Source of the DNA: a virus
IMG/VR virus record: IMGVR_UViG_3300045988_168302
Location: 1-42,096 of that record
Direction: 5' to 3' (one strand)
DNA length: 42,096 bases
The position numbers were made by a program, and so were the translations under genes. Shown here piece after piece: positions 1 to 42,096 of the stretch; the first letter of the stretch is position 1, and every line of letters starts with the position of its first letter. The notes under the pieces were generated by a model. That model made no database searches and had not been told where the DNA came from. It worked only from the letters and a program-made list of their open reading frames with translations.

Positions 1-54
1 ATGAAGGATATAAAATTTATTATCCTGATGGTTATGTATCTTGGTGTCCTAAAG
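1..54. repeat. Terminal duplication. Positions 1..54 are identical to 42043..42096, so the window is a circularly closed or terminally redundant genome.
   Basis: Direct comparison of the first 54 nt with the last 54 nt shows an exact match. Confidence 0.9.
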
Positions 55-659
55 ACATCTTTGAAGCCCAGTATTTAGAATTAGAAAAAGAAGATACTAT
101 TACTCAAAAAGATGTCGATAATTTTGTTGCTAAAACAGATTTAGTTGAAACAAAAGAAGATGAAAAAGTATGTTTTAGATTATTGGTAACGTGTAAAAAT
201 GGTTTAATTACTGATGGAAATATAAGGAATTATTTCATACTTAAAGATTTAACAGAAGAAAAAATTGAATATATGAAAAAAAGAGTTTTAGAAGATATAA
301 AAAAAGAAATAAAAGACTATTTAGGCTTTTTATTACAATGTGCAAAAAATGGATTTAAGTATACTGAACAAAAAGAAGAAAATACAATGCAATTAAAAGA
401 TACAGTTTATTTAATGCTAAGTGATGATTATAAAAAAAGATTGATGGCGGAATATTTTCAAGCAGATATTAGAGCTAAAAAATTAAGTAAAATTTTAGAG
501 AAATATAAGCAACAGTCTTTAGATTTTAATCCTAATTGTAGTTTTGAACTTTTAAATAAAAGATTTGTTAACCTTAAGGGTTATTTAGAAACTTTAAAAG
601 AAGAAGCTGAAATCATAGGCATCAATTTAGAAAAAAGCTGTTTAGGAGTGATAAAATGA
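3..659 (+). CDS. 3' part of a wrap-around ORF that continues from 41961..42096. Hypothetical protein of about 265 aa when the two parts are joined.
   Basis: The frame is open from position 3. It is the same frame as ORF 41961.. once the 54-nt overlap is removed. It ends at 659 with TGA and has no internal start before 183. Confidence 0.55.
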   Translation, partial: EGYKIYYPDGYVSWCPKDIFEAQYLELEKEDTITQKDVDNFVAKTDLVETKEDEKVCFRLLVTCKNGLITDGNIRNYFILKDLTEEKIEYMKKRVLEDIKKEIKDYLGFLLQCAKNGFKYTEQKEENTMQLKDTVYLMLSDDYKKRLMAEYFQADIRAKKLSKILEKYKQQSLDFNPNCSFELLNKRFVNLKGYLETLKEEAEIIGINLEKSCLGVIK

Positions 660-1012
660 TTGATTTTGATTTACAGCGATTTGCTGAAGATGTTGGCGGA
701 GTAGAACCTGCTACTAGTGATAATGGCGGTCAAGGTGGCACTGAACCTAATACTACAATTCTTGGCGGTATTGGCACACAGACAAATCAAGACCCAGCAC
801 AGCCACCAACATCAAAAACAGATGATAAAGACGATAATACGCAAGGTGCTAATGTACCTGAAAAATACGATTTTACAAGTATTATTCCTGAAGGTGCAAT
901 GATTGATGAAACAGTTAGCAATAATTTTGCCGAGATTGCTAGAAGTTGCAATCTAACGCAAGAGCAGGCTAATAAAATAGGTAGTTTTGGTATTGAGTAT
1001 GCCCAGAAGTAG
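656..1012 (+). CDS. Scaffolding-like protein, N-terminal segment.
   Basis: The N-terminus MIDFDLQRFAED resembles the LQxFA motif of head scaffolding proteins. It lies immediately upstream of the major capsid gene. It ends at TAG 1010..1012 and overlaps the following open frame. Confidence 0.55.
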   Translation: MIDFDLQRFAEDVGGVEPATSDNGGQGGTEPNTTILGGIGTQTNQDPAQPPTSKTDDKDDNTQGANVPEKYDFTSIIPEGAMIDETVSNNFAEIARSCNLTQEQANKIGSFGIEYAQK

Positions 1013-1347
1013 CTCAACAAATTCAAGCACAACATGAACAAACTATACAAGGTTGGGCAGAACAAGCCAAGCAAGAACTTGGCGGAAGATATCAAGAGTA
1101 TTTATCTAGTGCAGGTAAAGCAATCGAAGCACTGACAAGAGTAAACCCACAGACTAATCAAGCACCAATTCCAAACCTTATGAATTTCTTAAATGAAACA
1201 GGTGTAGGAAATCGTATCGAAGCTATACAGATATTAGCCTATATGGGAAACCTAGTCGGTGAAGATACTCCAAGAGTAGAAGGTACTGGCGGAGTAGGAG
1301 GAAAAACAAATTTATATCCAAATACAAATTGGAATAATTATAAATAG
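997..1347 (+). CDS. Scaffolding-like protein, C-terminal segment, in the -1 frame relative to 656..1012. No start codon of its own. Probable frameshift, either programmed or a 1-nt indel.
   Basis: An open frame of 117 codons (..VAQQIQAQHEQTIQGWAEQAKQELGG..NWNNYK*) with a clearly protein-like translation. There is no ATG, GTG or TTG near its 5' end. It overlaps the upstream ORF by 16 nt. Confidence 0.45.
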   Translation, partial: VCPEVAQQIQAQHEQTIQGWAEQAKQELGGRYQEYLSSAGKAIEALTRVNPQTNQAPIPNLMNFLNETGVGNRIEAIQILAYMGNLVGEDTPRVEGTGGVGGKTNLYPNTNWNNYK

Positions 1348-1359
1348 GAGTGATAAAAA

Positions 1360-2379
1360 ATGGCAGTATTAGGAACAGAAGCATTAACGCTTTCAGATTA
1401 TAGAAAACGAATAAATCAAGATGGAAATGTTGCAGATATCATTGAAGCTTTAGAGGGTGTAAATCCTATCATAGATGATGCCGTTTGGATAGAAGGAAAC
1501 TTAAAAACAGGTAATAGAACAACTATTCGTGCAACCTTACCAACACCAAGTGAGAGATTGATTAATCATGGTATAAAAAATTCTAAATCTACAACTAGAC
1601 AAGTAGATGATACTTGTATTATTTTAGAAGACCGTTCTGAAATTGATGTGCAACTTATTGAATTAGCTAAAGATAAACAAGCTTTTAGACATAGTGAAGA
1701 TAGAGCATATGTACAAGGCTTCGCAAACGCAGTAGCTAAGAATATGTTTTATGGAGATACTGAAAGTAATCCATTTCAGTTTAATGGTTTTTCTGCTCGA
1801 TACAATATTTGTGGCGGTGATAAAAATACAGCAGGATATCAAACTATTTCTGCTGGTTCACCTGGCTCTAACACAAATACAAGTATCTATATTGTAGGTT
1901 GGGGACAACGCAATACAGTAGGTATTTATCCTCAAGGTTCTAATGCAGGATTAAGTCAAAGAGATTTAGGCGAACAAGACGCAACAGATAATGAAGGCGG
2001 TAAATATAGAGTACTTTCAACTTTATTTACATGGAAATGTGGTTTATCTGTTCAAGATATTCGCTCTAATGCACTTTTACGAAACATTGATGTATCAAAA
2101 CTTGGTTCTTTAACAAGTGCACAATCTCTTGAGTTTATGAAAAAACTTACACAAGCCAAAAATACTATTCGTCAATTAGATAATAAGAAAATTAAATATT
2201 GTATGTATGTATCTGATACAGTGTATAACTTTATGGAAAATTATCAACTTGATAAGAATAATATTCATATTACAGTAAGAGAATTTATGGACCAACCACC
2301 GATTATGTATTTTAGAGGAATACCAGTTAAAAAATGTGATGCTATCTCGGAAAAAGAAGCAGAAGTAACTACAGCATAA
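1360..2379 (+). CDS. Major capsid protein, T7 gp10A-like.
   Basis: 339 aa, close to the 345 aa of T7 gp10A. The segment DTCIILEDRSEIDVQLIELAKDKQAFRHSEDRAYVQGFANAVA matches the T7 pattern ADVLIYDIEDAMNHYDVRSEYTSQLGESLAMAADGAV. Strong RBS aggagtg. Positioned after the scaffold gene. Confidence 0.75.
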   Translation: MAVLGTEALTLSDYRKRINQDGNVADIIEALEGVNPIIDDAVWIEGNLKTGNRTTIRATLPTPSERLINHGIKNSKSTTRQVDDTCIILEDRSEIDVQLIELAKDKQAFRHSEDRAYVQGFANAVAKNMFYGDTESNPFQFNGFSARYNICGGDKNTAGYQTISAGSPGSNTNTSIYIVGWGQRNTVGIYPQGSNAGLSQRDLGEQDATDNEGGKYRVLSTLFTWKCGLSVQDIRSNALLRNIDVSKLGSLTSAQSLEFMKKLTQAKNTIRQLDNKKIKYCMYVSDTVYNFMENYQLDKNNIHITVREFMDQPPIMYFRGIPVKKCDAISEKEAEVTTA

Positions 2380-2393
2380 AGGAGTGAATAAAA

Positions 2394-2738
2394 ATGATTT
2401 TTGATGGTGAGAATTTATTTTTTAAAGAAAAAGCATTATCTAATTCTGCTTTAGAATCAGATGTTATTAGTTATGGTACAGGCGAAGCAGGAGAGCCACC
2501 ATGGGTGGTATTTATGACATCAAATGCGAGTGGTGGCAGTAGCTTATCTACTGTGATTGAAACAAGCGATAAACCAGATATGTCTAGTCCTACAGAGCTT
2601 GGAACATTCACAGGAACATCTTTTAAAGTTAAATTACCAAAAGGTAATAAAGGATATTTAAGACTTAAATCTACTTGTGATTATACAAGTGGTACAGTAA
2701 CAGCAGGCTTAGTATTAGATGTAGATACAGCATGGTAA
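2394..2738 (+). CDS. Hypothetical head-associated protein. It sits where T7 has the gp10B extension (minor capsid or decoration), but here it is a separate ORF.
   Basis: RBS aggagtgaataaaaATG. 114 aa, rich in Ser, Thr and Gly. Confidence 0.45.
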   Translation: MIFDGENLFFKEKALSNSALESDVISYGTGEAGEPPWVVFMTSNASGGSSLSTVIETSDKPDMSSPTELGTFTGTSFKVKLPKGNKGYLRLKSTCDYTSGTVTAGLVLDVDTAW

Positions 2739-2744
2739 AGGAAA

Positions 2745-3344
2745 ATGAACAATACAGATATATGTAATCTGGCACTTAGTTATTTAGGCAATCAAGGCAT
2801 ATTAAGTATTGATGATAATACGCAGACGGCTAGACTTTGCAAGACGCATTATGAACATTGTAGACGAATTGTTTTACGCAGTTATACATGGGGATTTGCA
2901 AAAAAAGTTGAGCAGTTGGCACAGGTTGATGAAAAGGTAGCAGGCTGGGGATATGTATACGCATATCCTCAAAAATGCTTGGGAATAAGATTTATATTTC
3001 CTGAAGAACTAGCAAGAGTAAAATCTGCAAAAAGAAGTGAATTTGAAACTGTATGCCTTAGTGATGATACACAGGGCATAGCTACAGATGTACAAAATGC
3101 ATGGTGTGAATATACATATGATTTGACCAATGCAGAAAGATTTAGCGAAGAATTCATTGAAGCACTAGCAAGGCTCTTGGCAAGTCATATGGCTATAGAG
3201 CTTACAGGAAATACAAATATACAGGCTAATAATTATCAGCTGTATCAAGTGGCTTTGAATTCGGCAAAACTTGCAGTAGCACAGGAAGTACAGCAAAAAC
3301 CTAGATGGCCACTAAAATATGCTAATGCTAGATTTTCAGATTAA
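2745..3344 (+). CDS. Tail tubular protein A, T7 gp11-like.
   Basis: 199 aa versus 196 aa in T7. The N-terminus ..NLALSYLGNQGILSI..ARLCKTHYEHCRRIVLRSYTWGF parallels T7 gp11 ..NDILASIGEPPVSTL..ARRILNKINRQIQSRGWTF. Confidence 0.65.
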   Translation: MNNTDICNLALSYLGNQGILSIDDNTQTARLCKTHYEHCRRIVLRSYTWGFAKKVEQLAQVDEKVAGWGYVYAYPQKCLGIRFIFPEELARVKSAKRSEFETVCLSDDTQGIATDVQNAWCEYTYDLTNAERFSEEFIEALARLLASHMAIELTGNTNIQANNYQLYQVALNSAKLAVAQEVQQKPRWPLKYANARFSD

Positions 3345-3356
3345 TGAGGTGAAATA

Positions 3357-5927
3357 ATGGCAGGACCTAATAATTTTTATGTAATACAGCCAAATTGTGC
3401 TGGCGGTGAAATTAGTCAAGACGTTGCAAGTAGGATAGATTTAGATAAATATTCTATGGCATTACTACAAGCAGAAAATGCAGTAGTACGTCCTTATGGT
3501 TCTGTACAAAAGCGAACTGGAACGATTTTTTGTGGAGAAACTAAGTATGCCGACAAAAAATCTATTCTAGTTCGCTTTGATTTTACTGTAGAGCTTTCCT
3601 ATATGTTAGAAATTGGCTACAAATATATTCGCATATGGAAAGGCAATACATACTTAAATAAGGAACTTGCAACGCCATTTGAAGAAGCAGATTTGCCAAA
3701 TTTAAGATTTGTACAATCTGTAGATGTAGTTTATATCACCAGTGGAAAATATCCAGTCAAAAAGCTTATGCGATATGCAGAAGATGATTGGCGAATTGAA
3801 GATATGGAATTTTACCCACCTGCTTTTGGTGATTTAAATAAAGATGAAGATAATTACCTTACACCGTCAGGCACAACAGGAACGATAGACATAACAGCTA
3901 CTAAAGATACTTTTACAGCAGATATGGTAGGCAATTGGATAAAAATAGAACAACGTATCACAGGTAAGACAGTAAATAATACAAATGCACAAAATGAAGA
4001 AACAAGAATATCAGGAGAATATGGAACTTATAAAATATGGAGTATAGAAATAACAGGTTCATGGGAAGGTGAAGTAAAAATACAAAAAAATGATAATGGA
4101 ACATGGACAGATTTCAAAAGTTATAAAAGTAATAGCAATGAAAGTGGTAATGGAAACTATATATTTAGAATTGTAATTAAATTAACTTTAGGAAATTGTA
4201 ATGTAAGATTAGGAACAATATTACAGGGCGTTTTTGAAACAGAATATTTTAGAGATTTTGGGTTTACTAAAAAAGATGGATTAATAACAGATTCTATTGT
4301 CATAGGTGATACATGGAAAATAATCACTCATGGTACATGGAGTGGTAGCGTTATTATAGAAAAATCTGTAGATAATGGTGCTACATGGCTACAAGAAAGA
4401 CAGTATACAAGCAATGATGACTATAATCCTACAGAAAGTGGAAGTGTAGAAGAATATTGTCTTATGCGATTGGTTTTAAATGTAACGAGTGGAAGCTGTA
4501 AAGCGGATTTATCTAGCTATCCATATACACATACTGGATATGCAAAAATAACGGAATATACAAATGCTAAACAAGTAAAAGCACAGGTACAAAGTAGTAT
4601 AAGTATGTTAGGTTCTACAGAAAAAACAATTGATTGGTATTTATCTGCATGGAGCAAGCAAAATGGATATCCAAGGTGTTGTATGTTTTTCCAAGATAGA
4701 TTAGTATTTGCAGGCTCTACAGCTAAGCCTTCACGTATTTGGCTTAGTAGAACTGGAGATTATGGAAACTTTTCTGTAGATAAAGAAGCAGGAACTGTAA
4801 CAGATGATAGTGCTATAACAGCAGATTTGATTAATCTTAAAGCATATACCATAAAGCATGTAGACGCAGGTAATGATTTGATGGTAATGACGGAAGGCAA
4901 TGAGTGGAGTATATCTGGTGGTGAAACAGTAACACCGACTAACATCACCCCACGAAATCAGCAAAACTATGGCTGTAATGATACTATTCCTGTGCGTGTG
5001 AGCAATAGAATTGTTTATGTACAAAGACGAGGTAGCATAATTCGTGATATGGGATATAGCTACGATACAGATAGTTATATTGGCATGGATTTAACGCTAC
5101 TGGCAAAACATCTTATTCGTAATCACGAGATAAGCTACAGCACTTTTACACAAGAGCCTGATAGTGTGCTGTACTTCGTGCGAGATGATGGAGTTTTAAT
5201 TTGCTTAACTTATGTACCTGACCAAAAAGTATATGCATGGTGGCATATAGTAACAGATGGAAAAATAGAAGCTATAACATCTACAGCACAGGCAAATAAT
5301 GATGTTATCTATGCAGTAATCAATCGCACTATAAATGGGCAGACAAAAAGATATATAGAGCAATTTGTCGTGGAAAATAACAGCACATATCAGCAGGACC
5401 ACATAATGACAGATTGCACAAAGATATATTCTTTTGAAGAAGCAACAACTGAACTTACTGGACTTGAACATCTTGAAGGAAAAGAAGTCTATGTAATGGC
5501 TGATGGTTATTTGCTAGATAAAATGACTGTAGCTGAAGGTAAATTAAATTTACCAAAAGAAACTAAAAATGCTTATGTAGGACTACCTTATACCATGATA
5601 ATTGAACAGCCTAATTTTGATATGACAACGCAAGATACAGGAACAATGCAGGCAAGAAAAAAAGCAGTGCAAAAATGTATCTTACGTTTACAAAATTCTT
5701 ATGGTGGCCATGTAGGAGCAAATAAAGATTGTTTAGATGATATACGATATGACAATGAGTACATGCAAATAGATGATGAAAGCAAAATACTTTATAGCGG
5801 AGATTTAGAAATCCCTATTCGTGGCGGATTTAATAATGAAGGAAGAATATATATAAAACACGATACACCATATTCTTTTAGTGTATCAGCAATAATAAGG
5901 AGTGTTACCCTTGGCAGTAGTCAATAA
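3357..5927 (+). CDS. Tail tubular protein B (nozzle), T7 gp12-like.
   Basis: 856 aa. It follows the gp11-like gene in T7 order. The N-terminal region resembles gp12 and the protein is beta-rich. Confidence 0.65.
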   Translation: MAGPNNFYVIQPNCAGGEISQDVASRIDLDKYSMALLQAENAVVRPYGSVQKRTGTIFCGETKYADKKSILVRFDFTVELSYMLEIGYKYIRIWKGNTYLNKELATPFEEADLPNLRFVQSVDVVYITSGKYPVKKLMRYAEDDWRIEDMEFYPPAFGDLNKDEDNYLTPSGTTGTIDITATKDTFTADMVGNWIKIEQRITGKTVNNTNAQNEETRISGEYGTYKIWSIEITGSWEGEVKIQKNDNGTWTDFKSYKSNSNESGNGNYIFRIVIKLTLGNCNVRLGTILQGVFETEYFRDFGFTKKDGLITDSIVIGDTWKIITHGTWSGSVIIEKSVDNGATWLQERQYTSNDDYNPTESGSVEEYCLMRLVLNVTSGSCKADLSSYPYTHTGYAKITEYTNAKQVKAQVQSSISMLGSTEKTIDWYLSAWSKQNGYPRCCMFFQDRLVFAGSTAKPSRIWLSRTGDYGNFSVDKEAGTVTDDSAITADLINLKAYTIKHVDAGNDLMVMTEGNEWSISGGETVTPTNITPRNQQNYGCNDTIPVRVSNRIVYVQRRGSIIRDMGYSYDTDSYIGMDLTLLAKHLIRNHEISYSTFTQEPDSVLYFVRDDGVLICLTYVPDQKVYAWWHIVTDGKIEAITSTAQANNDVIYAVINRTINGQTKRYIEQFVVENNSTYQQDHIMTDCTKIYSFEEATTELTGLEHLEGKEVYVMADGYLLDKMTVAEGKLNLPKETKNAYVGLPYTMIIEQPNFDMTTQDTGTMQARKKAVQKCILRLQNSYGGHVGANKDCLDDIRYDNEYMQIDDESKILYSGDLEIPIRGGFNNEGRIYIKHDTPYSFSVSAIIRSVTLGSSQ

Positions 5928-6381
5928 TTTTAATTTTTTGAGATGTAAAAAGCATGAAGAAAATTTTTTAAATGAGTTTTTAAAAGATATAAGAAAAGCA
6001 GATATTGAAGAAATATCTGCTTTTACAAATGATATTCGTAAGGAATTGGAAGAAAGTATACAAAATAGTAATGTGGCTATAAAAGTATTGAGTAAAAATA
6101 ATAAACCATTATGTATCTATGGTGTAACAAAAATTAAAGGCATTGAAGGGCATATGATATGGTGCGTAGGCACAAATGAAATGATGAAATACAAGAAAAG
6201 TTTTGTGAAGATGAGTAAACATATATTAGGCAATTGGAAAAAACAATATGGAACAATGTACAACTGTGTATCTGTAGATAATAAAAAAGCTATTGCATGG
6301 CTAAAATATCTAGGTGCTAATTTTTCTGAACCATTCCCAATAAGTGGCACTGGTAAAAATTTTATGAATTTTGTCTTATAA
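5911..6381 (+). CDS. Hypothetical internal virion protein at the gp13 position. It probably starts at TTG.
   Basis: The frame is open from GTG 5902. AAGGAG at 5896..5901 favours TTG 5911. There is no in-frame ATG until 6153. It overlaps the end of the upstream gene. Confidence 0.45.
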   Translation: MAVVNNFNFLRCKKHEENFLNEFLKDIRKADIEEISAFTNDIRKELEESIQNSNVAIKVLSKNNKPLCIYGVTKIKGIEGHMIWCVGTNEMMKYKKSFVKMSKHILGNWKKQYGTMYNCVSVDNKKAIAWLKYLGANFSEPFPISGTGKNFMNFVL

Positions 6382-6513
6382 AAATGAAAAGACCGACAAG
6401 TAAAACTTATCGGTCAGAGCAGTGGAAGTAAACACTATTTATTTTTCATCTCGATTATATGTGAACAAAATAAAAAAATCAATAGCAAAAATAAAAAATA
6501 AGGAAGTGATTTT

Positions 6514-7287
6514 ATGTGTAGTGTAATGGCAGGACTTACAGCTCTTGGTGGATATTTTAGCTATAGACAAAATAGGCAAATGGCAGACGCACAAGCACAA
6601 GCTTATAATGCACAAGCACAAGCAGCTGAACAAAATGCAAGAGTAGAAGCTAGAAAACAAGAGCAGATTGCAGATAATTATGCTCAAGAAGCTAGACGAT
6701 TAAGAGCAAGACAGCGTCTAGCTGAAGGAGCACAAAGAGCCCAAACAGGTGCATCAGGTTTAGATTTTAGCGGAAGCTCTATGGATATATTATCTAGCGG
6801 ACTAGAAGCATACAATCAAGACCAAGTTAATTTATTGAATAATCAAAGAAATGATAATTATGCAAGCCGTGTAGCACAGACGAACTATCTAAATCAAGCA
6901 AACGCTATGCGAACAGCAGCTTCAAATGTAAAAAGCCAAGCAAAAAATTCATGGTTTCCGACACTTTTGGGGACTGCTGCTAGTATCTATGGCATAGAAC
7001 AGCCATGGAAAAAAGCAAGTAGTGGCAGTAATGCTGTAGGAGCTATTACCAGTGCAGGAACGAATATGGCGATAAATTATTATACTGGTAAATCAAATAC
7101 AGCTGGTGCAGGAACAAACATGGCTATAGATTATTATTCTGGTACAAATCAAACAGGCATGACACCGCAAACAAGTGCTACAGTAAATTATTATAGCGGT
7201 AATAATGGTTGGGCATACAATAATACAGCCTTTAACAATAAGAAAAATAAATTATTCAATCAAAATCTTAATGTAATGGGGTGGTAA
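6514..7287 (+). CDS. Internal virion protein at the gp14 position.
   Basis: RBS aggaagtg. 257 aa, with a Q/A-rich coiled-coil N-terminus and a repetitive NYY/GTNMAI C-terminus. Confidence 0.5.
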   Translation: MCSVMAGLTALGGYFSYRQNRQMADAQAQAYNAQAQAAEQNARVEARKQEQIADNYAQEARRLRARQRLAEGAQRAQTGASGLDFSGSSMDILSSGLEAYNQDQVNLLNNQRNDNYASRVAQTNYLNQANAMRTAASNVKSQAKNSWFPTLLGTAASIYGIEQPWKKASSGSNAVGAITSAGTNMAINYYTGKSNTAGAGTNMAIDYYSGTNQTGMTPQTSATVNYYSGNNGWAYNNTAFNNKKNKLFNQNLNVMGW

Positions 7288-7290
7288 AAG

Positions 7291-9555
7291 ATGAAGATAA
7301 CGACATATAGTCAAGCCGTAAATCCTAGCATTATTAGTGGCCCATCAAGACAAGTAACTACAGATATAAACGCTTATGGCGGTAAGGGTAATAATTATGG
7401 TGATATGGATTCTGCACTAGGACAGGTAAACAAAGTCCTAGCACAACAGCGAGATGATGAAGATGCTACAGCTGTATTAGATGCTAAAAATAAAATCATA
7501 TCTAGCCTAACAGACCAACTATACAATTCTGAAAATGGATTGCTTACTACAGGAGTAGGGAAAAATGCACAAGGATTAACGGATAGAGTAAATCAAGCGA
7601 TACAGAAAACTACAGATGAAGTAATTAAAATGCAAAATCCTAGAGTGGCTTATCGCCTGAAAAATAGCATCACGGATAATATAAATAACTTTCAGCGTAT
7701 CGCTATGGGACAGGAACGAGAACAAAAAGAAGCCACAGATAATGCAAATTGGGACGCACTACTCTCTAATAAAGCGATATTAGCAGGCAACACTTATAGC
7801 GTACAAAATATGGTAACAAATATCATACGTGATACAGAAAGAGATTTAATCACTAGAGGAAAAACTAAGGGCTGGACAGGAGCTATATTTGAAGCCAATA
7901 GACAAAAGATGATAACGCAAATAGTAGCAAGTGCAGTGCAATCTGCTCTAAATGATAATGCTGATGATAGAGCTTTGGAGATTGCCAATAATTATAGAAA
8001 AGATATGGACCAAGGAACATATGGCAAGCTTGTAAATAGCATTAAAAAGAAAAAAGAAGTAAATGATATGTACATTGAAGCAGATAATCTGATTGTACGA
8101 GATAAAGACGGAAATATAGATTTAGAAGCTAGTAGAAAGAATGTAGAAAATAAATATGGTAGAAATGCAGTACGTTATGAAAATGACGCACCATATGACC
8201 ATTTATATGATTTAGCTTTGAGAGTAACAAAGATAACTGGCGGTAATCCAGATTTTATCTATGGACAAATGAGCCTAGAGTCTGACCATGGTAAATCTCG
8301 CTATGCTATAGAAGACCATAACTATGCAGGGCTTACTAATGGGCCATTTGCAAGTGATGATGATTTTGTACAAGCCTATGCTGATACCTTAATGCAAGAT
8401 AGATATAAAGGTTGGCAAAACGCATCTACTGCTACAGAATACGCAAACATTATGTATAATGGCGGATATTTCACAAGCGATCCAAATCAGTATGCCGTAA
8501 ATATTGATGATATCGCCAATAGCCGTAAAAAATCTAGCGGTATAACAAGTGATATGGTAGACGCAGGTGCTAATGCATGGCTAAATCAAACTATGGATAA
8601 TGGCAAAAATGGCTGTGCTGAATATGTAACAAAAGCAGGCTCTATGTATAGCCCATTCTTAAAACAAGAGTTTGATAAAGGTGTAGTCTATGTACCTACG
8701 CTAGTTGAAAATGCTAGAAGTGCTGGAATTCAAGTAACAGACTTTGACGCAAATAATCTTAAAAAAGGCGATTTGATTGTCTACTCTAGCCCATCACAAG
8801 GCAGTGATTCTCATGTCGTAATCTATGACGGTAATGGTGGATATTATGGAAATAGTAGCTCAAATAATATCACTATGCATGGCGATAACTACAACATAGA
8901 AGGACTGACACCGCAGAGAATTATTAAAACAGGTGTAACAGGTAGACAAGTATCAGGCTATGATATGCAAAAGCAATTAGACATAATGAGCATAATTGAA
9001 GGCAAATATAAAGAAGAAACTGCTATAAAAAATCAACAGCATAATAGTTATGTCACAGGCTTAGAAGAAAGTATAAGAAAAGGTGCTACTGGAAGTTATA
9101 TTGCTACTAAGCAGATGTTGGATACAGAGGCGGAAAATAAAAATATATCATGGACAGAACATGATAATTTATTAAAAATTGCTGGCGATAAATACAATAT
9201 CAATGTAGCTACAGGACAACAGAAAGGCATAAGAGGAACTGGAAGCGGTAGAGCATATAATCCAGCAAAAGACCAGCATACTTTGGCTGTAAATAATACT
9301 GCATTACGAATGGGCGAAAATCTTACACCAGAACAAATAGTAGCAGGAAATGAAGCTAGTGCAAGACTTATTGAAAATGGATATGATACTGGCGGTGCTG
9401 ACTTAGACAATCAAGATATTATGAGTGGCATTACTACACTTCTTGATAATGGTGAAACGCCAGATGATATAAAAGAAATGTTAATGGCTTCAGGAGCATC
9501 AGAATATACAGCGAATTATTATATTTCTACAATAGATAATTCGTATTATGAATAG
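7291..9555 (+). CDS. Internal virion protein carrying peptidoglycan hydrolase domains, glucosaminidase-like plus CHAP-like.
   Basis: IYGQMSLESDHGKSRYAIEDHNYAGL matches the AxxLESGWGxS..NNxFG pattern of mannosyl-glycoprotein glucosaminidases. The Cys in GKNGCAEYV (8614) and the His in DSHVVIYDGNGGYY (8812) form a CHAP-type Cys/His pair. Confidence 0.65.
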   Translation: MKITTYSQAVNPSIISGPSRQVTTDINAYGGKGNNYGDMDSALGQVNKVLAQQRDDEDATAVLDAKNKIISSLTDQLYNSENGLLTTGVGKNAQGLTDRVNQAIQKTTDEVIKMQNPRVAYRLKNSITDNINNFQRIAMGQEREQKEATDNANWDALLSNKAILAGNTYSVQNMVTNIIRDTERDLITRGKTKGWTGAIFEANRQKMITQIVASAVQSALNDNADDRALEIANNYRKDMDQGTYGKLVNSIKKKKEVNDMYIEADNLIVRDKDGNIDLEASRKNVENKYGRNAVRYENDAPYDHLYDLALRVTKITGGNPDFIYGQMSLESDHGKSRYAIEDHNYAGLTNGPFASDDDFVQAYADTLMQDRYKGWQNASTATEYANIMYNGGYFTSDPNQYAVNIDDIANSRKKSSGITSDMVDAGANAWLNQTMDNGKNGCAEYVTKAGSMYSPFLKQEFDKGVVYVPTLVENARSAGIQVTDFDANNLKKGDLIVYSSPSQGSDSHVVIYDGNGGYYGNSSSNNITMHGDNYNIEGLTPQRIIKTGVTGRQVSGYDMQKQLDIMSIIEGKYKEETAIKNQQHNSYVTGLEESIRKGATGSYIATKQMLDTEAENKNISWTEHDNLLKIAGDKYNINVATGQQKGIRGTGSGRAYNPAKDQHTLAVNNTALRMGENLTPEQIVAGNEASARLIENGYDTGGADLDNQDIMSGITTLLDNGETPDDIKEMLMASGASEYTANYYISTIDNSYYE

Positions 9556-9564
9556 GAGTAAAAT

Positions 9565-12500
9565 ATGGCTTTAGATGTAAATAAATTTAATGATTTAGTA
9601 AATCAAAAGGTAGCAGAAAAGCAACAGCCACCTGAAGAAGAAAAATCCATATTTGAACAGATTGGCGAAGTAGTAACAAATCAATCTGATATAAATAGAC
9701 AAGTAGCCCAAGAGTCTACAGAAATTGCACAGGACGCACTGCAAACAGCAGGGCAAGGGATAGATTTAGTAGTAAATACAGCTAGTGATATCAACAATGC
9801 TTATCATAATTTTTTAGATGAGCAAAGAAATATTACTGGAGCATATACTACAGCAAATATTAATCAAGCAAATGAAACAGGCGATTATAGTTTTCAAAAT
9901 CAAGCTGTAGAAAATCTACAACAGGCAGGGCAAGAACTTATTTATTCACCATTAAAACAAGTAAGCCGTGCCATTGTAAATCGCTATAGTGATGACAATG
10001 AAAGCATATTGCAAGATGTAGCACAGGGAATACAAGAGAGCAATGCCTATGTAAATTACATGATGACTGATGAGGAAAAACTTCAAAAAGCCATTGAGAT
10101 TGAAAATGAAACAGGCATAAAGGCCAAAGAGTTTTTAAGTGATACTACTGCATATCGTGAAGCTATTGAGATTTATAACTATGCTAAGAAGAAAAAAGAA
10201 CTTGGCGGAGATATGAATGATGTATTTAATGAATTTCCAGAATTAAAAAATATAGCTAGTATGGACGCACAATCAGCTGCACTAGCTCTACATGATATTA
10301 ATAGCGTGAGAGAAACGCAGGGAGTCATTGACTCTTTTAATAAAATGTGGGAGTACGGAAATAAACATCTTGAATATAGCAATTTAAATTATAAATTAAT
10401 GACAGGGCAGGCAACGGAAGAAGATAAGGCTCGTATTGATGAATTAAAAAAACAATTAGAACAAGCACCAAATCTACCTGCATTTTTAGATAATCCATTT
10501 GCTGTAATAGCAGGCGGAGTGGCTGGCTCTATGCCCATGATGATACAGTCTATGGGCGAAATGATAGATGATTTTGCTATAGGTGCTAGTGCTGGTATGG
10601 TGGCAGGTGCTTTAGCAGGTTCAGCCTTGCCAGGAGCAGGGACTGTAGGCGGTGGCTTAGTAGGTGCAGTCGGTGGTGGTATTGCAAATACAATAAGAGC
10701 AAATGCCATAAGACAAGGAGCTATGCAAGGAGCAAGATTGACAGGTGGATATCTAGCAAGATATGGAATGTTTGCAGGCATGGCAAAGCCTGCAACAGGT
10801 GGATATTATGCAGAATTCAAAGACTTAAAAGGCGAAGATGGAAAGCCACTACTTTCTGATGAAGCAGCTAAAGATTATGCCGTAGTAGCAGGTGCATTGA
10901 ATGCTGGTATTGAAATGCTAGATTTTGGTTTAATCAAGGACGCATTTACAGGCAACGTAGCTAAGCAGACTGTAAAAGAAATTATCGCTACAGCACAAAA
11001 ACAAGCATTAGCTAAAGAAGGTATAAAATCTTTCTTTACTAATAGAGCAAGTGCGATAGCTAAAGTATCTATGGCGGAAAGTGGCGAAGAAGGTTTGCAA
11101 TCAATATCTGATGATTTGGTACACAATCAAATATTGCAAGATACTGGCGATACTACAAATAGAGTATATACAGCTACAGAGATTGCACAGCGTGCTTTGA
11201 TGAGTGCAGGCGAAGCACTACCAGGAGCTATTGGTTTTGGTGTGATATCTGCTGGAGTAGGTGGCTTTAATGAGTCTTTGGGATTTTCTCGCAATCTAAA
11301 AAGGTTGATGAGTAATAATGCTAAATTGGAGCAAAGCACTAGACAAACTTTCGCAGGTACATTGATGTTAGAAAGATTACAATCTGCTGTTAGAAATAGC
11401 AAATTAAAAAAGACAGCACCAAAGGTACAAGAAAGATTGTTGCGTAGCCAACTGGATAATACAGGTTTTGAAATGGCTTATGTAGATATACCTACAGCAC
11501 TTGAAAGCCAAACAGGAAAGCAAGACCTTCAAACATTGGCAAAGACAGCAGGATATACGCAGGAAGATTTAAAAACAGCTATTGAAATAGGTGGAACGCT
11601 TGCAATTCCTACAGCAAAATTTGCTCAAGCGGAAACTACAAGTGATATCATGCGTGCTGTAACTTTCAATCAAGAAGCAGATCCAATCGGCAAGCTAAGA
11701 AAAAATGCTGAAACTATAACAAATGAAATGCAAGATAGTATACAAAAAACAGCAGATAAACAACGTATACTGATAGATGCCATAATGCAAGAGCAATTTG
11801 CAAATGGTACAAAAGAACAGCAGACTATGGCACAGGCTGTAATTTACAATAATGTATCTAATCCAGCTAAAGGTTGGAAACAAGTCCATGATGACCAGAT
11901 AAATGAAAGAAATAATATTTTAGTGCCTGCAATAGATGCCATAAAAAAGAGCATAGAACAAAATGATACATGGTATCAGGAATTCTATGCTAAACATAAC
12001 AGAGCCATGATTGATAAAGAAATTGAAGATATGGCTTATAAATTAACTGTAGGACATGAAACAGCACCATCTATACCAACATGGCAAGCGACAACTCCTG
12101 AAGCTGTGCAAGCTTTGGCTGAAAATAAAAATATACTAGATGATATAGATAATAATTTGAAGGTATTAGATGAGATAAAACCACAGCTTAGCAATTTAAA
12201 TGGTGTAGAAATGAGGTTAGCTGAAGGACTTACTAAAGACGGATATGCAGTATATAATCGCCTATCAAAACAACTTCAAAATGCTGGCGGAAAAGTAAAA
12301 CGTGCAAGCCGTATGAGTGCTATTTTATTTGCTAGACATGCAGATATAGTAGCAGACATAATGCGAAGACATGGCAATGAAAACTACACAGCCATGACTT
12401 ATTACAATGAAAGATTTGCTTTAAATATAAAAGATGAAGTCAATAAAAATAAAGGTGATATCACTTTATTAAGTAATGGTCAGCGTGTTATCAATCTGTA

Positions 12501-15500
12501 TAAAGCTGCTGATGAATCCACTTTTGTACATGAAATGGCACATATGTTTTTAATGGATTTAGATGAGCTTGCTAAGATTGATGAATTATCTAAAAAAGAA
12601 TTGGATATAGTAAATGATTGGGCAAGTTGGAAAAATGAAAAATCTATTGATGAATATAAAAATGCCCCATGGTACAAAGAATTTAAAGCACGTCATGAAA
12701 GTATAATAAATGCTCAAAATGCTGGTGATGTAGCCAAAGTGGAAGAATTAAAAGAAGCATGGCGACAAGAACGATTTGCCAGGGCATTTGAATTATATTT
12801 ACAAAAAGGAACTGCACCAAGTAAAGGCTTAAAAGATGTGTTCCGTAAGTTAAAAAAATTCTTGCGTGATATCTATATTGGATTTACTTCTATTGGCGGA
12901 ATAGCAAGCCCAAAAGTAGAAGCCATAATGCAACGTATGGTGGCTACAGAAGAAGAAATAAACCAAATGGCATTAGATGATAGATATAGAGATATCACTA
13001 AGGCAGGCGGTGAAAAGCTACTTGATGAAACGGAAGAACAAACTTATAAACGTTGGCACAAGGAAGCTACAGAAGAAGCCAAAGAGCATCTAATGAAGAT
13101 AGTAATGCAAGATTTAAAAGCTGAAGCCAAAGTAAAATTTGATGAACGTGTAGAAAAAGAGCGAGCTTATAAACTGAATGAATTAGAAAATCAACCTGTA
13201 TATATAGCACAAGAAGCTTATAAAGAAGCAGGAGATATAAATATAGTTCTTAATTGGTTTGGTAGCGTAGAAGAATATAAACAGGCTCTAAAAAATACTA
13301 AGCCTATACAGACTGCACTTGATGAATACATGAAGCAGTATGAAAAAACTTTAGATACTGAACTAATGGAAAGCCATTTATCCGAAGAAAATATCTTGCA
13401 GGCTATGGAAGATAGTAAGTATACAAGTAAACTTGTGGCAATGGAAACTAGGATATTTAATGAAAAAGTAAAATTGATAAATAAAATAGGTTCTAAAACG
13501 CAAGTTGCTATGCAAGATGTAGAAGATAAATTAAATGCCCTTGATGATTACACAGATTTAAAAGTAGATAAAGAAGATGCTAGAGTAAAAAGCGTGATGA
13601 ATGCTTTAAATAAGCTTAGATTTAGCACTAAATGGAATGCCAAAGATTTAGGAAGAATTGAAGCAATGTTTAATAGCAATACAAAAGAAACTTTAGCTGA
13701 AGCTTTTAAACAATTTGTAGAAGAAACAAAACAGCAAAAGATAAATCGTGAAGCCATAGAAAAAGCCCATGAAGGTAAATTGAAAATGTTCAAGGAAATG
13801 GCAGAGCGTGCTTTGGACGGCAAAACCATTTTTGAAGCTTGTAATGTGGCTCTTTATCGTAAGAATGAAAGTATGCATGCACGCAGAGTAAAACAGGCTG
13901 TAAAGGCTAGTAACTGGGAGCGTGCCATGAAAGAAAAAGAAGCACAGTATATTTCTGCTGCTATGGCTCAAAAGGCATTGAAAAATAAATTGTATATACA
14001 AAAGAAAATAGAGAAGGTGAATAAACAGCTAAAAGTACGATCCATAAAATTACCAGCACAAGAACGATACTGGCATAAACATTTAGCCTATATCTTAGGT
14101 ATTACAAATAAAGATGCTAATCCACCTGTAGACGGAATAACACCACTTGCAGATTTATTCAAGGGATTACAAGATAGCTTAGATTTAGAATATACCCCAA
14201 CAGATATATTGGAGATAACAAGCCGTAGTGATTTCAGTGGTTATCAATCTATGACTATAGCCCAATTCGAGGACGCAGTGGAAGCACTAGATATCTTATA
14301 TACAACAGGTAGAGATAAATTCAAGTTAAAAACTATACAGGGGAAATCTATAGATGATGCTATAAATGAAATAATACTTGATGATACTGCTTATAACAGG
14401 TCAATGGTAATAAATAAAAAGATAAATCCAGATAAAGGTGGTCTTGGCTATAACGATTTAGTGGATAAGATACCACTTATTGGGGACGCTATGGCTCGTG
14501 GCGGTGCAAAATATTTAAGTTCCATGATGAAACCAGAAGAAATAATAAATATTTTGGGAACAAAAGCTCATAAATATTTATATGAAACATATGAGCGAGC
14601 ATCTAATCTTGAAGCTGAAATGATGACCAAAAACGTATACAAAATAAAAGAAATCTTAAAAGATTATAGCCATAGTGAAAAATTATCATGGAAGAAACAA
14701 CAATATAAATTAGAATTTGAAGATGGTACAGTAGAAAATCTATCAAAAGAAAATATTATCTGTATGGCTCTAAACTTAGGTAATGATATAAATAGAAGCC
14801 GTCTTGCTGTAGGATTTGGCTTGACAGAAGAATATCTCAAAGAATTTGTAGAAAAGCATATGACCAAAAAGGATTGGCAAATGGTACAAGATATATGGAA
14901 TCATTTACATTCTTTCTGGAAAGATACAGTAAGGGTAGAGCAAGAATTAAATGGCGTAACACTAAAACCGCAACAGCCAACACCATTTGATGTGAAGTTA
15001 CCTAATGGCGAGATATTGCATTTAGAAGGTGGCTATTATCCTATAGTAGCTAATCCACTAAAGAGCAATAGAGCCAATGAACAAGAGGTAAATGAAGCGG
15101 TAAGACGTACCATGAGCGGTGCACAAGTATTAGGCACTGGCAGAGGATTTACAAAGGCACGTTCACAGGCAAACATTGATAGAGCATTGCTTTTAGAATT
15201 TAGTGTAATACCTGACCATTTATCAAATGTAATCCACAATATAACGCATAGAATACCAGCAAGAGATGTTTATAGATTAGTAAAAAATAAACAATTTGAA
15301 GAATATGTAAATAGAACTATGGGTAAAGAAATATATCAGGTATTAGATGAATGGGCAGTGGATAATTGGCGAGTGATACCAGAAGCTAGTAATAATAAAA
15401 CAGTGCAAAAAGTATCTAAAATGCTTAGCTATTTAAGAACAAATTCTACACTAGCAATAATGGGATATAGACTTTATCCAATAATTGAAAACATGACAAA

Positions 15501-17043
15501 CATTGCACCAATGATGGATAAATTAGGTGCTATGAAATCTTTAGTAGCAATAGCAGATTACTATACAAATATAAGTAAATATCAAGAAGTGTTGCATAAA
15601 TCAATCTTTATGAAGAATAGGCTAAATCACATGGACAGGGATATAAAATACATTCCTGGATTGTTTGATGAAGATAGATTGGTAACAGGATTTTTAAAAG
15701 AACATGCATACACACTTATGACCTACAGTGATTTAATGTTTTCTGCTCCGTTATGGTGTAGAAGCTATAAAGATGCCTACGCTAAAAAACTTGATGAGGT
15801 AAAAAAAGAAAATGAAGCTAATGTAGAAAAATTGCAAAATGCACAAGCTAAAGTATCTACAATCAGAGCTAGAATAATGGACCTGCAACAAAATGCATTG
15901 AAATCAAATTTTGTTGTGCAAGGTACAAATATAAATCAAGTGGGGGATTTTCAGACTTTTGTAAATACAAGAGAAGAATTAAACCAATTACAAAAAGATT
16001 TATATATGGCGGAAGTAGAGCTAGATAATGCTAGTGAGCTTAGATTCTTAACCGATAAAGAAATCTTGGCTAAAGCTGAAAGTCGATCCATTGCTGAAGC
16101 TGATAAATCTATCCGTGAAGTATTCGGAAGTGGGCAGACAAAAGATTTAGCATCTATTCAAAAAGGTGGAGAGTTGCTGAAATTATTTACACCTTTTTAC
16201 ACTTTCTTTAATACGCAGGCTAATGCTATCTTGCAAGCTTACTATAAAGGAAAATTCATGAAGTCGACTACAATGGGTGAAAATATTACAAGGTGGCTAC
16301 CTGTGGCAAGGTCTTTTCTATATCGTATTGTGCTTACTTCTGCATTATCTACTATGCTACGTATGGCACTGCTCGGTGATGGAAGTGATGATAAGCATAA
16401 ATATGAAAAGGTGAAAAATGCAGAAGGTACAGAAGAAAAAATAGAGATACCTGTAATGCAAAGATTTTTGACACAGTTTGGCAAAAATACCTTATCCACC
16501 ATGGCTGGCACTATGTGGGGTGTACGAGATATAGCAAGCTTTTTTATCAATGAAAGTTTTGAAGGTACAGATTATGGTAGAGGTATTGGCTTTTCTACTG
16601 TGGCACTTGCTGGCGGTGAAAAAATAACTGCACTATATAAACTGCTAGATAAAAAAGCAGAAAAAGATTTAGAGATAGCAGATAAGGAAGCTAAATGGCA
16701 AGCTGAATATATGAAGGCAGGGGCAAAGAAAAGAAAAACCATGCTTGAAGATAAACAGTATCAAAAGCCACCAAAACGCATAACTTATGCAGATATAGCA
16801 AAAGCTTCAGGGGAAATTGGTACAACGTTCTTTGCAGCTAGGACAGGTATAACAAGTACCATGGCAAATAGTGTCTTCACCACTATGCAATATATAGCTG
16901 ATGGTGATGGTCGATATGATACGAACCTTAAAAATATTATTTGGTCTGCACTCTTTAATAAAAAGCCAGTAGAAAGAGTGATACCAGAAAAACCGAAACA
17001 ACCAAAGAAAAAGGGGAAATCTAAGAACGTAAGGAGATACTAA
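9565..17043 (+). CDS. Giant internal virion or ejection protein of 2492 aa, at the gp15/gp16 position.
   Basis: A single uninterrupted ORF with a good RBS. It has a Gly/Ala-rich hydrophobic zipper (AGGVAGSMP..GGGLVGAVGGGIANT) and extensive coiled coil. There is an HEMAH motif at 12529..12543 and a basic C-terminal tail. Confidence 0.7.
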   Translation: MALDVNKFNDLVNQKVAEKQQPPEEEKSIFEQIGEVVTNQSDINRQVAQESTEIAQDALQTAGQGIDLVVNTASDINNAYHNFLDEQRNITGAYTTANINQANETGDYSFQNQAVENLQQAGQELIYSPLKQVSRAIVNRYSDDNESILQDVAQGIQESNAYVNYMMTDEEKLQKAIEIENETGIKAKEFLSDTTAYREAIEIYNYAKKKKELGGDMNDVFNEFPELKNIASMDAQSAALALHDINSVRETQGVIDSFNKMWEYGNKHLEYSNLNYKLMTGQATEEDKARIDELKKQLEQAPNLPAFLDNPFAVIAGGVAGSMPMMIQSMGEMIDDFAIGASAGMVAGALAGSALPGAGTVGGGLVGAVGGGIANTIRANAIRQGAMQGARLTGGYLARYGMFAGMAKPATGGYYAEFKDLKGEDGKPLLSDEAAKDYAVVAGALNAGIEMLDFGLIKDAFTGNVAKQTVKEIIATAQKQALAKEGIKSFFTNRASAIAKVSMAESGEEGLQSISDDLVHNQILQDTGDTTNRVYTATEIAQRALMSAGEALPGAIGFGVISAGVGGFNESLGFSRNLKRLMSNNAKLEQSTRQTFAGTLMLERLQSAVRNSKLKKTAPKVQERLLRSQLDNTGFEMAYVDIPTALESQTGKQDLQTLAKTAGYTQEDLKTAIEIGGTLAIPTAKFAQAETTSDIMRAVTFNQEADPIGKLRKNAETITNEMQDSIQKTADKQRILIDAIMQEQFANGTKEQQTMAQAVIYNNVSNPAKGWKQVHDDQINERNNILVPAIDAIKKSIEQNDTWYQEFYAKHNRAMIDKEIEDMAYKLTVGHETAPSIPTWQATTPEAVQALAENKNILDDIDNNLKVLDEIKPQLSNLNGVEMRLAEGLTKDGYAVYNRLSKQLQNAGGKVKRASRMSAILFARHADIVADIMRRHGNENYTAMTYYNERFALNIKDEVNKNKGDITLLSNGQRVINLYKAADESTFVHEMAHMFLMDLDELAKIDELSKKELDIVNDWASWKNEKSIDEYKNAPWYKEFKARHESIINAQNAGDVAKVEELKEAWRQERFARAFELYLQKGTAPSKGLKDVFRKLKKFLRDIYIGFTSIGGIASPKVEAIMQRMVATEEEINQMALDDRYRDITKAGGEKLLDETEEQTYKRWHKEATEEAKEHLMKIVMQDLKAEAKVKFDERVEKERAYKLNELENQPVYIAQEAYKEAGDINIVLNWFGSVEEYKQALKNTKPIQTALDEYMKQYEKTLDTELMESHLSEENILQAMEDSKYTSKLVAMETRIFNEKVKLINKIGSKTQVAMQDVEDKLNALDDYTDLKVDKEDARVKSVMNALNKLRFSTKWNAKDLGRIEAMFNSNTKETLAEAFKQFVEETKQQKINREAIEKAHEGKLKMFKEMAERALDGKTIFEACNVALYRKNESMHARRVKQAVKASNWERAMKEKEAQYISAAMAQKALKNKLYIQKKIEKVNKQLKVRSIKLPAQERYWHKHLAYILGITNKDANPPVDGITPLADLFKGLQDSLDLEYTPTDILEITSRSDFSGYQSMTIAQFEDAVEALDILYTTGRDKFKLKTIQGKSIDDAINEIILDDTAYNRSMVINKKINPDKGGLGYNDLVDKIPLIGDAMARGGAKYLSSMMKPEEIINILGTKAHKYLYETYERASNLEAEMMTKNVYKIKEILKDYSHSEKLSWKKQQYKLEFEDGTVENLSKENIICMALNLGNDINRSRLAVGFGLTEEYLKEFVEKHMTKKDWQMVQDIWNHLHSFWKDTVRVEQELNGVTLKPQQPTPFDVKLPNGEILHLEGGYYPIVANPLKSNRANEQEVNEAVRRTMSGAQVLGTGRGFTKARSQANIDRALLLEFSVIPDHLSNVIHNITHRIPARDVYRLVKNKQFEEYVNRTMGKEIYQVLDEWAVDNWRVIPEASNNKTVQKVSKMLSYLRTNSTLAIMGYRLYPIIENMTNIAPMMDKLGAMKSLVAIADYYTNISKYQEVLHKSIFMKNRLNHMDRDIKYIPGLFDEDRLVTGFLKEHAYTLMTYSDLMFSAPLWCRSYKDAYAKKLDEVKKENEANVEKLQNAQAKVSTIRARIMDLQQNALKSNFVVQGTNINQVGDFQTFVNTREELNQLQKDLYMAEVELDNASELRFLTDKEILAKAESRSIAEADKSIREVFGSGQTKDLASIQKGGELLKLFTPFYTFFNTQANAILQAYYKGKFMKSTTMGENITRWLPVARSFLYRIVLTSALSTMLRMALLGDGSDDKHKYEKVKNAEGTEEKIEIPVMQRFLTQFGKNTLSTMAGTMWGVRDIASFFINESFEGTDYGRGIGFSTVALAGGEKITALYKLLDKKAEKDLEIADKEAKWQAEYMKAGAKKRKTMLEDKQYQKPPKRITYADIAKASGEIGTTFFAARTGITSTMANSVFTTMQYIADGDGRYDTNLKNIIWSALFNKKPVERVIPEKPKQPKKKGKSKNVRRY

Positions 17044-17045
17044 AA

Positions 17046-19304
17046 ATGATACAAGACCAAACAACAAAGGTTATCTATGTAGGGAATGGGCAGACAACCC
17101 ATTTCCCATTTAAATTCAAGTACAACGATAAAGCACATATTCATGTGGCGATTTATGATATAGATACACAGGTACAAACAGAACTCACTAAAGATTTTTT
17201 CGTAGACAGTGAGAAAAACGAAGTGATTTATCCTGGATATCAAAGTGGACAAGAACCACCAGAAGCACAAATACCACCAGTATTACAAGCAAATCAAAAG
17301 CTAGTAATCTACAGACAAACACCACTAACACAAGAAATAGATTTTGGCTCTAAATATCCACTGCCTTTTGTAGAAAATGGAACAGATAAAAATACTATGA
17401 TATCTCAAGAAATGAAAGAAGCCCTTGAACGTTCTGTAAAAGTAGATATGGGCAGTGAAGTAAAACCAGATGAACTACTGACTGATATAAAACAAAATGT
17501 AGCAGACGCTAACCAATCTGCACAAAATGCCCAGCAATCAGCAAATGAAGCACAAGAGTATGCACAAAATGCCAATGCCAATGCCCAATCTATAAATATA
17601 AGAACATTTCCAAACGTAGAAACCATGAAGCGAGCAAATAACCTAAAAGCAGGAGGATTGATAAGAACACAAGGCTTTTATCAACCAGGTGATGGTGGCG
17701 GTGCTGATTATGTAATAGTAGATGATATAGGCGAAGATGAAGTTGATGAAGCAAGTGTTATAACTTTGCAAAAAGGATTATATGCAAAACTTTTGATACA
17801 AGATTATGTGAATGTAAAATGGTTTGGTGCAAAAATTGATGGCGTTACTGATGATAGTACAGCCGTAAATAAGGCATATACTTTCTTAAAAAATAGCTAC
17901 GTAAAATTTACATTAAGTCTTACATCTCAAAATGGAAATTCTTATAGATATAATGCGGATAAAGTGTCTAACTATACGTTATTTATTCCTAAAGGGGTAA
18001 TGAAAATAAGTAATACCATTAATGTTTATTTAGATGGCATTAATACTATTGCCGATAATATAATAATAGACGCTAGAGATATAACTGCAACTGCTTTATT
18101 TTTAAAAGGTAAAGTAGACATAGCATATGGTGGGAATCCTGGTATGATGACCAAATTGAGCGGTTTTTCATTGTTGGGAGATATTTTGGATAATAATATT
18201 GCAATTTCATTTGATAGTAGTAGAGTTAATAGAAATTTATTATTTGAAAATGTTAATATTACTGGTTTTAAAAAACAGTTATATTTTACTTCTCATACTT
18301 ATCTTATAAATTTTATAAATTGCTATTTTGGATGTTCAGAAAATAATTTTTATGTCGATAATGAAGCTACAGATTTAGGGGAAAAGATTACCTTTATTGG
18401 TTGTACATTAGCAGATAATAAATTAGTTTTTTATAATCACAATGATAAAGCTTCTTTTCATATTGTGGCTTCTTCCGTTGATTACAATGAAAGTATGTGT
18501 GACTTATATGACAGTAAACTATTTATAACTAATAGTCATATTGAATGGAGCAATAAAAATAGTCTAGGGAGCATTGAAGGTAAACAGCCTTATATAGGTA
18601 TTGTTGATAGTGAACTTTTTTATAATGGTGATGATACAGAAAATGAATTGTTTATTGCTAATATAACAGGAAATGATAATCAAGGTAGAGTAGTATTAGC
18701 ACATAATAAGCTTATTAACTTAAACAAATATCCTTATCTAACAACTAATAGTATAGTACTACTTGATGATAATGTAACAGAATATACAGGTGGAAAGTAT
18801 AGCGGGGTTTGTCCTTTTATAACTAAAGAAGCTAAACCAATTTTTATTGATGATGAAACATTTCATAGTGATAATTGTGACTTAAGTGTAAGCAGTAGTA
18901 AAGATAAATTAACAATAAATATAAAAAATACTGGTTCATTTTACTGTTCATTCAGAAAAAACGTAGATATTACTAGACTGCATAACTTTGCATGTGTTGT
19001 TTCTAATACAACACAATTATCTAATCCAGTATATTTAACATTATCATGGATAATTAATGGTATTAATAATAGTGGAAGCATAGAAGGAGTAGAGGTAAAA
19101 AAAATTACCCTAACAATCACTGATATTTTAAATAACGCTATAAGCGTTCCTCAACTTATTTCACAAATAATGGTTTCTAGCGACCCTAAAGTGCAACTAA
19201 ACTCTTTTTCAAATGATATGTATATAAGGGTTACTATATCCTCGGACAATATCAAACAGGGAACCGAAATATCATTTTCAAGATTAGAGCTAGCGGAGTG
19301 GTAA
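17046..19304 (+). CDS. Tail fibre or tailspike with a T7 gp17-like N-terminal adaptor and a right-handed beta-helix domain.
   Basis: N-terminus KVIYVGNGQTTHFPFKFKY.. parallels T7 gp17 TVLTYQLDGSNRDFNIPFEY... The coiled coil NAQQSANEAQEYAQNANANAQ follows. The central region shows repetitive beta-helix rungs such as NITGFKKQLYFTSHTYLINFINCYFGCSENNFYV. Confidence 0.7.
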   Translation: MIQDQTTKVIYVGNGQTTHFPFKFKYNDKAHIHVAIYDIDTQVQTELTKDFFVDSEKNEVIYPGYQSGQEPPEAQIPPVLQANQKLVIYRQTPLTQEIDFGSKYPLPFVENGTDKNTMISQEMKEALERSVKVDMGSEVKPDELLTDIKQNVADANQSAQNAQQSANEAQEYAQNANANAQSINIRTFPNVETMKRANNLKAGGLIRTQGFYQPGDGGGADYVIVDDIGEDEVDEASVITLQKGLYAKLLIQDYVNVKWFGAKIDGVTDDSTAVNKAYTFLKNSYVKFTLSLTSQNGNSYRYNADKVSNYTLFIPKGVMKISNTINVYLDGINTIADNIIIDARDITATALFLKGKVDIAYGGNPGMMTKLSGFSLLGDILDNNIAISFDSSRVNRNLLFENVNITGFKKQLYFTSHTYLINFINCYFGCSENNFYVDNEATDLGEKITFIGCTLADNKLVFYNHNDKASFHIVASSVDYNESMCDLYDSKLFITNSHIEWSNKNSLGSIEGKQPYIGIVDSELFYNGDDTENELFIANITGNDNQGRVVLAHNKLINLNKYPYLTTNSIVLLDDNVTEYTGGKYSGVCPFITKEAKPIFIDDETFHSDNCDLSVSSSKDKLTINIKNTGSFYCSFRKNVDITRLHNFACVVSNTTQLSNPVYLTLSWIINGINNSGSIEGVEVKKITLTITDILNNAISVPQLISQIMVSSDPKVQLNSFSNDMYIRVTISSDNIKQGTEISFSRLELAEW

Positions 19305-19305
19305 A

Positions 19306-19602
19306 ATGAAGAAAATAATTGTATTAACAATGTTGTTAATGTCTTTATGTGCATCATGTTTTGCAAGCTCGTTACATGATATACAAGACACTATAGGCAC
19401 AGATAAATTTGCTCATTTTGGTGTCGGCTATGTAGTATCAAATGAATTACAACATGCAGGCATGAGTAAATTAGAAGCAGTGGCAACAGTGGCATTTCTT
19501 GCTTATGCAAAAGAAAAATGGGTAGATGATACATTCAGTAAATCAGATATCGGTGCTACAGTTTTGGGCGGAGTGATACCGCTATATAAGAAGGAATTTT
19601 AG
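19306..19602 (+). CDS. Small secreted protein with an N-terminal signal peptide.
   Basis: MKKIIVLTMLLMSLCASCFASS is a signal peptide. RBS ggagtgg. Confidence 0.5.
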   Translation: MKKIIVLTMLLMSLCASCFASSLHDIQDTIGTDKFAHFGVGYVVSNELQHAGMSKLEAVATVAFLAYAKEKWVDDTFSKSDIGATVLGGVIPLYKKEF

Positions 19603-19706
19603 GTTTACTTTACTTTTTGCAAAAATCTATACATTTACTTGACTTTAAAAGTAAAGTAGGTGTGTAGATTTAACTAAAAAGTAAAGTTGATAATGAGGTG
19701 ATGAAA

Positions 19707-20156
19707 ATGCAGGAGCTTAGTATATTTTTAAAATCATTGATACCAGTAAGATTAGAAATAGAAGTAGGTGTTATAGTGGCTTTTTGTGGTACTGTGGTTA
19801 ATTATTTTTTAGGGCAATGGACACCACTATTAGAAACACTAATTATATTTATGTTGTTTGATTATATAACTGGAGTAATGTCTGCATGGATTAATCCATA
19901 TAAAAAGCTCGATAGCAGGAAAGGTATGAACGGATTAAAAAGAAAAGGTGTAATTTTAATAATGGTGATGGTCGGACATTTTTTTGATAATGCTATTGGA
20001 CAAAATACCATGACACGTGATATAGTAGCACTTTTCTATCTTGGCAATGAGGGATTATCTATATTAGAAAATGTAGCAAATTGTGGGGTGCCTGTGCCGA
20101 ATAATCTAAAAGATAAATTAGCACAATTCGCAGATGATAAAACTACTAGAAATTAA
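19707..20156 (+). CDS. Holin of the TcdE/UviB family (phage_holin_4_1).
   Basis: Three predicted TM segments. The C-terminus NCGVPVPNNLKDKLAQFADD matches TcdE LCGLPVPKRLKEKIAILLDA. ATG 19707 has the best spacing to gaggtg. Alternative starts lie at 19698 and 19701. Confidence 0.65.
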   Translation: MQELSIFLKSLIPVRLEIEVGVIVAFCGTVVNYFLGQWTPLLETLIIFMLFDYITGVMSAWINPYKKLDSRKGMNGLKRKGVILIMVMVGHFFDNAIGQNTMTRDIVALFYLGNEGLSILENVANCGVPVPNNLKDKLAQFADDKTTRN

Positions 20157-20170
20157 AAGGACCTTAAGAT

Positions 20171-20419
20171 ATGGATAAAAATAGAAAATTAGCTAGAACA
20201 TGGCTTATAAATAGCAGCAGAGCGGACTTTGAAGATATAATATATAAATCAAAAATAACTCCAAGGCAACAAAAGATAATCGAATTTAGAATATTGAAGA
20301 ATTTTGAGATAACAAAAATAGCAAATCTATTAAATCTATCTGAAGAAACGATCCAACGTGATATTAAAAACAGTTACAATCTAATAAGTAATGCATTAAT
20401 AAAATACAAATTAATATAA
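20171..20419 (+). CDS. Small HTH protein resembling sigma-70 region 4 (TcdR/UviA or ArpU-like late regulator).
   Basis: ITPRQQKIIEFRILKNFEITKIANLLNLSEETIQRDI has a typical region-4 HTH pattern. It is adjacent to a TcdE-like holin. Confidence 0.45.
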   Translation: MDKNRKLARTWLINSSRADFEDIIYKSKITPRQQKIIEFRILKNFEITKIANLLNLSEETIQRDIKNSYNLISNALIKYKLI

Positions 20420-20432
20420 ACAAAATATAAAA

Positions 20433-20523
20433 AAGGCTAAAGTCTTGATGATTTACAGATTTATTAAGTTTTTATAACTATAATCTATAAATTTTATCGA
20501 CACTTTAGCCTTTATTTTTTTAC
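20433..20523 (+). terminator. Long composite hairpin with a perfect 11-bp outer stem (aaggctaaagt / actttagcctt), followed by a T-run.
   Basis: Inverted repeat 20433..20443 / 20502..20512, then tattttttt. Confidence 0.45.
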
Positions 20524-20557
20524 ATATAATCGTAACTGTAGAAATGAGGTGGAGCAA

Positions 20558-21061
20558 ATGTTTGAGAATACACCATATTTTGGCGGTATGAATGGAACAT
20601 ATTATAATTCAAATTTTCAGCAACCACAACGGATAAATCAAGGCTATATGCAAACAAATAATCCATATGCATATAACACTCAACTTAATAATCAGAATAA
20701 TAACAATAATTCTAATCCTAATCAAATGATGATACAACCTGCATTTACATTAAAAGGCAGAGTAGTAACAAATGCAGAGGAAGTAAAAGCAATATTGATT
20801 GAGCCTGATGGAAATATTTATTATTTCCCTTGCCCAGCAGAAAACTGCATTTATACAAAAACCATAGATATGAATGCACAATCTATTATTAATGTCTACA
20901 GACTAGGAGAAAATAAATTACCAGTTTATGCAGATACTAATAGCGTAAAAGATTTAGAAAATAGAATTGCAAATTTAGAAAATTATATAAAGGGTGGTAT
21001 GCAAAATGTTGAATCCAATGCAAATAATGGGCCTAATGAACCAACTAAGGGGCAACAGTAA
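20558..21061 (+). CDS. Q/N-rich protein with a prion-like N-terminus and a globular C-terminal domain.
   Basis: RBS gaggtgg with 5-nt spacing to ATG 20558. The N-terminal ~60 aa are Q/N/Y-rich. Confidence 0.5.
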   Translation: MFENTPYFGGMNGTYYNSNFQQPQRINQGYMQTNNPYAYNTQLNNQNNNNNSNPNQMMIQPAFTLKGRVVTNAEEVKAILIEPDGNIYYFPCPAENCIYTKTIDMNAQSIINVYRLGENKLPVYADTNSVKDLENRIANLENYIKGGMQNVESNANNGPNEPTKGQQ

Positions 21062-21239
21062 TCCAATGCAAATGTTACAGGGCATGTATGGAAACAATCC
21101 TAGATTTTCCCAAGTCATGCAAATGACACAAGGGAAAAGCCCTGAACAGTTAAGACAAATTTTTATGCAGACTGCTCAACAGCAGGGAATACCAATGGGA
21201 CAAGTAAATCAACTTCTTGGACAACTTGGTATCAAATAA
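21006..21239 (+). CDS. M/Q-rich small protein with NPMQM repeats. It overlaps the end of the previous gene.
   Basis: ggtggt RBS 7 nt before ATG 21006. The composition is low complexity. Confidence 0.35.
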   Translation: MLNPMQIMGLMNQLRGNSNPMQMLQGMYGNNPRFSQVMQMTQGKSPEQLRQIFMQTAQQQGIPMGQVNQLLGQLGIK

Positions 21240-21308
21240 CTTTTGATTAAAATTTTAAGCTGTGCACACTTAAATTTTTAAAAATAAAAAATAATGAGGT
21301 GTATCAAA

Positions 21309-21938
21309 ATGTCTGATATGACAAATAGTGGCGGTGGAGTAATTCCTGTTTATAACATGCCAAACAATGATGGAATGGGTGGAAGTATTTGGGTATTACT
21401 TCTAGTTATTCTCTTATGTGGCGGTGGTCTTTTTGGTGGTTTTGGCGGTGTGAATAGTGGCGTAAATACTATTAACAACGACTTCATTTATAGCAACTTA
21501 AGTAATTCCTTAAATACTGGATTTACACAGGTAGCTAATAACCAATTCCAGACACAAAGAGATATTATGCAAACAGGTGCAAACTTACAAATGCAGATTG
21601 CACAAAACGGCTTTAATGCTCAACAATGCTGTTGCGAAACCCAAAGAAACATTGATAATGTAAGATTTGAAAATGCTCAAAACACTTGTGCAATTACTAC
21701 AAATGCAACAAATAATACACAGAAAATTTTAGATAAACTTTGTGATATGGAAAGAGGCGCACTTCAGACAGAAAATGCAAATCTTAGAACTGCTCTCGCA
21801 CAGGCTAATGGACAGCTTAGCCAATTATCTCAAACAGCAAGTATTGTTTCTCAAATCGCACCAAGACCAATTCCTGCTGTTATCGCACAGAATCCAAATT
21901 ATTGTTATTATGGCAATAATAGTGGATATTTCAACTAA
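21309..21938 (+). CDS. Membrane protein with a Gly-zipper TM segment (YjcZ-like GGxxWVLLLVILLCGGGLFGGFGG), a Q/N-rich region and a YCYYGNNSGYFN tail.
   Basis: RBS gaggtg 8 nt before ATG 21309. One TM helix. Terminator follows at 21962..21991. Confidence 0.5.
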   Translation: MSDMTNSGGGVIPVYNMPNNDGMGGSIWVLLLVILLCGGGLFGGFGGVNSGVNTINNDFIYSNLSNSLNTGFTQVANNQFQTQRDIMQTGANLQMQIAQNGFNAQQCCCETQRNIDNVRFENAQNTCAITTNATNNTQKILDKLCDMERGALQTENANLRTALAQANGQLSQLSQTASIVSQIAPRPIPAVIAQNPNYCYYGNNSGYFN

Positions 21939-21961
21939 ACAAATTGTGCATAGATTGCACC

Positions 21962-21991
21962 AAAAGAGCGGAGCAATTCCGCTCTTTTTTT
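21962..21991 (+). terminator. Rho-independent terminator.
   Basis: agagcgga-gcaat-tccgctct followed by ttttttt. Confidence 0.8.
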
Positions 21992-22008
21992 GAAGGGAGA
22001 AAAAGACA

Positions 22009-22440
22009 ATGACTTGTTATCGAAAATCTACATTAAACGCAATAAATACAACAGCACAGGCTTTGACTGCAAATAGTTTAGTAGCTTTCAATAGTGCTAA
22101 TGTTACAGGTCAAAGCATTGCATTCACAGCAGGAACTACTCCAGCAGTATTACAAAAAGCAGGGCTTTATTTAGTAACAGTTAATGCAAATCTTTTGGGG
22201 ACTGCTGCTGGACCTGTAACCTTACAATTATTAAACAATAACAATGCTATAGCAGGTGCTAGTGCTACAGTAACAACAGCAGACGCAACAGAATATACAG
22301 CAAGTATTATAACAGTAATTGAAGTCCCTTGCTCTTGCCCATGCACACCTACAGCAAATAACGTAAGCTTGCAATTACAAGTACAGACAACAGGTGTTAC
22401 AGTAAACAGCGTAGATTTAGTAGCAGTGAAATTAGCGTGA
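22009..22440 (+). CDS. BclA C-terminal-domain-like (TNF/C1q-like jelly-roll) protein without collagen repeats.
   Basis: The pattern FNSANVTGQSIAFTAG..LQKAGLYLVTVNANLLG..TLQLLNNNNAIAGASATVTTADATEYTASIITVIEV..VSLQLQV..VAVKL parallels the C-terminal domain of exosporium BclA. Confidence 0.5.
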   Translation: MTCYRKSTLNAINTTAQALTANSLVAFNSANVTGQSIAFTAGTTPAVLQKAGLYLVTVNANLLGTAAGPVTLQLLNNNNAIAGASATVTTADATEYTASIITVIEVPCSCPCTPTANNVSLQLQVQTTGVTVNSVDLVAVKLA

Positions 22441-22449
22441 GGTGGCATC

Positions 22450-22914
22450 ATGAAAATAAATTGTGAGAAAATCTATGAAGAACTTTTAGAAGACGATTAT
22501 AAAAAAGAAGAAGTGATCGAGCTGTCTTGCAAAATGCTACGTATGCTTAAACATTTTGATGAAGGCACTTATAATCGCATTAGTTTAAAAATGCACGTAT
22601 TGAAATACGGAAAACATTTTTGCGAAAACATGGCCAAAGAAGCTGTAGAATGTATGAAGCACTTTGATGGTTCTTATGGTGAACATTGGAGCGTAGAACA
22701 AACTACAAATTTAGCAACACAAAATAATATAAATACAAATAAATGGGATTGGTATTATCTTTTAAATATGCTGTATTCTGACGCAGGCAATGTATTTAAA
22801 AATGATATACGAACTTATGTAGATTTTGCCAAAGCTGTATATCTCAATGATGTTGATGGTGAAGAAGGAAAAATCTTTGATGAGTATATAGCAAAAAATT
22901 ATATTATTTATTAA
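22450..22914 (+). CDS. Hypothetical protein.
   Basis: RBS gaggtgg. 154 aa. Confidence 0.5.
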   Translation: MKINCEKIYEELLEDDYKKEEVIELSCKMLRMLKHFDEGTYNRISLKMHVLKYGKHFCENMAKEAVECMKHFDGSYGEHWSVEQTTNLATQNNINTNKWDWYYLLNMLYSDAGNVFKNDIRTYVDFAKAVYLNDVDGEEGKIFDEYIAKNYIIY

Positions 22915-23002
22915 AAAAACTCTTGCTTTTTTTAGTGAGATTTTGGAAATTTAATACAGTAAGGTTAAAACCGCTACTAATAACTTAATATTGGTGGCGG
23001 TT
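22913..23002 (+). promoter_or_regulatory. Copy 1 of a ~90-bp repeated element, with a 14-bp stem-loop (two U-G wobble pairs, plus strand only) and a T-run. It lies directly upstream of gene 23028.
   Basis: Near-identical to 37303..37392. The stem is aaccgctactaata-acttaa-tattggtggcggtt. Confidence 0.6.
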
Positions 23003-23027
23003 ATTTTATTTAGATAGGAGTGATACT

Positions 23028-23771
23028 ATGTTAAACAATCAACTTGTACTGAAATATGAAGCAGGTGGCAATCCTGCAACTGTAAGTACAGGAAGCGGAG
23101 ATTTAGGCGGTAAATCTTATGGAAGATATCAATTTTCAAGTACAGCTGGTGTAGTTGAAAACTTTGTTGAATGGCTGTGCAATTATCCTGAAGCTTGCTA
23201 TGCAAATTATGGTAGAGTCTTAAAAAATGCCTATCCAGTTAATTCAAGTGGATTTATAAATGAATGGAAATCTATCGGTACAATAGATGCCGAAGGTTTT
23301 GGCAAATTGCAAGACGAATATGCAGGCGATATGTACTATAATGTAGGCTATTTTAATTTATTAAATGGCGGATATGATATCACCAAACACAATGAAACCA
23401 TGAAAGCGGTATTATTCAGTCGTGCCATTCAATATGGCCCAGCAAATATGTGTGAACTTTGGACAGAAGCAGTAAGACTTATGGGACACCCAGAAATTAG
23501 CTGGGTAGATGATAAATGCTTTGATAGGGAAATGATTGAATGCATATATAATTTTCTGATCCAAGAATGTGATAATGCATATTTAACTTCTAAAGGTACT
23601 TATCATAGCCCTAAAGATTGGGCAAATGGTAGCTATGACGTAGTAAAAATAGGGCTTAGAAATCGTTTTATAAATGAAAAGGCTGATGCATTAAAACTAC
23701 TTGAAGATGAGGGTTTTGAAAAAAATAAAAATATAAAATCTAGTAAAGCCTTACCAATAAAGGATTTTTAG
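23028..23771 (+). CDS. Putative lysozyme-like peptidoglycan hydrolase (GH108-like motif), a candidate endolysin.
   Basis: KYEAGGNPATVSTGSGDLGGKSYGRYQF resembles the GH108 signature EGGYvnDpnDpGGeTkyGI. The later LFSRAIQYGPANMCELWTEAV corresponds to LFDFAVNaGvgrAakfLQ. Preceded by the repeated regulatory element. Confidence 0.35.
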   Translation: MLNNQLVLKYEAGGNPATVSTGSGDLGGKSYGRYQFSSTAGVVENFVEWLCNYPEACYANYGRVLKNAYPVNSSGFINEWKSIGTIDAEGFGKLQDEYAGDMYYNVGYFNLLNGGYDITKHNETMKAVLFSRAIQYGPANMCELWTEAVRLMGHPEISWVDDKCFDREMIECIYNFLIQECDNAYLTSKGTYHSPKDWANGSYDVVKIGLRNRFINEKADALKLLEDEGFEKNKNIKSSKALPIKDF

Positions 23772-23902
23772 ATTTTAGCTTATTTAAAATACCAGGTATT
23801 TTTATAGTTGTATGCATGTAGTATTTTGAAATTAGATTGCAGAATTTTTCCAGGATATTTTCTGCATGCAACGGTTAATTAATAAATAAAATTTCAATAT
23901 TA

Positions 23903-23945
23903 GTAGATAATTGGAAAGTAATTAGAAAGTAAATGGAAAGTAAAG
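23903..23945 (+). repeat. Iteron-like direct repeats (GTAGATAATTGGAAAGTAA, then GAAAGTAA x3 with 11-bp period).
   Basis: GAAAGTAA at 23914, 23925 and 23936. A second array lies at 24345..24427. Confidence 0.6.
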
Positions 23946-23957
23946 GAGAAAAATTAA

Positions 23958-24341
23958 ATGTATGATAATTGGAAAGAAATGTTTGAAAAATATTCGAAAG
24001 TAGATTTTGATACAAAAATACGAGATTGGGCAAGATATTATTATTATGATCCAAGTGAAGAGATAAAAGCAAACTTTATACCTGAAGATTTAACAGTTAA
24101 AGATGTTATCGTTACTCTATTAAATAAAGAAGATATCTATGAAAAAATAATGGATGATGATGATTGTTTAGTAGAAATACTACTAGAATGTATAAGAGAA
24201 CTATTAACTAATAGTACAAATGCAGTTCAAAAACTTATAGATGAAATAGAAAAAGAGGAAAAAGAAATTACTGAGGAAGTCCGCAGACAAATTGAAGAAG
24301 AAAAGAGACTAAAAAATAATCAGCAAATGACCAGCAAATAA
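23958..24341 (+). CDS. Hypothetical acidic protein.
   Basis: RBS aaaggag. 127 aa. Confidence 0.5.
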   Translation: MYDNWKEMFEKYSKVDFDTKIRDWARYYYYDPSEEIKANFIPEDLTVKDVIVTLLNKEDIYEKIMDDDDCLVEILLECIRELLTNSTNAVQKLIDEIEKEEKEITEEVRRQIEEEKRLKNNQQMTSK

Positions 24342-24344
24342 ACG

Positions 24345-24427
24345 GTAGATAATTGGAAGGTATTTGGAAAGTAAAAGTCTATAAACCGTATCATTAAAGG
24401 ATTTAATTGGATGGTAATTGGAAGGTT
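24345..24427 (+). repeat. Second iteron-like array: GTAGATAATTGGAAGGTA, then GAAAGTAA, then AATTGGATGGTAATTGGAAGG with 11-bp phasing.
   Basis: A 16-bp near-identical copy of the repeat at 23903. AATTGGA occurs at 24404 and 24415. Confidence 0.55.
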
Positions 24428-24447
24428 TTAAAAAGGAGTAATGAAAG

Positions 24448-24684
24448 ATGTTAGTAAAAATTATTAGTACAAAAAAATTACCTGAAAAAGTAGTGGCATA
24501 TATTAAAAACGTATATAAAACCAATACCCAAAATGTTAATAGTGCATTACTTGATATCAATGACAAATTTAACTTACAAGGTGATGAAAGATATTTGACC
24601 ATGGGACATAGTGAGCATGGTGATGTAATTTATTTCTGTGAACAGCGTGCAGAAAATAAAGTTATTGAAGAATTTGAAGTGTGA
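24448..24684 (+). CDS. Hypothetical protein.
   Basis: RBS aaggag. 78 aa. Confidence 0.5.
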   Translation: MLVKIISTKKLPEKVVAYIKNVYKTNTQNVNSALLDINDKFNLQGDERYLTMGHSEHGDVIYFCEQRAENKVIEEFEV

Positions 24685-25121
24685 TGATAAATGTGTTTAG
24701 TAAAATTAAAAACTTTATCCAGGAACATAAAAAAATGTGCTGTGTTTTTTTGCTTGTGCTGTGTATTTGCTTTGCCTACTGGTTACTGTTCGCAAACGTA
24801 TACGATAACACAGGAACAGCTAACGACGCTAGAAACCAACTTAATACAGCTCAAGAAGAACAACAGCGAGCTACAGAATCTATTGAACAAATCCAATCAG
24901 GAATTGATGACAGCATCGAAACAGTCGGAAGTATTGAACAGTCAAATAACGAAGCTAAAGACACAGCTGATGACATCACAGACACAAATACAAACATTAA
25001 CACAGCAATTACAAACGCTCAAGACTCAATCACAGCAGGCACAGGACTCATTGACGATAGCCAGCGAAGAATTGAACAAAGTCTCACAATCATTGAAGAT
25101 ATCCGAGCAGGAGCAAAATAA
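24684..25121 (+). CDS. Frame-1 product of the AC-rich segment: N-terminal TM anchor plus acidic coiled-coil domain, i-spanin-like architecture.
   Basis: ATG 24684 overlaps the upstream stop as TGATG. The TM segment is CCVFLLVLCICFAYWLLF. Third-position composition resembles the rest of the genome more than frame 2 does. Confidence 0.4.
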   Translation: MINVFSKIKNFIQEHKKMCCVFLLVLCICFAYWLLFANVYDNTGTANDARNQLNTAQEEQQRATESIEQIQSGIDDSIETVGSIEQSNNEAKDTADDITDTNTNINTAITNAQDSITAGTGLIDDSQRRIEQSLTIIEDIRAGAK

Positions 25122-25182
25122 ACTTAAAAAACAAAGGCTATTATGGCAAATAATAGCAGGAACATTATTGATATTTAAATAA
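24691..25182 (+). CDS. Frame-2 product of the same segment: signal-peptide-like N-terminus, heptad Leu coiled coil and a C-terminal TM anchor.
   Basis: 163 codons open in a second frame. The coiled coil has regular heptads (LTTLETNLIQLKK..LQTLKTQ). It ends with the TM segment LLWQIIAGTLLIF. Third positions are G-rich and atypical for this genome. Confidence 0.35.
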   Translation: MCLVKLKTLSRNIKKCAVFFCLCCVFALPTGYCSQTYTITQEQLTTLETNLIQLKKNNSELQNLLNKSNQELMTASKQSEVLNSQITKLKTQLMTSQTQIQTLTQQLQTLKTQSQQAQDSLTIASEELNKVSQSLKISEQEQNKLKKQRLLWQIIAGTLLIFK

Positions 25183-25208
25183 AAAAGAGCTTTCGTAGCT
25201 CTTTTTTT
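25181..25208. terminator. Bidirectional rho-independent terminator.
   Basis: aaaaaa-gagct-ttcgt-agctc-ttttttt. Confidence 0.75.
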
Positions 25209-25256
25209 ATTTAAATCAACGTTCCGAACATTAAAAATAAAATCGATGAGTAAAAG

Positions 25257-25289
25257 AAAAAAAGACTACCTTATTTGGTAGTCTTTTTT
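25257..25289. terminator. Bidirectional terminator at the 3' end of the minus-strand gene.
   Basis: aaaaaagactacc-ttattt-ggtagtctttttt. The stop codon of the minus gene lies in the loop. Confidence 0.75.
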
Positions 25290-26824
25290 ACTCTAGTACA
25301 CCCACATGATTTACTATAACCATTAATTACATAAGATTTATTGAATTCCTTTATATTGCCACAATCACATTTACAGACAACTCTATTTTTACCTAGTTCT
25401 TTTATAATGGTGAGATGATTAAATTTTTGCCCTGTTCTATCTATAATACTTTTTGTTTTCCTCAAACATCCGCATGATTTTGTATGACCGTTAATAACGT
25501 TGTTTTTTGCTGTTTCAATGATATTCCCACAATCGCAACGACAACGAACTTTTGTTGTATTATATCCTTTAGAGTCTTTTACGTAAAATTCTTCTAATAC
25601 AGTAAGGGAATTAAATTTTTTACCTATTATATTTTCTGTAATGCGTTTTATTTTTATGGTTTTATAAGGGCAGTTTTTATCACCACAATATTTTTTTTCC
25701 TCTAAAATCACATCTTGTTTTTTAGCTTCAACAATGTTGCCACAATCACAACGGCAAATAACTTTTGTCTTATAACCACCATTTTCCTTTATAATGGTGA
25801 GGTGATTAAATTTTTTACCTATATAAGATTTAATTTTAGGGCCTCTAGTTATGCATCCACAAGATTTTGTGTTGCCACTAACTATTGTTGATTTTTTTAA
25901 TATTTTTACGTTTCCACAATCACATTTACAAAGAACTTTATCGCCGCCTAGCTCTTCTAATATAGTGAGCATGTTAAATTTCTTACCTACATAAGATTTA
26001 CGAACTTGTGTTTTTTTATTAGCAAAATAGTTTCTTATAATAGGAAGGAAATATTTCTTTTCTGCTTCTTTTCGAGCTTTAATGGCTTCTTCTTTAGTAT
26101 CAAATTTCCCTAAAGAAATTAAAGTATTACTGATACCAATTTTAGCCTCCCATTTATTCAATTTAGGGCGGAAAAATACTCCGTTTATTCCGCTTTTATT
26201 ATTTTTAGCAAGCTTCCTATTGCTTATAAGCTTTATATTAGTACAACGTATACTAAATTTTTTTAAACCATTATGCATTTTATCTGTTCTGGATTTATTA
26301 GCGCATAAATTACATGAGGTGGATTTATGATGTGTTAAATTTGCTGTTAAAACTATTGTTGTATTACCACAACTACATTTGCATAACCATTTTACTGGCT
26401 TATTTTGTATTTTTTTTATAACTGTAAGATTGCCAAAAACTTTTCCTGTTAAATCAATAAAGTTCGGATTTTCTTTAGAAATACATCCACAGTCTTTTAT
26501 TGAACCATTAATCACACGGTCTTTTCTTAAAATTTTTTCATTGCCACAATCACAACGGCAAAGAATTTTGTTTTCTCCAAGTTCTTTAATAATGGTAAGA
26601 TGATTGAATTTTTCTCCTTCTTTATTATCGATTTTGTATTGTCCACTATTAATAAATTCATAACGTTTGCACCCACAGGATTTTGTTTTTCCTGTTTTAA
26701 CTTTATATTTATCGTATTCCTTAACTGTTCCACAATCACAGCGACAAATAATTCTATTATTACCTAATTCTTTTATAACTGTAAGATAGTTAAATTTCTG
26801 TCCTGTTAAATCTATAAATTTCAA
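25271..26824 (-). CDS. Protein of about eight tandem Cys-rich modules ([F]xxLTVIKELGxNKxxCxCDCGNxK...GxTKSCGC) around a central AP2/ERF-type DNA-binding domain.
   Basis: The AP2 consensus SGINGVFFRPKLNKWEAKIGI..SLGKFDTKEEAIKARKEA lies at about 26050..26210. TTG start at 26824 has a perfect SD aaggagtg 6 nt upstream. The in-frame ATG at 26878 has no SD. Confidence 0.65.
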   Translation of the reverse strand: MKFIDLTGQKFNYLTVIKELGNNRIICRCDCGTVKEYDKYKVKTGKTKSCGCKRYEFINSGQYKIDNKEGEKFNHLTIIKELGENKILCRCDCGNEKILRKDRVINGSIKDCGCISKENPNFIDLTGKVFGNLTVIKKIQNKPVKWLCKCSCGNTTIVLTANLTHHKSTSCNLCANKSRTDKMHNGLKKFSIRCTNIKLISNRKLAKNNKSGINGVFFRPKLNKWEAKIGISNTLISLGKFDTKEEAIKARKEAEKKYFLPIIRNYFANKKTQVRKSYVGKKFNMLTILEELGGDKVLCKCDCGNVKILKKSTIVSGNTKSCGCITRGPKIKSYIGKKFNHLTIIKENGGYKTKVICRCDCGNIVEAKKQDVILEEKKYCGDKNCPYKTIKIKRITENIIGKKFNSLTVLEEFYVKDSKGYNTTKVRCRCDCGNIIETAKNNVINGHTKSCGCLRKTKSIIDRTGQKFNHLTIIKELGKNRVVCKCDCGNIKEFNKSYVINGYSKSCGCTRVKKTTK

Positions 26825-26904
26825 ATTACTCACTCCTTGATAGATAATCAAAGATAAGCTATAATATTTACAGCTCATCTGATTAATAGAAACATTAGAT
26901 GTAA

Positions 26905-26941
26905 GGGCATTTACTAGGGCATTAGTAAATGCTCTTTTTTT
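26905..26941 (+). terminator. Hairpin gcatttacta-gggcat-tagtaaatgc followed by a T-run, with the conserved loop AGGGCATT.
   Basis: 10-bp perfect stem followed by tcttttttt. Confidence 0.6.
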
Positions 26942-27079
26942 ATTATATCACTTTATTTACCTAAATAATACTATAAAAATAATATAAAATCAATATAATT
27001 ATAGAATATAATAATTATAAAAATGATATAAAAACACTTAAATAAAAGAAAAAGCCGATATTTTGATATCGACTTTAGT

Positions 27080-27108
27080 TTGACAATATATTTAATTTAA
27101 TATATTAT
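27080..27108 (+). promoter_or_regulatory. Sigma70-like promoter, TTGACA-17-TATTAT, pointing into the noncoding structured region.
   Basis: Perfect -35 and near-consensus -10 with 17-nt spacing. No ORF lies downstream before 28010. Confidence 0.5.
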
Positions 27109-27112
27109 AAAG

Positions 27113-27630
27113 GTGTAAATAATTTGACAATTTAATAAAAAGTTTTTAGAAATAAAAAAGACCAAACGTGTTACCAGCACGATTGGTCTTGCCGAACAAC
27201 CTACCACTAATAAGTTGTCCGAGTAAATTTCTAAACTCATTATAGGCAATTTTAAACGATATGTCAACGATATATCGCAAATTTTAATGATTTTAGGTAG
27301 GAATAGTAGGCACATTTACATTTTTCCCATGTGGGAATGATGATAAATGTGTTTTTTTAGTATCTAAAATCAGGTATGGGAATAAACCATATCAGCGTGC
27401 CATGATGCTTATTCATGGAAAGCGAGAGCTACACTTGGCAAGGTGTATAAACTAGGATTGCAGAAAGTAATCCACTGTATCGTCAGCAGAGGCAGGGAAA
27501 TCGGCGGGGCATTTGGATATATTCTACTATCCAAATTTACCTAAGAGGGCGGAATGTCGTTAAACTCCCTTAATAAGCCTAACCTATTATATAAATTGCA
27601 AATCAGAGCCGTTTTAAGGCTCTTTTTTTA
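27113..27630 (+). ncRNA. Candidate structured noncoding RNA of about 0.5 kb, promoter-driven and terminated at 27603..27630. Its class is unknown.
   Basis: No plausible ORF. GC content is well above the genome background. Multiple hairpins (27160..27195, 27524..27549). Terminator agagcc-gttttaa-ggctct-ttttttt. Confidence 0.35.
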
Positions 27631-28009
27631 TGCGGTTAATATAATTGTATGGTTAAAAGTAGACGACGGTGGTTAAAGCAATTTTAGATTGCAGATTGGG
27701 ATTGCAGATTTTATCTGTAAGCCGTATTAGGATAACATGTGGAAACGCATGGCGGTTGGGGCAATGAGGTAACCGTTAAAAATCCTACCTGTGTAAAAGC
27801 AGGGACTAGTAGAAAGCTGGACTGGACGCAAGAAAACCAGGCGAAAAAAAATATAGTTATATCTTTAGTAAACTGCTAAAGGTATAACTATATCTAGAAC
27901 ACGGTTCCGCAATCCTCCCAAGCGTAATCTTTTTTGAGTTAGAAGTAAAGCCAAAGTTAGTGCCTAGTTTAAATAAATTTATATACACCAATAGAAAGAA
28001 GGTGAGTAG

Positions 28010-28198
28010 ATGCCAACGATAAAAGAAATAAAAGCTATAGCAAAAGATAGAGCTGTAGTACTACCAAAGAAAGCAAAAAAAGCAGATATGATACATATAT
28101 TGCAGAAGCAAGAGGGAAATAATCCTTGTTATGCAACTAAACAATGTAATATAGATGTGTGCCTTTGGTATAAGGATTGCCAAAAGGCAATAAAATAA
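28010..28198 (+). CDS. Small protein with a Rho_N/SAP-like N-terminus and a Cys-rich tail.
   Basis: IKEIKAIAKDRAVVLPKKAKKADMIHIL fits the Rho_N pattern. RBS gaaggtg. Confidence 0.4.
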   Translation: MPTIKEIKAIAKDRAVVLPKKAKKADMIHILQKQEGNNPCYATKQCNIDVCLWYKDCQKAIK

Positions 28199-28229
28199 GG
28201 AGCTACTAAAACAGTAACTCCTTTTTTTA
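28197..28229 (+). terminator. Rho-independent terminator.
   Basis: aaggagctac-taaaaca-gtaactcctt followed by ttttttt. Confidence 0.6.
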
Positions 28230-28286
28230 TAATCAAATTTGCGTTCCGACTATTAGATATGAAATTTGTATTTATTTGAAAATAGC

Positions 28287-28673
28287 TCATGAATTTTGGA
28301 CGTCGTTCATCACGACTTGAAGAATAAAATTATTTACACTTCGGTCTTGTTTTTGAGCTTCTTCTTTTACCTTGATATATAAATCCATATCAAGATTTAA
28401 ACATATTTTACCTTGTGGTTTAAATAGTTTTTCTACATCATTAAGCTCATTGTACATATTCTTTTTTAAAGTCTGTTTGATGTATCCTGTTACTGTTCTG
28501 CCTACGCTAGTAGCTTTATCTTTTAGACGAGTTTTTATTTCTTCTGTAACATAGAGAAATACTGTTTTTTTAGTATTTCTTGTAGGTGTTGGTATTGGTT
28601 TTTCAATTTTATCTTCGATCGGTTTTTTTTCTGTGAAAAATTCCGATGCTACAGTGAATTTTTTATTTGCCAT
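28287..28673 (-). CDS. Tandem ribbon-helix-helix protein, a likely ParG/CopG-like centromere-binding partner of ParA.
   Basis: Two beta-strand plus helix-helix units (KKTVFLYVTEEIKTRLKDKATSVGRTVTGYIKQTL and KICLNLDMDLYIKVKEEAQKQDRSVNNFILQVV). It overlaps the end of parA by 11 nt. Confidence 0.5.
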   Translation of the reverse strand: MANKKFTVASEFFTEKKPIEDKIEKPIPTPTRNTKKTVFLYVTEEIKTRLKDKATSVGRTVTGYIKQTLKKNMYNELNDVEKLFKPQGKICLNLDMDLYIKVKEEAQKQDRSVNNFILQVVMNDVQNS

Positions 28674-29379
28674 AATTTATTACCTCGTTAACGAAACTTT
28701 TATAATCTCGACCAGCATTACTATATTTTGCATAGTCGAAAATATTTTGTTTTAAATTTTGAGCTTCTGGAATAGCTACACATTCTCTTATTTGAGTATC
28801 AAAAACTCTTGTTCCATAATCAACTGTTTTTGATTTTAGCTCTTCTAATATATTTTGGGCTATTATAGTTCTAGCTTTAAATCTAGTTAGAAGAACACCC
28901 ATTATTTTTACTTGCACCTTTTGTATTTTTTCTATCAAGATATTTATACCCTGTGCAGAAAAAGTATCTGCGTGGGCAGTGATGATTATATAATCACTGG
29001 CACATAAAGCATTAATTGTAGTAATGCCTAGTGCTGGAGCTGTATCAATAATGATGTAGTCATATTTATCTTTTATGGGCATGAGTAAATCGTGCAAGAT
29101 AAATTCATATCCTGCACCACCTTGAATTTTTACAATATCAGGCGAGCCAGCAATCATATCGTTTTTGATACACTGATCTACAGCTGTTTCTTCTGTGAGC
29201 ATATCGAAAATATTATACTTATTATTCATGCAATTTTCTGCATTAGATAAATTGCATTGTGAATCTAGGTCAATTAGCAAGACTTTCTTTTTATAAAATT
29301 TTCTAAGTCCTGCTGCTAGGTTTTGGGCAGTAGTAGTTTTACCAACTCCGCCTTTTTGGTTTACAATACTAATTATCAT
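28663..29379 (-). CDS. parA: ParA/Soj-family partition ATPase.
   Basis: Deviant Walker A motif IVNQKGGVGKTTTAQNLA. 238 aa. RBS ggtgg. Confidence 0.85.
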   Translation of the reverse strand: MIISIVNQKGGVGKTTTAQNLAAGLRKFYKKKVLLIDLDSQCNLSNAENCMNNKYNIFDMLTEETAVDQCIKNDMIAGSPDIVKIQGGAGYEFILHDLLMPIKDKYDYIIIDTAPALGITTINALCASDYIIITAHADTFSAQGINILIEKIQKVQVKIMGVLLTRFKARTIIAQNILEELKSKTVDYGTRVFDTQIRECVAIPEAQNLKQNIFDYAKYSNAGRDYKSFVNEVINYGK

Positions 29380-29466
29380 AATTCTACCACCTTTTTAATA
29401 TAATTATACCATACAATTAATTATAAAATATAGTATTATTATATTTTATTTATAATATTTTTATAA

Positions 29467-29509
29467 CAAAAAAGGATATTACCAGGGCATTAGTAATATC
29501 CTTTTTTTA
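29467..29509. terminator. Bidirectional terminator with the conserved loop cagggcatta.
   Basis: aaaaaa-aggatattac-cagggcatta-gtaatatcct-ttttttt. Confidence 0.7.
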
Positions 29510-29863
29510 TTAAAGTTCATCAACAGCTGTAATTTTTACTTCAAAATGATTTTCTAATAATTCGTCAAATAAATCTGAACCATCAATTTCATCATTGTAA
29601 TACTTTTCTACGATTGATTTAGCTTTTGCTTCATCTTCTTTATTTACAAAAACAAATTCAATCATTATATCATATGCTTCGTCTTCTTCTTTATCATAAA
29701 ATGTGAATGATGGATTTTTATCTTCTACTAAGTTTCCACCATCTTCATAATCGAAAATAGATTTTCCACCGAGTTTTACCATTTCAGTATCAATTGCAAA
29801 TAAATCAATTGTTTCACCTAATAATTTTTTTGCTTCGTTAATAGTTTCTTGTTTGCTCATCAT
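29510..29863 (-). CDS. Acidic small protein, paralog A of a pair. Candidate DNA-mimic, anti-defence or immunity protein (speculative).
   Basis: 117 aa, very D/E-rich. The N-terminus MMSKQETINEAKKLLG is shared with 30045..30386. It has its own promoter and terminator. Confidence 0.6.
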   Translation of the reverse strand: MMSKQETINEAKKLLGETIDLFAIDTEMVKLGGKSIFDYEDGGNLVEDKNPSFTFYDKEEDEAYDIMIEFVFVNKEDEAKAKSIVEKYYNDEIDGSDLFDELLENHFEVKITAVDEL

Positions 29864-29916
29864 GATTAATTACCTCTTTTTATTATTTATTTCTTGTAGT
29901 TCCTTACTACACTTAT

Positions 29917-29945
29917 ATAATACCATATAAATAATATAATGTCAA
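29917..29945 (-). promoter_or_regulatory. Sigma70 promoter, TTGACA-17-TATTAT, for acidic gene A.
   Basis: Minus-strand reading gives ttgaca ttatattatttatatgg tattat. It is duplicated at 30439..30467. Confidence 0.65.
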
Positions 29946-30007
29946 CATAAAAATAATATAAAAATACCATAAAAATAATATAATTAAGATATAAATAGAT
30001 AAAAAAG

Positions 30008-30046
30008 AAGGCATCACCAAGGGCATTTGGCGATACCTTACTTTTT
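30008..30046 (-). terminator. Minus-strand terminator. The 12-bp stem is perfect only on the minus-strand RNA (two G-U pairs). Loop AATGCCCT.
   Basis: aaggcatcacca-agggcatt-tggcgatacctt. The plus strand has C-A mismatches. A T-run follows on the minus strand. Confidence 0.6.
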
Positions 30047-30386
30047 AAAGTTCTTCGATATTTGTAATTTCAATCGTAGTTTTACGTGCTTCTTCTTCTA
30101 ATTCCCATTCTTCTAATTCATCATTTATATATTTTTCATTACATTCTTTAGCATTGCCACTTATTATTTTATAAGTAACACCAAGATAAAAAACTTCATC
30201 TTCATTATCTACAAAAGTCCAACAAGGTTGTTCGTCATTGATGAATTCGCTTACGCTTAATTCATCAAAAATTGAACCAGCACCAAGTTTTACCATTTCA
30301 TTATCCAAGTCTGTATAACCGAATAATTGAAATTGTTTCCCAATTAAATTTTTTGCTTCGTTAATAGTTTTTTCTTTGCTCATCAT
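30045..30386 (-). CDS. Acidic small protein, paralog B.
   Basis: 113 aa. The N-terminus MMSKEKTINEAKNLIG matches paralog A. The upstream ~110 bp are near-identical to the region upstream of paralog A. Confidence 0.6.
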   Translation of the reverse strand: MMSKEKTINEAKNLIGKQFQLFGYTDLDNEMVKLGAGSIFDELSVSEFINDEQPCWTFVDNEDEVFYLGVTYKIISGNAKECNEKYINDELEEWELEEEARKTTIEITNIEEL

Positions 30387-30438
30387 GATTAATTCCTCAT
30401 TTCATTTATTTTTTTATGTAGTTCCTTACTACACTTAT

Positions 30439-30467
30439 ATAATACCATATAAATAATATAATGTCAA
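30439..30467 (-). promoter_or_regulatory. Sigma70 promoter, TTGACA-17-TATTAT, for acidic gene B.
   Basis: Duplicate of the promoter at 29917..29945. Confidence 0.65.
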
Positions 30468-30611
30468 TAGAAAAATAATATAAAAATACCATAAAAATAA
30501 TATAAATTTAAAATAAAACACAATATATAGTGGTTTTTGCAAACTCAATCAAAGTCAGTCAAAAATCTTGGAAAATCCATTTGGAGAATACATATTTTTG
30601 GCAAAATAAAA

Positions 30612-30660
30612 AAGGTAGACACTAGATATTGTGTTTCTAGCATCTACCTTGATATTTTGA
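30612..30660. terminator. Terminator hairpin downstream of the minus-strand membrane-protein gene.
   Basis: aaaaaa-ggtagacactag-atattgtgttt-ctagcatctacc-ttgatatttt. Confidence 0.5.
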
Positions 30661-30707
30661 CTTCCTATTTCTTACAAAATATGAAGTTAAATGTTTCACG
30701 TGGAACA

Positions 30708-30989
30708 TTATTTATTTATTTCTTTTTTTAAGGCATCTAAAACTTTATATAGTATGGATAAAATATGATAAAAACATGCTATACCGACAAATGCTAAATA
30801 TGCTAAAGCATAATTTAGATTATTTAAAAATGTAATATCGTCCCAATCAGAAAATAGATTTATTATTAGAATAGATGCTACAAATATGATACCAAGTATT
30901 ATTAAAAATTTAGGGAAAAATAAATCTATATCAGTATATAATCTTTTATTTTTCACATATTCATAAAATTTTTGTTCTTGTTCGTTCAT
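30708..30989 (-). CDS. Small membrane protein with two TM helices, a candidate superinfection exclusion protein.
   Basis: 93 aa with two hydrophobic helices. It lies in the repressor-proximal module. Confidence 0.5.
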   Translation of the reverse strand: MNEQEQKFYEYVKNKRLYTDIDLFFPKFLIILGIIFVASILIINLFSDWDDITFLNNLNYALAYLAFVGIACFYHILSILYKVLDALKKEINK

Positions 30990-31009
30990 AATAAAATTTC
31001 TCCTCTTTA

Positions 31010-31516
31010 TTAGTTTGGATAAATACTTTCTATTGCTTTATATGCAAAATCTTTTAATTGATTTAAAGATATACTACTATCATAAAAAGAAGTAAAGCAA
31101 GAATAAACTCTACCATTTTTATAATAATATGTATGTACTTCTTTAGTATTATTGTTGTTTTTTGTTATATAGATAATTCCATTTTTTATAGGTATTTTTT
31201 CTATATATATAATATTATTAAACTTGTTTTTTATATTGTTTTCCCATTCATTTAAAAAGTTTTTTGAATTTACGTTATAAGGAACATAGAATATGTCATG
31301 GATATTAAAGTACTCATTGTTTTCTGATTCTAAAAAATAACTGCTATAAAAAGGCGTTGTTATTATTATACTAGAATATCCAAGGCTTATTTCTGTAGTT
31401 AATGGAGATATATCCCAAAATACTGTACAATTTTCAGCTTTTATTTTAGTACTAGCAAATGATGTAGGAATACAGATAAAAAAAGATAATAGAAAAATAA
31501 TAATAATTCTTTTCAT
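31010..31516 (-). CDS. Secreted protein with a signal peptide.
   Basis: MKRIIIIFLLSFFICIPTSFAS. RBS aaggag. 168 aa. Confidence 0.55.
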   Translation of the reverse strand: MKRIIIIFLLSFFICIPTSFASTKIKAENCTVFWDISPLTTEISLGYSSIIITTPFYSSYFLESENNEYFNIHDIFYVPYNVNSKNFLNEWENNIKNKFNNIIYIEKIPIKNGIIYITKNNNNTKEVHTYYYKNGRVYSCFTSFYDSSISLNQLKDFAYKAIESIYPN

Positions 31517-31564
31517 TGCAAAGACTCCTTTATATTTTATTCAATAAAATTATACATCATAAAA

Positions 31565-31598
31565 GAAAAGACCACCATTAATGGTGGTCTTTTTTTAT
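31565..31598. terminator. Bidirectional terminator.
   Basis: aaaag-agaccacc-attaat-ggtggtct-ttttttt. Confidence 0.75.
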
Positions 31599-32086
31599 GC
31601 TCTGTTTTCTATGGTATCGTCGATAATATTTGTAGTAGTGGAAGCTGTATATTCGTTTTTTCCCTCTGCTACTTTTAATTCATTGGCTACCTGATTAAGC
31701 TTTTCGTCGTAAGTTTTTTCTTCATCAGAAGGACTTACCATAGCTTTTAAAATAGAAACAAAATTTTTACGCTGAATTTTAGGAAGATTTATATAGCTTT
31801 TTATAATTGATAATTCATCTTCATCTAAATCGAATTCTTTTACTAGGTCATTTATAATATTTTTTTCTGTAGTTTGATAAACTTCACCAGTACCATTTAA
31901 TATCCATTCTTTATTAATAGAATAAATATCACAAATATGATTTATTAATAGTTCTTTTGGCTCAACTCGATTTAGTTCAATATTTGCTATTACGTATTTA
32001 CCTACCCCCAAACGTTCACCAAATTCTTCTTGGTTTAAATTTTTTTCTTTACGAATAAACTTTATTCTTTCTTGTATAGTTTTCAA
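31595..32086 (-). CDS. XRE-family HTH repressor, CI-like, with a C-terminal oligomerisation or sensor domain. TTG start.
   Basis: The HTH is NLNQEEFGERLGVGKYVIANIELNRVEP. SD gaggtg 5 nt before TTG 32086. It is divergent from the early operon across palindromic operators. Confidence 0.7.
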   Translation of the reverse strand: MKTIQERIKFIRKEKNLNQEEFGERLGVGKYVIANIELNRVEPKELLINHICDIYSINKEWILNGTGEVYQTTEKNIINDLVKEFDLDEDELSIIKSYINLPKIQRKNFVSILKAMVSPSDEEKTYDEKLNQVANELKVAEGKNEYTASTTTNIIDDTIENRA

Positions 32087-32107
32087 AATATCACCTCACT
32101 TAATTAT

Positions 32108-32136
32108 ATAATACTAGGTCTATAAATTGTTGTCAA
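32108..32136 (-). promoter_or_regulatory. Leftward sigma70-like promoter for the repressor gene (-35 TTGACA inside operator 1, 17-nt spacer, -10 TATTAT).
   Basis: Minus-strand reading gives ttgaca acaatttatagacctag tattat. Confidence 0.55.
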
Positions 32137-32143
32137 CAATTTA
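32123..32143. promoter_or_regulatory. Operator 1, a 21-bp palindrome TAAATTGTTG-t-CAACAATTTA.
   Basis: Perfect inverted repeat. The half-site is shared with operators 2 and 3. Confidence 0.65.
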
Positions 32144-32164
32144 TAGGGAAAAATATAAAAATAA

Positions 32165-32179
32165 ATTGTTGACAACAAT
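32165..32179. promoter_or_regulatory. Operator 2, ATTGTTG-a-CAACAAT, overlapping the -35 of the rightward promoter.
   Basis: Perfect 15-bp palindrome. Confidence 0.65.
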
Positions 32180-32197
32180 AAAAAATATTGCTAAAAT
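32169..32197 (+). promoter_or_regulatory. Rightward early promoter, TTGACA-17-TAAAAT.
   Basis: Consensus -35, 17-nt spacer and a good -10. It points toward the small ORF at 32256 and the rep region. Confidence 0.55.
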
Positions 32198-32227
32198 ATG
32201 CTTGTAACAATTAATTTATTATTTTTG

Positions 32228-32240
32228 TTGTTTATAACAA
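32228..32240. promoter_or_regulatory. Operator 3 (TTGTT-tat-AACAA), weaker, next to the RBS of the first early gene.
   Basis: Half-site palindrome related to operators 1 and 2. Confidence 0.4.
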
Positions 32241-32255
32241 TAAGGAGTTGTTAAT

Positions 32256-32411
32256 ATGGAAAAAAATCAAAATTTAAATGAAATAAAAAAAGAATTATTA
32301 GAAGATGTAATTCCTAATCTTAAAAAATATAAGGAACAGGGAAAAGACGTTGTTCTTCTTAAAGGTATTGCTATTGGTTTAAAAATAGCTAAAGAAGAAA
32401 AGATTGCATGA
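32256..32411 (+). CDS. Small early protein of 51 aa, in the Cro position. Not in the supplied ORF track because it is under 60 aa.
   Basis: Strong RBS taaggag with 7-nt spacing. The frame is open from ATG to TGA. Confidence 0.4.
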   Translation: MEKNQNLNEIKKELLEDVIPNLKKYKEQGKDVVLLKGIAIGLKIAKEEKIA

Positions 32412-32433
32412 GGTTTATTTTTAGTTAAAAAAA

Positions 32434-32484
32434 TGCAAGTAGATATATAGAGAGATTTTGAGATAAGTTATATATCTACTTGCA
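32434..32484. promoter_or_regulatory. Large perfect inverted repeat: 16-bp arms tgcaagtagatatata / tatatatctacttgca with a 19-nt loop.
   Basis: Perfect 16/16 complementarity. No T-run follows. Confidence 0.5.
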
Positions 32485-32639
32485 GAAATGAAGAAAACTT
32501 TGCAAATGAAATTATAGCATCATTAAGAATAACTATGGTTTTATTGAGTAATACAAGCCCAGCAACGCACCCAAACCCTATCTCTAAAAAGTAAAAAAGT
32601 AAATATAAATTTGCTGGGCTTGTCTACTTAATAAAAGGA

Positions 32640-32822
32640 GTGGTGATTATGTATAGGTTAGGATATTGCAAATTGATGAAGGTAAAAGAACTTCGCAGGA
32701 TTGTACATAATTATGGAATATTACATGCTGTTCAATCGTTAGGAGCTAATAAAGAAAGGAGAGCAAAATATGGATTTAAAAGAGTTGAAAGAAGTGGCAA
32801 AGCCACTGGTCAAATATCTTAG
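32640..32822 (+). CDS. Small ORF of 60 aa. An alternative to the overlapping 32771..32926 ORF.
   Basis: RBS aaaaggagtgg. Basic protein. Confidence 0.3.
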   Translation: MVIMYRLGYCKLMKVKELRRIVHNYGILHAVQSLGANKERRAKYGFKRVERSGKATGQIS

Positions 32823-32926
32823 AGAAAATGAAAATCCGCATCAGAAAATCATTATCGACCAAGTGTCGGTAAAAATCATTTTTGATGATGTATTTATACC
32901 AATTGTAGAAGTTAATAAGCTTTAAA
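32771..32926 (+). CDS. Small ORF of 51 aa.
   Basis: RBS aaaggagag 6 nt before ATG. Confidence 0.35.
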
Positions 32927-32962
32927 AGAATAGAAAAGTAAAATCTTTATCAGGTCTTTTTT

Positions 32963-32993
32963 AAAAGGGGTTCTCGCCCCTTTTATGACTTGA
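32963..32993 (+). promoter_or_regulatory. GC hairpin (aaaaGGGG-ttctcg-CCCCtttt) followed by CTTGATA. Terminator and/or double-strand origin nick site for the adjacent Rep.
   Basis: The only GGGG/CCCC stem in the region. CTTG/ATA at 32987..32993 matches the nick motif of pC194/phiX-type rolling-circle origins. It is 80 nt upstream of rep. Confidence 0.45.
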
Positions 32994-33075
32994 TAAAGAT
33001 ATTATTTTAATAATCATGCAGTACATATTTATATAAATAAAAATACATAAAAAATAAAAGAAAGGAGTAAGCAAT

Positions 33076-33978
33076 ATGTCTTATGTTAAGAAACAGACAA
33101 GTATAAATAATGATAATATCTTGGAGATATATTACACCAAGAAATTACCTGTAAAGAATAATATAAGAAGCCCAAAAATGGGACTTACTCCTTTGGCACA
33201 AGAAGAAGTGAATAACAAGAATTCTATAAATTTGTTAAGGCTTCTTATTTTAAATAATTTTGGTGATGGGGATTTATTTCTATCTCTAACTTATAAAGAT
33301 AAGAAAGAGGAAAATAAAAAAGAACCGACACCAGAAGAAGCGAAAAAGCATTTGGCTAATTTTAGACAGAAGTTAATTCGTTTCTATAAAAAGAAAAATG
33401 CTGTAGTGAAGTATATATTTTGTACGGAATGTACTTCAAAACAGCAAAGAATACATCACCATTTGCTTTTAAAAGTTGAAGGTTGTGATGTAAATCCAAC
33501 AGATATAAAAAATCTTTGGGGACATGGTTTCGTATCTGTAAAAATCTATGGCGGACAAATAACAGATGCCGAAGACCTCGCAAATTACATGGTGAAGAAA
33601 AAGAGAAATGCTTTCTTCACTGCTCCAGGAGTATTCAAAAAAAGGTATAACGCTAGTAAAAACTTGGAAAAACCGCAAGTTACTAGCGTTATTGTGCGTA
33701 GGAAATATTGGCTAAGAGAACCAAGAATTCCGAAAGGATATATGCTGGACAAAAACAGTCTTATAAATGGTATTTATACATTTGGTAATGGAGAAAGCGA
33801 TTATGAATACCAATTTTATAGATTAATCAAGATTGATAAACCTGCAAGGCGAATAAACTTGCAGGAAAAAGTGAAAGCTAAAAGAGTTAAAAAAGAAATC
33901 TACTTTACACATAATCTAAACAAAATAGATTTCTTAATAAAATACAAAAAGCCTAGAGCCGAAAGCAATACGAGCTAA
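33076..33978 (+). CDS. rep: Rolling-circle replication initiator (HUH endonuclease Rep).
   Basis: Motif 1 FLSLTYKD at ~33274. Motif 2 IHHHLLLKV (HUH) at 33455..33463. Motif 3 LANYMVKKK with the catalytic Tyr at 33586. Confidence 0.7.
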   Translation: MSYVKKQTSINNDNILEIYYTKKLPVKNNIRSPKMGLTPLAQEEVNNKNSINLLRLLILNNFGDGDLFLSLTYKDKKEENKKEPTPEEAKKHLANFRQKLIRFYKKKNAVVKYIFCTECTSKQQRIHHHLLLKVEGCDVNPTDIKNLWGHGFVSVKIYGGQITDAEDLANYMVKKKRNAFFTAPGVFKKRYNASKNLEKPQVTSVIVRRKYWLREPRIPKGYMLDKNSLINGIYTFGNGESDYEYQFYRLIKIDKPARRINLQEKVKAKRVKKEIYFTHNLNKIDFLIKYKKPRAESNTS

Positions 33979-34028
33979 TTTGCTCTAGAATTTGCTTTAC
34001 AAAAAAATAAAAAAATGAGGTGCAGCAG

Positions 34029-34436
34029 ATGGAAGTAAAAGTAAATGAAAGTGATAAGAAAGTATCTTGGCAGGGAAGAGTTAGAATTGTGTCTTGCAAA
34101 AATTGTGGAAAAGTTTTTGAAACACGATACCTGAATAAACTTTATTGCTGTATGGAATGTAGAAATGAATATACAGCAAAGAGAAAAAAGAAAAAACTTG
34201 AAGAAGAAAAAAACAAGAAGCCAAAGATAAAAAGAATGGATATAGTTTCTGCTATAGCTAAAGTAACAGGCTTAAGTTTTGGTGTGGTGAGTGAACTATA
34301 TCCAAATGTAGAAAAAATATTGGCTAAAGCAAAATATGAACAAAGCATTGGTAGAGCTAAGCCAATAAAAATAGACGATTACAGAAAAATAAATATATCA
34401 AGTGAGCATACAGCGTGCTTCTTATTGGGGTGTTGA
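34029..34436 (+). CDS. Zinc-ribbon protein with a basic tail (CKNCG..CCMEC), a possible small transcription factor.
   Basis: C-x2-C-x13-CC-x2-C followed by a K-rich segment. RBS gaggtg 6 nt before ATG 34029. Confidence 0.5.
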   Translation: MEVKVNESDKKVSWQGRVRIVSCKNCGKVFETRYLNKLYCCMECRNEYTAKRKKKKLEEEKNKKPKIKRMDIVSAIAKVTGLSFGVVSELYPNVEKILAKAKYEQSIGRAKPIKIDDYRKINISSEHTACFLLGC

Positions 34437-34437
34437 T

Positions 34438-35409
34438 ATGAAGAAAATATTATTAATTGATATTGATAGCCATAATTTCCCCAATTTATCGCTGATGAAG
34501 TTATCGGCATTTCTTAAACAAAATGATAGTGATATTGATTTCATAAAACTTACAAAAGCTGATAAAACTGCAATACTTAATGGTCAGCCAATGTGGTTTG
34601 ATAATGAATACGACAGTATATATGGTGCTTGTGTTTTTACAGACAATAGAAATGTAGCGATTAAACTTCATGATATGGGCGTGATGATAGGTGGAACAGG
34701 TGTCAGTGATATTGATGATAAAAATATCATTAAAAAATTAGAACCTGAAATAGAACATATATATCCAGATTATAAGCTATACAATAATGAGTTTAAAAAT
34801 ATAGCATATGGTTTTCTTACTCGTGGTTGTCCTCGTAGTTGCCCTTTCTGTATAGTTAGCGGAAAAGAAGGAAATAAATCAATCAAAGTGGCTGATTTAT
34901 ATGAGTTTTATGAAGACCAATCTATTATAAAGTTATTGGATCCAAATATACTTGCGTGTGATGAACATATTAATCTACTAGAACAATTAGTAGATAGTAA
35001 AGCATGGATAGATTTTACACAAGGCTTAGATGCAAGATGTACAAATTTGAGCAATCTAAAACTTATTCAACAAATGAAGATAAAGATGATACATTTTGCA
35101 TGGGATAATCCTAGAACAGAAAAAATGAAAGATTATCTATATTTCATTAGGCAAAACTTAAATTATCGACCAGAAAAAATGAGAGTTTATGTACTCACTA
35201 ATTACTGGAGTAATTTTGATGATGATTTAAACAGGGTTTATTGGCTTAGAGATAATGGATTTGAACCTTACGTAATGATATACGATAAACCAAATGCTCC
35301 AAAGAATGTAAAAAAGTTACAACGATATGTAAATTGTAAATACATTTTTAAAAGTATTGATAGATTTGAAGATTATTATTCAGGTAACTGGAAATACAAA
35401 AAGGAGTGA
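34438..35409 (+). CDS. Radical SAM enzyme, probably of the cobalamin-binding type.
   Basis: GFLTRGCPRSCPFC carries the CxxxCxxC motif in the RGCPxxCxFC form typical of B12-rSAM enzymes. An N-terminal Rossmann-like domain of ~130 aa precedes it. Confidence 0.55.
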   Translation: MKKILLIDIDSHNFPNLSLMKLSAFLKQNDSDIDFIKLTKADKTAILNGQPMWFDNEYDSIYGACVFTDNRNVAIKLHDMGVMIGGTGVSDIDDKNIIKKLEPEIEHIYPDYKLYNNEFKNIAYGFLTRGCPRSCPFCIVSGKEGNKSIKVADLYEFYEDQSIIKLLDPNILACDEHINLLEQLVDSKAWIDFTQGLDARCTNLSNLKLIQQMKIKMIHFAWDNPRTEKMKDYLYFIRQNLNYRPEKMRVYVLTNYWSNFDDDLNRVYWLRDNGFEPYVMIYDKPNAPKNVKKLQRYVNCKYIFKSIDRFEDYYSGNWKYKKE

Positions 35410-35413
35410 TGAA

Positions 35414-35497
35414 ATGGGATATCTTTTGATGTTTATGTTTGGCGGATTTATGGGAGTGTTATTGATGTGCTTAATGCAGGTGAATAAGGAGAAATGA
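35414..35497 (+). CDS. 27-aa hydrophobic microprotein (MGYLLMFMFGGFMGVLLMCLMQVNKEK).
   Basis: Strong RBS aaggagtg 5 nt before ATG. It fills the gap between two genes exactly, with its stop adjacent to the next ATG. Confidence 0.35.
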   Translation: MGYLLMFMFGGFMGVLLMCLMQVNKEK

Positions 35498-35498
35498 A

Positions 35499-35870
35499 AT
35501 GATTGATGATAAACAAATTGGTGAAGATATTATAGAAAAAATGAAAAAGATTATTGCTAGTAATGAAACTGCAATTTTTGTTGTTTATAAAAGTGATGAG
35601 CGACGATTATTACCAACAAAATTTAGGCTTAGCAAAAGAGAGCAGGTAGAGAAAATTGAAGAAGAATATAAAGAATTTTTAAAAGCACACTTAGATTTTT
35701 CAATTTTTAATCGTTCAAAAGAGTTGAAATTTCATGCTGGTGAAGAATGTTGCGATTTGATAGTTAGCTGCTTGACTTATTTGCATACATTTTTTAGTAA
35801 AGAAGAACGAAACAAATTAATTGAGTATGTAAATGAAAAGAATATAAAACGTGGATATTTGGAGAAATGA
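35499..35870 (+). CDS. Hypothetical protein.
   Basis: 123 aa. RBS aaggag. Confidence 0.5.
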   Translation: MIDDKQIGEDIIEKMKKIIASNETAIFVVYKSDERRLLPTKFRLSKREQVEKIEEEYKEFLKAHLDFSIFNRSKELKFHAGEECCDLIVSCLTYLHTFFSKEERNKLIEYVNEKNIKRGYLEK

Positions 35871-36376
35871 AAATGATACAAGAAGCAATAAATAAAACAA
35901 GAGAATATATAAATAATATATCGTCCATTCCTAAACGTAGAAGATATAATATAGCTCTAAACGAAATAATTAAAATACAGAAAGAAAATAAATTAGAAGA
36001 AATAAATAATACATTAGAAGAATTAAATAATGAAATTCTTGAATGTATAAGTAACAATGAAGATGTATTTGAATATATTGATGATTTTATAAAACAGATA
36101 CCTATTTTCTATAAATATTTTGATAAATATAAAATAAACTTTCCAGAAGATATGAAGGTAGTGAATTGTATTCTTGCCTATTATATGTACGCATCAGGCG
36201 AAGATATAAAAGTTAACAAAAATATTATTGGGAAAAAGATATATTTAGTTAATATAGAAAATAAGGTGAAATGGGTTTATGCAGATAGGGAAAAAGCCGA
36301 ATACAAGGCTAGCAAAATAATAAGAGAATATGTGAGTCTAGTACCAACAATTGAAGAATATGAGGTAATAGAATAA
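35867..36376 (+). CDS. Hypothetical protein.
   Basis: 169 aa. ATGA overlap with the upstream gene. Confidence 0.5.
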   Translation: MKMIQEAINKTREYINNISSIPKRRRYNIALNEIIKIQKENKLEEINNTLEELNNEILECISNNEDVFEYIDDFIKQIPIFYKYFDKYKINFPEDMKVVNCILAYYMYASGEDIKVNKNIIGKKIYLVNIENKVKWVYADREKAEYKASKIIREYVSLVPTIEEYEVIE

Positions 36377-36553
36377 TGAATGAATATATTGTAAAAGTGA
36401 GTGTAATCAAAACAAAAGAAAGAAAGGTATTTAAATATACTGTGGTACAAAAAGCAAATAGCATCTTGGAAGCGGAAAAGTTAGTCAAAGAAAAGATGAT
36501 AAAAAAAGAAGGTACAGGGTGCGTATATATTAAAGAGGTGTTGAAGAAATGAA
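36377..36553 (+). CDS. Small ORF of 58 aa.
   Basis: TAATG coupling to the upstream gene. Basic protein. Confidence 0.35.
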
Positions 36554-36965
36554 GATATTAAAAAATATATGGAAAAAAATAAGAAATAAAAAAGAAGATA
36601 AAAAAATAATTGATGAACAATTAAGCGAAATAAAAGATGAAAAGAAAGCGGTGAACGTGATGAGCTGTGAGCATAATTATTATGAAGCTGATATAGGTTA
36701 TATGTGTGATGTAACTAAAACAAAATGTATCTACAAGGATATTCCGCAAGCAAATAAGTGTGATATATACCAGCAATTAAAGCCGACAGTTAATATAAGT
36801 TTATCCGAAGATACAGAAGCTAATAATAAAAGAAAATTTAAGCTTAGATATACGACTTTGAGAAAATGCTTTTATCTACGTATAAAAAGAAAACATTATA
36901 AATTAAAAATAGATGTTAATAGATTGGAAGAAATAATAAATGAACAGATTGCCGACAGAGTTTGA
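36549..36965 (+). CDS. Hypothetical protein containing cysteines.
   Basis: 138 aa. ATGA overlap with the upstream ORF. Confidence 0.5.
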   Translation: MKILKNIWKKIRNKKEDKKIIDEQLSEIKDEKKAVNVMSCEHNYYEADIGYMCDVTKTKCIYKDIPQANKCDIYQQLKPTVNISLSEDTEANNKRKFKLRYTTLRKCFYLRIKRKHYKLKIDVNRLEEIINEQIADRV

Positions 36966-37069
36966 ATATAAAAGATACAGAAAAGAAAAGTATACATTAA
37001 AGCATGCATTGATTACTTGTTTAATGGTAGCAGTATTAGGTGGTGTGTGTTTATTGATGAGGTAATGAA

Positions 37070-37285
37070 ATGAATATAAATTACAATAAGGATAAGACTG
37101 ATGAGATAAGAGAAATCATAAAAAGCAGAATGAATGAAACAGGTATATCAATTAAGAAATTATCTAAAAAAAGCAAGGTCGGATATTTTATATTAAGGCT
37201 TTATATTTTGGGAAAGCAAGATATAAGAGCAGGGGACGCAATGGCTATATTAGATGCATTAAATATCAGATATAAATTTTATTAA
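37070..37285 (+). CDS. Small HTH protein.
   Basis: ISIKKLSKKSKVGYFILRLYILGKQDIRAGDAMAILDAL has an HTH-like pattern. 71 aa. Confidence 0.4.
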   Translation: MNINYNKDKTDEIREIIKSRMNETGISIKKLSKKSKVGYFILRLYILGKQDIRAGDAMAILDALNIRYKFY

Positions 37286-37302
37286 AAAATTTAAAAAAGT
37301 GT

Positions 37303-37392
37303 AAAAAAACTCTTGCTTTTTTTAGTGAGATTTTGGAAATTTAATACAGGTAATGGGAAACCGCTACTAATAACTTAATATTGGTGGCGGTC
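37303..37392 (+). promoter_or_regulatory. Copy 2 of the ~90-bp repeated element, directly upstream of the terS-like gene.
   Basis: Near-identical to 22913..23002, including the hairpin and T-run. Confidence 0.6.
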
Positions 37393-37414
37393 TTTTTATA
37401 TCTAGGAGGTGTTT

Positions 37415-37885
37415 ATGCCAGCAACAAAATCTTTATATAAATATCAATTTTTCGATAAAAATATAAAGATTAAAAATAAGTCTGATAAAAATAAATGGCT
37501 AAATGAATATATATTGTGTGGCTCTGTAACAGACACCTGCAAAAAAAGAAATATATCTCGTACTACCTTCTATGATTGGCTCAAAAATGATGAAGTATTT
37601 AGAAAAGCATATAAAGAAGAAGCTAAACCAATGATTACATCACTACTCGAAGATGAAGCATATAGAAGGGCAGTAGTAGGAGTTAATAAAAGTGTTTTTT
37701 ATAGGGGTACAAAGGTAGCAACAATGAAAGTTTATAGTGATTCACTATTGCAGTTATTGTTGCAAGCTAACTGCCCAGAAAAATATAAGCAAGTTGTAGA
37801 TAGCACTGTTAAGACAGATATAACAGTAAAATCTGAAAACTTAACAGACGCTTTGGCGGAAAGGATAAGAAAAGCAGATGAATGA
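37415..37885 (+). CDS. terS: Terminase small subunit-like protein with an HTH.
   Basis: SRTTFYDWLKNDEVFRKAY is an HTH. It sits immediately upstream of the large terminase and overlaps it. RBS taggagg 5 nt before ATG 37415. Confidence 0.55.
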   Translation: MPATKSLYKYQFFDKNIKIKNKSDKNKWLNEYILCGSVTDTCKKRNISRTTFYDWLKNDEVFRKAYKEEAKPMITSLLEDEAYRRAVVGVNKSVFYRGTKVATMKVYSDSLLQLLLQANCPEKYKQVVDSTVKTDITVKSENLTDALAERIRKADE

Positions 37886-39338
37886 TTTTGAGATAAAAAC
37901 AAAAGATGATTTGAATTCTGCTTTGGATTTTTTGGCACATTTTACAAATGATCCAGTAGGATTTGTAAAAGCAGCGTTTGATTGGGAACATGATCCAACG
38001 CTAGAAGGAAAATCTCCGCAACAATGGCAACTTGATATATTGCAGGATATAAAAGATAACTTACTCACTACACAGACAGCTATAAGAATAGCAGTATCTA
38101 GTGGTCATGGTATCGGTAAATCTGCTTTGGTAGCATGGATAATCTTATGGTCCATAACTACCTATCCAGATAGTAGGGCAGTAGTTACAGCAAATACAGA
38201 TAGCCAGTTAAAATCTAAAACTTGGCCAGAAGTTCAAAAGTGGTTTAATAAATTTATTTTAAAAGATTTATTTATCTGCACGGCTACTACACTTACTACA
38301 AAGGAAATTGCTCATCAGAAAACATGGCAGGCAAATGCTATACCATGGAGCAAAGAAAACTCCGAAGCTTTCGCAGGTCTACACAATCAAGGGAAAAGAA
38401 TTACTCTCATTTTTGATGAAGGCTCAGCGATTGAAGACATTATCTATGAAGTAGCAGAAGGTGCTTTGACAGATAAAGACACACAGATTATCTGGTGTGT
38501 TTTTGGAAATCCTACAAGAAATACAGGAAGGTTTTTTGAATGTTTCCATAAGCATAGAAATCTTTGGAAATGTAGGCAAATAGATAGCCGAACTGTAGAT
38601 ATATCCAATAAAGAACAGCTTCAGCAGTGGGTTGATACCTACGGAGAAGATAGCGACTTTGTCAGAGTCCGTGTACGAGGTGTTTTTCCTAGTGCTAGTG
38701 AATATCAGTTTATACCTAGAAAAATCGTTGATGAAGCAAGTGAAAGAAAAATACTTGAACAGCAAGTATCATTTGCACCTGTGATAATAGGGGTTGATCC
38801 TGCATGGACTGGCGGAGATACAACAGATATTTATTTAAGACAGGGGCTATATTGCAAACTGCTAGGCGAATATCAAAAAAATGATGATGATATGCGAATG
38901 GCTAATATTATAGCTAAGTTTGAAGATGAGTATAAAGCTGATGCCGTAAATATAGATTTTGGCTATGGTACTGGTATCTATAGTGCAGGTCTTAGCATGG
39001 GCAGAAGGTGGAACTTAATCAAGTTTGGTTCTAAAGCGAATAAGAAAGGATTTGCTAATAAACGTGCAGAGATATGGGGAGAAACAAAACAGTGGTTAAT
39101 AGATGGCGGTGCTATCGAAGATGACCAACAGCTAAAAGATGATTTAACGTCCCCAGAATACACGATAAATAATAAAGGCGAAATCTTACTTGAAAGTAAA
39201 GAGTCCATGAAAAAAAGAGGATTGGCTTCACCAAACAGGGCAGACGCATTAGCACTTACATTTGCAATTAATGTTGTCAAGAAAAGCCAAAGAGTAACAA
39301 AATGCAATACAGATTATGATCCATTTGCAGACTTTTAA
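37878..39338 (+). CDS. terL: Terminase large subunit.
   Basis: Walker A motif SSGHGIGKSALV. 486 aa, with an ATPase domain followed by a nuclease domain. Confidence 0.8.
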   Translation: MNDFEIKTKDDLNSALDFLAHFTNDPVGFVKAAFDWEHDPTLEGKSPQQWQLDILQDIKDNLLTTQTAIRIAVSSGHGIGKSALVAWIILWSITTYPDSRAVVTANTDSQLKSKTWPEVQKWFNKFILKDLFICTATTLTTKEIAHQKTWQANAIPWSKENSEAFAGLHNQGKRITLIFDEGSAIEDIIYEVAEGALTDKDTQIIWCVFGNPTRNTGRFFECFHKHRNLWKCRQIDSRTVDISNKEQLQQWVDTYGEDSDFVRVRVRGVFPSASEYQFIPRKIVDEASERKILEQQVSFAPVIIGVDPAWTGGDTTDIYLRQGLYCKLLGEYQKNDDDMRMANIIAKFEDEYKADAVNIDFGYGTGIYSAGLSMGRRWNLIKFGSKANKKGFANKRAEIWGETKQWLIDGGAIEDDQQLKDDLTSPEYTINNKGEILLESKESMKKRGLASPNRADALALTFAINVVKKSQRVTKCNTDYDPFADF

Positions 39339-39369
39339 TCTTTAGAAATTTAGAAAGAAGGTGAATGCT

Positions 39370-39588
39370 ATGTGTACAGGCGGAGGCGGTTCAACTACCG
39401 TACAAAAATCAGATCCATTGCCAACACAGGTAACGGACGTTACAACATCTACTACATCAGCCCAACAACAGGCAAATACTAAACAACGTAAAAAACGTGG
39501 TATTTCTTCAAATTATTTGAGTGCAGATAGAAATACTACGCTAGGAGAATTAGTAAGTAATGCAACAGGCAGACAAACATTAGGGTGA
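39370..39588 (+). CDS. Small hypothetical protein.
   Basis: RBS gaaggtg 6 nt before ATG 39370. Rich in Thr, Ser and Gln. Confidence 0.4.
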   Translation: MCTGGGGSTTVQKSDPLPTQVTDVTTSTTSAQQQANTKQRKKRGISSNYLSADRNTTLGELVSNATGRQTLG

Positions 39589-39592
39589 TAAA

Positions 39593-41338
39593 ATGATAAG
39601 TTTACAATCCATGATGAATACGCTTGTTAATGTAAATGATGTAGCAGTAAGGCTGAATTTAGAGAAAAGAAGATATAAACAAAAAGTAAAACAGCTAGAA
39701 ACTGCACGATATGATTATGAAAAAAGATGGAAAAATATAAGAGATTACCAACTGCCACATATAGGGTATTTTGATGATACGGAAGATAGTACAAACTATG
39801 CTCGCCGTCGTGATACCAAAATTTATAATGGGATAGCATGGGAGTCAAATATAGTTTTTGCATCAGGATTGATGAGTGGACTTACACCACCATCACGTCA
39901 ATGGTTTCGATTGGCATTCTCTAATAGAGAGCTAAGCGATAATTCAGATTTTGGTGCAGTACTAGACCAAAGGCTAGAAATACTAAACAACGTACTAAAT
40001 AAATCAAATTTTTACAACACAATTCATTCTAATTATCTTGAAATCGCTTTTGGTCAGGCTGTTTTGGCTATTTTCCAAGACTCTAAAACAGGTGTACATT
40101 TTGTGCCATATACCATAGGTACGTATTATATCGAGCAAGGCCCAGATAAAAATATAAATACTATCTTGGTAAAAACAAAAATGACAGCACTGCAACTGCA
40201 AGATAAATTCGGCATTGAAGTATTGCCACAGATAATACAAAACAATCTAAAAAATAATCAATCGACAAGCACTAAATATACTGTTAATTGGCTTGTCGAG
40301 CCAAATCGTATGGCAAATGCAAATAAAATTGATAAATTCCATATGCCGTTTATTTCTCTTTATTGGCTTGATGAAGCAGAGGAAAATGAGTGGCTAAGTA
40401 TTGGCGGATTTCAAGAGTTCCCTGCTCCTGTAGCTAGATATCTAGTGAATGGGAATGAAACATATGCTAAAGCTCCTGGCTGGTTTGCTGAAGGAGATAA
40501 CAGGTCATTACAGTTATTAGAAAAAGATGATTTAGTAGCAGTTGAATTGGGAGTAAAACCACCAATGCAAGGAAGTGCTAATGCAACTATGAAAGGTGTA
40601 AATCTCGCTCCAGGTAGTTTCAATGTTACAGAAACAGAAGAAGGGATAAAGCCATTATTTCAAGTCGGTATCAACTTACAGCATTTGCATGAGAAAATAC
40701 AGCAATTAGAGGAAAGAGTAAAGAGAGCCTATAGTGCAGATTTATTCCGTATGCTTGACCAAGCCCAAAATGATAAATCAATGACGGCTAGGGAAGTAAT
40801 AGAAAGAACACAAGAAAAACTGCAACAATTAGGCCCTGTAGTCGAAAGGCTACAATTTGAATTTTTAAGTCCAATAATCGAGCGTGTTTATAACATCTTA
40901 GACCGTGCAGGGATTTTCCCACCAATAGAAGATCCACAAGCACAAGAAATCTTAAGTGGTGAAGAAATAAAAATTGAATATATCTCACCACTCGCACAAG
41001 CCCAAAAAATGAGTGGACTTGTAAATATCGAGCAAGCTTTTGCATTTGTAATGCAATTAGCACAGGGTGATCCAAATGTATTACACAAATTTAATTTTGT
41101 AGAAGCTTTAAATCGTTACTTTGAAATGCTAGGAGCACCATCTACAATTCGCCGAACTGATGATGAATACAATGAGATAATGCAAGGATTGCAACAACAA
41201 GCACAAGCAAAAGAAGCTGAACAAAATGCCATGAATATGATACAGTCTGCTGTTCCTGCCGCACAGGCTGCTAAAAATGCAACCGAAGCTGCAAATGATG
41301 GAAATCCAGCACTACAACAATTTTTAGGAATGGAATAA
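39593..41338 (+). CDS. Head-to-tail connector (portal), T7 gp8-like.
   Basis: LTPPSRQWFRLAFSNRE parallels T7 gp8 LFPMQTWMRLTISEYE. The Q/A-rich C-terminus also matches gp8. 581 aa. Confidence 0.75.
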   Translation: MISLQSMMNTLVNVNDVAVRLNLEKRRYKQKVKQLETARYDYEKRWKNIRDYQLPHIGYFDDTEDSTNYARRRDTKIYNGIAWESNIVFASGLMSGLTPPSRQWFRLAFSNRELSDNSDFGAVLDQRLEILNNVLNKSNFYNTIHSNYLEIAFGQAVLAIFQDSKTGVHFVPYTIGTYYIEQGPDKNINTILVKTKMTALQLQDKFGIEVLPQIIQNNLKNNQSTSTKYTVNWLVEPNRMANANKIDKFHMPFISLYWLDEAEENEWLSIGGFQEFPAPVARYLVNGNETYAKAPGWFAEGDNRSLQLLEKDDLVAVELGVKPPMQGSANATMKGVNLAPGSFNVTETEEGIKPLFQVGINLQHLHEKIQQLEERVKRAYSADLFRMLDQAQNDKSMTAREVIERTQEKLQQLGPVVERLQFEFLSPIIERVYNILDRAGIFPPIEDPQAQEILSGEEIKIEYISPLAQAQKMSGLVNIEQAFAFVMQLAQGDPNVLHKFNFVEALNRYFEMLGAPSTIRRTDDEYNEIMQGLQQQAQAKEAEQNAMNMIQSAVPAAQAAKNATEAANDGNPALQQFLGME

Positions 41339-41341
41339 ACA

Positions 41342-41956
41342 ATGTTTTATGATGAAGAAAAAAAGAAAGATAAAGTTAGCATCGTAGAGCAAAAGCTTTT
41401 GGAATGTGATATAAATGCAATCAATTATCTATTAAAAGAACATCAGGGAAGATATTTTATAGCGTGGCTGTTTAACTACTGCAAGATAAATGCCACGACA
41501 TATAACATATTAAAGCCTAAAATGCTACAAAATGAAGGAAAAAGGCAAATTGCACTTGTGTATTATAGCTCAATAAAAAACTTGGCCATAAAAGATAAAA
41601 AGTTGGCCAGAAATTTTGAGCTAGTAGAACAAGAAAATCAACGTCCACAAAATATCATTGTGTATCTTAGAAACAAGCTATGCGAACAAAGAAAATTAAA
41701 AGAGGCTATGGACTATATACTAAATGATAAAAATGGACGTTGGTTTATAGCAAGATTGTATGAACAATGTCATATAACATTGTGGCCATATAACAATAAA
41801 ATAGACTATCTATATAAATGGGAAGGTGAAAGACAAGTAGCATTTAAAATAAATAAACTCATATCAAAATTTAATCTATTGAGTAAAAAACAGTTGGCCA
41901 TAAATGATTATGAACAATATAAACAATATCTTAAGAATTTAGTAAGAGGGGAATAA
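41342..41956 (+). CDS. Hypothetical protein built from two tandem ~75-aa repeats.
   Basis: NYLLKEHQGRYFIAWLFNYCKI.. and DYILNDKNGRWFIARLYEQCHI.. are internal duplicates. Confidence 0.5.
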   Translation: MFYDEEKKKDKVSIVEQKLLECDINAINYLLKEHQGRYFIAWLFNYCKINATTYNILKPKMLQNEGKRQIALVYYSSIKNLAIKDKKLARNFELVEQENQRPQNIIVYLRNKLCEQRKLKEAMDYILNDKNGRWFIARLYEQCHITLWPYNNKIDYLYKWEGERQVAFKINKLISKFNLLSKKQLAINDYEQYKQYLKNLVRGE

Positions 41957-41960
41957 TAAA

Positions 41961-42096
41961 ATGCAAAACTATATCAGTGTGAAAATGGTAAAAGCTGAAC
42001 CTTGCAAAGCATGGAAAGACTTCAAAGGTCATAAAGAAGGTGATGAAGGATATAAAATTTATTATCCTGATGGTTATGTATCTTGGTGTCCTAAAG
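41961..42096 (+). CDS. 5' part of the wrap-around ORF that continues at 3..659.
   Basis: RBS agagggg. The frame runs open to the window end. It is in frame with 3..659 across the duplicated 54 nt. Confidence 0.5.
   Translation, partial: MQNYISVKMVKAEPCKAWKDFKGHKEGDEGYKIYYPDGYVSWCPK

Follow-up and report, generated by a model that had tools for sequence, protein, structure and literature searches.

A putative late-transcription cassette, present in two copies ahead of terS and an endolysin gene of a plasmid-like phage

An element of about 90 bases is found twice in the genome of a virus from IMG/VR (record IMGVR_UViG_3300045988_168302), once in front of a peptidoglycan hydrolase gene and once in front of terS. 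Which function may such an element have at two distant loci? The window, the whole stretch of DNA analyzed with its 42,096 nucleotides, is a circular contig of about 42 kb according to the repeat search, and represents a circular, plasmid-like temperate phage. The host is probably Veillonella, a Negativicute, as hinted solely by a 98%-identical protein labelled Veillonella sp. The explanation preferred here, with a probability somewhat better than even, is a late-transcription cassette composed of an activator-dependent promoter and a leader terminator that would insulate and attenuate the terS/virion and the endolysin units. Such a cassette would most likely switch on the late genes together and block read-through from the genes upstream.

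Two copies of the cassette and their neighborhood

Both copies are located on the plus strand, copy A at 22912–23002 and copy B at 37302–37392 (Table 1). They share a 5′ block of 48 nt without any difference, which is followed by a 9-nt spacer that differs by locus at 7 of the 9 positions, a second identical block of 33 nt (22969–23001 and 37359–37391), and diverging but T-rich 3′ tails (TATTTTATTT in copy A, CTTTTTATAT in copy B). The two-copy repeat of the original prediction was recovered in this way, with its block lengths of about 45, 11, and 30 nt corrected. A search for repeats in the genome yielded a single 98-nt family with 91% identity and no third copy, and each half of the cassette gave exactly two matches when up to 3 mismatches were allowed, compared to none in 100 shuffled sequences.

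The spacer of copy A resembles that of the copy at the lysin locus of a related contig, 173571 (L026, TAACAGTAAA), and the spacer of copy B that of the terS-locus copy of the same contig (L007, TAATGGTT). Identity of the two copies within the window indicates that part of the apparent conservation there reflects gene conversion. The two copies of contig 173571 have diverged from each other and retained the core motif and the hairpin nevertheless, which refutes a recent duplication without conservation elsewhere.

With respect to the surrounding genes, the late operon begins with terS, crosses the contig junction, and ends at 22914. The hydrolase, similar to the C-terminal peptidoglycan hydrolase of VgrG3 and with homologues often fused to amidase domains, is encoded by the first gene of a short unit (23028–25182). 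A palindromic hairpin that is terminator-like in both directions closes this lysin unit and a convergent gene (25271–26878). The cassettes had been predicted to precede the first genes of the packaging and lysis operons. This is the case for terS; the lysin gene does not head a complete lysis operon, for the holin gene (19698–20156) is part of the long late operon, 3 kb 5′ of it. The distance between cassette and start codon, predicted as 20 to 25 nt, is 23 nt for terS and, slightly above this range, 26 nt for the hydrolase gene. A phage-encoded RNA polymerase in a 2492-aa protein was considered and rejected, as this protein had no match in Pfam and its homologues are polyvalent (LPD-domain) virion proteins. 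About 20 further contigs encode a giant protein with at least 84% identity.

Table 1. Positions of cassette parts, neighboring signals and genes, and candidate regulator genes in the window
Feature	Position	Strand	Evidence or remark
Sigma-70 region-4-like protein, 82 aa, pI 9.9	20171–20419	+	Just after holin, within late operon
Copy A, promoter-like block	22912–22959	+	Identical to 37302–37349; core invariant in 8 copies
Copy A, locus-specific spacer TAAGGTTAA	22960–22968	+	7/9 positions differ from copy B
Copy A, terminator-like hairpin and T-rich tail (23003–23011)	22969–23011	+	Terminator scan, folding
SD AGGAG (23016–23020) and peptidoglycan hydrolase gene, ATG 23028	23016–23771	+	Pfam PF21277, E 3.6e-29
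Palindromic hairpin with A-run and T-run (AAAAAAGACTACC...GGTAGTCTTTTTT)	25258–25289	.	Terminator scan lists minus strand; sequence symmetric
Consensus sigma-70 early promoter, TTGACA-17-TAAAAT with TG	32169–32197	+	Promoter scan; drives early operon ending at copy B
Orphan Cys-rich basic protein (orf36549), 138 aa	36549–36965	+	Only in two lineages with terminator after promoter
Xre-type HTH protein, small, basic, 71 aa, pI 9.8	37070–37285	+	Weak PHROG regulator matches; HipB-like match
Copy B, promoter-like block, core ATTTTGGA at 37330–37337	37302–37349	+	Repeat identity, invariant core
Copy B, locus-specific spacer GTAATGGGA	37350–37358	+	Comparison with copy A and relatives
Copy B, terminator-like hairpin (37360–37391) and tail CTTTTTAT	37359–37399	+	Terminator scan, folding
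SD AGGAGG (37404–37409) and terS, ATG 37415	37404–37885	+	phrog_4044, E 6.8e-28; tblastn to annotated terS genes

The promoter-like block and the terminator-like hairpin

In the 5′ block, an A-tract is combined with two TTGAC-like repeats, spaced by about 12 bp, and with the invariant sequence ATTTTGGA. In copy A, the A-tract (22913–22919) is followed by TTGCTT (22923–22928), GTGAG (22935–22939), the core ATTTTGGA (22940–22947), and then TTTAATACAG. Core and A-tract are unchanged in 8 copies from five phage lineages with flanks that vary. The motif is located before terS in L007, L031-33, L037, and L044 and before the lysin gene in L026, L049, and L051, and in every related phage of the clade both genes are preceded by it.

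The position of the terminator relative to this motif differs between the lineages. It is found 3′ of the promoter in the lineage of the window (“P-T” order) and 5′ of it in close relatives (“T-P” order). In L049, L051, L031, and L044, a stop codon is followed by an ordinary terminator with 7 to 9 T residues, about 20 A/T-rich nucleotides, the motif, the SD sequence, and the ATG. The motif is the only element between upstream terminator and ribosome-binding site in the T-P relatives, so that the promoter must lie within this interval. Only about 11 nt separate the GGAA from the SD sequence in L051, and this indicates a start site directly 3′ of the motif. Transcription in the window would probably start within about 12 nt after the GGAA, at approximately 22949–22960 and 37339–37350, and the spacer of copy A would probably be part of the initially transcribed region.

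A promoter scan of the plus strand did not find a match to the sigma-70 consensus in the block of either copy, and no sigma-70-type −10 site was recognizable at a distance of 16 to 18 bp from the TTGAC-like hexamers. The lysogeny and early promoters of the phage are perfect TTGACA-17-TATAAT types. An element that is not sigma-70-like in a phage with such early and lysogeny promoters fits a dependence on a dedicated factor. The 5′ half of the cassette is most likely a non-canonical, factor-dependent late promoter, as judged from its sequence and position. The shared late promoter of the original prediction gains support from the same motif ahead of terS and lysin genes in diverged relatives, the search that had been proposed, and from the T-P relatives, which confine the promoter to it.

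Three other assignments in this region were rejected. A promoter 3′ of the hairpin would have just 23 to 26 nt left, which are taken up by the SD sequence. A start site within the hairpin, downstream of an ECF-like −35 site at TGGAA, would leave the transcripts of the sister phages without the conserved SD sequence. A small 5′ hairpin in the promoter block (CUCUUGCU...AGUGAGA) was discarded as an RNA structure since it is not kept in L007 or L026.

The second block forms a stem of 14 bp with a loop of 6 nt (in copy A, arms 22969–22982 and 22989–23002, loop 22983–22988), which contains five G-C and two U-G pairs, T22975-G22996 and T22978-G22993. As plus-strand RNA, the 100-nt element gave folding energies of −27.6 and −27.1 kcal/mol for the two copies (z of −4.9 and −5.3), compared to −14.4 and −15.6 kcal/mol for the reverse strand, on which the stem is mismatched; the hairpin alone gave −18.3 kcal/mol (z of −7.4). 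Variation of the stem across the natural variants is one-sided and keeps pairing as U-A/U-G or A-U/G-U. These changes would be A-C mismatches on the other strand, indicating that pairing is preserved as plus-strand RNA only. No double, compensatory changes were observed within either hairpin type. Four to six consecutive T residues are located within 8 nt of the stem in all eight variants of the relatives, with tails that differ in sequence and on a plus strand with only 29% T. The U-G pairs, the far stronger fold of the plus strand, and the conserved T-run bear out the prediction that the hairpin is valid only as plus-strand RNA.

A stable, GC-containing stem-loop on the transcribed strand with a U-rich tract directly 3′ is the signature of an intrinsic terminator, and the terminator scan marked both copies, which are among the four top-ranked terminator-like sites between 20 and 40 kb. 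Both hairpins are the strongest plus-strand terminator-like sites after the early and the late operon. That of copy A is the first strong plus-strand terminator after the 27.5-kb late operon and that of copy B the first one 3′ of the early promoter; no other strong plus-strand terminator was present in the late operon before copy A or between the early promoter and copy B. The hairpin is most likely Rho-independent-terminator-like by these sequence features. Its stem exceeds those of the plain terminators in sister phages, with their −5 to −12 kcal/mol, in length and stability, and other bases break up its T-tract, which could point to a different or additional role in processing, stability, or protein binding. 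A consensus fold of the variants did not reveal a conserved alternative antiterminator fold but one single conserved stem.

Of the predicted shared module of promoter and attenuator, the promoter half and a terminator- or attenuator-like hairpin persist, and the hairpin is not an obligatory part of it. A relative with a 89% identical terS has no hairpin 3′ of the motif and a different terminator upstream instead. A hairpin with a T-run about 20 nt before terS also occurs in a third set of relatives, which have another motif upstream and regulators of the DUF1492/ArpU type, and this speaks for the terminator-like assignment. Homology of this hairpin to that of the window was rejected because MAFFT gave another register than the structure-guided alignment, and the compensatory changes from the latter were not counted. 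A widespread terS-associated hairpin was rejected as well, since a degenerate scan of IMG/VR returned unrelated terminators, for instance, upstream of an NrdD-like gene. JGI metagenomes scanned for the hairpin pattern yielded no lineage beyond the two known before, the matches in GenBank phages and PLSDB plasmids were confined to distant terminases, and GTDB genomes gave no matches to the terL peptide or to the hairpin DNA pattern. The type (ii) motif had no match in IMG/VR. In Rfam, the whole window had no match at the gathering threshold, with the best relaxed matches reaching 24 to 26 bits compared to thresholds of at least 59. An sRNA-target function was rejected: complementarity of at least 12 nt was confined to a 14-mer of low complexity within the HTH gene that contig 173571 does not retain.

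Candidate regulators and the passage of the terminator

The hairpin would be part of the first 55 nt or so of the late transcripts and of the 3′ end of the preceding operon at the same time. In the preferred explanation, an insulated and activator-dependent late promoter, it would keep polymerases of the early operon from entering terS and those of the virion operon from entering the lysin unit. It would also damp basal firing of the late promoters, which may strictly prevent expression of the packaging and lysis genes in the carrier state. Once the lytic cycle has reached its late stage, a phage regulator would activate both promoters, and enough RNA polymerases would pass the terminator, either due to partial termination, that is leakiness, or due to a phage factor conferring resistance to termination. 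With a strong terminator right after it, the sole promoter of the essential late genes would make little sense if this terminator were neither leaky nor overridden.

Late activators are usually encoded just upstream of terS, and this position is occupied by the gene for the Xre-type HTH protein, with which the early operon ends just before copy B. Positional homologues of it are present in all motif-bearing relatives and absent where relatives carry a different motif, which makes the HTH protein a candidate regulator by position and co-occurrence. The original prediction had named the sigma-70 region-4-like protein instead. Its similarity to region 4 (E values of 1e-4 to 1e-7) is under the family cut-offs, and its gene is found far inside the late operon, at a distance of about 25 kb 3′ of terS. 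The protein is kept in L026, L049, and L051, and L050 lacks it. Co-occurrence is what speaks for control by this protein, and the HTH gene co-occurs equally well; this part of the prediction did not gain support beyond that.

An alternative explanation, possible but unlikely, assumes that the terminator is regulated and overridden by a dedicated phage antiterminator as it is by Q of phage lambda at PR′-tR′, with transcripts otherwise stopping after about 50 nt. A phage protein, for which orf36549, the HTH protein, and the region-4-like protein are candidates, would load at the promoter or leader. The gene order of regulator(s), promoter, terminator, and late genes is that of lambda, and the invariant block is inside the core promoter, where lambda Q binds. 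Moreover, the order is the same at the two loci of each genome, P-T for the window and contig 173571 and T-P for a 41,758-nt phage, and orf36549 was detected in each of the P-T lineages but not in any early region of T-P type. This concordance, however, comes from three genomes and can be explained equally well by gene conversion. Searches of the region 35499–37285 in Pfam, PHROGs, NCBIfam, and PDB sequences did not yield an antiterminator homologue, neither of Q or N nor of any other antiterminator family. As the sister phages have no terminator 3′ of the motif and it works there nevertheless, the motif is not specific for antitermination, and the late operon does not contain further strong terminators that would require processive antitermination.

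Slightly less probable still, and thus also unlikely, is the bolder form of this idea, that a Q-like antitermination system not described before acts on the P-T cassette in a Negativicutes phage-plasmid. In this system, a protein unrelated to Q and N would engage the polymerase at the ATTTTGGA promoter and take it past the leader terminator. The best positional candidate for such a protein is orf36549. It had no family or structure matches, a single-sequence AF2 model of it was unusable (pLDDT of 45), and its assignment as an antiterminator candidate is speculative.

The hairpin may alternatively serve mainly in RNA processing or stability, as a 5′ stem-loop protecting the late mRNAs against decay that depends on the 5′ end or as an RNase III site that separates them from upstream transcripts, with early mRNAs of T7 and SP82 as precedents. 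This appears rather improbable. Few terminators have a stem of such length and stability, the A-rich spacer and U-rich tail can lengthen it to about 22 bp with an internal loop, the predicted start site is merely 0 to 20 nt upstream, and the hairpin sequence is identical at both loci; the outer pairing, on the other hand, is not conserved in the consensus fold. A T-run follows the GC-rich base of the stem in every variant, which neither a stabilizer nor an RNase III site needs, and the sister phages do without a hairpin in the leader when expressing their terS and lysin genes from this motif.

It is very improbable that the 5′ block is not a promoter but an antitermination loading site of the nut, qut, or ops type, with the late genes being transcribed by read-through from upstream. 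Although both hairpins of the window are exactly at the ends of long operons and the arrangement of linear block, variable spacer, and hairpin in two copies recalls nutL and nutR of lambda, the block is 3′ of the terminator in the T-P relatives, where it would be useless for passing it and is the sole place for a terS or lysin promoter. Lambda nut and HK022 put sites are located 3′ of the promoter and 5′ of the terminators they suppress, and have a conserved boxA or a two-stem RNA; in the cassette, a boxA-like CTCTT is not conserved, and one stem only is. Finally, a palindromic operator in double-stranded DNA for a dimeric repressor or HTH protein, or a recent duplication without function, is scarcely credible: the near-perfect 14-bp inverted repeat, the HTH gene adjoining copy B, and the identical copies in the window are countered by arm mismatches that are G-T on the plus strand and never A-C in all variants, by the T-run after a GC-rich stem base, and by the diverged copies at both loci of contig 173571 and the motif at both T-P loci, which rule out a recent neutral duplication.

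Relation to known systems of late control

To our knowledge, hardly anything has been reported on late-gene control for phages that infect Veillonella or other Negativicutes, or for phage-plasmids whose virions are epsilon15-like. The cassette provides a late promoter motif open to testing, composed of TTGAC-like repeats and ATTTTGGA, which would coordinate packaging and lysis from two sites. Close relatives set an intrinsic terminator before or after the same promoter, and this natural swap allows a direct test of insulator versus new antiterminator target. If the terminator is simply leaky, this would be an ordinary, if neat, case of phage operon insulation; if the Q-like explanation is true, the natural T-P/P-T pairs would be a ready-made genetic test of the mechanism. 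Motif and hairpin may also be of use for finding the limits of late operons in genomes of uncultured phages from gut and mouth, and parts of the cassette could act as tightly-off expression parts.

The PR′/tR′/Q module of lambda is similar in that a promoter is followed by an intrinsic terminator within tens of nucleotides ahead of lysis and packaging genes, with the hairpin in the window starting about 20 nt after the motif core, and in that regulator genes are located immediately upstream. A short terminated leader RNA would be expected here, as it is found in Stx phages under lambda-type late control (PMC7547250). Unlike the constitutive lambda promoter, which has a Q-binding element between −35 and −10, the promoter of the cassette does not agree with the sigma-70 consensus; a conserved block is present inside the core promoter, and no Q-family gene was found upstream. 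There are two cassettes instead of one, the motif is used without a downstream terminator in the sister phages, and the host is probably a Negativicute and not an enterobacterium.

Late promoters of the Ltr superfamily, which comprises RinA, ArpU, LtrA/sigma70_r4, LtrB/DUF1492, and LtrC, are located upstream of terS in phages of Firmicutes, and transcription in phi11 and 80alpha starts 23 nt before terS with a terminator upstream, in T-P order (PMC3152322, PMC3753634). These systems share with the window a small basic regulator encoded by the last early gene just before terS, a non-consensus late promoter with DNA repeats for control of packaging and lysis, and a terminator between regulator gene and terS, and more distant relatives of the phage carry DUF1492/ArpU-like genes at that position. 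The positional protein of the window is Xre/HipB-like, however, and matched none of the Ltr families. The region-4-like protein recalls LtrA but is encoded in the late operon and not at the end of the early operon, the terminator is inside the leader in contrast to the T-P order of phi11 and 80alpha, and one Ltr promoter serves a whole late operon, whereas the promoter of the window has a second copy before the lysin gene.

A short motif without normal −35 and −10 sites that is repeated before several late units also occurs in P2 (Ogr), P1 (Lpa), Mu (C), and T4 (gp55), where it is read with a phage-encoded factor and is not fused to a terminator hairpin. The motif in the window is unrelated to these, no homologous factor was found, and a terminator hairpin is fused to it. 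With Rho-independent terminators and attenuators, the hairpin shares the GC-based stem, the short loop, the U-tract, and a location that is both the end of an operon and a 5′ leader, but its stem is longer, its U-tract is interrupted, and an alternative fold is not conserved. The form of control is familiar among phages; its sequence form is new.

Two copies of the element and the architectures of related phages

The original prediction of a repeated element in front of the lysin gene and terS was confirmed, with two copies in the window, one per locus and both on the plus strand. The layout was as predicted, and only the block lengths had to be shifted slightly to those listed in the table. 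Downstream of the second block the tails diverged between the copies and were T-rich in both. The lysin-locus copy ended 26 nt before the ATG of the VgrG3-type peptidoglycan hydrolase (lysin) gene and the other copy 23 nt before terS. Each half of the element occurred exactly twice when up to 3 mismatches were allowed and not at all in 100 shuffles, and the repeat finder assigned the pair to one 98-nt repeat family, listing no third member in the window.

Features of the window, with the corresponding site in contig 173571 where available
Feature	Position	Strand	Remarks
Identical 5' block	22912-22959 = 37302-37349	+	48 nt, no difference between copies
Variable patch	22960-22968 vs 37350-37358	+	9 nt, 7 positions differ
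Identical second block	22969-23001 = 37359-37391	+	33 nt
Giant polyvalent virion protein	9565-17043	+	2492 aa; no Pfam match of its own; homologues with "large polyvalent protein" LPD domains
Sigma-r4-like protein	20171-20419		82 aa; about 25 kb into the late operon; regulator originally proposed
Lysin unit	23028-25182		ended by a bidirectional terminator-like hairpin with A-run and T-run at 25258-25289
Plasmid-type genes	28287-29379 (-), 33076-33978 (+), 25271-26878 (-)		ParA ATPase, ParG/RHH-like partner, Rep (REP_ORF2-G2P); 535-aa ORF with AP2 domain
Sigma-70 promoter TTGACA-17-TAAAAT	32169-32197		faces the early operon
Orphan protein	36549-36965; 2246-2623 in L007, the terS locus of contig 173571	+ (window)	125-138 aa; four conserved Cys; conserved basic stretch RYTTLxKCFxLRxKxKHYKL
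Xre/HipB-like HTH protein	37070-37285		71 aa, small, basic; last early gene before terS

Relatives were gathered via homologues of terS, the lysin, and the giant protein, together with their contigs and DNA-pattern scans; no cultured relative was found among GenBank phages and PLSDB plasmids. Besides the window and IMG/VR contigs nearly identical to it, type (i) included contig 173571, which was more distant (terS 84% and lysin 91% identical to those of the window) and carried the element at both loci. Its copies had diverged from each other and from those of the window but retained ACATTTTGGAA, ACAGTAA, and the hairpin plus T-run. The 9-nt spacer was locus specific, terS copies being alike across phages and lysin copies likewise, which indicates that gene conversion, in addition to selection, made the flanks in the window perfectly identical.

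Type (ii) relatives had terS genes 69 to 89% identical (L031-33, L037, L044), and the lysin locus was represented by L049, whose phage type is that of L031 (41,758 nt), and by L051. The order in these intergenic regions was stop codon, an ordinary short terminator with T7 to T9, about 20 A/T-rich nt, CTTGACAAAATAATTTACCATTTTGGA, and the SD sequence, and a hairpin downstream of the motif was absent from those examined. Thus, as in the window, both loci carried the motif, here with the terminator on its opposite side. In type (iii) (terS 57 to 60% identical; L030, L034-36, L045), the upstream motif was a different one, ATTACGCTATA, and a 10- to 12-bp hairpin with a T-run was located about 20 nt before terS; no second copy was found near the lysis genes of these relatives. 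DUF1492- and ArpU-like sigma-related genes, which belong to the Ltr late-activator superfamily (PMC3753634), were situated directly upstream. Leaders of the DUF1492-type relatives (L035 8660-8725, L034 9925-9985, L030 8095-8135) contained, immediately 5' of the hairpin, CCUCC(G)-type sequences that can pair with downstream SD-like GGAGG/GGGGCGG, and the 3' arm plus U-tract of L030 can alternatively pair with AAAGGGGCGGCU; these extra pairings varied between relatives and were absent in L045.

Hairpin and predicted promoter halves

The second block formed a predicted hairpin whose 14-bp stem included two U-G pairs and whose loop was 6 nt long. As plus-strand RNA, the 100-nt element folded with about -27 kcal/mol (z about -5) and the hairpin by itself with -18.3 kcal/mol; on the opposite strand, the stem was interrupted and the folding energy halved. 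Both copies were terminator-like in a terminator scan. The 3' half is, as read from its sequence, a plus-strand RNA hairpin with intrinsic-terminator anatomy, because stem changes within types (i) and (iii) were always one-sided and G-U-keeping (U-A to U-G or A-U to G-U), with no mismatch of the A-C type among them, the base of the stem was GC-rich, and a T-run came next in all eight variants despite differing tail sequences, T being only 29% of the plus strand in the window. Double compensatory changes in the stem were not demonstrable, and an apparent compensatory series C-G, U-G, U-A required a type (i)/(iii) register that MAFFT did not reproduce. Rfam gave no match for the element.

The 5' half is predicted to contain a promoter because its motif was, in type (ii), the sole sequence between terminator and ribosome-binding site at both loci. 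Since only about 11 nt separated GGAA from the SD sequence in L051, transcription should start just after the motif. The A-tract and ATTTTGGA were invariant in the alignment of eight copies, and two TTGAC-like hexamers about 12 bp apart were present upstream of ATTTTGGA. We infer that the motif depends on a phage factor because no TATAAT-like hexamer was positioned 16 to 18 bp from either TTGAC-like hexamer, in contrast to the perfect sigma-70 promoters of the early genes.

A 14-nt low-complexity stretch in the HTH gene (37164-37177) exactly matched the reverse complement of CTTGCTTTTTTTAG, a part of the element (37312-37325 and 22922-22935); this complementarity was not conserved in contig 173571. 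Contig CYGL01000628 (L043) showed near 11600 an inverted junction of terS, at about codon 14, with this stretch; an artefact of assembly or of rearrangement is the probable cause.

Genomic setting

Bases 1-54 and 42043-42096 were identical over 54 nt, showing that the window is a circularly assembled genome of 42,042 bp, whose late operon crosses the contig junction. The virion and packaging genes included an epsilon15-like terminase and portal; an epsilon15-type capsid protein (Pfam GP7) was called only in relatives. The sole host clue was a protein labelled Veillonella sp. that was 98% identical to the giant protein. The window probably represents a phage-plasmid because it encodes a partition pair and Rep, without a recognisable integrase; AP2 was the sole domain of the 535-aa ORF. 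Relatives carried ParA/ParB, and one had a serine recombinase.

Several perfect sigma-70 promoters were found in the lysogeny/early region. Downstream of the one facing the early operon, the terS-locus hairpin was the first strong plus-strand terminator. The late operon, which spans 27.5 kb from terS over the contig junction to 22914, contained no strong terminator on this strand, and the next one after it was the lysin-locus hairpin. Each hairpin is therefore located at a long operon's end and also precedes genes lacking room for a promoter downstream of it.

Other elements were also noted. Between genes 21294-21938 and 22009-22440, a small plus-strand hairpin with a T7 run (GGAGC..GCTCT TTTTTTG, 21970-21985) might act as a weak terminator or pause site within the late operon. 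Iteron-like 11-nt repeats, GGAAAGTAAAT and TTAGAAAGTAA, occupied both intergenic gaps of the lysin unit (23903-23944 and 24345-24375), upstream of small genes at 23958 and 24448. About six internal repeats of the 535-aa ORF (25297-26811, minus strand; families D1, D3, D4), about 170 to 200 nt apart, make up a repeated protein module. A duplicated cassette of about 200 nt (29799-29995 and 30322-30517, minus strand) contained small paralogous genes (29510-29863 and 30045-30386), each with a consensus TTGACA-17-TATTAT promoter with TG; AT-rich direct repeats recurred at 26972-27022.

Proposed control of the late genes and comparison with known systems

A late-promoter cassette with a terminator inside the leader, acting as terminator and insulator in the window lineage, is the best-supported reading and moderately probable. 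The terminator would keep transcription of the early operon from extending into terS, and that of the virion operon from extending into the lysin unit; a second role would be to dampen the promoter at its basal level of activity. Late expression would then need passage of the polymerase through the terminator, which might be achieved either through partial termination when activation is strong or with the help of a phage antiterminator.

A dedicated antiterminator overriding the leader terminator is unlikely. Both loci of a genome always shared the same architecture, as expected for a factor acting in trans, but this concerns three genomes only and gene conversion accounts for it equally well. 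The orphan Cys-rich basic protein was found only in the two lineages with the terminator after the late promoter and not in early regions of the opposite order; however, a search of 1.8 billion representative proteins detected no homologue of it, its structure model was not usable, and a Q- or N-like protein was not found. An RNA processing or stability element, in agreement with a stem longer and more stable than the terminators of sister phages (-18 vs -5 to -12 kcal/mol), is more doubtful still.

Control by the sigma-r4-like protein had been proposed. This protein indeed co-occurred with the motif, being conserved in every motif-bearing relative examined (L026, the lysin locus of contig 173571, L049, and L051) and absent at the type (iii) locus L050, but its gene lies deep inside the late operon, and the HTH protein co-occurred equally well. 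The HTH gene, as the last early gene before terS, is in the classic position of a late activator. Neither assignment goes beyond a lead because co-occurrence here largely mirrors phylogeny.

The main interest of the terminator/insulator cassette is the natural swap of terminator and promoter around a single motif, together with the experimental access to late-gene control in Negativicutes phage-plasmids. The cassette resembles lambda PR'-tR'-Q in layout but lacks both features that define this module, namely, a homologue of Q and a consensus promoter. P2, P1, Mu, and T4 likewise are classic examples of phages with repeated late promoters. In position and logic, the cassette is similar to the Ltr-dependent late promoters of Firmicute phages (PMC3152322, PMC3753634). 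The phi11/80alpha start site lies 23 nt ahead of terS and downstream of the terminator, and packaging and lysis share one promoter there (PMC3152322, PMC3753634), so that the window cassette differs from this system in the order of start site and terminator and in not using a single promoter.

Follow-up and report, generated by a model that had tools for sequence, protein, structure and literature searches.

An overlapping gene pair as a candidate spanin-type module in phages of diderm Firmicutes

Positions 24684..25182 of the viral sequence IMGVR_UViG_3300045988_168302 very probably contain two real genes, F1 and F2, which occupy two reading frames over ~143 codons of the same DNA, and the pair is best explained as a spanin-type module for disruption of the outer membrane (probability of the explanation as a whole, dual-coded pair plus module, about 0.6). 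The functional claim by itself, that F1 and F2 are the spanin equivalent and would carry out the third lysis step in phages of diderm Firmicutes, was drawn from sequence features and stands at slightly better than even odds. In the following, "the window" is the full 42,096-nt stretch, and designations such as L001 are labels of divergent lineages or contigs. F1 is the first frame and F2 the +1 frame relative to it, both on the plus strand:

24684..25121, plus strand: F1 gene, 145 amino acids from the ATG at 24684 or 146 amino acids from the in-frame GTG at 24681
24691..25182, plus strand: F2 gene, 163 amino acids, +1 frame relative to F1
24676..24693, plus strand: shared start region, with both starts at most 7 nt apart and a single weak GAAG Shine-Dalgarno-like element upstream

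The coordinates and strand agreed with two overlapping open frames that had been proposed in a first-pass annotation. The frames overlapped by 428 nt in the window, and the remaining plus-strand frame contained 21 stops within 144 codons. The TGA stop of the upstream orf78 (24682..24684) overlapped the F1 ATG as TGATG, and a TGA followed by a TAA lay between the F1 ATG and the F2 ATG at 24691. In relatives, the starts were 4 nt apart, as (A/T)TGAATGA, or 2 nt apart, as ATGTGG, with a single Shine-Dalgarno sequence upstream. Both frames would be translated from these starts, a few nucleotides apart, using one ribosome-binding or re-initiation site. An embedding like that of T7 18.5/18.7 had been suggested; the overlap itself was found, but instead of a short gene embedded in a longer one it was near complete, with starts 2–7 nt apart in most lineages.

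The F1 family is large and metagenomic, with 416 cluster representatives at 50% identity. The comparison set consisted of the 16 divergent lineages for which DNA was obtained, with pairwise identity as low as 15–20% (minimum 15% for F1 and 21% for F2). In all 16, the +1 frame was open and encoded an F2 homolog, the third frame was closed (longest open stretch 2–22 codons) and the overlap measured 368–447 nt. In the L011 contig, compensating −1/+1 indels swapped the frames over 43 nt. Neither the region nor four F1/F2 variants had a match in the GenBank phage collection at DNA or protein level, and F2 was absent from 50,697 GenBank phage records. Coiled-coil matches in Pfam, NCBIfam and PADLOC (SMC, Rad50, JetC, LmuB, crescentin, ATG16) were sub-threshold and compositional and were discarded. 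An antisense ORF of 105 amino acids in the L001 clade was rejected as a gene, being closed in the window; its openness was traced to the A-poor antisense strand.

The first product was predicted to be a membrane-anchored rod, with the anchor encoded as follows:

24735..24794, plus strand: F1 transmembrane segment, residues 18–37, MCCVFLLVLCICFAYWLLFA

An N-terminal transmembrane anchor and an acidic coiled coil had been attributed to F1, and its sequence contained both, with the hydrophobic run at residues 18–37 followed by an acidic heptad helix of ~105 residues in continuous register. In the other frame, the T-rich DNA of the transmembrane segment specifies the hydrophobic core of F2's signal peptide. 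By sequence-based prediction, an uncharged hydrophobic run of 15–20 residues was present near the F1 N-terminus in 17 of 17 sequences. The AF2 model of F1 was a single helix (residues 16–144, pLDDT 86), and Foldseek found no match for it in the PDB, as expected for a model that is a single helix. F1 and 9 of 25 sampled family members matched phrog_18860, which has no annotated function, over near full length (E down to 1.8e-7). Weak matches to the Rz-like spanin families phrog_739 (9 of 25 F1-family members, best 3.1e-5) and phrog_214 (4 of 25, best E 3.9e-7) were also obtained, which could stem from transmembrane and coiled-coil composition. No Pfam or NCBIfam model matched F1 above cut-off; DUF948, a label on some F1 relatives in nr, was rejected, as F1 scored 16 bits against a Pfam gathering cut-off of 37.2. 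The best reading of F1, from sequence and model, is an i-spanin-like protein with a predicted N-terminal transmembrane domain and a coiled-coil helix.

Two short elements of F2 bear on the predicted fate of the second product:

24787..24789, plus strand: F2 Cys33 codon, in the conserved motif G-x-C-S-(E/Q)-x-Y-x-I-T
25138..25176, plus strand: F2 C-terminal hydrophobic tail, LLWQIIAGTLLIF, residues 150–162, in single-coding DNA past the F1 stop

The signal-peptide-like N-terminus, Leu heptad coiled coil and C-terminal anchor previously described for F2 were all seen in its sequence. A positively charged N-terminus was followed by a hydrophobic run and Cys33, and then by a rod of ~110 residues, a Leu/Gln heptad helix in continuous register. 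F2 extended 20–25 codons beyond the F1 stop, to a conserved W and the hydrophobic tail, which comprised 12–16 residues across lineages, short for a transmembrane helix, and whose DNA had nearly normal codon usage (−0.97). In an AF2 model built from 2 sequences, helices at residues 6–26 and 41–162 were connected by a loop at 27–40 (pLDDT 84). F2 was 143–188 amino acids long across lineages, with a signal-peptide layout in all of them and the G-x-C motif in 15 of 17 sequences, the Cys being missing from L023 and L027. Cys33 is a possible lipidation site, with a non-canonical lipobox in the window (TGYC); a PROSITE-type lipobox was fitted by 3 of 17 F2 sequences (L001 IGSC, L025 VGGC, and L028), and the residue at position −1 to the Cys was mostly bulky (F, Y, I or L). 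F2 itself belonged to no PHROG, Pfam or NCBIfam family. Its topology, read from the sequence, is best described as u-spanin-like.

The rods of the two products are encoded by one periodic stretch of DNA:

24816..25118, plus strand: dual-coded heptad core, T confined to 4 of every 21 positions

The region had been called AC-rich and T-depleted, in agreement with the composition of 24800..25120 (A 44%, C 22%, G 18%, T 16%; window-wide T, 29%). The a/d positions of the F1 and F2 coiled coils fell on common tetranucleotides, with GCTA giving Ala/Leu, and ATTG and ATTA giving Ile/Leu, in the two frames. The 10.5-nt periodicity of T was significant in 16 of 16 lineages, and it is this spacing of T-containing dinucleotides that places the hydrophobic core positions of the two coiled coils on the same tetranucleotides. 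The T-poor remainder of the overlap would avoid stops in both frames. Codon usage was atypical in both frames, as noted in the first pass, with scores of −1.09 and −1.27 compared to −0.82 to −0.95 for 14 other genes, and the atypical composition is explained by the confinement of T to the shared heptad a/d codons. Indels in the family were multiples of 7 codons. Long same-strand overlapping genes that yield two functional proteins, one of them a lysis protein, are familiar from phiX174 (D/E and A/B), where a tiny genome is under size pressure and the paired proteins are of unrelated types; F1/F2 differ in lying in a 42-kb (up to ~120-kb) phage and in that both encoded proteins belong to one structural class and have a heptad register in common.

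The pair was located at the end of a lysis cassette, with the following elements:

19698..20156, plus strand: holin (phrog_199, E 8e-27), in the same late/lysis gene block
23028..23771, plus strand: endolysin, a single-domain VgrG3-like lysozyme of 247 amino acids (PF21277, E 3.6e-29)
25176..25213, plus strand: intrinsic-terminator hairpin (−13.8 kcal/mol, z −5.3), directly after the F2 stop

In L001, a homolog of the window holin lies directly upstream of the cassette, and an enzyme 70% identical to the window endolysin, which has no wall-binding domain, stands immediately before F1/F2. The endolysin gene was immediately upstream of the pair in L001, L008, L012, L015, L016, L017, L019, L020, L021, L023, L025, L027 and L028, and ~1 kb or less from it in the window, L026 and L030. 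Two small ORFs separated pair and endolysin in the window and L026; in L028 and L030, the pair adjoined early or DNA-metabolism genes. The associated endolysins, all with one domain and 185–254 amino acids long, represented four or more unrelated catalytic types; their single-domain build is consistent with a diderm host but does not prove one. An A-tract preceded the terminator hairpin and a T-tract followed it, giving the bidirectional form that had been reported immediately downstream of the pair; the hairpin was placed after the F2 stop, not after the F1 stop, and similar hairpins were found 3′ of the F2 stop in L001, L013 and L014. No Rfam family was matched at threshold, the sub-threshold matches being confined to the terminator region. 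F1 and F2 would be translated from the terminal part of the late lysis transcript.

Spanins had been considered to conflict with Gram-positive-like clues in the window. This objection falls because the identified hosts are Negativicutes, Firmicutes with an LPS outer membrane. Hosts were known for 3 of the 16 lineages, and all three host-assigned members were prophages of Negativicutes: Megamonas funiformis (L012), a Megamonas MAG (L008) and Anaerosinus/Selenobaculum gibii (L021). Negativicutes genomes are without LolA/LolB, no outer-membrane lipoproteins have been demonstrated in this group, and Veillonella yielded no acylated proteins of the outer membrane (PMC5007114; PMC5491611). As LolA/LolB are absent, the canonical outer-membrane route of o- and u-spanins is unavailable in these hosts. 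Nothing relevant on spanins of phages that infect Negativicutes, Veillonella or Megamonas was found in the literature searched.

F1/F2 were compared with the two-component spanins lambda Rz/Rz1, T7 18.5/18.7 and P2 LysB/LysC, for which Kongari et al. 2018 (PMC6139136) provide a census. As in those systems, the pair forms the last genes of the lysis cassette, past holin and endolysin; one product (F1) has a predicted N-terminal transmembrane segment and periplasmic coiled coil; the second, in the +1 frame, carries a predicted export signal that terminates in Cys, and gene callers mostly overlook it; and the identified hosts have an outer membrane. No family-level sequence match to known two-component spanins was found. 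Known second spanin genes start ~0.4–0.5 along the i-spanin gene or overlap it by 70–155 bp, whereas F1 and F2 overlap by 368–447 nt from starts 2–7 nt apart in most lineages. Known o-spanins have ~40–60 mature residues and no transmembrane segment. F2, in contrast, exceeds F1 in length, is wholly helical and ends in a hydrophobic anchor; in most sequences its lipobox departs from the canonical form, and its identified hosts are without the Lol pathway. An Rz1/18.7-type o-spanin, a small protein free of transmembrane segments, was rejected for F2 because of its size, helicity and hydrophobic tail of 12–16 residues. F1 also lacks a predicted counterpart of the linker between the two helices of lambda Rz. 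Like the u-spanin T1 gp11, F2 has, as judged from its sequence, an N-terminal lipoprotein-like signal, a C-terminal anchor and enough length for the periplasm; however, T1 gp11 acts alone and its periplasmic domain is predicted to consist largely of beta sheet, while F2 is one continuous alpha-helical heptad repeat that is always co-encoded with F1, and two lineages are without the Cys.

In the mechanism that we propose, F1 would be a type II inner-membrane protein whose N-terminal transmembrane helix leads into an acidic periplasmic helix of ~16 nm. F2 would be exported by an N-terminal signal peptide ending in the conserved G-x-C, possibly with lipid modification, and would form a Leu-zipper helix of ~16–18 nm with a short C-terminal hydrophobic anchor. 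Once holin and endolysin have done their work, the inner and outer membranes would be drawn together or fused by rods with anchors on either side of the periplasm. Translation from the two frames, the locations of F1 and F2, their mutual interaction and outer-membrane disruption are what we infer from these features. The spanin-like function suggested earlier was supported, short of proof, by context and topology, with the exception that F2 does not qualify as an Rz1/18.7-type o-spanin. The odds are even that the pair represents an undescribed spanin class, in which a type II coiled coil of the inner membrane is partnered by one that is anchored at both ends and u-spanin-like in topology, the two being encoded in two frames of ~430 nt, with hydrophobic cores that rest on common nucleotides, and translated together from neighboring start codons; with the same balance of odds, such a class would serve phages whose diderm-Firmicutes hosts lack Lol sorting.

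Alternatively, and with a lower but appreciable chance, both proteins are real and have a membrane function other than outer-membrane disruption, such as lysis timing (an antiholin-like protein or holin partner), release of the OmpM outer-membrane/peptidoglycan tether, or superinfection exclusion. The evidence for dual coding applies equally to this explanation, which is also compatible with a lipobox that is non-canonical or absent in most lineages, with hosts without Lol, with the two small ORFs between endolysin and pair in the window and L026, with the border position in L028/L030, and with the fact that no curated spanin model matched above threshold. Against it, most lineages place the pair right after the endolysin, the classical spanin slot, next to endolysins of unrelated types, and a separate holin is present; long predicted rods, hydrophobically anchored at either end, are well suited to bridging membranes; and diderm hosts need an outer-membrane step, for which these cassettes showed no second candidate.

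The chance that either frame is open fortuitously was estimated by several nulls. For the window alone, codon shuffling gave P = 0.003 for an open F2 and 0.002 for an open F1, and resampling of synonymous codons from genome usage gave 0 of 20000. The strictest null, in which only the region's own synonymous codons were permuted, gave P = 0.047 and 0.087, so that values for the window span 0.002–0.09 depending on the null. The chance of about 3e-4 given in the first pass fell within the range of the looser nulls. Since that null gave only 0.047 and 0.087, dual coding is suggestive rather than decisive from the window alone, and it is the comparative evidence that decides. Across lineages, the strictest null gave P(open) of 0.0007–0.2, with summed log10 P over 16 lineages of −25 for F2 and −37 for F1.

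Within clades, third positions of the neighboring lysozyme gene differed by 16–19%, and all three positions of the overlap by 0.7–5.5% (Fisher P = 6e-4 to 2e-7 for F1 position 3 and F2 position 3 versus lysozyme third positions); between lineages, no overlap position acted as a free wobble. In the window, 21 single-base changes could stop F1 while remaining silent in F2, and 21 could do the converse; none was seen in any lineage. Within-clade variants comprised 13 that were non-synonymous in F1 and silent in F2, 12 of the reverse, 7 non-synonymous in both and 1 silent in both, classes that cannot by themselves separate dual constraint from neutrality, as only the comparison with the neighboring gene's rate can. 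The possible dual coding raised in the first-pass annotation, together with the comparison of homologs and the synonymous-constraint analysis it had suggested, was thus strongly supported, by openness of both frames in 16 of 16 lineages and by reduced divergence in both frames relative to the neighboring gene.

That only F2 is a gene, with F1 left open as a by-product of T-poor F2 codons rich in Gln, Leu, Thr and Ser, is very unlikely. F2 is indeed the better conserved (mean pairwise identity 40% versus 32% for F1; 30 conserved columns, at least 80% in F2, versus 12 for F1), its third position is the most variable, as expected, and one nr record and one contig annotate F2 and not F1. F1 heptad periodicity was dropped as independent evidence because the hydrophobic pattern arises in part automatically from F2 Leu codons, although the reverse is also true. 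However, with the F2 protein and codon pool fixed, 2–5.7 F1-frame stops were expected per lineage and none was observed in 16, in line with the summed log10 P of −37; F2 synonymous sites diverged 3–8 times more slowly than those of the neighboring gene; the F1 start codon is conserved beside the Shine-Dalgarno sequence; and Rz-like PHROG matches recur in the F1 family.

The converse, that only F1 is a gene and F2 a spurious frame allowed by AC-rich composition, is less likely still. Gene callers annotate F1 in nearly all contigs, and under the strictest null P(F2 open) reaches 0.1–0.2 in a few lineages. These points are outweighed by the higher conservation of F2 and a third position of F1 that is not the most variable; by F2's own ATG, signal-peptide layout and invariant heptad Leu; by the conserved tail past the F1 stop, with its near-normal codon usage, and the terminator after the F2 stop; and by the summed log10 P of −25. 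An RNA or DNA element behind the conservation, or a single product made by programmed frameshifting between the frames, is comparably improbable: A7 and T7 homopolymer runs near the 5′ end and the L011 frame swap would fit it, but no Rfam family reached threshold, what is conserved is the amino-acid sequence, with indels in heptad phase, each of the two starts and each of the two stops is maintained, and a non-exhaustive search found no slippery-site/stimulator arrangement conserved across lineages.

F2 is a widespread hidden gene, almost never annotated although F1 has 416 clusters. The pair is an unusually clean natural case of one DNA stretch encoding two full-length proteins that share a fold class, and it suggests a simple rule for double coding, in which YT dinucleotides each 10.5 nt supply the a/d positions in both frames; it bears in this way on the evolution of overlapping genes and on protein design. 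If the spanin-type explanation is true, the overlap of F1/F2 would be the longest among conserved spanin overlaps, the pair would be the first candidate for a spanin in Negativicutes, and Lol-independent engagement of the outer membrane would be implied. F2, if it is a lipoprotein that reaches the outer membrane, would provide a probe for lipoprotein traffic in Negativicutes. For Megamonas, Veillonella relatives and other diderm Firmicutes, F1/F2 provide a concrete candidate for the means by which phages breach the outer membrane.

The first-pass annotation had described window 24684-25182 as an AC-rich, T-depleted segment open in two overlapping frames, with atypical codon usage in both and a bidirectional terminator directly following. 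Each of these features was recovered. Positions in the window are as follows (F1 and F2 from the ORF listing):

19698..20156: holin
23028..23771: lysozyme
24681..25121 (+): F1, the i-spanin-like ORF, 146 aa from GTG, with an in-frame ATG at 24684
24691..25182 (+): F2, 163 aa from ATG, in the +1 frame of F1
directly 3′ of the F2 stop: terminator hairpin between an A tract and a T tract
25258..25289: second terminator, serving a convergent HNH-type gene

F1 and F2 overlap by 428 nt in the window, where the third forward frame contains 21 stops in 144 codons. Base content of the core (24800..25120) was A 44%, C 22%, G 18% and T 16%, compared with 32% GC and 29% T for the whole window. Codon usage was atypical of this genome in both frames and approximately normal in the F2-only tail. 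An upstream ORF (24448..24684) lies in the F2 frame, with only TGA-TGA-TAA between them. For the relative protein P0009 (42,057-bp contig; window 24448..24740), an in-frame 117-nt deletion fuses this ORF to F2 residue 17 and also removes the F1 start.

Close relatives of F1 were 94–99% identical, and searching with F2 gave one divergent protein, P0010 (57% identity), whose locus, L001, contains an F1 ORF (146 aa) as well as an F2 ORF (168 aa), immediately 3′ of genes for a holin and for a lysozyme homologous to that of the window. With clusters drawn at 50% identity, an F1 profile search matched 416 representatives at E ≤ 1e-3, of which 113 reached E ≤ 1e-10; among the matches listed, lengths were ~110–190 aa with few exceptions. 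DNA was compared across 16 mutually divergent lineages (the window, L001, L013, L014, L015, L016, L017, L019/L020, L021, L023, L024, L025, L026, L027, L028 and L030), over which F1 profile E-values ranged from 1e-73 to 5e-10. In all 16, the +1 frame was open across the entire overlap (368–447 nt) and encoded a recognisable F2 homolog, and the +2 frame was closed (longest open stretch 2–22 codons). Both frames were thus intact in every lineage compared, where homologs keeping a single frame open had been named at first pass as evidence against dual coding. Indels between lineages were multiples of seven codons. By mean pairwise identity (40% for F2 versus 32% for F1) and columns at least 80% conserved (30 versus 12), F2 is the better conserved protein. 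In the related locus L011 161..668 (CYGL01000628.1), a 1-nt deletion in an A run (~window 24702) is followed 43 nt later by a compensating 1-nt insertion in a T run (~24745), so that F1 reads the F2 frame in between, and F2 is without its ATG and charged N-terminus; this could reflect a genuine variant or an error in sequencing the homopolymers.

Chance opening of the second frame was evaluated under three nulls. For the window, codon shuffling gave P = 0.003 for an open F2 and 0.002 for an open F1; synonymous codons resampled at the genome's usage gave 0/20000 open with 10–12 stops expected; and the strictest null, permuting the region's own synonymous codons, gave P = 0.047 and 0.087. As the outcome depends on the null model, above-chance double opening in the window alone is suggestive, not conclusive. 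Across the 16 lineages, the product of P under the strictest null was ~1e-25 (F2 open) and ~1e-37 (F1 open), treating lineages as independent; they are not fully so, and these values are indicative only. Of the possible single-base changes to the window, 21 would stop F1 yet be silent in F2, and 21 the converse; none of these was seen in any of the 16 lineages. An antisense ORF of 105 aa opposite the overlap (L001 6092..6409 (-); open in L001 and two other related loci, L008 and L012) was rejected as a third gene: in the window it is interrupted, the longest open stretch being 50 aa, and the shortage of A on the antisense strand best accounts for its openness.

Between the window and L001, the neighbouring lysozyme (70% amino acid identity) differed at 26/20/55% of codon positions 1/2/3, compared with 41/28/30% for F1 (46% identity) and 26/23/39% for F2 (56% identity); other lineage pairs gave the same pattern. 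Within clades, lysozyme third positions differed by 16–19% versus 0.7–5.5% at all three overlap positions (Fisher P 6e-4 to 2e-7 against lysozyme for both F1 and F2 position 3). The synonymous-constraint analysis proposed in the first-pass annotation therefore found third positions constrained in both frames. No overlap position is free, which is the sequence signature of selection on both frames. Dual coding of F1 and F2 was given a probability of about 0.9.

Frame-specific signals in F2 were its own ATG in nearly all lineages, a signal-peptide layout at the N-terminus, invariant G31, C33, Y37 and heptad Leu residues (10-sequence alignment), and a conserved tail running 20–25 codons past the F1 stop (W, 12–16 hydrophobic residues, then K/R) with the terminator hairpin immediately after. 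Those in F1 were a start codon (ATG, TTG or GTG) adjoining the Shine-Dalgarno sequence common to F2, a conserved predicted transmembrane run, no stops in any lineage, repeated matches of family members to Rz-like spanin PHROGs, and suppression at F2-synonymous sites, counted as F1-specific evidence. Signal-peptide and lipobox assignments were by pattern inspection, not dedicated predictors. In ten lineages, the start motif (A/T)TGAATGA places the F1 start and F2 ATG 4 nt apart with one Shine-Dalgarno; in four, ATGTGG places the F2 ATG 2 nt before the F1 GTG. The window motif is ATGATAAATG, with starts 7 nt apart and the F1 ATG overlapping the upstream ORF stop (TGATG). In the simplest expression model, one ribosome landing site would allow initiation at either of the two adjacent starts.

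In F2 the hydrophobic residues occupy positions 2 and 5 (mod 7), in F1 they occupy 0 and 4 (mod 7), and F1 residue i overlaps F2 residue i-2; therefore the a/d positions of both helices lie on the same tetranucleotides (GCTA for Ala/Leu; ATTG or ATTA for Ile/Leu). T occurs mainly at 4 positions in each 21, and a 10.5-nt T periodicity was present in 16/16 lineages, with at most 1/1000 codon shuffles reaching the observed value. Confinement of T to shared heptad positions accounts both for the composition of the segment, rich in A and C and poor in T, and for its few stops. Leu codons in F2 (TTR/CTN) dictate NTT/NCT in F1, and vice versa, so the hydrophobic periodicity of F1 is not independent evidence. 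AlphaFold2 predicted one helix for F1 (residues 16–144, pLDDT 86) and, from only two sequences, a signal helix joined by a loop to one helix (41–162) for F2 (pLDDT 84).

The window genome is podovirus-like: its PHROG matches include head, tail-tube and portal proteins of T7 type, and it encodes a 2492-aa protein, probably internal. In relatives (myovirus-like prophages, 84–120-kb phages and others), the pair lies downstream of holin and endolysin genes. The endolysins, all single-domain and 185–254 aa, represent at least four unrelated types (GH25, Amidase_2, Amidase_3, VgrG3-like lysozyme and one without assignment). The 2492-aa ORF (9565..17043 (+); phrog_9880, function not annotated, E 5e-135) lies in the virion/tail block, 3′ of an ORF for a 754-aa product whose N-terminal part gave a weak endolysin-like match; both products are probably ejected internal proteins. 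A 98-aa ORF (19306..19602 (+)) between the tail-spike gene and holin has a lipoprotein-like signal (MKKIIVLTMLLMSLCASC) and could encode another envelope-directed phage protein. The HNH-type gene (25271..26878 (-)), convergent with the lysis block, encodes 535 aa with about eight tandem Cys-rich modules (KFNxLTVIKELGxNKxxCxCDCGN) and an AP2 domain (phrog_374 'HNH endonuclease', E 1.6e-108). L001 1638..3757 contains four consecutive tail-fibre-like ORFs, one inverted, with the common ending SNQAHNN(L/M)QPY(L/I)xVY(M/I)WKR(I/T)(A/S), and looks like a cassette, possibly invertible, of alternative fibre C-termini.

A host was assigned for three members, covering only 3 of the 16 lineages as counted in this analysis, and all three hosts were Negativicutes: L008 is a Megamonas MAG contig, the L012 flank encodes a permease with an identical counterpart in Megamonas funiformis, and the L021 flank encodes GatA, GatB and CopA of Anaerosinus (Selenobaculum) gibii. 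Window GC (32%) matches that of M. funiformis (31.5%; PMC8638592). As the Negativicutes envelope includes an LPS outer membrane, the conflict seen at first pass between spanins and Gram-positive-like clues is resolved.

From position, predicted topology and host envelope, a spanin-type role in the outer-membrane step of lysis is slightly favoured for the pair. F1 has the i-spanin architecture assigned at first pass (predicted N-terminal transmembrane run, single predicted helix). For F2, the signal-like N-terminus, Leu heptads and C-terminal anchor described at first pass were recovered as predicted features. F2 is not an Rz1-type o-spanin, being long, with predicted helical structure and predicted anchors at both ends. 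Its predicted topology resembles that of a unimolecular spanin, though T1 gp11, a protein of that type, is predicted to be rich in beta structure and works without a partner (PMC6139136). As modelled, a rigid 16–18-nm helix bearing hydrophobic elements at both ends would fit better with bridging two membranes than with sitting in one. Problems remain for F2 as an outer-membrane lipoprotein: by pattern inspection its G-x-C box is a canonical lipobox in only 3/17 sequences, with Cys absent in two lineages, and Negativicutes are without LolA/LolB and demonstrated outer-membrane lipoproteins (PMC5007114, PMC5491611). Many F1 homologs (e.g., L014, L015, L016, L021, L026 and L027) have a Cys in a conserved C-terminal motif, DSxRRIxEC (residue ~126), which may allow a disulfide link, compare Rz/Rz1; some F2 homologs have Cys in or near the C-terminal tail, and window F1 is without the motif Cys.

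Neither curated protein libraries nor 50,697 GenBank phage records contained the family, and a literature search yielded no description of spanins in phages of Negativicutes. In the published census, which covers phages of classical Gram-negative hosts only, embedded o-spanins start at 0.4–0.5 of i-spanin length and overlapped pairs share 70–155 bp (PMC6139136), whereas F1 and F2 overlap almost end to end and F2 is of another architectural class than the second product of those pairs. Overlapping spanin genes as such are already well known (PMC6139136); as a spanin candidate, this pair differs in its near-complete overlap and its differently built second product.

Follow-up and report, generated by a model that had tools for sequence, protein, structure and literature searches.

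A gene-free stretch of about 0.9 kb in a human-gut phage, non-coding over 27080-27935, carries a conserved module of structured RNA. Its principal component, RNA1, is a conserved + strand RNA, the predicted transcript of which starts from a near-consensus promoter and is ended by an intrinsic terminator. An antisense RNA, predicted from sequence and conservation and judged to be real, lies within RNA1 on the minus strand, and a second folded domain, RNA2, follows on the + strand. Comparison of related sequences indicates that the module is part of the maintenance backbone of its phage lineage, and its role is most likely plasmid-type replication or copy-number control. A preliminary description of this DNA had proposed a large, structured non-coding RNA in this interval, equipped with a promoter and a terminator; fold z-scores and covariation demonstrate that the region is real and conserved. 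Here, the window denotes the whole stretch of DNA analysed, 42,096 nucleotides in length.

On the + strand of the interval the longest open reading frame is at most 46 aa, and across the homologues no reading frame keeps its frame or its length on either strand, the 72-aa minus-strand frame included. Searches of the interval's reading frames against Pfam and PHROG gave no significant match and identified no protein-coding gene by homology. With a conserved reading frame and any Pfam or PHROG signal both absent, a protein-coding interpretation was dropped, and the earlier view that the interval holds no credible reading frame was borne out. A recurring MILGR... start is observed when the homologues are compared, leading into peptides whose tails are unrelated and whose lengths range from 17 to 59 aa. 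A search for tRNA and tmRNA genes returned none. The region had also been described as much more GC-rich than the genome, which is overstated, the GC content being 35.0% in the interval and 32.0% in the window; the two folded cores, however, reach 38.5-39.1%, which places them in the top ~4% of 500-nt windows and above most other intergenic stretches (16-27% for the majority, with two at 37-38%).

Homologues of the module were found in 29 distinct gut phage sequences with 71-95% identity. RNA1 and RNA2 had no BLASTN match among cultured phages (INPHARED) and plasmids (PLSDB), and no distant homologue was found by nhmmer over 78 other ParA-bearing viral contigs. Pattern scans of genome collections gave nothing in the first case and, in the second, one MAG contig labelled uncultured Bacilli. 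Judged from these searches, the module family appears to be limited to one phage lineage. Scans for Rep and TerL returned close relatives only, so that sharing of the HUH Rep and packaging genes by all RNA1 carriers is not inferable from them. When searched with Rfam 15, neither the whole window nor six relatives contained a family at the gathering score. In E-value mode (E <= 10) over 26850-28250, the only match with E < 0.1 was that of the hairpin at 27847-27929 to rli36, with 31 bits against a cutoff of 50, the others being weak. The covariance models of ROOL (RF03087) and GOLLD (RF01998), two classes named as candidates in the preliminary description, remained unmatched even at this threshold. 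Its suggestion of a c-di-GMP or other riboswitch leader likewise failed, no Rfam riboswitch being matched and the downstream genes differing in class.

The sense RNA and its folded core

RNA1 begins with the leader targeted by the antisense RNA, continues with the folded core and a variable linker, and closes with the terminator. These elements and the promoter are located as follows:

27080..27108, + strand: sense promoter, TTGACA-17-TATTAT (11/12 match; predicted start near 27115)
27115..27630, + strand: RNA1, predicted non-coding transcript of ~516 nt (fold z-score, covariation, no conserved reading frame)
27148..27232, + strand: RNA1 leader, fully complementary to the antisense RNA
27288..27571, + strand: RNA1 folded core, helices 2-12 (covariation, strand-specific pairing)
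Core helices, + strand, first group: 27288-99/27361-72, 27309-15/27347-54, 27373-79/27387-93, 27400-05/27413-18
Core helices, + strand, next: 27431-36/27441-46, 27475-78/27486-89, 27492-96/27502-05, 27506-08/27540-42
Core helices, + strand, last: 27511-19/27528-36, 27545-49/27567-71, 27555-56/27561-62
27382-27385 with 27409-27412, + strand: candidate loop-loop (kissing) contact between the loops of helices 4 and 5
27605..27630, + strand: RNA1 intrinsic terminator, stem 27605-27623 followed by T7

The sense promoter had been called perfect. It is indeed present, and both of its hexamers are kept in 29 of 29 homologues, the -35 being invariant and the -10 holding a TAnnnT pattern, but at 11 of 12 positions it is near-consensus instead. 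Seven sites of at least 11/12 occur across the 42-kb window against 3.7 expected. In nearly every relative the left edge of homology coincides exactly with the -35 hexamer of this promoter. Upstream of it is an AT-rich stretch that does not belong to the conserved module.

The MFE z-score of 27115-27635 on the + strand was -7.55. Across the 13 helices of RNA1, comprising 80 pairs, 99.5% of cells were paired, and compensatory changes occurred at 25 pairs, compared with 1-6 in shifted controls. The covariation score was 0.334 against approximately 0.05 in shifted controls, a value reached by none of 500 shuffles, so that covariation with related phages is strongly positive. Read on the + strand, the core helices are 99.8% paired with 265 G-U cells, while the minus reading is 85.5% paired with no G-U cell. 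As the G-U pairs are specific to the + reading, the + strand is the folded strand of RNA1. Among the 10 closest sequences, 48 nt are invariant. In the leader, the 17-nt block TTGCCGAACAACCTACC (27189-27205) is the same in every one of the 29 homologues and occurs nowhere else in the window, where 0.02 matches would be expected; no trans target for it was found there.

The loops of helices 4 and 5 may form a kissing contact, which is regarded as a candidate of moderate confidence. Its four pairs are 100% kept in 29 sequences, whereas shifted controls were 20-64% paired. One of these pairs occurs as AU in 20 sequences, UA in 6 and GU in 3, and another as AU in 24 and GU in 5; confidence is only moderate because the double change comes from a single clade. 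A long-range helix between GCCGA (27191-95) and UCGGC (27499-503) was present in the single-sequence MFE structure and in the 10-sequence alifold structure and was rejected, being lost in distant clades. The UCGGC side instead forms a local hairpin (helix 8) with its own compensatory change. The terminator, previously placed at 27603..27630, was recovered as a conserved stem with its T7 tract. Its helix 13 is 98% paired on the + strand versus 85% on the minus strand, and G-U to A-U/G-C exchanges are observed on one side of its pairs.

The antisense RNA and the second folded domain

The remaining elements of the module are:

27239..27267, minus strand: antisense promoter, TTGACA-17-TATAAT (-35 at 27267-27262, -10 at 27244-27239)
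27150..27232, minus strand: predicted antisense RNA of ~83 nt (two stem-loops and a U-run)
27222-27192, minus strand: SL1 of the antisense RNA
27190-27159, minus strand: SL2 of the antisense RNA, forming the terminator together with the U-run at 27158-27151
27640..27935, + strand: RNA2, second folded domain of ~290 nt
27688-27702/27915-27929, + strand: closing helix of RNA2, followed by U6 at 27929-27934
27851-27868/27876-27893, + strand: long hairpin of RNA2

The antisense promoter is the sole 12/12 consensus site in the window. Both hexamers are invariant in the 29 homologues, and the spacer, variable in sequence, measures 17 nt (16 in one sequence). The -10 box (27239-27244) falls in a part of RNA1 for which no pairs are predicted. 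The antisense RNA predicted from it is complementary in full to RNA1 from approximately +35 to +118. Its fold z-score is -6.3, with values of -5.8 to -7.0 in three relatives, and the two-stem-loop fold is found in diverse relatives. SL1 is 99.7% paired as minus-strand RNA, with 77 G-U cells, but 75% paired as + strand. SL2 contains six compensatory pairs, and the T-run after it is invariant on the minus strand. Promoter, SL1 and terminator SL2 are conserved in 26-29 homologues. Variation is greatest in the stems and loops, where it takes the form of discrete compensated alleles, a pattern that may resemble that of specificity or incompatibility determinants. A YUNR-like loop appears to be visible in SL1, as UUAG, UUUG or UUCG. 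Neither the antisense promoter and terminator within RNA1 nor the constant linkage to a ParA/ParG operon described below had figured in the preliminary description.

For 27636-28009, which covers RNA2, the MFE z-score was -4.23 on the + strand and -1.37 on the minus strand; taken with the value for RNA1 and the strong covariation, this agrees with the earlier account of a hairpin-rich region. RNA2 comes in two diverged versions, type A and type B. The 80 pairs of type A are 99.0% paired on the + strand (213 G-U) versus 83.4% on the minus strand (2 G-U), with 11 compensatory pairs. Type B, found in the other relatives, behaves alike and is homologous by nhmmer (E = 1.2e-6). The hairpins and T-run noted previously in this half of the region are present and conserved, as the hairpin at 27851-27893 and the T-run at 27929-27934. 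Downstream of the RNA1 terminator no convincing promoter was found, either ahead of RNA2 or in the stretch from RNA2 to the next + strand reading frame.

Partition genes and phage lifestyle

Two neighbours are located downstream of the RNA module:

28010..28198, + strand: HeH/LEM-like, Cys-rich 62-aa reading frame, outside the RNA unit
28287..29379, minus strand: partition operon, with ParA at 28663-29379 and a ribbon-helix-helix ParG-like protein at 28287-28673

ParA matched Pfam AAA_31 (2.7e-41), CbiA and ParA, and the ParG-like protein matched ParG, Arc and HicB as a ribbon-helix-helix protein. The par operon is convergent with RNA1 and RNA2. Among the loci with at least 1.7 kb of flank (n = 40), ParA was located 0.8-5.5 kb downstream of RNA1 and convergent with it in every case; ParA itself has diverged to 37-62% identity, and the linkage is nonetheless maintained. 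The 62-aa reading frame showed a weak Rho_N/HeH match and is labelled "HeH/LEM domain protein" in one source; its gene gave the only BLASTN match, on a Megamonas plasmid, beside a resolvase. In type-B loci it is found on the opposite side of parA. RNA2 is followed in relatives by unrelated genes (GIY-YIG, FRG, AAA ATPase, a 106-aa reading frame) or by a convergent gene. Because relatives differ in the genes downstream and type-B loci have the HeH gene elsewhere, RNA2 does not serve the 62-aa gene at 28010 as a dedicated leader.

The genome is circular and complete, and no integrase was detected among the reading frames scanned. The phage lineage carries ParA, the ParG-like protein and a CI-like repressor, which, together with the lack of a detectable integrase, indicates that its members are probably plasmid prophages. 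A low-GC Firmicute of the gut is the probable host, and a Negativicute such as Megamonas a possible one. In some relatives par directly neighbours the CI-like gene with nothing between, and thus no initiator protein is conserved beside par. The only Rep, an HUH-type protein, is encoded in the rightward early operon beside the CI-like repressor, at a distance of 3.7 kb past parA; the rep region covers 32.1-34 kb. No DnaA box (at most one mismatch) was found within 26.8-28.3 kb, a point against the RNA-based replicon considered below. GC skew tracks the direction of transcription and did not locate an origin. In the window, repeats resembling parS are observed on the left side of the module; of the related loci, L020 perhaps has them as well, whereas L001 and L008 do not. 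Gut bacteria commonly carry phage-plasmids, and to our knowledge the prophage-state replication of those lacking a recognisable plasmid initiator is largely unexplained.

Possible functions and known systems

The interpretation that we tentatively prefer is an antisense-controlled, RNA-based plasmid-prophage replicon with a ColE1-like layout, which may be compared with the RNA origins found in parABS mycobacteriophages. The module would be the RNA-based part of a plasmid-state replicon, in which RNA1, possibly with read-through into RNA2, would act as pre-primer or origin transcript. Copy number and incompatibility would be set when the short antisense RNA, present in abundance, binds to the RNA1 leader, and the HUH Rep of the early operon, encoded beside the CI-like repressor, would serve lytic replication. 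The circular genome without a detected integrase and the constant linkage to par suit a plasmid replicon. Two traits of ColE1-type systems are found here as predictions from sequence and conservation, namely an untranslated sense RNA of considerable length, transcribed from its own promoter, and an antisense RNA of ~100 nt over its 5' part with its own promoter and terminator. As in the mycobacteriophage type, a non-coding region lies between the late genes and par and there is no integrase, although the orientation to parA differs. As for independence of an initiator, none is conserved beside par, yet the element encodes the HUH Rep, which might be sufficient for plasmid replication and would then count against an RNA-based replicon. 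Furthermore, ColE1 RNA II must run into the origin. As the RNA1 terminator is strong and intrinsic, priming would need read-through or a termination-coupled mechanism, and the conserved terminator at 27605-27630 argues against simple run-through into an origin. With its 11-helix core, long invariant single-stranded blocks and possible kissing loop, RNA1 also seems over-elaborate and over-conserved for a simple primer.

An unlikely but substantial alternative is that RNA1 and RNA2 constitute a new class of "ornate" RNA, in the sense of ROOL, GOLLD, OLE and raiA, which acts in trans. Once folded, and perhaps multimerised, such an RNA would have its target in the host or the phage and could serve there as a scaffold, a sponge or a factor against defence, with the antisense RNA doing no more than adjusting its level; its linkage to par would mean only that this slot is convenient and is expressed in lysogeny. 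ROOL and GOLLD are large ornate RNAs often found on Firmicutes phages, without known function. The module resembles them in its length of 0.5-0.8 kb, its many conserved helices, its phage-borne location and its own promoter and terminator; it is also independent of the genes downstream. The large multi-helix fold with its invariant single-stranded blocks (the 48 nt of the 10 closest sequences), a candidate loop-loop contact that could form within or between molecules, and the position beside a variable accessory or defence-like gene slot would all suit this alternative, and there is precedent in large phage-borne RNAs without known function (PMC12286853). Similarity to such families is nevertheless absent in the Rfam searches, with the ROOL and GOLLD models unmatched at E <= 10. 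The module further differs from these two classes in having no adjacent tRNAs, a cis-antisense partner, strict par linkage and a far narrower distribution, confined to one phage lineage with none in the 78 ParA-bearing viral contigs, INPHARED or PLSDB. The 100% linkage to par and the copy-control-like layout of the antisense RNA would be left unexplained. It is similarly unlikely, though conceivable, that the RNA1 core and RNA2 form a new class of large tertiary-structured RNA that does more than a passive primer would. It could then act, for example, as a protein-free replication initiator that recruits host enzymes or self-processes to a primer end, as the toxic half of an all-RNA addiction module checked by the antisense RNA, or as a ROOL/GOLLD-like RNA-only assembly held by intermolecular kissing of L4 and L5. 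Should the module not be a replicon, it would be a new phage RNA, large and structured and with the unusual feature of a built-in antisense partner, relevant to RNA structure and function.

It is distinctly unlikely that the module is a long cis-acting leader, in which transcription from the strong promoter would pass through RNA1 and RNA2 into the accessory genes downstream, with the terminators at 27605-27630 and at the 27929-27934 U-run gating expression and the antisense RNA or a ligand shifting RNA1 folding to control read-through by attenuation or antitermination. The lack of a convincing promoter downstream of the RNA1 terminator fits a leader, as do the + strand genes that begin 30-100 nt past RNA2 in many relatives, and antisense-driven attenuation is known in plasmids of the pT181/pIP501 type. 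R1 CopA/CopT and pT181/pIP501 likewise employ a small stem-loop antisense RNA with a strong promoter and a leader RNA as target, and the SL1 loop may share their YUNR-like sequence. Their target, however, is the leader of a rep mRNA, whereas the present leader has no rep gene behind it. Some 400 nt separate the antisense target from the terminator here, and a variable linker is interposed between the conserved core and that terminator. The downstream genes are unrelated to each other, and in locus L036 the next gene is convergent, so that a cis leader would have nothing to regulate there. The layout is unlike known attenuators or riboswitch expression platforms, and no riboswitch model matches.

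An addiction function is improbable. In such post-segregational killing, modelled on hok/sok and other type I systems or on the all-RNA type VIII systems, a stable, structured RNA1 would be harmful, through a tiny peptide or as an RNA toxin, and would be kept in check by an unstable antisense RNA. The layout resembles hok/sok and comparable type I loci in combining a long folded sense RNA with a short antisense RNA over its 5' region, here with the stronger promoter, in the maintenance region of a plasmid-like element. The earlier suggestion of an antitoxin-type RNA came near to the antisense partner, but no toxin reading frame exists; no ORF keeps its frame, length or sequence on either strand, the MILGR... 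peptides have unrelated tails, and selection acts on base pairs, not codons. Membership in type I toxin-antitoxin systems was accordingly rejected, with no conserved small toxin reading frame in the sense RNA and no family match.

It is highly improbable that the module acts as DNA, whether as the single-strand origin (sso) used by the rolling-circle HUH Rep or as some other structured single-stranded site: an HUH/RCR-type Rep is encoded on the + strand, and single-strand origins are long, non-coding regions of strand-specific hairpins in DNA that tolerates G-T pairs, but the leader hairpin is minus-specific and the core and RNA2 are +-specific, which displacement of one strand does not explain, while sigma-70 duplex promoters and hairpin/T-run terminators are conserved in both directions and the module is 5 kb from rep.

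The preferred RNA-based replicon can be compared with two known systems. In passages of PMC7157519, ColE1 RNA II and RNA I are described as a long untranslated RNA and an antisense RNA of ~100 nt over its 5' part. The module shares with ColE1 a highly folded, untranslated RNA of ~0.5 kb from a constitutive promoter (RNA1 being predicted), an antisense RNA of ~80-110 nt with a stronger internal promoter, a target in the 5' ~100 nt, stem-loops and its own terminator, and no initiator protein encoded adjacent. The small ~62-aa gene downstream in the window is a superficial echo of Rom/Rop. Unlike ColE1, RNA1 has an intrinsic terminator, the antisense RNA has two stem-loops instead of three, the host is a low-GC gut bacterium, and the replicon is a 42-kb phage with an HUH Rep, for which an origin function is put forward here by analogy. 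No homology to ColE1 RNA I or RNA II was found in Rfam, RNAI included, or in PLSDB for RNA1, and the module is therefore an analogue at most and not a family member.

The second comparison is with the non-RepA parABS mycobacteriophages RedRock, Alma, LadyBird, Gladiator and Et2Brutus, for which RNA-based prophage origins are reported in passages of Wetzel et al. 2020 (PMC7157519), each a ~600-bp transcribed non-coding region beside parABS. According to the same passages, these phages are temperate, have no integrase and are kept as plasmids by a par system, as is proposed here, and they likewise contain an apparently transcribed non-coding region (~0.6-0.9 kb across both groups) without a conserved reading frame in the interval between the late genes and par. 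In Alma and LadyBird the region is reported to have been deleted. In those passages, the mycobacteriophage RNA lies upstream of parA and diverges from it, whereas the present RNA lies downstream of the par operon and converges with it; neither RNA structure nor an antisense partner is mentioned there. The two groups share no sequence similarity and differ in host phylum and GC content, and the present module is known from sequence alone. The 29 diverse homologues with strong covariation suffice as a basis for new RNA families. In the literature searched, mycobacteriophages are the only phages in which RNA-based prophage origins have been demonstrated; the module is a sequence-defined candidate for low-GC gut bacteria, with coordinates for the sense RNA, the antisense RNA, the second domain, the promoters and the terminators.

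Non-coding interval and predicted sense transcript

The interval 27080-28009 is bounded by a leftward gene for a 535-aa AP2/Cys-repeat protein and by a 62-aa HeH/LEM-like ORF at 28010-28198 (+), the HeH gene. Nine IMG/VR contigs were obtained with the 62-aa protein as query, and human-gut assemblies came from looking up protein neighbours and from a single metagenome scan for a DNA pattern. The module, comprising the three predicted RNAs listed below, was also present on one MAG contig labelled 'uncultured Bacilli', while the RNAs had no match in cultured-phage and plasmid collections. Exactly one copy per locus was found by nhmmer, and the alignment comprised 29 distinct sequences with 71-95% identity to the window. 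Nearly all relatives begin to resemble the window precisely at the -35 hexamer, position 27080; the RNA1 promoter therefore marks the left boundary of an exchangeable, conserved module.

Predicted RNAs of the module
about 27115-27630, + strand: RNA1, sense transcript (80 pairs in 13 helices by RNAalifold and explicit pair count)
27232-27150, minus strand: antisense RNA, about 83 nt, two stem-loops
27640-27935, + strand: RNA2, second folded domain, in types A (window-like) and B

No + strand ORF longer than 46 aa occurs in 27080-28009, the ORFs of the interval had no significant match in Pfam or PHROG, no tRNA or tmRNA was found, and on neither strand is there an ORF whose start, frame or length is preserved among the homologues. 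The preliminary description, which saw no credible ORF here, is therefore borne out, also for a 72-aa minus-strand ORF that is not conserved in the homologues. Its promoter (TTGACA-17-TATTAT, 27080-27108) and its terminator (stem 27605-27623 plus T7) were confirmed in position; sites matching the consensus in at least 11 of 12 positions number 7 in the whole genome, against 3.7 expected. The strong folding that it reported was likewise recovered: relative to shuffled sequence, the + strand scores z = -7.55 over 27115-27635 and z = -4.23 over 27636-28009, the minus strand of the latter half reaching only -1.37. GC content is indeed elevated (35.0% versus 32.0% for the genome), but "much more GC-rich" was an overstatement; the two folded cores have 38.5-39.1%, and most other intergenic stretches 16-27%. 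Two further intergenic stretches, 1013-1359 and 39339-39592, are unusually GC-rich for non-coding DNA here (36.9% and 38.2%). The suggested possibilities of ROOL, GOLLD or a riboswitch class found no backing, as no Rfam 15 family reached its gathering score; in E-value mode the sole match below 0.1 was that of the long hairpin at 27847-27929 to rli36, under its cutoff, the others being weak.

The helices of RNA1 consist of standard pairs in 99.5% of 2316 cells. The proposed covariation check was strongly positive: both sides changed at 25 pairs, compared with 1-6 in controls whose 3' partners were moved by 1-3 columns, where pairing fell to about 40-52% and the score to about 0.05. The covariation score was 0.334, and 0 of 500 shuffles attained the observed value. 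For individual stems, three or four variants occur, each fully compensated; 27373-79/27387-93, for instance, reads GGTATGG/CCATATC, CTTGGCG/CGTCAAG or CCTGAAG/CTTCAGG. Across helices 2-12 and the terminator, G-U cells number 291 on the + strand and 0 on the complement, and pairing drops from 99.8% to 85.5% when the minus strand is read, indicating that the + strand is the folded molecule. Helices 4 and 5 have complementary loops, the four central pairs being kept in 29/29 sequences; A-U is switched to U-A once, in a single clade, and other clades show G-U instead. This suggests a kissing contact, although few independent events stand behind it.

Predicted antisense RNA and second folded domain

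The antisense RNA within RNA1 is new here, having escaped the preliminary description. The only perfect 12/12 promoter of the genome lies at 27267-27239 on the minus strand; both hexamers are invariant in 29/29 sequences, while the spacer varies in sequence and keeps a length of 17 nt (16 in one sequence). A covarying hairpin (27190-27159, minus) followed by the invariant run TTTTTTATTTCT would constitute an intrinsic terminator on the minus strand only. For the fold of the predicted RNA, z is -6.3 in the window, and three diverse relatives give values from -5.8 to -7.0. In its first hairpin (27222-27192), the 3' arm is the complement of an invariant 17-mer (27189-27205), and the 5' arm changes solely by transitions exchanging A-U or G-C for G-U; hence it is 99.7% paired as minus-strand RNA (77 G-U cells) versus 75% on the + strand. 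At the level of sequence comparison, this hairpin is the decisive evidence for a minus-strand RNA. The first ~120 nt of the module are thus shaped by a minus-strand fold and the remainder by a + strand fold, the signature of an overlapping sense/antisense pair, and a pattern hard to reconcile with a single-stranded-DNA element.

The ~300 nt 3' of the RNA1 terminator contain no coding sequence in any relative and fall into two sequence types. Type A has 80 predicted pairs, 99.0% paired on the + strand (213 G-U cells) versus 83.4% on the minus strand (2 G-U), with 11 compensatory pairs; type B has 73, with 97.9% (104 G-U) versus 84.0% (3 G-U) and 8 compensatory pairs. Common to both are a 5' AUGGUUAAA, a CUGUGUARAAGCAG hairpin, a long AU-rich hairpin (27851-27893) and a G-rich/C-rich closing helix (27688-27702 with 27915-27929 in type A), the U-run 3' of which is less clear in type B. 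A type-B profile recovers a type-A copy with E = 1.2e-6. No promoter convincingly assignable to RNA2 was found, and transcription from RNA1 probably reads through into it.

Linkage to par in a probable phage-plasmid

The first and last 54 nt of the window (1-54 and 42043-42096) are identical, and the window is therefore a complete circular genome of ~42.0 kb, low in GC (32%). The virus is an epsilon15/T7-like podovirus, encoding an epsilon15 GP7-like capsid protein, a T7 gp14-like internal protein, a portal, a TerL ~52% identical to that of epsilon15-like phages, and a radical-SAM protein. The genes bearing on its maintenance are as follows.

28287-28673: ParG-like small ribbon-helix-helix partner of ParA
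28663-29379, minus strand: ParA ATPase
31595-32086, minus strand: CI-like HTH repressor
33076-33978, in a rightward operon: HUH/rolling-circle-type Rep

Since these genes accompany the podovirus genes and no integrase was found among the ORFs scanned, the virus looks like a temperate phage maintained as a plasmid, a probable phage-plasmid. The maintenance/immunity region (26.8-32.2 kb) has a cluster of near-consensus promoters (11/12), among them those at 32136 (-), 32169 (+), 30467 (-) and 29945 (-); the first two form a back-to-back divergent pair adjoining the CI-like repressor, probably the genetic switch.

ParA lies 0.8-5.5 kb downstream of RNA1, convergently, in 40/40 fetched loci with at least 1.7 kb of flank; the 14 loci without it all had <1 kb of flank. 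In some loci ParA falls to 37-62% identity, while RNA1 stays at 71-95%. RNA1 and RNA2 were absent from 78 other ParA-bearing viral contigs searched with nhmmer. The linkage of the module to par is obligatory. No initiator protein is conserved beside par among the relatives, and in L028, one of these loci, nothing separates ParA from the CI-like gene.

The HeH gene and the RNAs are not coupled: type-B loci have this gene beyond parA, and what follows RNA2 in them is a GIY-YIG protein, an FRG protein, an AAA ATPase cluster, a 106-aa ORF or a convergent membrane-protein gene, so the idea of a leader for the 62-aa gene did not hold. A HeH homologue (72.6% nucleotide identity) directly follows a serine recombinase/resolvase gene on Megamonas funiformis plasmid NZ_CP048628.1 (L057, 4358-5210), which suggests a plasmid-maintenance role for the 62-aa protein and that the phage host may be a Negativicute.

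Several neighbouring features were also observed. A variable slot between RNA2 and the par operon (L034, L036, L041, L043, L046, L048) holds GIY-YIG nuclease-like, FRG-domain, AAA ATPase with partners, Sel1-repeat or membrane proteins and looks like a defence/anti-defence or moron hotspot. The RNA1-RNA2-HeH-ParG-ParA cassette is flanked by AT-rich repeats at 26972-27050 and 29397-29466 (38 nt, 82% complementary), which may act as centromere-like sites; clear iterons lie upstream of parA in L001 (7338-7572) and L020 (7524-7796, three ~88-nt repeats), and neither L001 nor L008 shows an evident copy on the left. The 535-aa protein (25271-26878, minus), divergent from RNA1, has a single AP2 DNA-binding domain surrounded by about eight Cys-rich repeats in tandem (...CxCDCGN...SCGC...). 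At 26837-26945 (+), a promoter-like TTGATA-17-TATAAT (11/12) precedes a 15-bp hairpin (26903-26936) and T-run, which could specify a small antisense RNA of ~70 nt against the 5' end of that gene (start 26878); a 30-nt copy of the hairpin, 80% identical, lies upstream of parA at 29479-29508. In the L020-L024 clade, the genes left of the RNA1 promoter (e.g. L020 1710-4807, minus) encode ArdA (anti-restriction) and SSB, followed at greater distance by VbhA/Fic, an arrangement resembling the leading region of conjugative plasmids.

Possible function and relation to known systems

It is highly probable from these comparisons that the sense RNA, the cis-antisense small RNA and the second folded domain, with their par linkage, represent real, conserved RNAs. 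As to function, an antisense-controlled plasmid-state replicon is put forward tentatively as the leading explanation, because the layout is that of antisense-controlled plasmid replicons and the parABS mycobacteriophages offer a phage precedent. RNA1, maybe extended into RNA2, would be the origin or pre-primer transcript, the antisense RNA would control copy number and incompatibility, and lytic replication would be the task of the HUH Rep. The antisense stems and loops occur as discrete, compensated alleles, which fits selection for new specificities. Against this reading, RNA1 ends at a strong terminator, the HUH Rep alone might suffice for replicating the plasmid, origin-like DNA motifs did not turn up within 26.8-28.3 kb, and the RNA1 core seems more elaborate than a primer needs.

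That complexity would suit a trans-acting ornate RNA of a new class, an unlikely explanation that accounts for neither the par linkage nor the antisense layout. Somewhat less likely still is a cis leader gating the downstream accessory genes: internal promoters are absent, as it would predict, but those genes are unrelated or missing among loci, and 400 nt separate the antisense target from the terminator. An addiction module, whose layout would be similar, is improbable given that there is no toxin ORF. A single-strand origin for the HUH Rep is very improbable, being contradicted by structures on opposite strands and by conserved duplex promoters and terminators.

Returning to the replicon proposal, ColE1 replication is primed by RNA II, and the copy number is set by RNA I, which is complementary to the 5' part of RNA II (PMC7157519); the module shares this layout of a sense RNA with an antisense RNA over its 5' part. 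The parABS mycobacteriophages, most of which have no repA, provide a direct precedent among phages for an RNA-based prophage origin (PMC7157519). New here is the lineage; the sense RNA stands out for its size and conservation, and the RNAs had no match in Rfam, cultured phages or plasmids. Interest would be greater if the RNA1 core proves to have its own function. The architecture itself is of a known kind, that of antisense-controlled plasmid RNAs and RNA-based prophage origins.

Follow-up and report, generated by a model that had tools for sequence, protein, structure and literature searches.

Genome and virion genes

The window, a stretch of 42,096 nt, is a complete and circularly closed phage genome with 42,042 bp of unique sequence. 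An exact 54-bp overlap is common to its two ends, and once this is removed, a 246-aa ORF related to crAss001_48/Sequestin (PF21825; plus strand, starting in 41961..42096 and ending at 659) crosses the junction. L001 has the same 246-aa gene call. The closure noticed in the first-pass annotation is real, but it does not tell a plasmid apart from the genome of a circularly permuted virion. The genome is that of a temperate podophage, so far uncultured, whose host is Lachnospira of the human gut (the L. eligens / L. rogosae group).

The genes for virion, ejection, and lysis proteins belong to the epsilon15/BPP-1 type and are arranged in T7 gene order (all on the plus strand). The small terminase subunit (37409..37885; phrog_4044, 7e-28, and a weak Sf6_terminase match) and the large subunit, TerL (37878..39338; phrog_2, 1e-40; phrog_5902), are followed by a portal of the T7 gp8 family (39593..41338; PF12236, 5e-139; PDB 8ck0, 2e-95). 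Between the portal and the capsid lies a probable scaffold protein of 204 aa (41342..41956; weak Bbp19 match, phrog_528). The major capsid protein is of the epsilon15 gp7 type (1360..2379; PF20911 GP7, 2e-107). Then come a gp11-like tail adaptor (2745..3344; phrog_394, 2e-45; PDB 8ck1_E 'Connector Protein', 6e-20), a gp12-like tail nozzle (3357..5927; phrog_376, 8e-201; PDB 8ck1_A 'Tail Nozzle', 1e-100), a gp13-like protein (5902..6381; PF11090, the T7 gp13 Pfam family, 4e-9), and a gp14-like internal virion protein (6514..7287; PF24072, the T7 gp14 Pfam family, 9e-9). The internal protein at the gp15 position (7291..9555, 754 aa) has glucosaminidase (PF01832, 1.5e-9) and NlpC/P60 (PF00877, 1e-4) domains. 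The giant ejection protein at the gp16 position (9565..17043, 2492 aa; phrog_9880, 5e-135) had no match in Pfam or PDB sequence searches; a motif check found HExxH once, and neither DxDGD nor DxDxD. A tail fibre or spike (17046..19304; weak matches to the T7_tail N-terminal domain and to pectate-lyase-like proteins), a holin (19698..20156; PF05105, 6e-37), and a lysin (23028..23771; PF21277, 4e-29) complete the module.

A 98-bp late-operon leader on the plus strand (37302..37399), comprising a promoter-like stretch and a terminator hairpin, has a second copy at 22912-23009. The copies form a direct repeat (93% identical), and their hairpins have folding energies of −23 and −21 kcal/mol (z about −6). 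On the minus strand, a 535-aa DNA-binding protein (25271..26878; phrog_374 in 8 stretches) has eight zinc-ribbon-like repeats, read straight from the translation, and a central AP2 domain, for which the match is weak. No catalytic domain was found in it, and a PDB search gave no match.

The first-pass annotation described the virion as T7-like. This is right for the order of genes 8 to 17 and for the Pfam families of the portal, gp13, gp14, and the fibre N-terminus, but by sequence the nearest relatives are epsilon15 (Salmonella) and BPP-1 (Bordetella). Among solved structures, the nearest are epsilon15 gp7 (3j40, 2e-56 with the capsid), BPP-1 (3j4u, 1e-51), and 8cjz/8ck0/8ck1, and PDB sequence searches with the portal, capsid, nozzle, and adaptor returned no chain with a T7-style gene-product name. 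The portal is 31-35% identical to those of epsilon15-like phages, and the order TerS-TerL-portal-scaffold-capsid-adaptor-nozzle-internal proteins-fibre is common to epsilon15, BPP-1, and the phage studied here. In particular, the terminase genes precede the portal, which is the epsilon15 arrangement; in T7 they follow it. Unlike T7 and other Autographiviridae, the phage is temperate and has no RNA polymerase, DNA polymerase, or primase/helicase. The virion relatives are also temperate and lack the single-subunit RNA polymerase, and a T7-type enzyme is not expected in them.

The partition genes, the CI/Cro switch, and a structured RNA

The other elements listed in the first-pass annotation (an HUH Rep, ParA with a tandem ribbon-helix-helix (RHH) partner, and a CI-like divergent switch) are all present as well, although the interval 28287-33978, which it gave for the whole architecture, covers only the par-CI-Rep block and the virion module lies elsewhere. 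Its statement that the genome has no polymerases or integrase also held: when all of the large ORFs and most small ones were scanned with Pfam, PHROG, and NCBIfam, none matched an integrase, resolvase, DNA polymerase, primase, helicase, or RNA polymerase.

A type Ib-like partition pair occupies the slot of the integrase. A small Walker-type ParA of 238 aa (28663..29379, minus strand; AAA_31, 3e-41; CbiA, 3e-22; also ParA and MipZ) is encoded by a gene that overlaps the gene for a tandem RHH protein (28287..28673, minus strand). The latter is the candidate centromere-binding partner of ParA, and its matches (HicB, ParG, Arc, CopG, and NikA) fall in two separate stretches. No centromere repeats were identified in the genome. 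Together with the rolling-circle initiator, ParA/RHH stands where an integrase would normally be. The same arrangement of CI, Rep, ParA, ParB_N, and a T7-type portal recurs in a relative (L047) whose Rep is 56% identical. ParA is found without an integrase in both genomes, and par stands in for int across this podophage lineage.

The CI-like repressor (31595..32086, minus strand; HTH_19, 3e-14) is divergent from a Cro-like ORF. In the region between them (32108..32243), three TTGTTGNCAACAA-type operator palindromes (32120-32146, 32161-32179, and 32228-32243) overlap two near-consensus divergent promoters. The 51-aa ORF in the Cro position (32256..32411, plus strand) follows the rightward promoter and is kept in all variants. 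Further along is the HUH rolling-circle replication initiator (33076..33978, plus strand), which has a single catalytic tyrosine and a fold that resembles parvovirus NS1/AAV Rep, Helitron transposase, and TnpA-REP. Rep's nick site was not identified in the genome. Between the Cro operon and Rep are a terminator (about 32963-32986) and a weak Rep promoter, so low-level expression of Rep under repression could occur. Rep alone is not a plasmid marker because its family (PF23343) also serves ordinary integrating prophages. These remoter relatives, which include Butyrivibrio phage Arawn and other temperate Clostridia phages (30% identity), likewise have Rep in an early operon downstream of a CI/Cro-type switch, but they have siphovirus-type or P22-portal-type virions and integrases of the tyrosine or large serine type, and they lack ParA.

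Adjoining the par genes is a structured RNA of roughly 440 nt with strong covariation across 11 variants. Its core (27158..27571, plus strand) contains no ORF and has a GC content of 0.36-0.42, versus 0.18-0.28 nearby. A promoter/terminator scan, which placed a promoter at 27080-27108 and a terminator at 27605-27631, suggests a transcript of about 27115-27631, and no Rfam family matched. An antisense RNA of about 80 nt (27155..27232, minus strand) is predicted to overlap its 5' part. The antisense promoter (minus strand, 27267-27239) matches the consensus at 12/12 positions; across the 11 variants its spacer changes but neither hexamer does. The antisense terminator, as read from the sequence, would be helix 1 with the minus-strand T-run after it. 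A 62-aa ORF (28010..28198, plus strand), with a weak match to PF07498 (a Rho_N/SAP-like N-terminus) and a Cys-rich C-terminus, always accompanies the structured RNA and has 84-97% amino acid identity in 9 IMG/VR contigs.

The structured RNA may be an RNA-based plasmid origin. In geometry only, it is like RNA II / RNA I of ColE1: a sense RNA of about 500 nt and, over its 5' end, a short antisense RNA driven by a strong promoter. ColE1-type replicons are known from Proteobacteria. There is no sequence or Rfam match to ColE1, however, the sense RNA here ends at an intrinsic terminator, and its role is putative.

Attachment site and an integrated copy

The attP core ATTAAATATCAGATATAAATT (37258..37278) lies inside the 3' end of a gene for a 71-aa HTH protein (37070..37285, plus strand; weak HTH_26 and HTH_3 matches), just before the terminase operon. 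These 21 bp are shared with the gpr/spoIIP intergenic site of Lachnospira rogosae, where the gene order is comEC-holA-rpsT-gpr-[attB]-spoIIP. The same identity is present in a Lachnospira MAG, exactly at the junction site, and every phage variant and 36 host contigs retain it. Such conservation speaks for integration as a selected function, which is a poor fit with the absence of an integrase.

In one metagenome contig, the same genome is inserted site-specifically in a host chromosome. This contig (NODE_371 of ENA ERZ857992; 54,559 bp) carries the phage between host genes, with non-phage DNA on both sides. The phage DNA is identical over the roughly 26 kb that we retrieved and is linearised at one point: both junctions map to 37269-37287 of the window, the last 10 bp of the attP core are duplicated at both ends, and the HTH product becomes 75 aa. 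The phage span of 42,062 bp is approximately the unique length plus the repeated core. As this is within about 20 bp of the free genome, there is no room for an extra integrase-sized gene. The right flank is 97.7% identical to the chromosome of Lachnospira eligens. The left flank is not the expected gpr but another mobile island, which is also seen elsewhere in a different context. The island carries a tyrosine integrase, and its end, 34 bp away from the phage junction, differs in sequence. A second host-joined contig (NODE_282) looks chimeric: its two parts meet at a ribosome-binding site, and GC content is 0.44 in the non-phage part, versus 0.29.

This copy with non-phage flanks indicates that the phage can integrate, although the evidence is one contig. 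We think it very unlikely that NODE_371 is an assembly artefact and that the phage never integrates and is purely episomal or lytic: it is the single such contig found, its counterpart NODE_282 looks chimeric, and its left flank is found in another context, but both junctions are at one phage coordinate where the shared 10-21 bp are too short to link graph nodes at k of at least 55 (an assumed value; the naming is SPAdes-style), the enclosed phage is exactly unit length, and the 21-mer occurs in independent genomes precisely where the phage is inserted in the chromosome.

Lysogenic state

Cluster members are mostly on contigs of 40.7-42.6 kb, and nearly all public contigs are unit-length. Among index blocks with an identical TerL, the longest contig was 20-50 kb in 42 and 50-200 kb in 2. 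All of the host attB copies in metagenomes were empty (36/36), and a search of metagenomes for the attR junction did not find it. There is one credible host-joined contig, versus dozens that are unit-length. Unit-length circular contigs are also expected from the virion DNA of a circularly permuted phage, however. It is from gene content and contig statistics that a plasmid state is proposed.

We propose that this is probably a temperate podophage that during lysogeny is mostly a circular low-copy plasmid and that can also sit in the chromosome. After infection, the DNA would circularise and the CI/Cro switch would set lysis or lysogeny. The lysogenic genome would mostly be kept as a low-copy circular plasmid, with its copies segregated by ParA and the RHH protein. 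Host enzymes would replicate it, starting either from an origin nicked by Rep or from the structured RNA/antisense pair. The chromosomal form, shown by the one metagenome contig, is recombined at attP (37258-37278) with the site upstream of spoIIP. The phage-plasmid reading of the first-pass annotation is therefore plausible, given par in the integrase slot, the unit-length contigs, and the empty attB sites, but the integrated copy means that the episomal state is not the whole story. That annotation had held that a prophage flanked by host DNA would count against it, and NODE_371, with non-phage flanks on both sides, goes part of the way. Switching between an integrated and an episomal state is known from other phages (PMC7969092).

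A second possibility, which we consider doubtful, is that this is an ordinary integrating temperate phage, with the chromosome as its normal lysogenic location and the circular contigs representing virion or induced DNA. The recombinase could be an unrecognised phage protein or could act in trans from the host or a resident island, and ParA/RHH would serve some other purpose, for example in regulation, in exclusion, or in segregating genomes as they replicate. The precise integrated copy with its duplicated core, the conserved attP/attB identity, the tyrosine integrase on the neighbouring island, and the prevalence of this Rep family among integrating prophages would all be explained. But none of the scanned ORFs has an integrase or resolvase domain and the integrated copy has no space for one, the island ends at a different sequence 34 bp away, par takes the place of int across the lineage, and all 36 attB sites were unoccupied.

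Third, Rep itself could integrate the phage by nicking attP and a chromosomal sequence that resembles it and joining the two, an ability known from AAV Rep and conjugative relaxases. Besides the terminase, Rep is the only recognised DNA-cutting enzyme in the genome, its fold is suggestive, and the identity of attP with both versions of attB stops at one common right-hand border. This is unlikely because attP aligns to the region upstream of rep with a score of 22, which is the mean for shuffled controls, because attP has no hairpin bearing a nick-site loop, and because tyrosine or serine recombinases are the more usual source of a duplicated core of 10-21 bp.

The phage differs from its virion relatives in host and gene content. 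Epsilon15 and BPP-1 have Proteobacteria hosts and integrases (an epsilon15-like E. coli record, NZ_CP079768.1, has a site-specific integrase and replication protein P), whereas here the host is a Firmicute, ParA/RHH replaces the integrase, and HUH Rep replaces the replication module. The first-pass annotation called an episomal phage-plasmid lifestyle uncommon for T7-like morphology. Few catalogued phage-plasmids are indeed podoviruses (PMC7969092), but the virion relatives (epsilon15, BPP-1, Ab31, and others) are temperate.

A similar exchange is known from temperate Cluster A mycobacteriophages (RedRock, Alma, Miko, and others), in which parABS replaces the integrase; 95% of the parABS phages lack RepA and have a non-coding RNA beside parABS as their prophage origin (Wetzel et al. 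2020, PMC7157519), and here a structured RNA with an antisense partner adjoins the par genes. The likeness is in organisation, and none in sequence is expected. The Cluster A phages are siphoviruses of Actinobacteria with ParA/ParB/parS; the phage studied here is a podovirus, infects Clostridia, and combines ParA/RHH with an HUH Rep. Finally, the episomal reading is supported by circular extrachromosomal plasmids of about 38-40 kb in Clostridium perfringens isolates (e.g. NZ_CP102306.1; a 38-kb example is a siphovirus-type phage-plasmid). They carry genes for a complete tailed-phage virion, for HTH regulators, for a partition protein, and for a homologue of Rep (30% identity), and have no annotated integrase. 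These plasmids differ in having a siphovirus-type virion, ParM instead of ParA, and a separate annotated 'plasmid replication protein' beside the partition gene.

Virion module and genome closure

The first-pass annotation listed a set of T7-like virion genes, and Pfam, PHROG, and PDB matches show that all of them are present. They include the portal (PF12236, 5e-139; PDB 8ck0), a gp7-type HK97-fold capsid (PF20911, 2e-107; PDB 3j40 and 3j4u), the adaptor and nozzle (PHROG 394 and 376; PDB 8ck1), and gp13-like and gp14-like proteins (T7 families PF11090 and PF24072). There is also a 754-aa protein with glucosaminidase/NlpC-P60 matches, a giant protein of 2492 aa, and a fibre with a weak match to the T7 fibre N-domain. 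With a holin and a lysin, the set of phage functions is complete (virion, packaging, lysis, and lysogeny control).

The description of this module as T7-like and syntenic was right about gene order, which is that of T7 genes 8–17 except that the terminase genes precede the portal, but not about ancestry. The solved capsids that are nearest by sequence are epsilon15 gp7 and BPP-1, and the nearest isolated phages (portal identity 31–35%) are temperate podoviruses of Proteobacteria from the epsilon15-like, BPP-1-like, and related groups. The gp7-type capsid, T7-family portal, adaptor and nozzle, and internal ejection proteins are those of an epsilon15/BPP-1-type virion. By gene order and these sequence comparisons, the module has a T7-like architecture and an epsilon15/BPP-1-like origin.

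The reported lack of polymerases and integrase also held up: Pfam, PHROGs, and NCBIfam scans found no integrase, resolvase, polymerase, primase, or helicase in the ORFs scanned. In particular, neither an RNA polymerase family nor the DNA polymerase and primase/helicase of Autographiviridae (the strict T7-like phages) was found in any ORF scanned, and phages of the epsilon15/BPP-1 type are not expected to have a T7 RNA polymerase. The giant 2492-aa protein was considered as a virion RNA polymerase and rejected at the sequence level, as it has no DxDGD/DxDxD motif and no Pfam or PDB sequence match.

The window (42,096 bases, GC ~0.32, no tRNA found) has the same 54 bases at both ends, and after removal of this overlap, which leaves 42,042 bp of unique sequence, a 246-aa gene spans the junction. 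This makes the assembly either circular or circularly permuted. The sequence is that of ENA contig ERZ27256611 k119_141241, and many human-gut metagenomes hold near-identical contigs of 40.7–42.6 kb. Where index blocks contained an identical TerL, the longest contig was 20–50 kb in 42 blocks and 50–200 kb in 2; unit-length circular contigs predominate over longer ones in public metagenomes. A megablast of window 25000–42096 against annotated phage and plasmid collections gave no DNA-level match, and a search for the portal in species-representative genomes found no close relative.

Partition, replication, and integration

ParA (28663..29379, minus strand) has 238 aa and matches AAA_31 (3e-41) from residue 2, so it is of the small Walker type without an N-terminal HTH. 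The gene for a 128-aa protein with ribbon-helix-helix (RHH) matches in two stretches overlaps parA downstream, and together they form a type Ib partition layout (ParF/ParG, delta/omega type). AT-rich repeat arrays with 11-bp phasing lie at 26962–27034, 29917–30006, and 30447–30527, two of them within duplicated gene cassettes; no clear array was found directly at the parA promoter. We rejected AATACCATA boxes as the centromere because their one-mismatch counts are not above those in shuffled sequence. The four exact copies of AATACCATA all sit in the two duplicated cassettes.

A 51-aa ORF in the Cro position is divergent from the CI-like HTH protein (31595..32086, minus strand), and the interval between them holds three palindromic operators and two near-consensus divergent promoters. 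Between the Cro operon and rep (33076..33978, plus strand) are a GC-rich hairpin with a T-run (~32963–32986) and a weak promoter, so Rep could be expressed apart from the lytic promoter. Rep has motif I, the metal-binding motif, the catalytic tyrosine, and the nuclease fold of HUH initiators. This Rep family has no known nick consensus; an inverted repeat just upstream of rep (32928–33015) is a candidate origin, and it can also be read as a terminator plus promoter.

ParA with its RHH partner and the HUH Rep are plasmid-type genes of the kind found in phage-plasmids as defined by Pfeifer et al. 2021 (PMC7969092). Rep itself is not plasmid-specific because its family is present in integrating prophages too. 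A relative whose Rep is 56% identical (locus L047) has the same plan: CI, Rep, ParA, and a ParB_N protein are followed by terminase and a portal of the T7 type. More remote members of the family belong to siphovirus-type or P22-portal-type prophages that have a tyrosine or large serine integrase beside the repressor and no ParA. Five circular plasmids of Clostridium perfringens (37.5–40.4 kb) carry a homologue of the phage Rep, and the one that was examined encodes a complete siphovirus-type virion, ParM, and a separate plasmid replication protein, without an annotated integrase. The arrangement also resembles that of cluster A mycobacteriophages, in which a partition cassette in place of the integration cassette was shown experimentally (PMC7157519). 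Here, the integrase-for-partition swap is seen on an epsilon15-type virion chassis, and the phage combines known kinds: an epsilon15-type podovirus, a par-for-int phage-plasmid, and an HUH-initiated temperate phage.

Lachnospira is a common gut commensal, and to our knowledge almost none of its phages have been characterised. Known phage-plasmids are mainly siphoviruses and myoviruses of Proteobacteria, Bacillus, Clostridium, and Mycobacterium, and the present phage would be a podovirus-type case in Lachnospira. Podoviruses are few among the catalogued phage-plasmids (PMC7969092).

The phage also enters the chromosome. NODE_371 (ENA ERZ857992, 54,559 bp) contains the phage genome, 100% identical over the ~26 kb that we retrieved, with BlaI, BlaR1, and an 80-aa gene to its left and spoIIP, an M20 peptidase, a pseudouridine synthase, and ligA to its right. 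The phage takes up 42,062 bp of the contig, equal to the unique length with the repeated core added. The two junctions lie at window 37269–37287, and GATATAAATT is found at each end of the prophage. The first 1.3 kb of the right flank is 90.7% identical to [Lactobacillus] rogosae, and from base 718 onward the flank is 97.7% identical to L. eligens. The empty attB lies between gpr and spoIIP in L. rogosae and in a Lachnospira MAG (context comEC-holA-rpsT-gpr-spoIIP), and it shares 21 bp with the phage, ATTAAATATCAGATATAAATT, precisely at the insertion point. The attP core (window 37258–37278) lies within a 71-aa HTH gene, at its 3' end; the other att coordinates, in retrieved comparison loci, are L017:2251–2270, L002:14195–14213, and L020:5934–5954. 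The core is thus common to attP and attB, and at the one occupied site attL and attR border the prophage. In scans of public metagenomes, all attB copies in L. rogosae-type contigs were empty (36/36) and no attR junction was found; nor did JGI metagenomes and IMG/VR yield an independent occupied site. We conclude that the phage does integrate, and at a specific site, but seldom in the populations sampled.

The first-pass annotation proposed an episomal phage-plasmid and named what would count against it: an integrase or polymerase domain, or flanking host DNA. No such domain was found in the ORFs scanned, but NODE_371 does hold the phage flanked by non-phage DNA. The gene content and the partition genes without an integrase favour the proposal, the unit-length contigs and the empty attB copies favour it indirectly, and the one integrated copy goes against it. 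We consider a phage-plasmid to be the best single interpretation, and a reasonably probable one, but it has to be amended to a dual-state phage that can be episomal or integrated. Known dual-state phages have recombinases, and a clean site-specific insertion by a genome without a recognisable one goes beyond cataloguing. It could expose a new mechanism, either integration in trans or integration by an HUH enzyme. Phages with both episomal and integrated states have been documented (PMC7969092).

What inserts the phage? Those of its own ORFs that were scanned gave no tyrosine or serine recombinase match in Pfam, PHROGs, or NCBIfam, and the same scans picked up the integrases of Arawn (gp26), a Butyrivibrio temperate phage of the same Rep family, and of the island in locus L050. 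This island is one candidate for the agent. The left flank of NODE_371 is the end of the ~7-kb element (L017:1–2226 and L050:4555–11501), which encodes its own tyrosine integrase, ABC transporter genes, BlaI, a BlaR1-type M56 peptidase, and the 80-aa gene. We keep its integrase as only loosely possible, because 34 bp separate the end of the island from the phage junction and its end sequence is different; in another metagenome, the island has a different context. It may be that the gpr-spoIIP interval is a hot spot for insertions. A second candidate is the host Xer system, with attB as a dif site (an IMEX-type Xer element), but attB lies between gpr and spoIIP and has no similarity to the B. 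subtilis, E. coli, or streptococcal dif sequences. Third, a hidden recombinase might be sought in the 535-aa protein that PHROG labels an HNH endonuclease, but zinc-ribbon repeats and an AP2 domain fill it, with no nuclease domain and no room for a catalytic one. The 360-aa gene beside CI in some variants shows neither an integrase domain nor any relation to the Arawn integrase, and the 335-aa protein is of the radical-SAM type and is missing from several variants. Finally, attP was rejected as a copy of the Rep origin, as it has no significant similarity to the region upstream of rep.

Other contigs in which the phage is joined to further DNA were not counted as integrated copies. In NODE_282 (ENA ERZ773103; L011:11502–21461), a variant phage is joined after the large terminase gene to DNA encoding dnaN, RNase T, Dfp, and TilS, among others; the joint falls at a ribosome-binding site/start codon and the GC of the non-phage part is 0.44 vs 0.29, so this is probably a chimeric assembly. 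In two longer scaffolds (86.7 kb and 47.3 kb), the phage is not opened at attP. The larger (ENA ERZ28629240 scaffold_47, 86,705 bp, twice the unit length) has a single, unsplit copy of a variant phage, and the other ~45 kb may reflect a cointegrate, insertion at a second site, or an artefact of scaffolding.

A structured RNA beside the par genes

The zinc-ribbon gene and the par operon are separated by ~1.1 kb that has no ORFs and in which GC rises to 0.36–0.42. A promoter (27080–27108, plus strand, TTGACA-17-TATTAT) and a terminator (27605–27631, plus strand) bracket a predicted transcript of ~500 nt. Eleven variants (76–95% identical) have one multi-helix fold in common. In the core (window 27158–27571), 99.4% of cells pair, vs 39–46% with the partners slid, and 23 pairs (77 cells) changed on both sides, vs 0–5 pairs (0–12 cells) in the slid controls; no shuffles reached the observed covariation values. 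In one stem the sequence takes three forms while the GAATAAAC loop stays invariant, and the many invariant G-U pairs point to the plus strand. There is also a perfect antisense promoter (27267–27239, minus strand, TTGACA-17-TATAAT) whose hexamers are invariant and whose spacer is variable across all variants. As predicted from sequence, helix 1 and a T-run would end an antisense RNA of ~80 nt (~27232–27155) over the 5' part of the sense RNA.

An Rfam 15 scan of the whole window found no family at the gathering threshold. The sole weak match was to rli36 (E=0.007, below gathering), at a hairpin with 18-nt arms (27851–27893) that is outside the RNA core. This hairpin ends a second ORF-free stretch of raised GC downstream of the structured RNA (27640–27990, plus strand).

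In nine IMG/VR contigs, the RNA (76–95%, nucleotide) and an adjacent 62-aa ORF (84–97%, amino acid) are conserved, and among the IMG/VR contigs fetched the two were always found together. ParA is just beyond the 62-aa ORF in 7/7 loci that extend that far, yet it is only 46–53% identical; where visible in these loci, CI is 31–39% and Rep 29–30% identical. Thus, a strongly covarying, unclassified RNA accompanies parA in phages that differ far more in their ParA, repressor, and Rep, and this too goes beyond cataloguing.

In mycobacteriophages, RNA-based prophage origins adjoin parABS (PMC7157519). Because of this analogy, we tentatively suggest, as the leading but still unlikely reading, that the RNA (~440 nt), the ~80-nt antisense RNA, and the 62-aa putative nucleic-acid-binding ORF might be an RNA-based origin/copy-control unit of the plasmid prophage, with Rep serving lytic rolling-circle replication. 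Such a unit would amount to a replicon of the ColE1 or RedRock kind, carried by a Clostridia podophage that can also enter the chromosome without its own integrase, and it could reveal a new mechanism by which prophages of Firmicutes replicate, one based on RNA. The RNA may equally well have a regulatory or other function. Either the RNA or the integration finding could supply replicon parts for Lachnospiraceae genetics.

Late leaders and accessory genes

A 98-bp direct repeat (22912–23009 and 37302–37399, 93% identical) lies directly upstream of two late operons (lysin; small terminase), and each copy has a promoter-like stretch and a strong terminator hairpin (~−22 kcal/mol, z ~−6). Such leaders before the two operons suggest that the late genes may be under antitermination control. 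Several Logan contigs break within the repeat.

The 535-aa protein (25271–26878, minus strand) consists of eight zinc-ribbon repeats of ~45–50 aa (GxKFNxLTxIxExG...CxCDCG...K(S)CGC) with a central AP2 domain, and it is kept in all variants at 517–571 aa. The radical-SAM-type protein (34402–35409, plus strand; phrog_9298, 1e-81) is in the early operon, and its CxxxCxxC motif reads CPRSCPFC. Several otherwise near-identical variants are without this gene and have DUF4007 or YopX genes instead. The cargo region between parA and CI also differs among variants, with the 360-aa gene in some and 165-aa and 181-aa genes in others. The window encodes two very acidic paralogues, 117 and 113 aa long, at 29510–29863 and 30045–30386 (minus strand), each gene preceded by a duplicated AT-rich array (29917–30006 and 30447–30527) with 11-bp and 44-bp periods.

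Follow-up and report, generated by a model that had tools for sequence, protein, structure and literature searches.

Rolling-circle plasmids such as pC194 and pUB110 encode Rep_1-family initiators, for which CTTGATA is the conserved nick site (PMC10378824); the origin of the pC194 family is CTT(G)TTCTTTCTTATCTTGATA, and pC194 and pUB110 carry a conserved stretch on the 5' side of the nick (PMC5031790). A catalytic triad, Tyr214, Glu142, and Glu210 in the numbering of pC194 RepA, is universally conserved in this family (PMC5703833). In the pC194 record, CTTGATA and repA share a strand, with the heptamer ~200 nt upstream of the gene and a hairpin (AAAGGATTT..AAATCCTTT) 10 nt before the heptamer, and in the phiX174 record the viral-strand origin is annotated at A4306 (rep_origin 4306), inside CCCCCAACTTG/ATATTAATAAC. 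The phiX174 A protein is 513 aa long and has two active-site tyrosines, and the cut is made close to the 5' end of the 30-bp origin.

Among tailed phages, gene A of P2, inside which the P2 origin lies, is a precedent for an HUH initiator that replicates a double-stranded DNA genome; it belongs to a different Rep family from the one described below. HUH Reps are known in Myoviridae, and that tailed dsDNA phages have HUH initiators is established (PMC6668415). Cultured elements that carry a homologue of the Rep studied here, at 30% identity, include the Butyrivibrio phages Arawn and Idris and the 38-kb phage-plasmids of Clostridium perfringens (e.g., NZ_CP102306), all of which have rep in an early operon, with the same hairpin and CTTG..ATTAAC upstream. 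Replication is not a subject of the paper that describes Arawn and Idris, and our literature search turned up no account of the origin of this Rep family (PF23343) in tailed phages.

We analyzed a stretch of 42,096 nucleotides, here called the window, which is a circular assembly (54-nt terminal overlap) with 32% GC. Its gene at 33076-33978 encodes an HUH rolling-circle initiator with conserved catalytic residues, and we consider it likely that the ~90-bp non-coding segment in front of the gene, 32928-33020, is the double-strand origin of this Rep, with the nick most likely at CTTG/ATA. The features of the locus are listed in Table 1.

Table 1. Features of the rep gene and of the proposed origin upstream of it, in window coordinates
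Feature	Position	Strand	Basis or detail
Left arm of 29-nt imperfect inverted repeat	32928..32956	.	Repeat search; minus strand is a degenerate copy of the motif
GC-cored hairpin AAAAGGGG-TTCTCG-CCCCTTTT	32963..32984	+	Arms 32963-32970 and 32977-32984; putative recognition or structural element
Conserved candidate origin motif ATGACTTGATAAAGATATTA	32985..33004	+	Second invariant block ATTA at 33001-33004
Weakly conserved 3' extension TTTTAATAATCATGCA	33005..33020	+	Family pattern ..Tta.ga..a
Ribosome-binding site of rep, AAAGGAG	33061..33067	+	Read from the sequence, 8 nt 5' of ATG
rep, 300-aa HUH rolling-circle initiator	33076..33978	+	Pfam, PHROGs, homologue alignment, fold matches
Motif I, FLSLTY	33277-33294	+	Rep residues 68-73 (DLFLSLTYKD = 66-75)
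HUH motif, HHH (H127-H129)	33454-33462	+	Within RIHHHLLLK, residues 125-133
Predicted catalytic Y171	33586-33588	+	Within LANYMVKKK, residues 168-176

Rep scores 62.7 bits (E = 4.1e-17) against the Pfam family PF23343 (REP_ORF2-G2P, "Replication-associated protein ORF2/G2P"), above the gathering threshold (27.8 bits), with residues 67-175 covering profile positions 2-98 of 99. It also matches phrog_3584, "replication initiation protein," in PHROGs (8.7e-47), and NCBIfam has no model for it. All of the HUH superfamily motifs are present (FLSLTY at residues 68-73, IHHHL at 126-130, and LANYMVK at 168-174), as a preliminary description of the locus had noted for the three rolling-circle motifs. 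Alignment with 21 homologues, down to 24% identity, reveals that N61, F62, D66, K112, H127, H129, Y171, and S194 are invariant and that L71, T72, Y73, E118, and K174 are nearly so; motif III contains a single tyrosine, Y171.

Structural comparison points in the same direction. The AlphaFold model of Rep (pLDDT 75.6) finds as specific matches in the PDB only HUH nucleases, namely SIRV1 ORF119, the Reps of AAV, parvovirus, and circovirus, and Helitron, with weak E-values (2x3g, SIRV1 ORF119, has E = 1.8e-3 and probability 1.00); a sequence search of the PDB with Rep returned no match. Against models of viral proteins, the strongest matches are "ORF2/G2P" Reps of uncultured siphoviruses (1.4e-20); Microviridae replication initiators come next (about 1e-7). 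The family is large, comprising 1,486 clusters (50% identity) at E <= 1e-3 and 503 at E <= 1e-10, but it is poorly annotated: GenBank and RefSeq entries are mostly "hypothetical protein," and none of the cluster members is named. Phages and phage-plasmids of gut and rumen Firmicutes commonly encode such Reps.

Like the initiators of pC194 and pUB110, this Rep combines motif I, the HUH motif, and a YxxK tyrosine motif, and motif I, the conserved Glu, and the HUH motif align in register with both pC194 RepA and phiX174 A, although the alignments are statistically weak. Comparison with RepA gave E = 0.0027 and a probability of 11% (hhalign), with only the motifs in register, and profile comparison with phiX174 A gave E about 0.003 and a probability of about 10%, again at the level of motifs. 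The Rep_1 profile scores 16.7 bits, below its cut-off of 33.2, and Phage_GPA does not match Rep at E <= 1 in Pfam. The alignment that the preliminary description proposed, to Pfam Rep families and to phiX174 gene A, places this HUH initiator in neither the Rep_1 family nor the phiX174 type. The active-site residues agree with this: as in pC194, the tyrosine and the equivalent of Glu142 (E118) are kept, whereas the equivalent of Glu210, four residues before the tyrosine, is D167 here and variable in the homologues, so that the full Rep_1 triad is not conserved; unlike phiX174 A, Rep has one active-site tyrosine. A family with a different nick consensus would speak against a cut at CTTG/ATA; to our knowledge PF23343 has no established, different nick consensus, and the family assignment therefore leaves the proposed cut standing.

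Upstream of rep, the preliminary description had singled out the only GGGG/CCCC hairpin in the area, followed immediately by CTTGATA 80 nt from the gene, and had read the two as a double-strand origin mainly from their position. The hairpin is in fact unique in the entire window, GGGG-N3-12-CCCC occurring once in a pattern scan of all 42,096 bases, and the distance is correct, with CTTGATA at 32989-32995 (+ strand) ending 80 nt before the ATG. The heptamer does follow the hairpin, but four nucleotides (ATGA) separate them. Its parallels in pC194 and phiX174 are borne out by the database records and the literature (PMC10378824, PMC5031790). The caution that the heptamer can occur by chance was well placed, but its copies are not limited to the origin and a site at ~2250: there are 14 in the window on both strands (8 on the + strand) against 9.3 +/- 2.9 expected, so CTTGATA alone carries no weight.

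The structure at this site is larger than was first described. The GC hairpin lies inside a 29-nt imperfect inverted repeat (32928-32956 / 32987-33015, 79% complementary), the right arm of which contains CTTGATA. The 20-mer ATGACTTGATAAAGATATTA is unique in the window, and the nearest second match in a motif scan is its inverted minus-strand copy, AAGACCTGATAAAGATTTTA at 32939, with 3 mismatches. Folded as single-stranded DNA, 32930-33075 reaches -20.2 kcal/mol (z = -5.2), a stability attained by 0 of 200 shuffles, and the 35 nt 5' of CTTG alone reach -8.1 kcal/mol (z = -6.8). We propose that the hairpin at 32963-32984 is a structural or recognition element of the double-strand origin. Rfam (at the gathering threshold, and in E-value mode on 26900-28050) and a tRNA scan returned nothing useful, and GC skew in the window tracks gene orientation and gives no origin signal.

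The origin reading is carried by comparison with relatives, in which hairpin and motif are kept 5' of rep. Loci were found through the protein only, and the DNA 5' of each rep was then read. In 12 of 13 independent lineages, with Rep identities of about 25-63%, the coding strand of rep carries a hairpin, a spacer of 3-8 nt, and CTTG-N8-ATTA: these are the clade of the window itself, L003/L008 (Rep 57% identical), L005/L009 (47%; L005 is a Megamonas MAG), L006 (63%), L007 (56%), L010 (39%), L012 (33%), L013 (32%), L014 (Butyrivibrio phage Idris, 30%), L135 (a C. perfringens plasmid, i.e., phage-plasmid, 30%), L139 (38%), and L140 (about 28%). The DNA flanking hairpin and motif cannot be aligned between lineages, and support for a double-strand origin thus extends beyond the argument from position. 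The exception is the 13th lineage, L011: its hairpin and ATTAAC are kept, but TCCTTTAAACC stands where the other lineages have the CTTG block. The lack of CTTG in L011 and the position of Rep outside Rep_1 are among the observations that run against the origin reading.

The hairpin occurs at the same place in all 21 loci tested and is in every case more stable than shuffled sequences (z from -1.9 to -6.9). We counted no fewer than 13 distinct stem sequences, each with its own complement, for example AAGGGCT/AGCCCTT, AAGGGAG/CTCCCTT, ACGGCCT/AGGCCGT, ATGGGATGCG/CGCATCCCAT, GCAAACCCGC/GCGGGTTTGC, and AAAAGTCA/TGGCTTTT. MAFFT with RNAalifold gave no consensus structure for the origin segments because the hairpins lie at variable offsets and have variable loops, and the stems were therefore tabulated per sequence. 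A 3-bp CTT/AAG mini-stem around GATA, considered as a loop that presents the nick, forms a full 7-bp hairpin in L005 and L009 only; it is not conserved beyond these two and was dropped.

Anchored on CTTG, 18 non-redundant loci share the footprint aCTTGaTAaAG.TATTAa..Tta.ga between unconserved flanks. CTTG, A+12, and T+14 are present in 100% of the 18, percentages that are somewhat inflated because 6 of the 18 loci were found with the motif itself; an alignment of the protein-found loci alone has the same pattern. Columns +19 to +27, in the 3' extension, are 60-83% conserved, and from this pattern 33005-33020 may be a Rep-binding region.

We further searched in the reverse direction, scanning IMG/VR for ACTTGATAAAGNNATTA. 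At least 120 stretches matched, most of them presumably by chance; among the matches listed, nine carry a rep gene for a distant family member that scores 110-134 bits against the family profile, and we call these nine loci clade 2. In all nine, a GC hairpin lies 5' of the motif, and rep follows directly on the same strand, its start codon 25-35 nt downstream. Inverted TCAAG/CTTGA copies flank the hairpin in L003, L006, L007, and, among the matches listed, 7 of the 9 clade-2 loci. The window and L007 have an inverted copy of the motif, while L003, L006, and most of clade 2 have only its CTTGA core. This arrangement suggests that a Rep dimer recognizes the site or that a cruciform is extruded. 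A further locus, L001, encodes a 98%-identical Rep, and its nucleotide identity to the window starts abruptly at ~32928 and ends at ~34180, about 1,100 nt past the ATG. The homology thus begins at the left end of the inverted repeat, so that palindrome, hairpin, motif, and rep appear to form one exchangeable module.

Set beside the known systems, the layout resembles that of pC194 in having CTTGATA on the rep coding strand upstream of rep with a hairpin a few nucleotides 5', and that of phiX174 in that ACTTGATA is identical at the annotated origin. When eight phage origins are aligned with those of pC194 and phiX174, CTTG and TA are invariant. The conserved DNA lies 3' of CTTG here and 5' in pC194 and pUB110 (PMC5031790), whereas in phiX174, too, conserved or recognized DNA extends 3' of the cut. 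Unlike in phiX174, whose origin is inside gene A, the element is intergenic and upstream of rep, and unlike pC194 and pUB110, which are plasmids of less than 10 kb, the replicon is a 42-kb phage genome.

The same footprint could be read with a different cut. In this alternative the origin is the same one, but Rep cuts in or next to the invariant TATTA (about 33000-33005), with CTTG and the hairpin as 5' binding determinants, a geometry typical of relaxases and CRESS-virus Reps. TATTA (+11 to +15) is 89-100% conserved, at least as conserved as CTTG, and the arrangement of hairpin, spacer, and conserved stretch, with conservation 3' of CTTG, suits enzymes whose recognition covers about 7-14 nt on the 5' side of the cut. 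In Idris and L139, TATTA and the next base form AGTATTAAC, resembling the CRESS-virus nonanucleotide TAGTATTAC. The base after CTTG, moreover, varies (A in 78%, T or G in the rest), and 5' of the motif there is no conservation, both of which speak against a nick at CTTG/ATA. Several points nevertheless favor CTTG/ATA: in the two related systems studied in most depth, the nick is established to fall in CTTGATA (PMC10378824), microvirus Reps are the closest structural relatives of this Rep outside tailed phages, the phiX174 cut has the same geometry within its origin as the one proposed here, and TATTA lies outside any hairpin loop, unlike the CRESS nonamers. We consider a cut in the TATTA block unlikely.

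The genomic context bears on what an origin at this place would serve. The window contains portal and terminase genes, a ParA-like partition ATPase with an Arc/ParG-like protein, and a divergent HTH repressor (31595-32086), and no integrase was found among the part of the ORFs that was searched. Circularity, virion and ParA/ParG-like genes, and the lack of an integrase in the searched ORFs give it the appearance of a phage-plasmid, and this is probably what the 42-kb element is. The C. perfringens relatives also carry ParM and a separate "plasmid replication protein," which suggests that the HUH Rep serves lytic replication. A homologue of that plasmid protein is absent from the window, and PHROG and Pfam scans of the neighboring ORFs revealed no other recognizable replication initiator there. 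The HUH Rep might then be the sole initiator, with the plasmid-prophage state itself maintained by rolling-circle replication from the palindromic origin, which we think unlikely; if true, this would make the element a rolling-circle replicon with stable partitioning and a size several times that of classical RCR plasmids, and the inverted second copy of the motif might act in control or in second-strand initiation.

A purely transcriptional account of the upstream region, in which the hairpin terminates the small-ORF operon, TTGATA is the -35 box of rep or an operator for Rep or the repressor, and the true origin lies elsewhere (e.g., inside rep, as in phiX174 and P2), is very improbable. Four A and four T flank the stem, as in a bidirectional terminator, 38 nt past a stop codon (stop at 32925), and the TTTT after the stem pairs with the upstream AAAA; yet a terminator scan made no call at the hairpin, the origin hairpins of L010 and L012 have no T-run, and in L003, L005, L007, L010, L011, and L013 another terminator stands farther upstream, so that the hairpin is not merely a terminator. 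TTGATA matches TTGACA at 5 of 6 positions, a scan finds weak promoter-like sites at 32985-33014 and 32990-33017 (9/12), and in pUB110 the Rep-coated double-strand origin overlaps the rep promoter (PMC5703833). We rejected a -35 box as the main explanation, however, since at a spacing of 16-18 nt the loci share no -10 hexamer; conservation covers one uninterrupted block of 16 nt instead of two hexamers, and in L013, L014, and clade 2 (among the matches listed) only 35-44 nt separate the motif from the ATG, with no usable -10. The hairpin may also terminate the upstream small-ORF transcript, in which case this role would be secondary, and a dual role as origin and promoter or terminator is possible.

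Taking the segment upstream of rep as a double-strand origin, we infer the following sequence of events by analogy with the described systems. Rep would be made from the early rightward operon beside the repressor switch. On negatively supercoiled DNA, it would recognize the hairpin with its GC core, the inverted repeat around it, and the block ACTTGATAAAGATATTA. Rep would then cut the + strand; the likeliest site, following the example of pC194 and phiX174, is CTTG/ATA, between G32992 and A32993, and Y171 would become linked to the 5' phosphate at the cut. The 3'-OH would prime a host polymerase, with synthesis proceeding rightwards through rep towards the packaging genes while a host helicase unwinds the duplex, and continued rolling during lytic replication would yield concatemers for the terminase (37409-39338).

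Pfam and PHROGs already contain the protein family, and HUH initiators in tailed phages are known as well; for the origin consensus of the family we found no earlier description. The current understanding of rolling-circle replication is unchanged by it, but a large and poorly annotated Rep family gains a concrete, testable origin, consisting of a hairpin, a spacer of 3-8 nt, and CTTG-N8-ATTA. With the motif, replication origins could be annotated in such genomes and minimal replicons designed for Clostridia that are hard to engineer. It also opens the question of how a microvirus-like rolling-circle initiator serves tailed-phage genomes of 30-42 kb.

An exact 54-nt terminal direct repeat (1-54 = 42043-42096) shows that the window is a complete genome, assembled as a circle of about 42,042 bp, with a GC content of 32%. 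Among the window ORFs searched we find no integrase, the genome encodes a ParA-like partition ATPase followed by an Arc/ParG-like small protein (see table), and the element looks like a phage-plasmid. Genes for ParA/ParB adjoin rep, the gene for the HUH rolling-circle initiator, in several loci with Rep homologues (L007, L008, L010, and L140). Nucleotide similarity to a deposited phage (Clostridium phage phiCT453B, 69%) is confined to the radical-SAM gene, two genes downstream of rep. The window also encodes an unusually repetitive, zinc-ribbon-like HNH endonuclease of 535 aa, in which about eight repeats of the form G(K/Q)KFNxLT(V/I)IKELG..K..C(R/K)CDCGN...SCGC surround an AP2/HNH-like core.

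Features of the window outside rep and its proposed origin
Feature	Position	Strand	Best match
Repetitive HNH-like protein, 535 aa	25271-26878	-	phrog_374, 1.6e-108
11-nt-phase repeats	26962-27050, 29913-30002, 30435-30517, 33037-33049
Consensus promoter, ORF-free stretch	27080-27108	+
Consensus promoter, ORF-free stretch	27267-27239	-
Terminator-like hairpins, ORF-free stretch	e.g. 27605-27623 plus T7
ParA-like partition ATPase, then Arc/ParG-like small protein	28287-29379	-	ATPase: phrog_164, 4.5e-52
Radical-SAM protein	34402-35409	+	phrog_9298, 1.1e-81

A stretch of 1.1 kb (26880-28010) is free of ORFs, is higher in GC than the flanking DNA, and contains consensus promoters on both strands as well as terminator-like hairpins. 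It could be the site of one or more non-coding RNAs or of a plasmid-maintenance origin; an Rfam search of the stretch returned nothing above threshold, the top match being rli36-like (27847-27929; 31 bits vs. a threshold of 50). Repeats of the unit ATAAAAATA(A/C)(T/C)AT in 11-nt phase resemble arrays of operators, iterons, or centromere sites. They are found upstream of two paralogous small genes on the minus strand (29510-29863 and 30045-30386), whose 123-nt upstream regions are 89% identical, and a single unit lies directly 5' of the rep ribosome-binding site, possibly tying rep expression to the same regulator.

In the C. perfringens plasmid NZ_CP102306 (L135/L138), a complete siphovirus-like phage-plasmid with ParM, a "plasmid replication protein," and an HUH Rep annotated as hypothetical, two copies of the block TACTAGATATTAAC precede the gene for the Rep homologue (L135 3805-3835 and 3921-3941), one within an upstream terminator-like palindrome and the other at the origin. 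Seven loci of the distant Rep clade 2 (L095, L132, L019, L103, L071, L059, and L098) share a conserved AAAGTCAAGAAAA directly 5' of the origin hairpin, which includes an inverted CTTGA core or, read on the other strand, a TTGACT -35 box; the element is in the opposite orientation in L108. Finally, one Rep lineage with 37% identity, L011 (2870-2940), has retained both the hairpin and ATTAAC, with TCCTTTAAACC replacing ACTTGATAAAG, a substitution that may represent a specificity switch in the origin.
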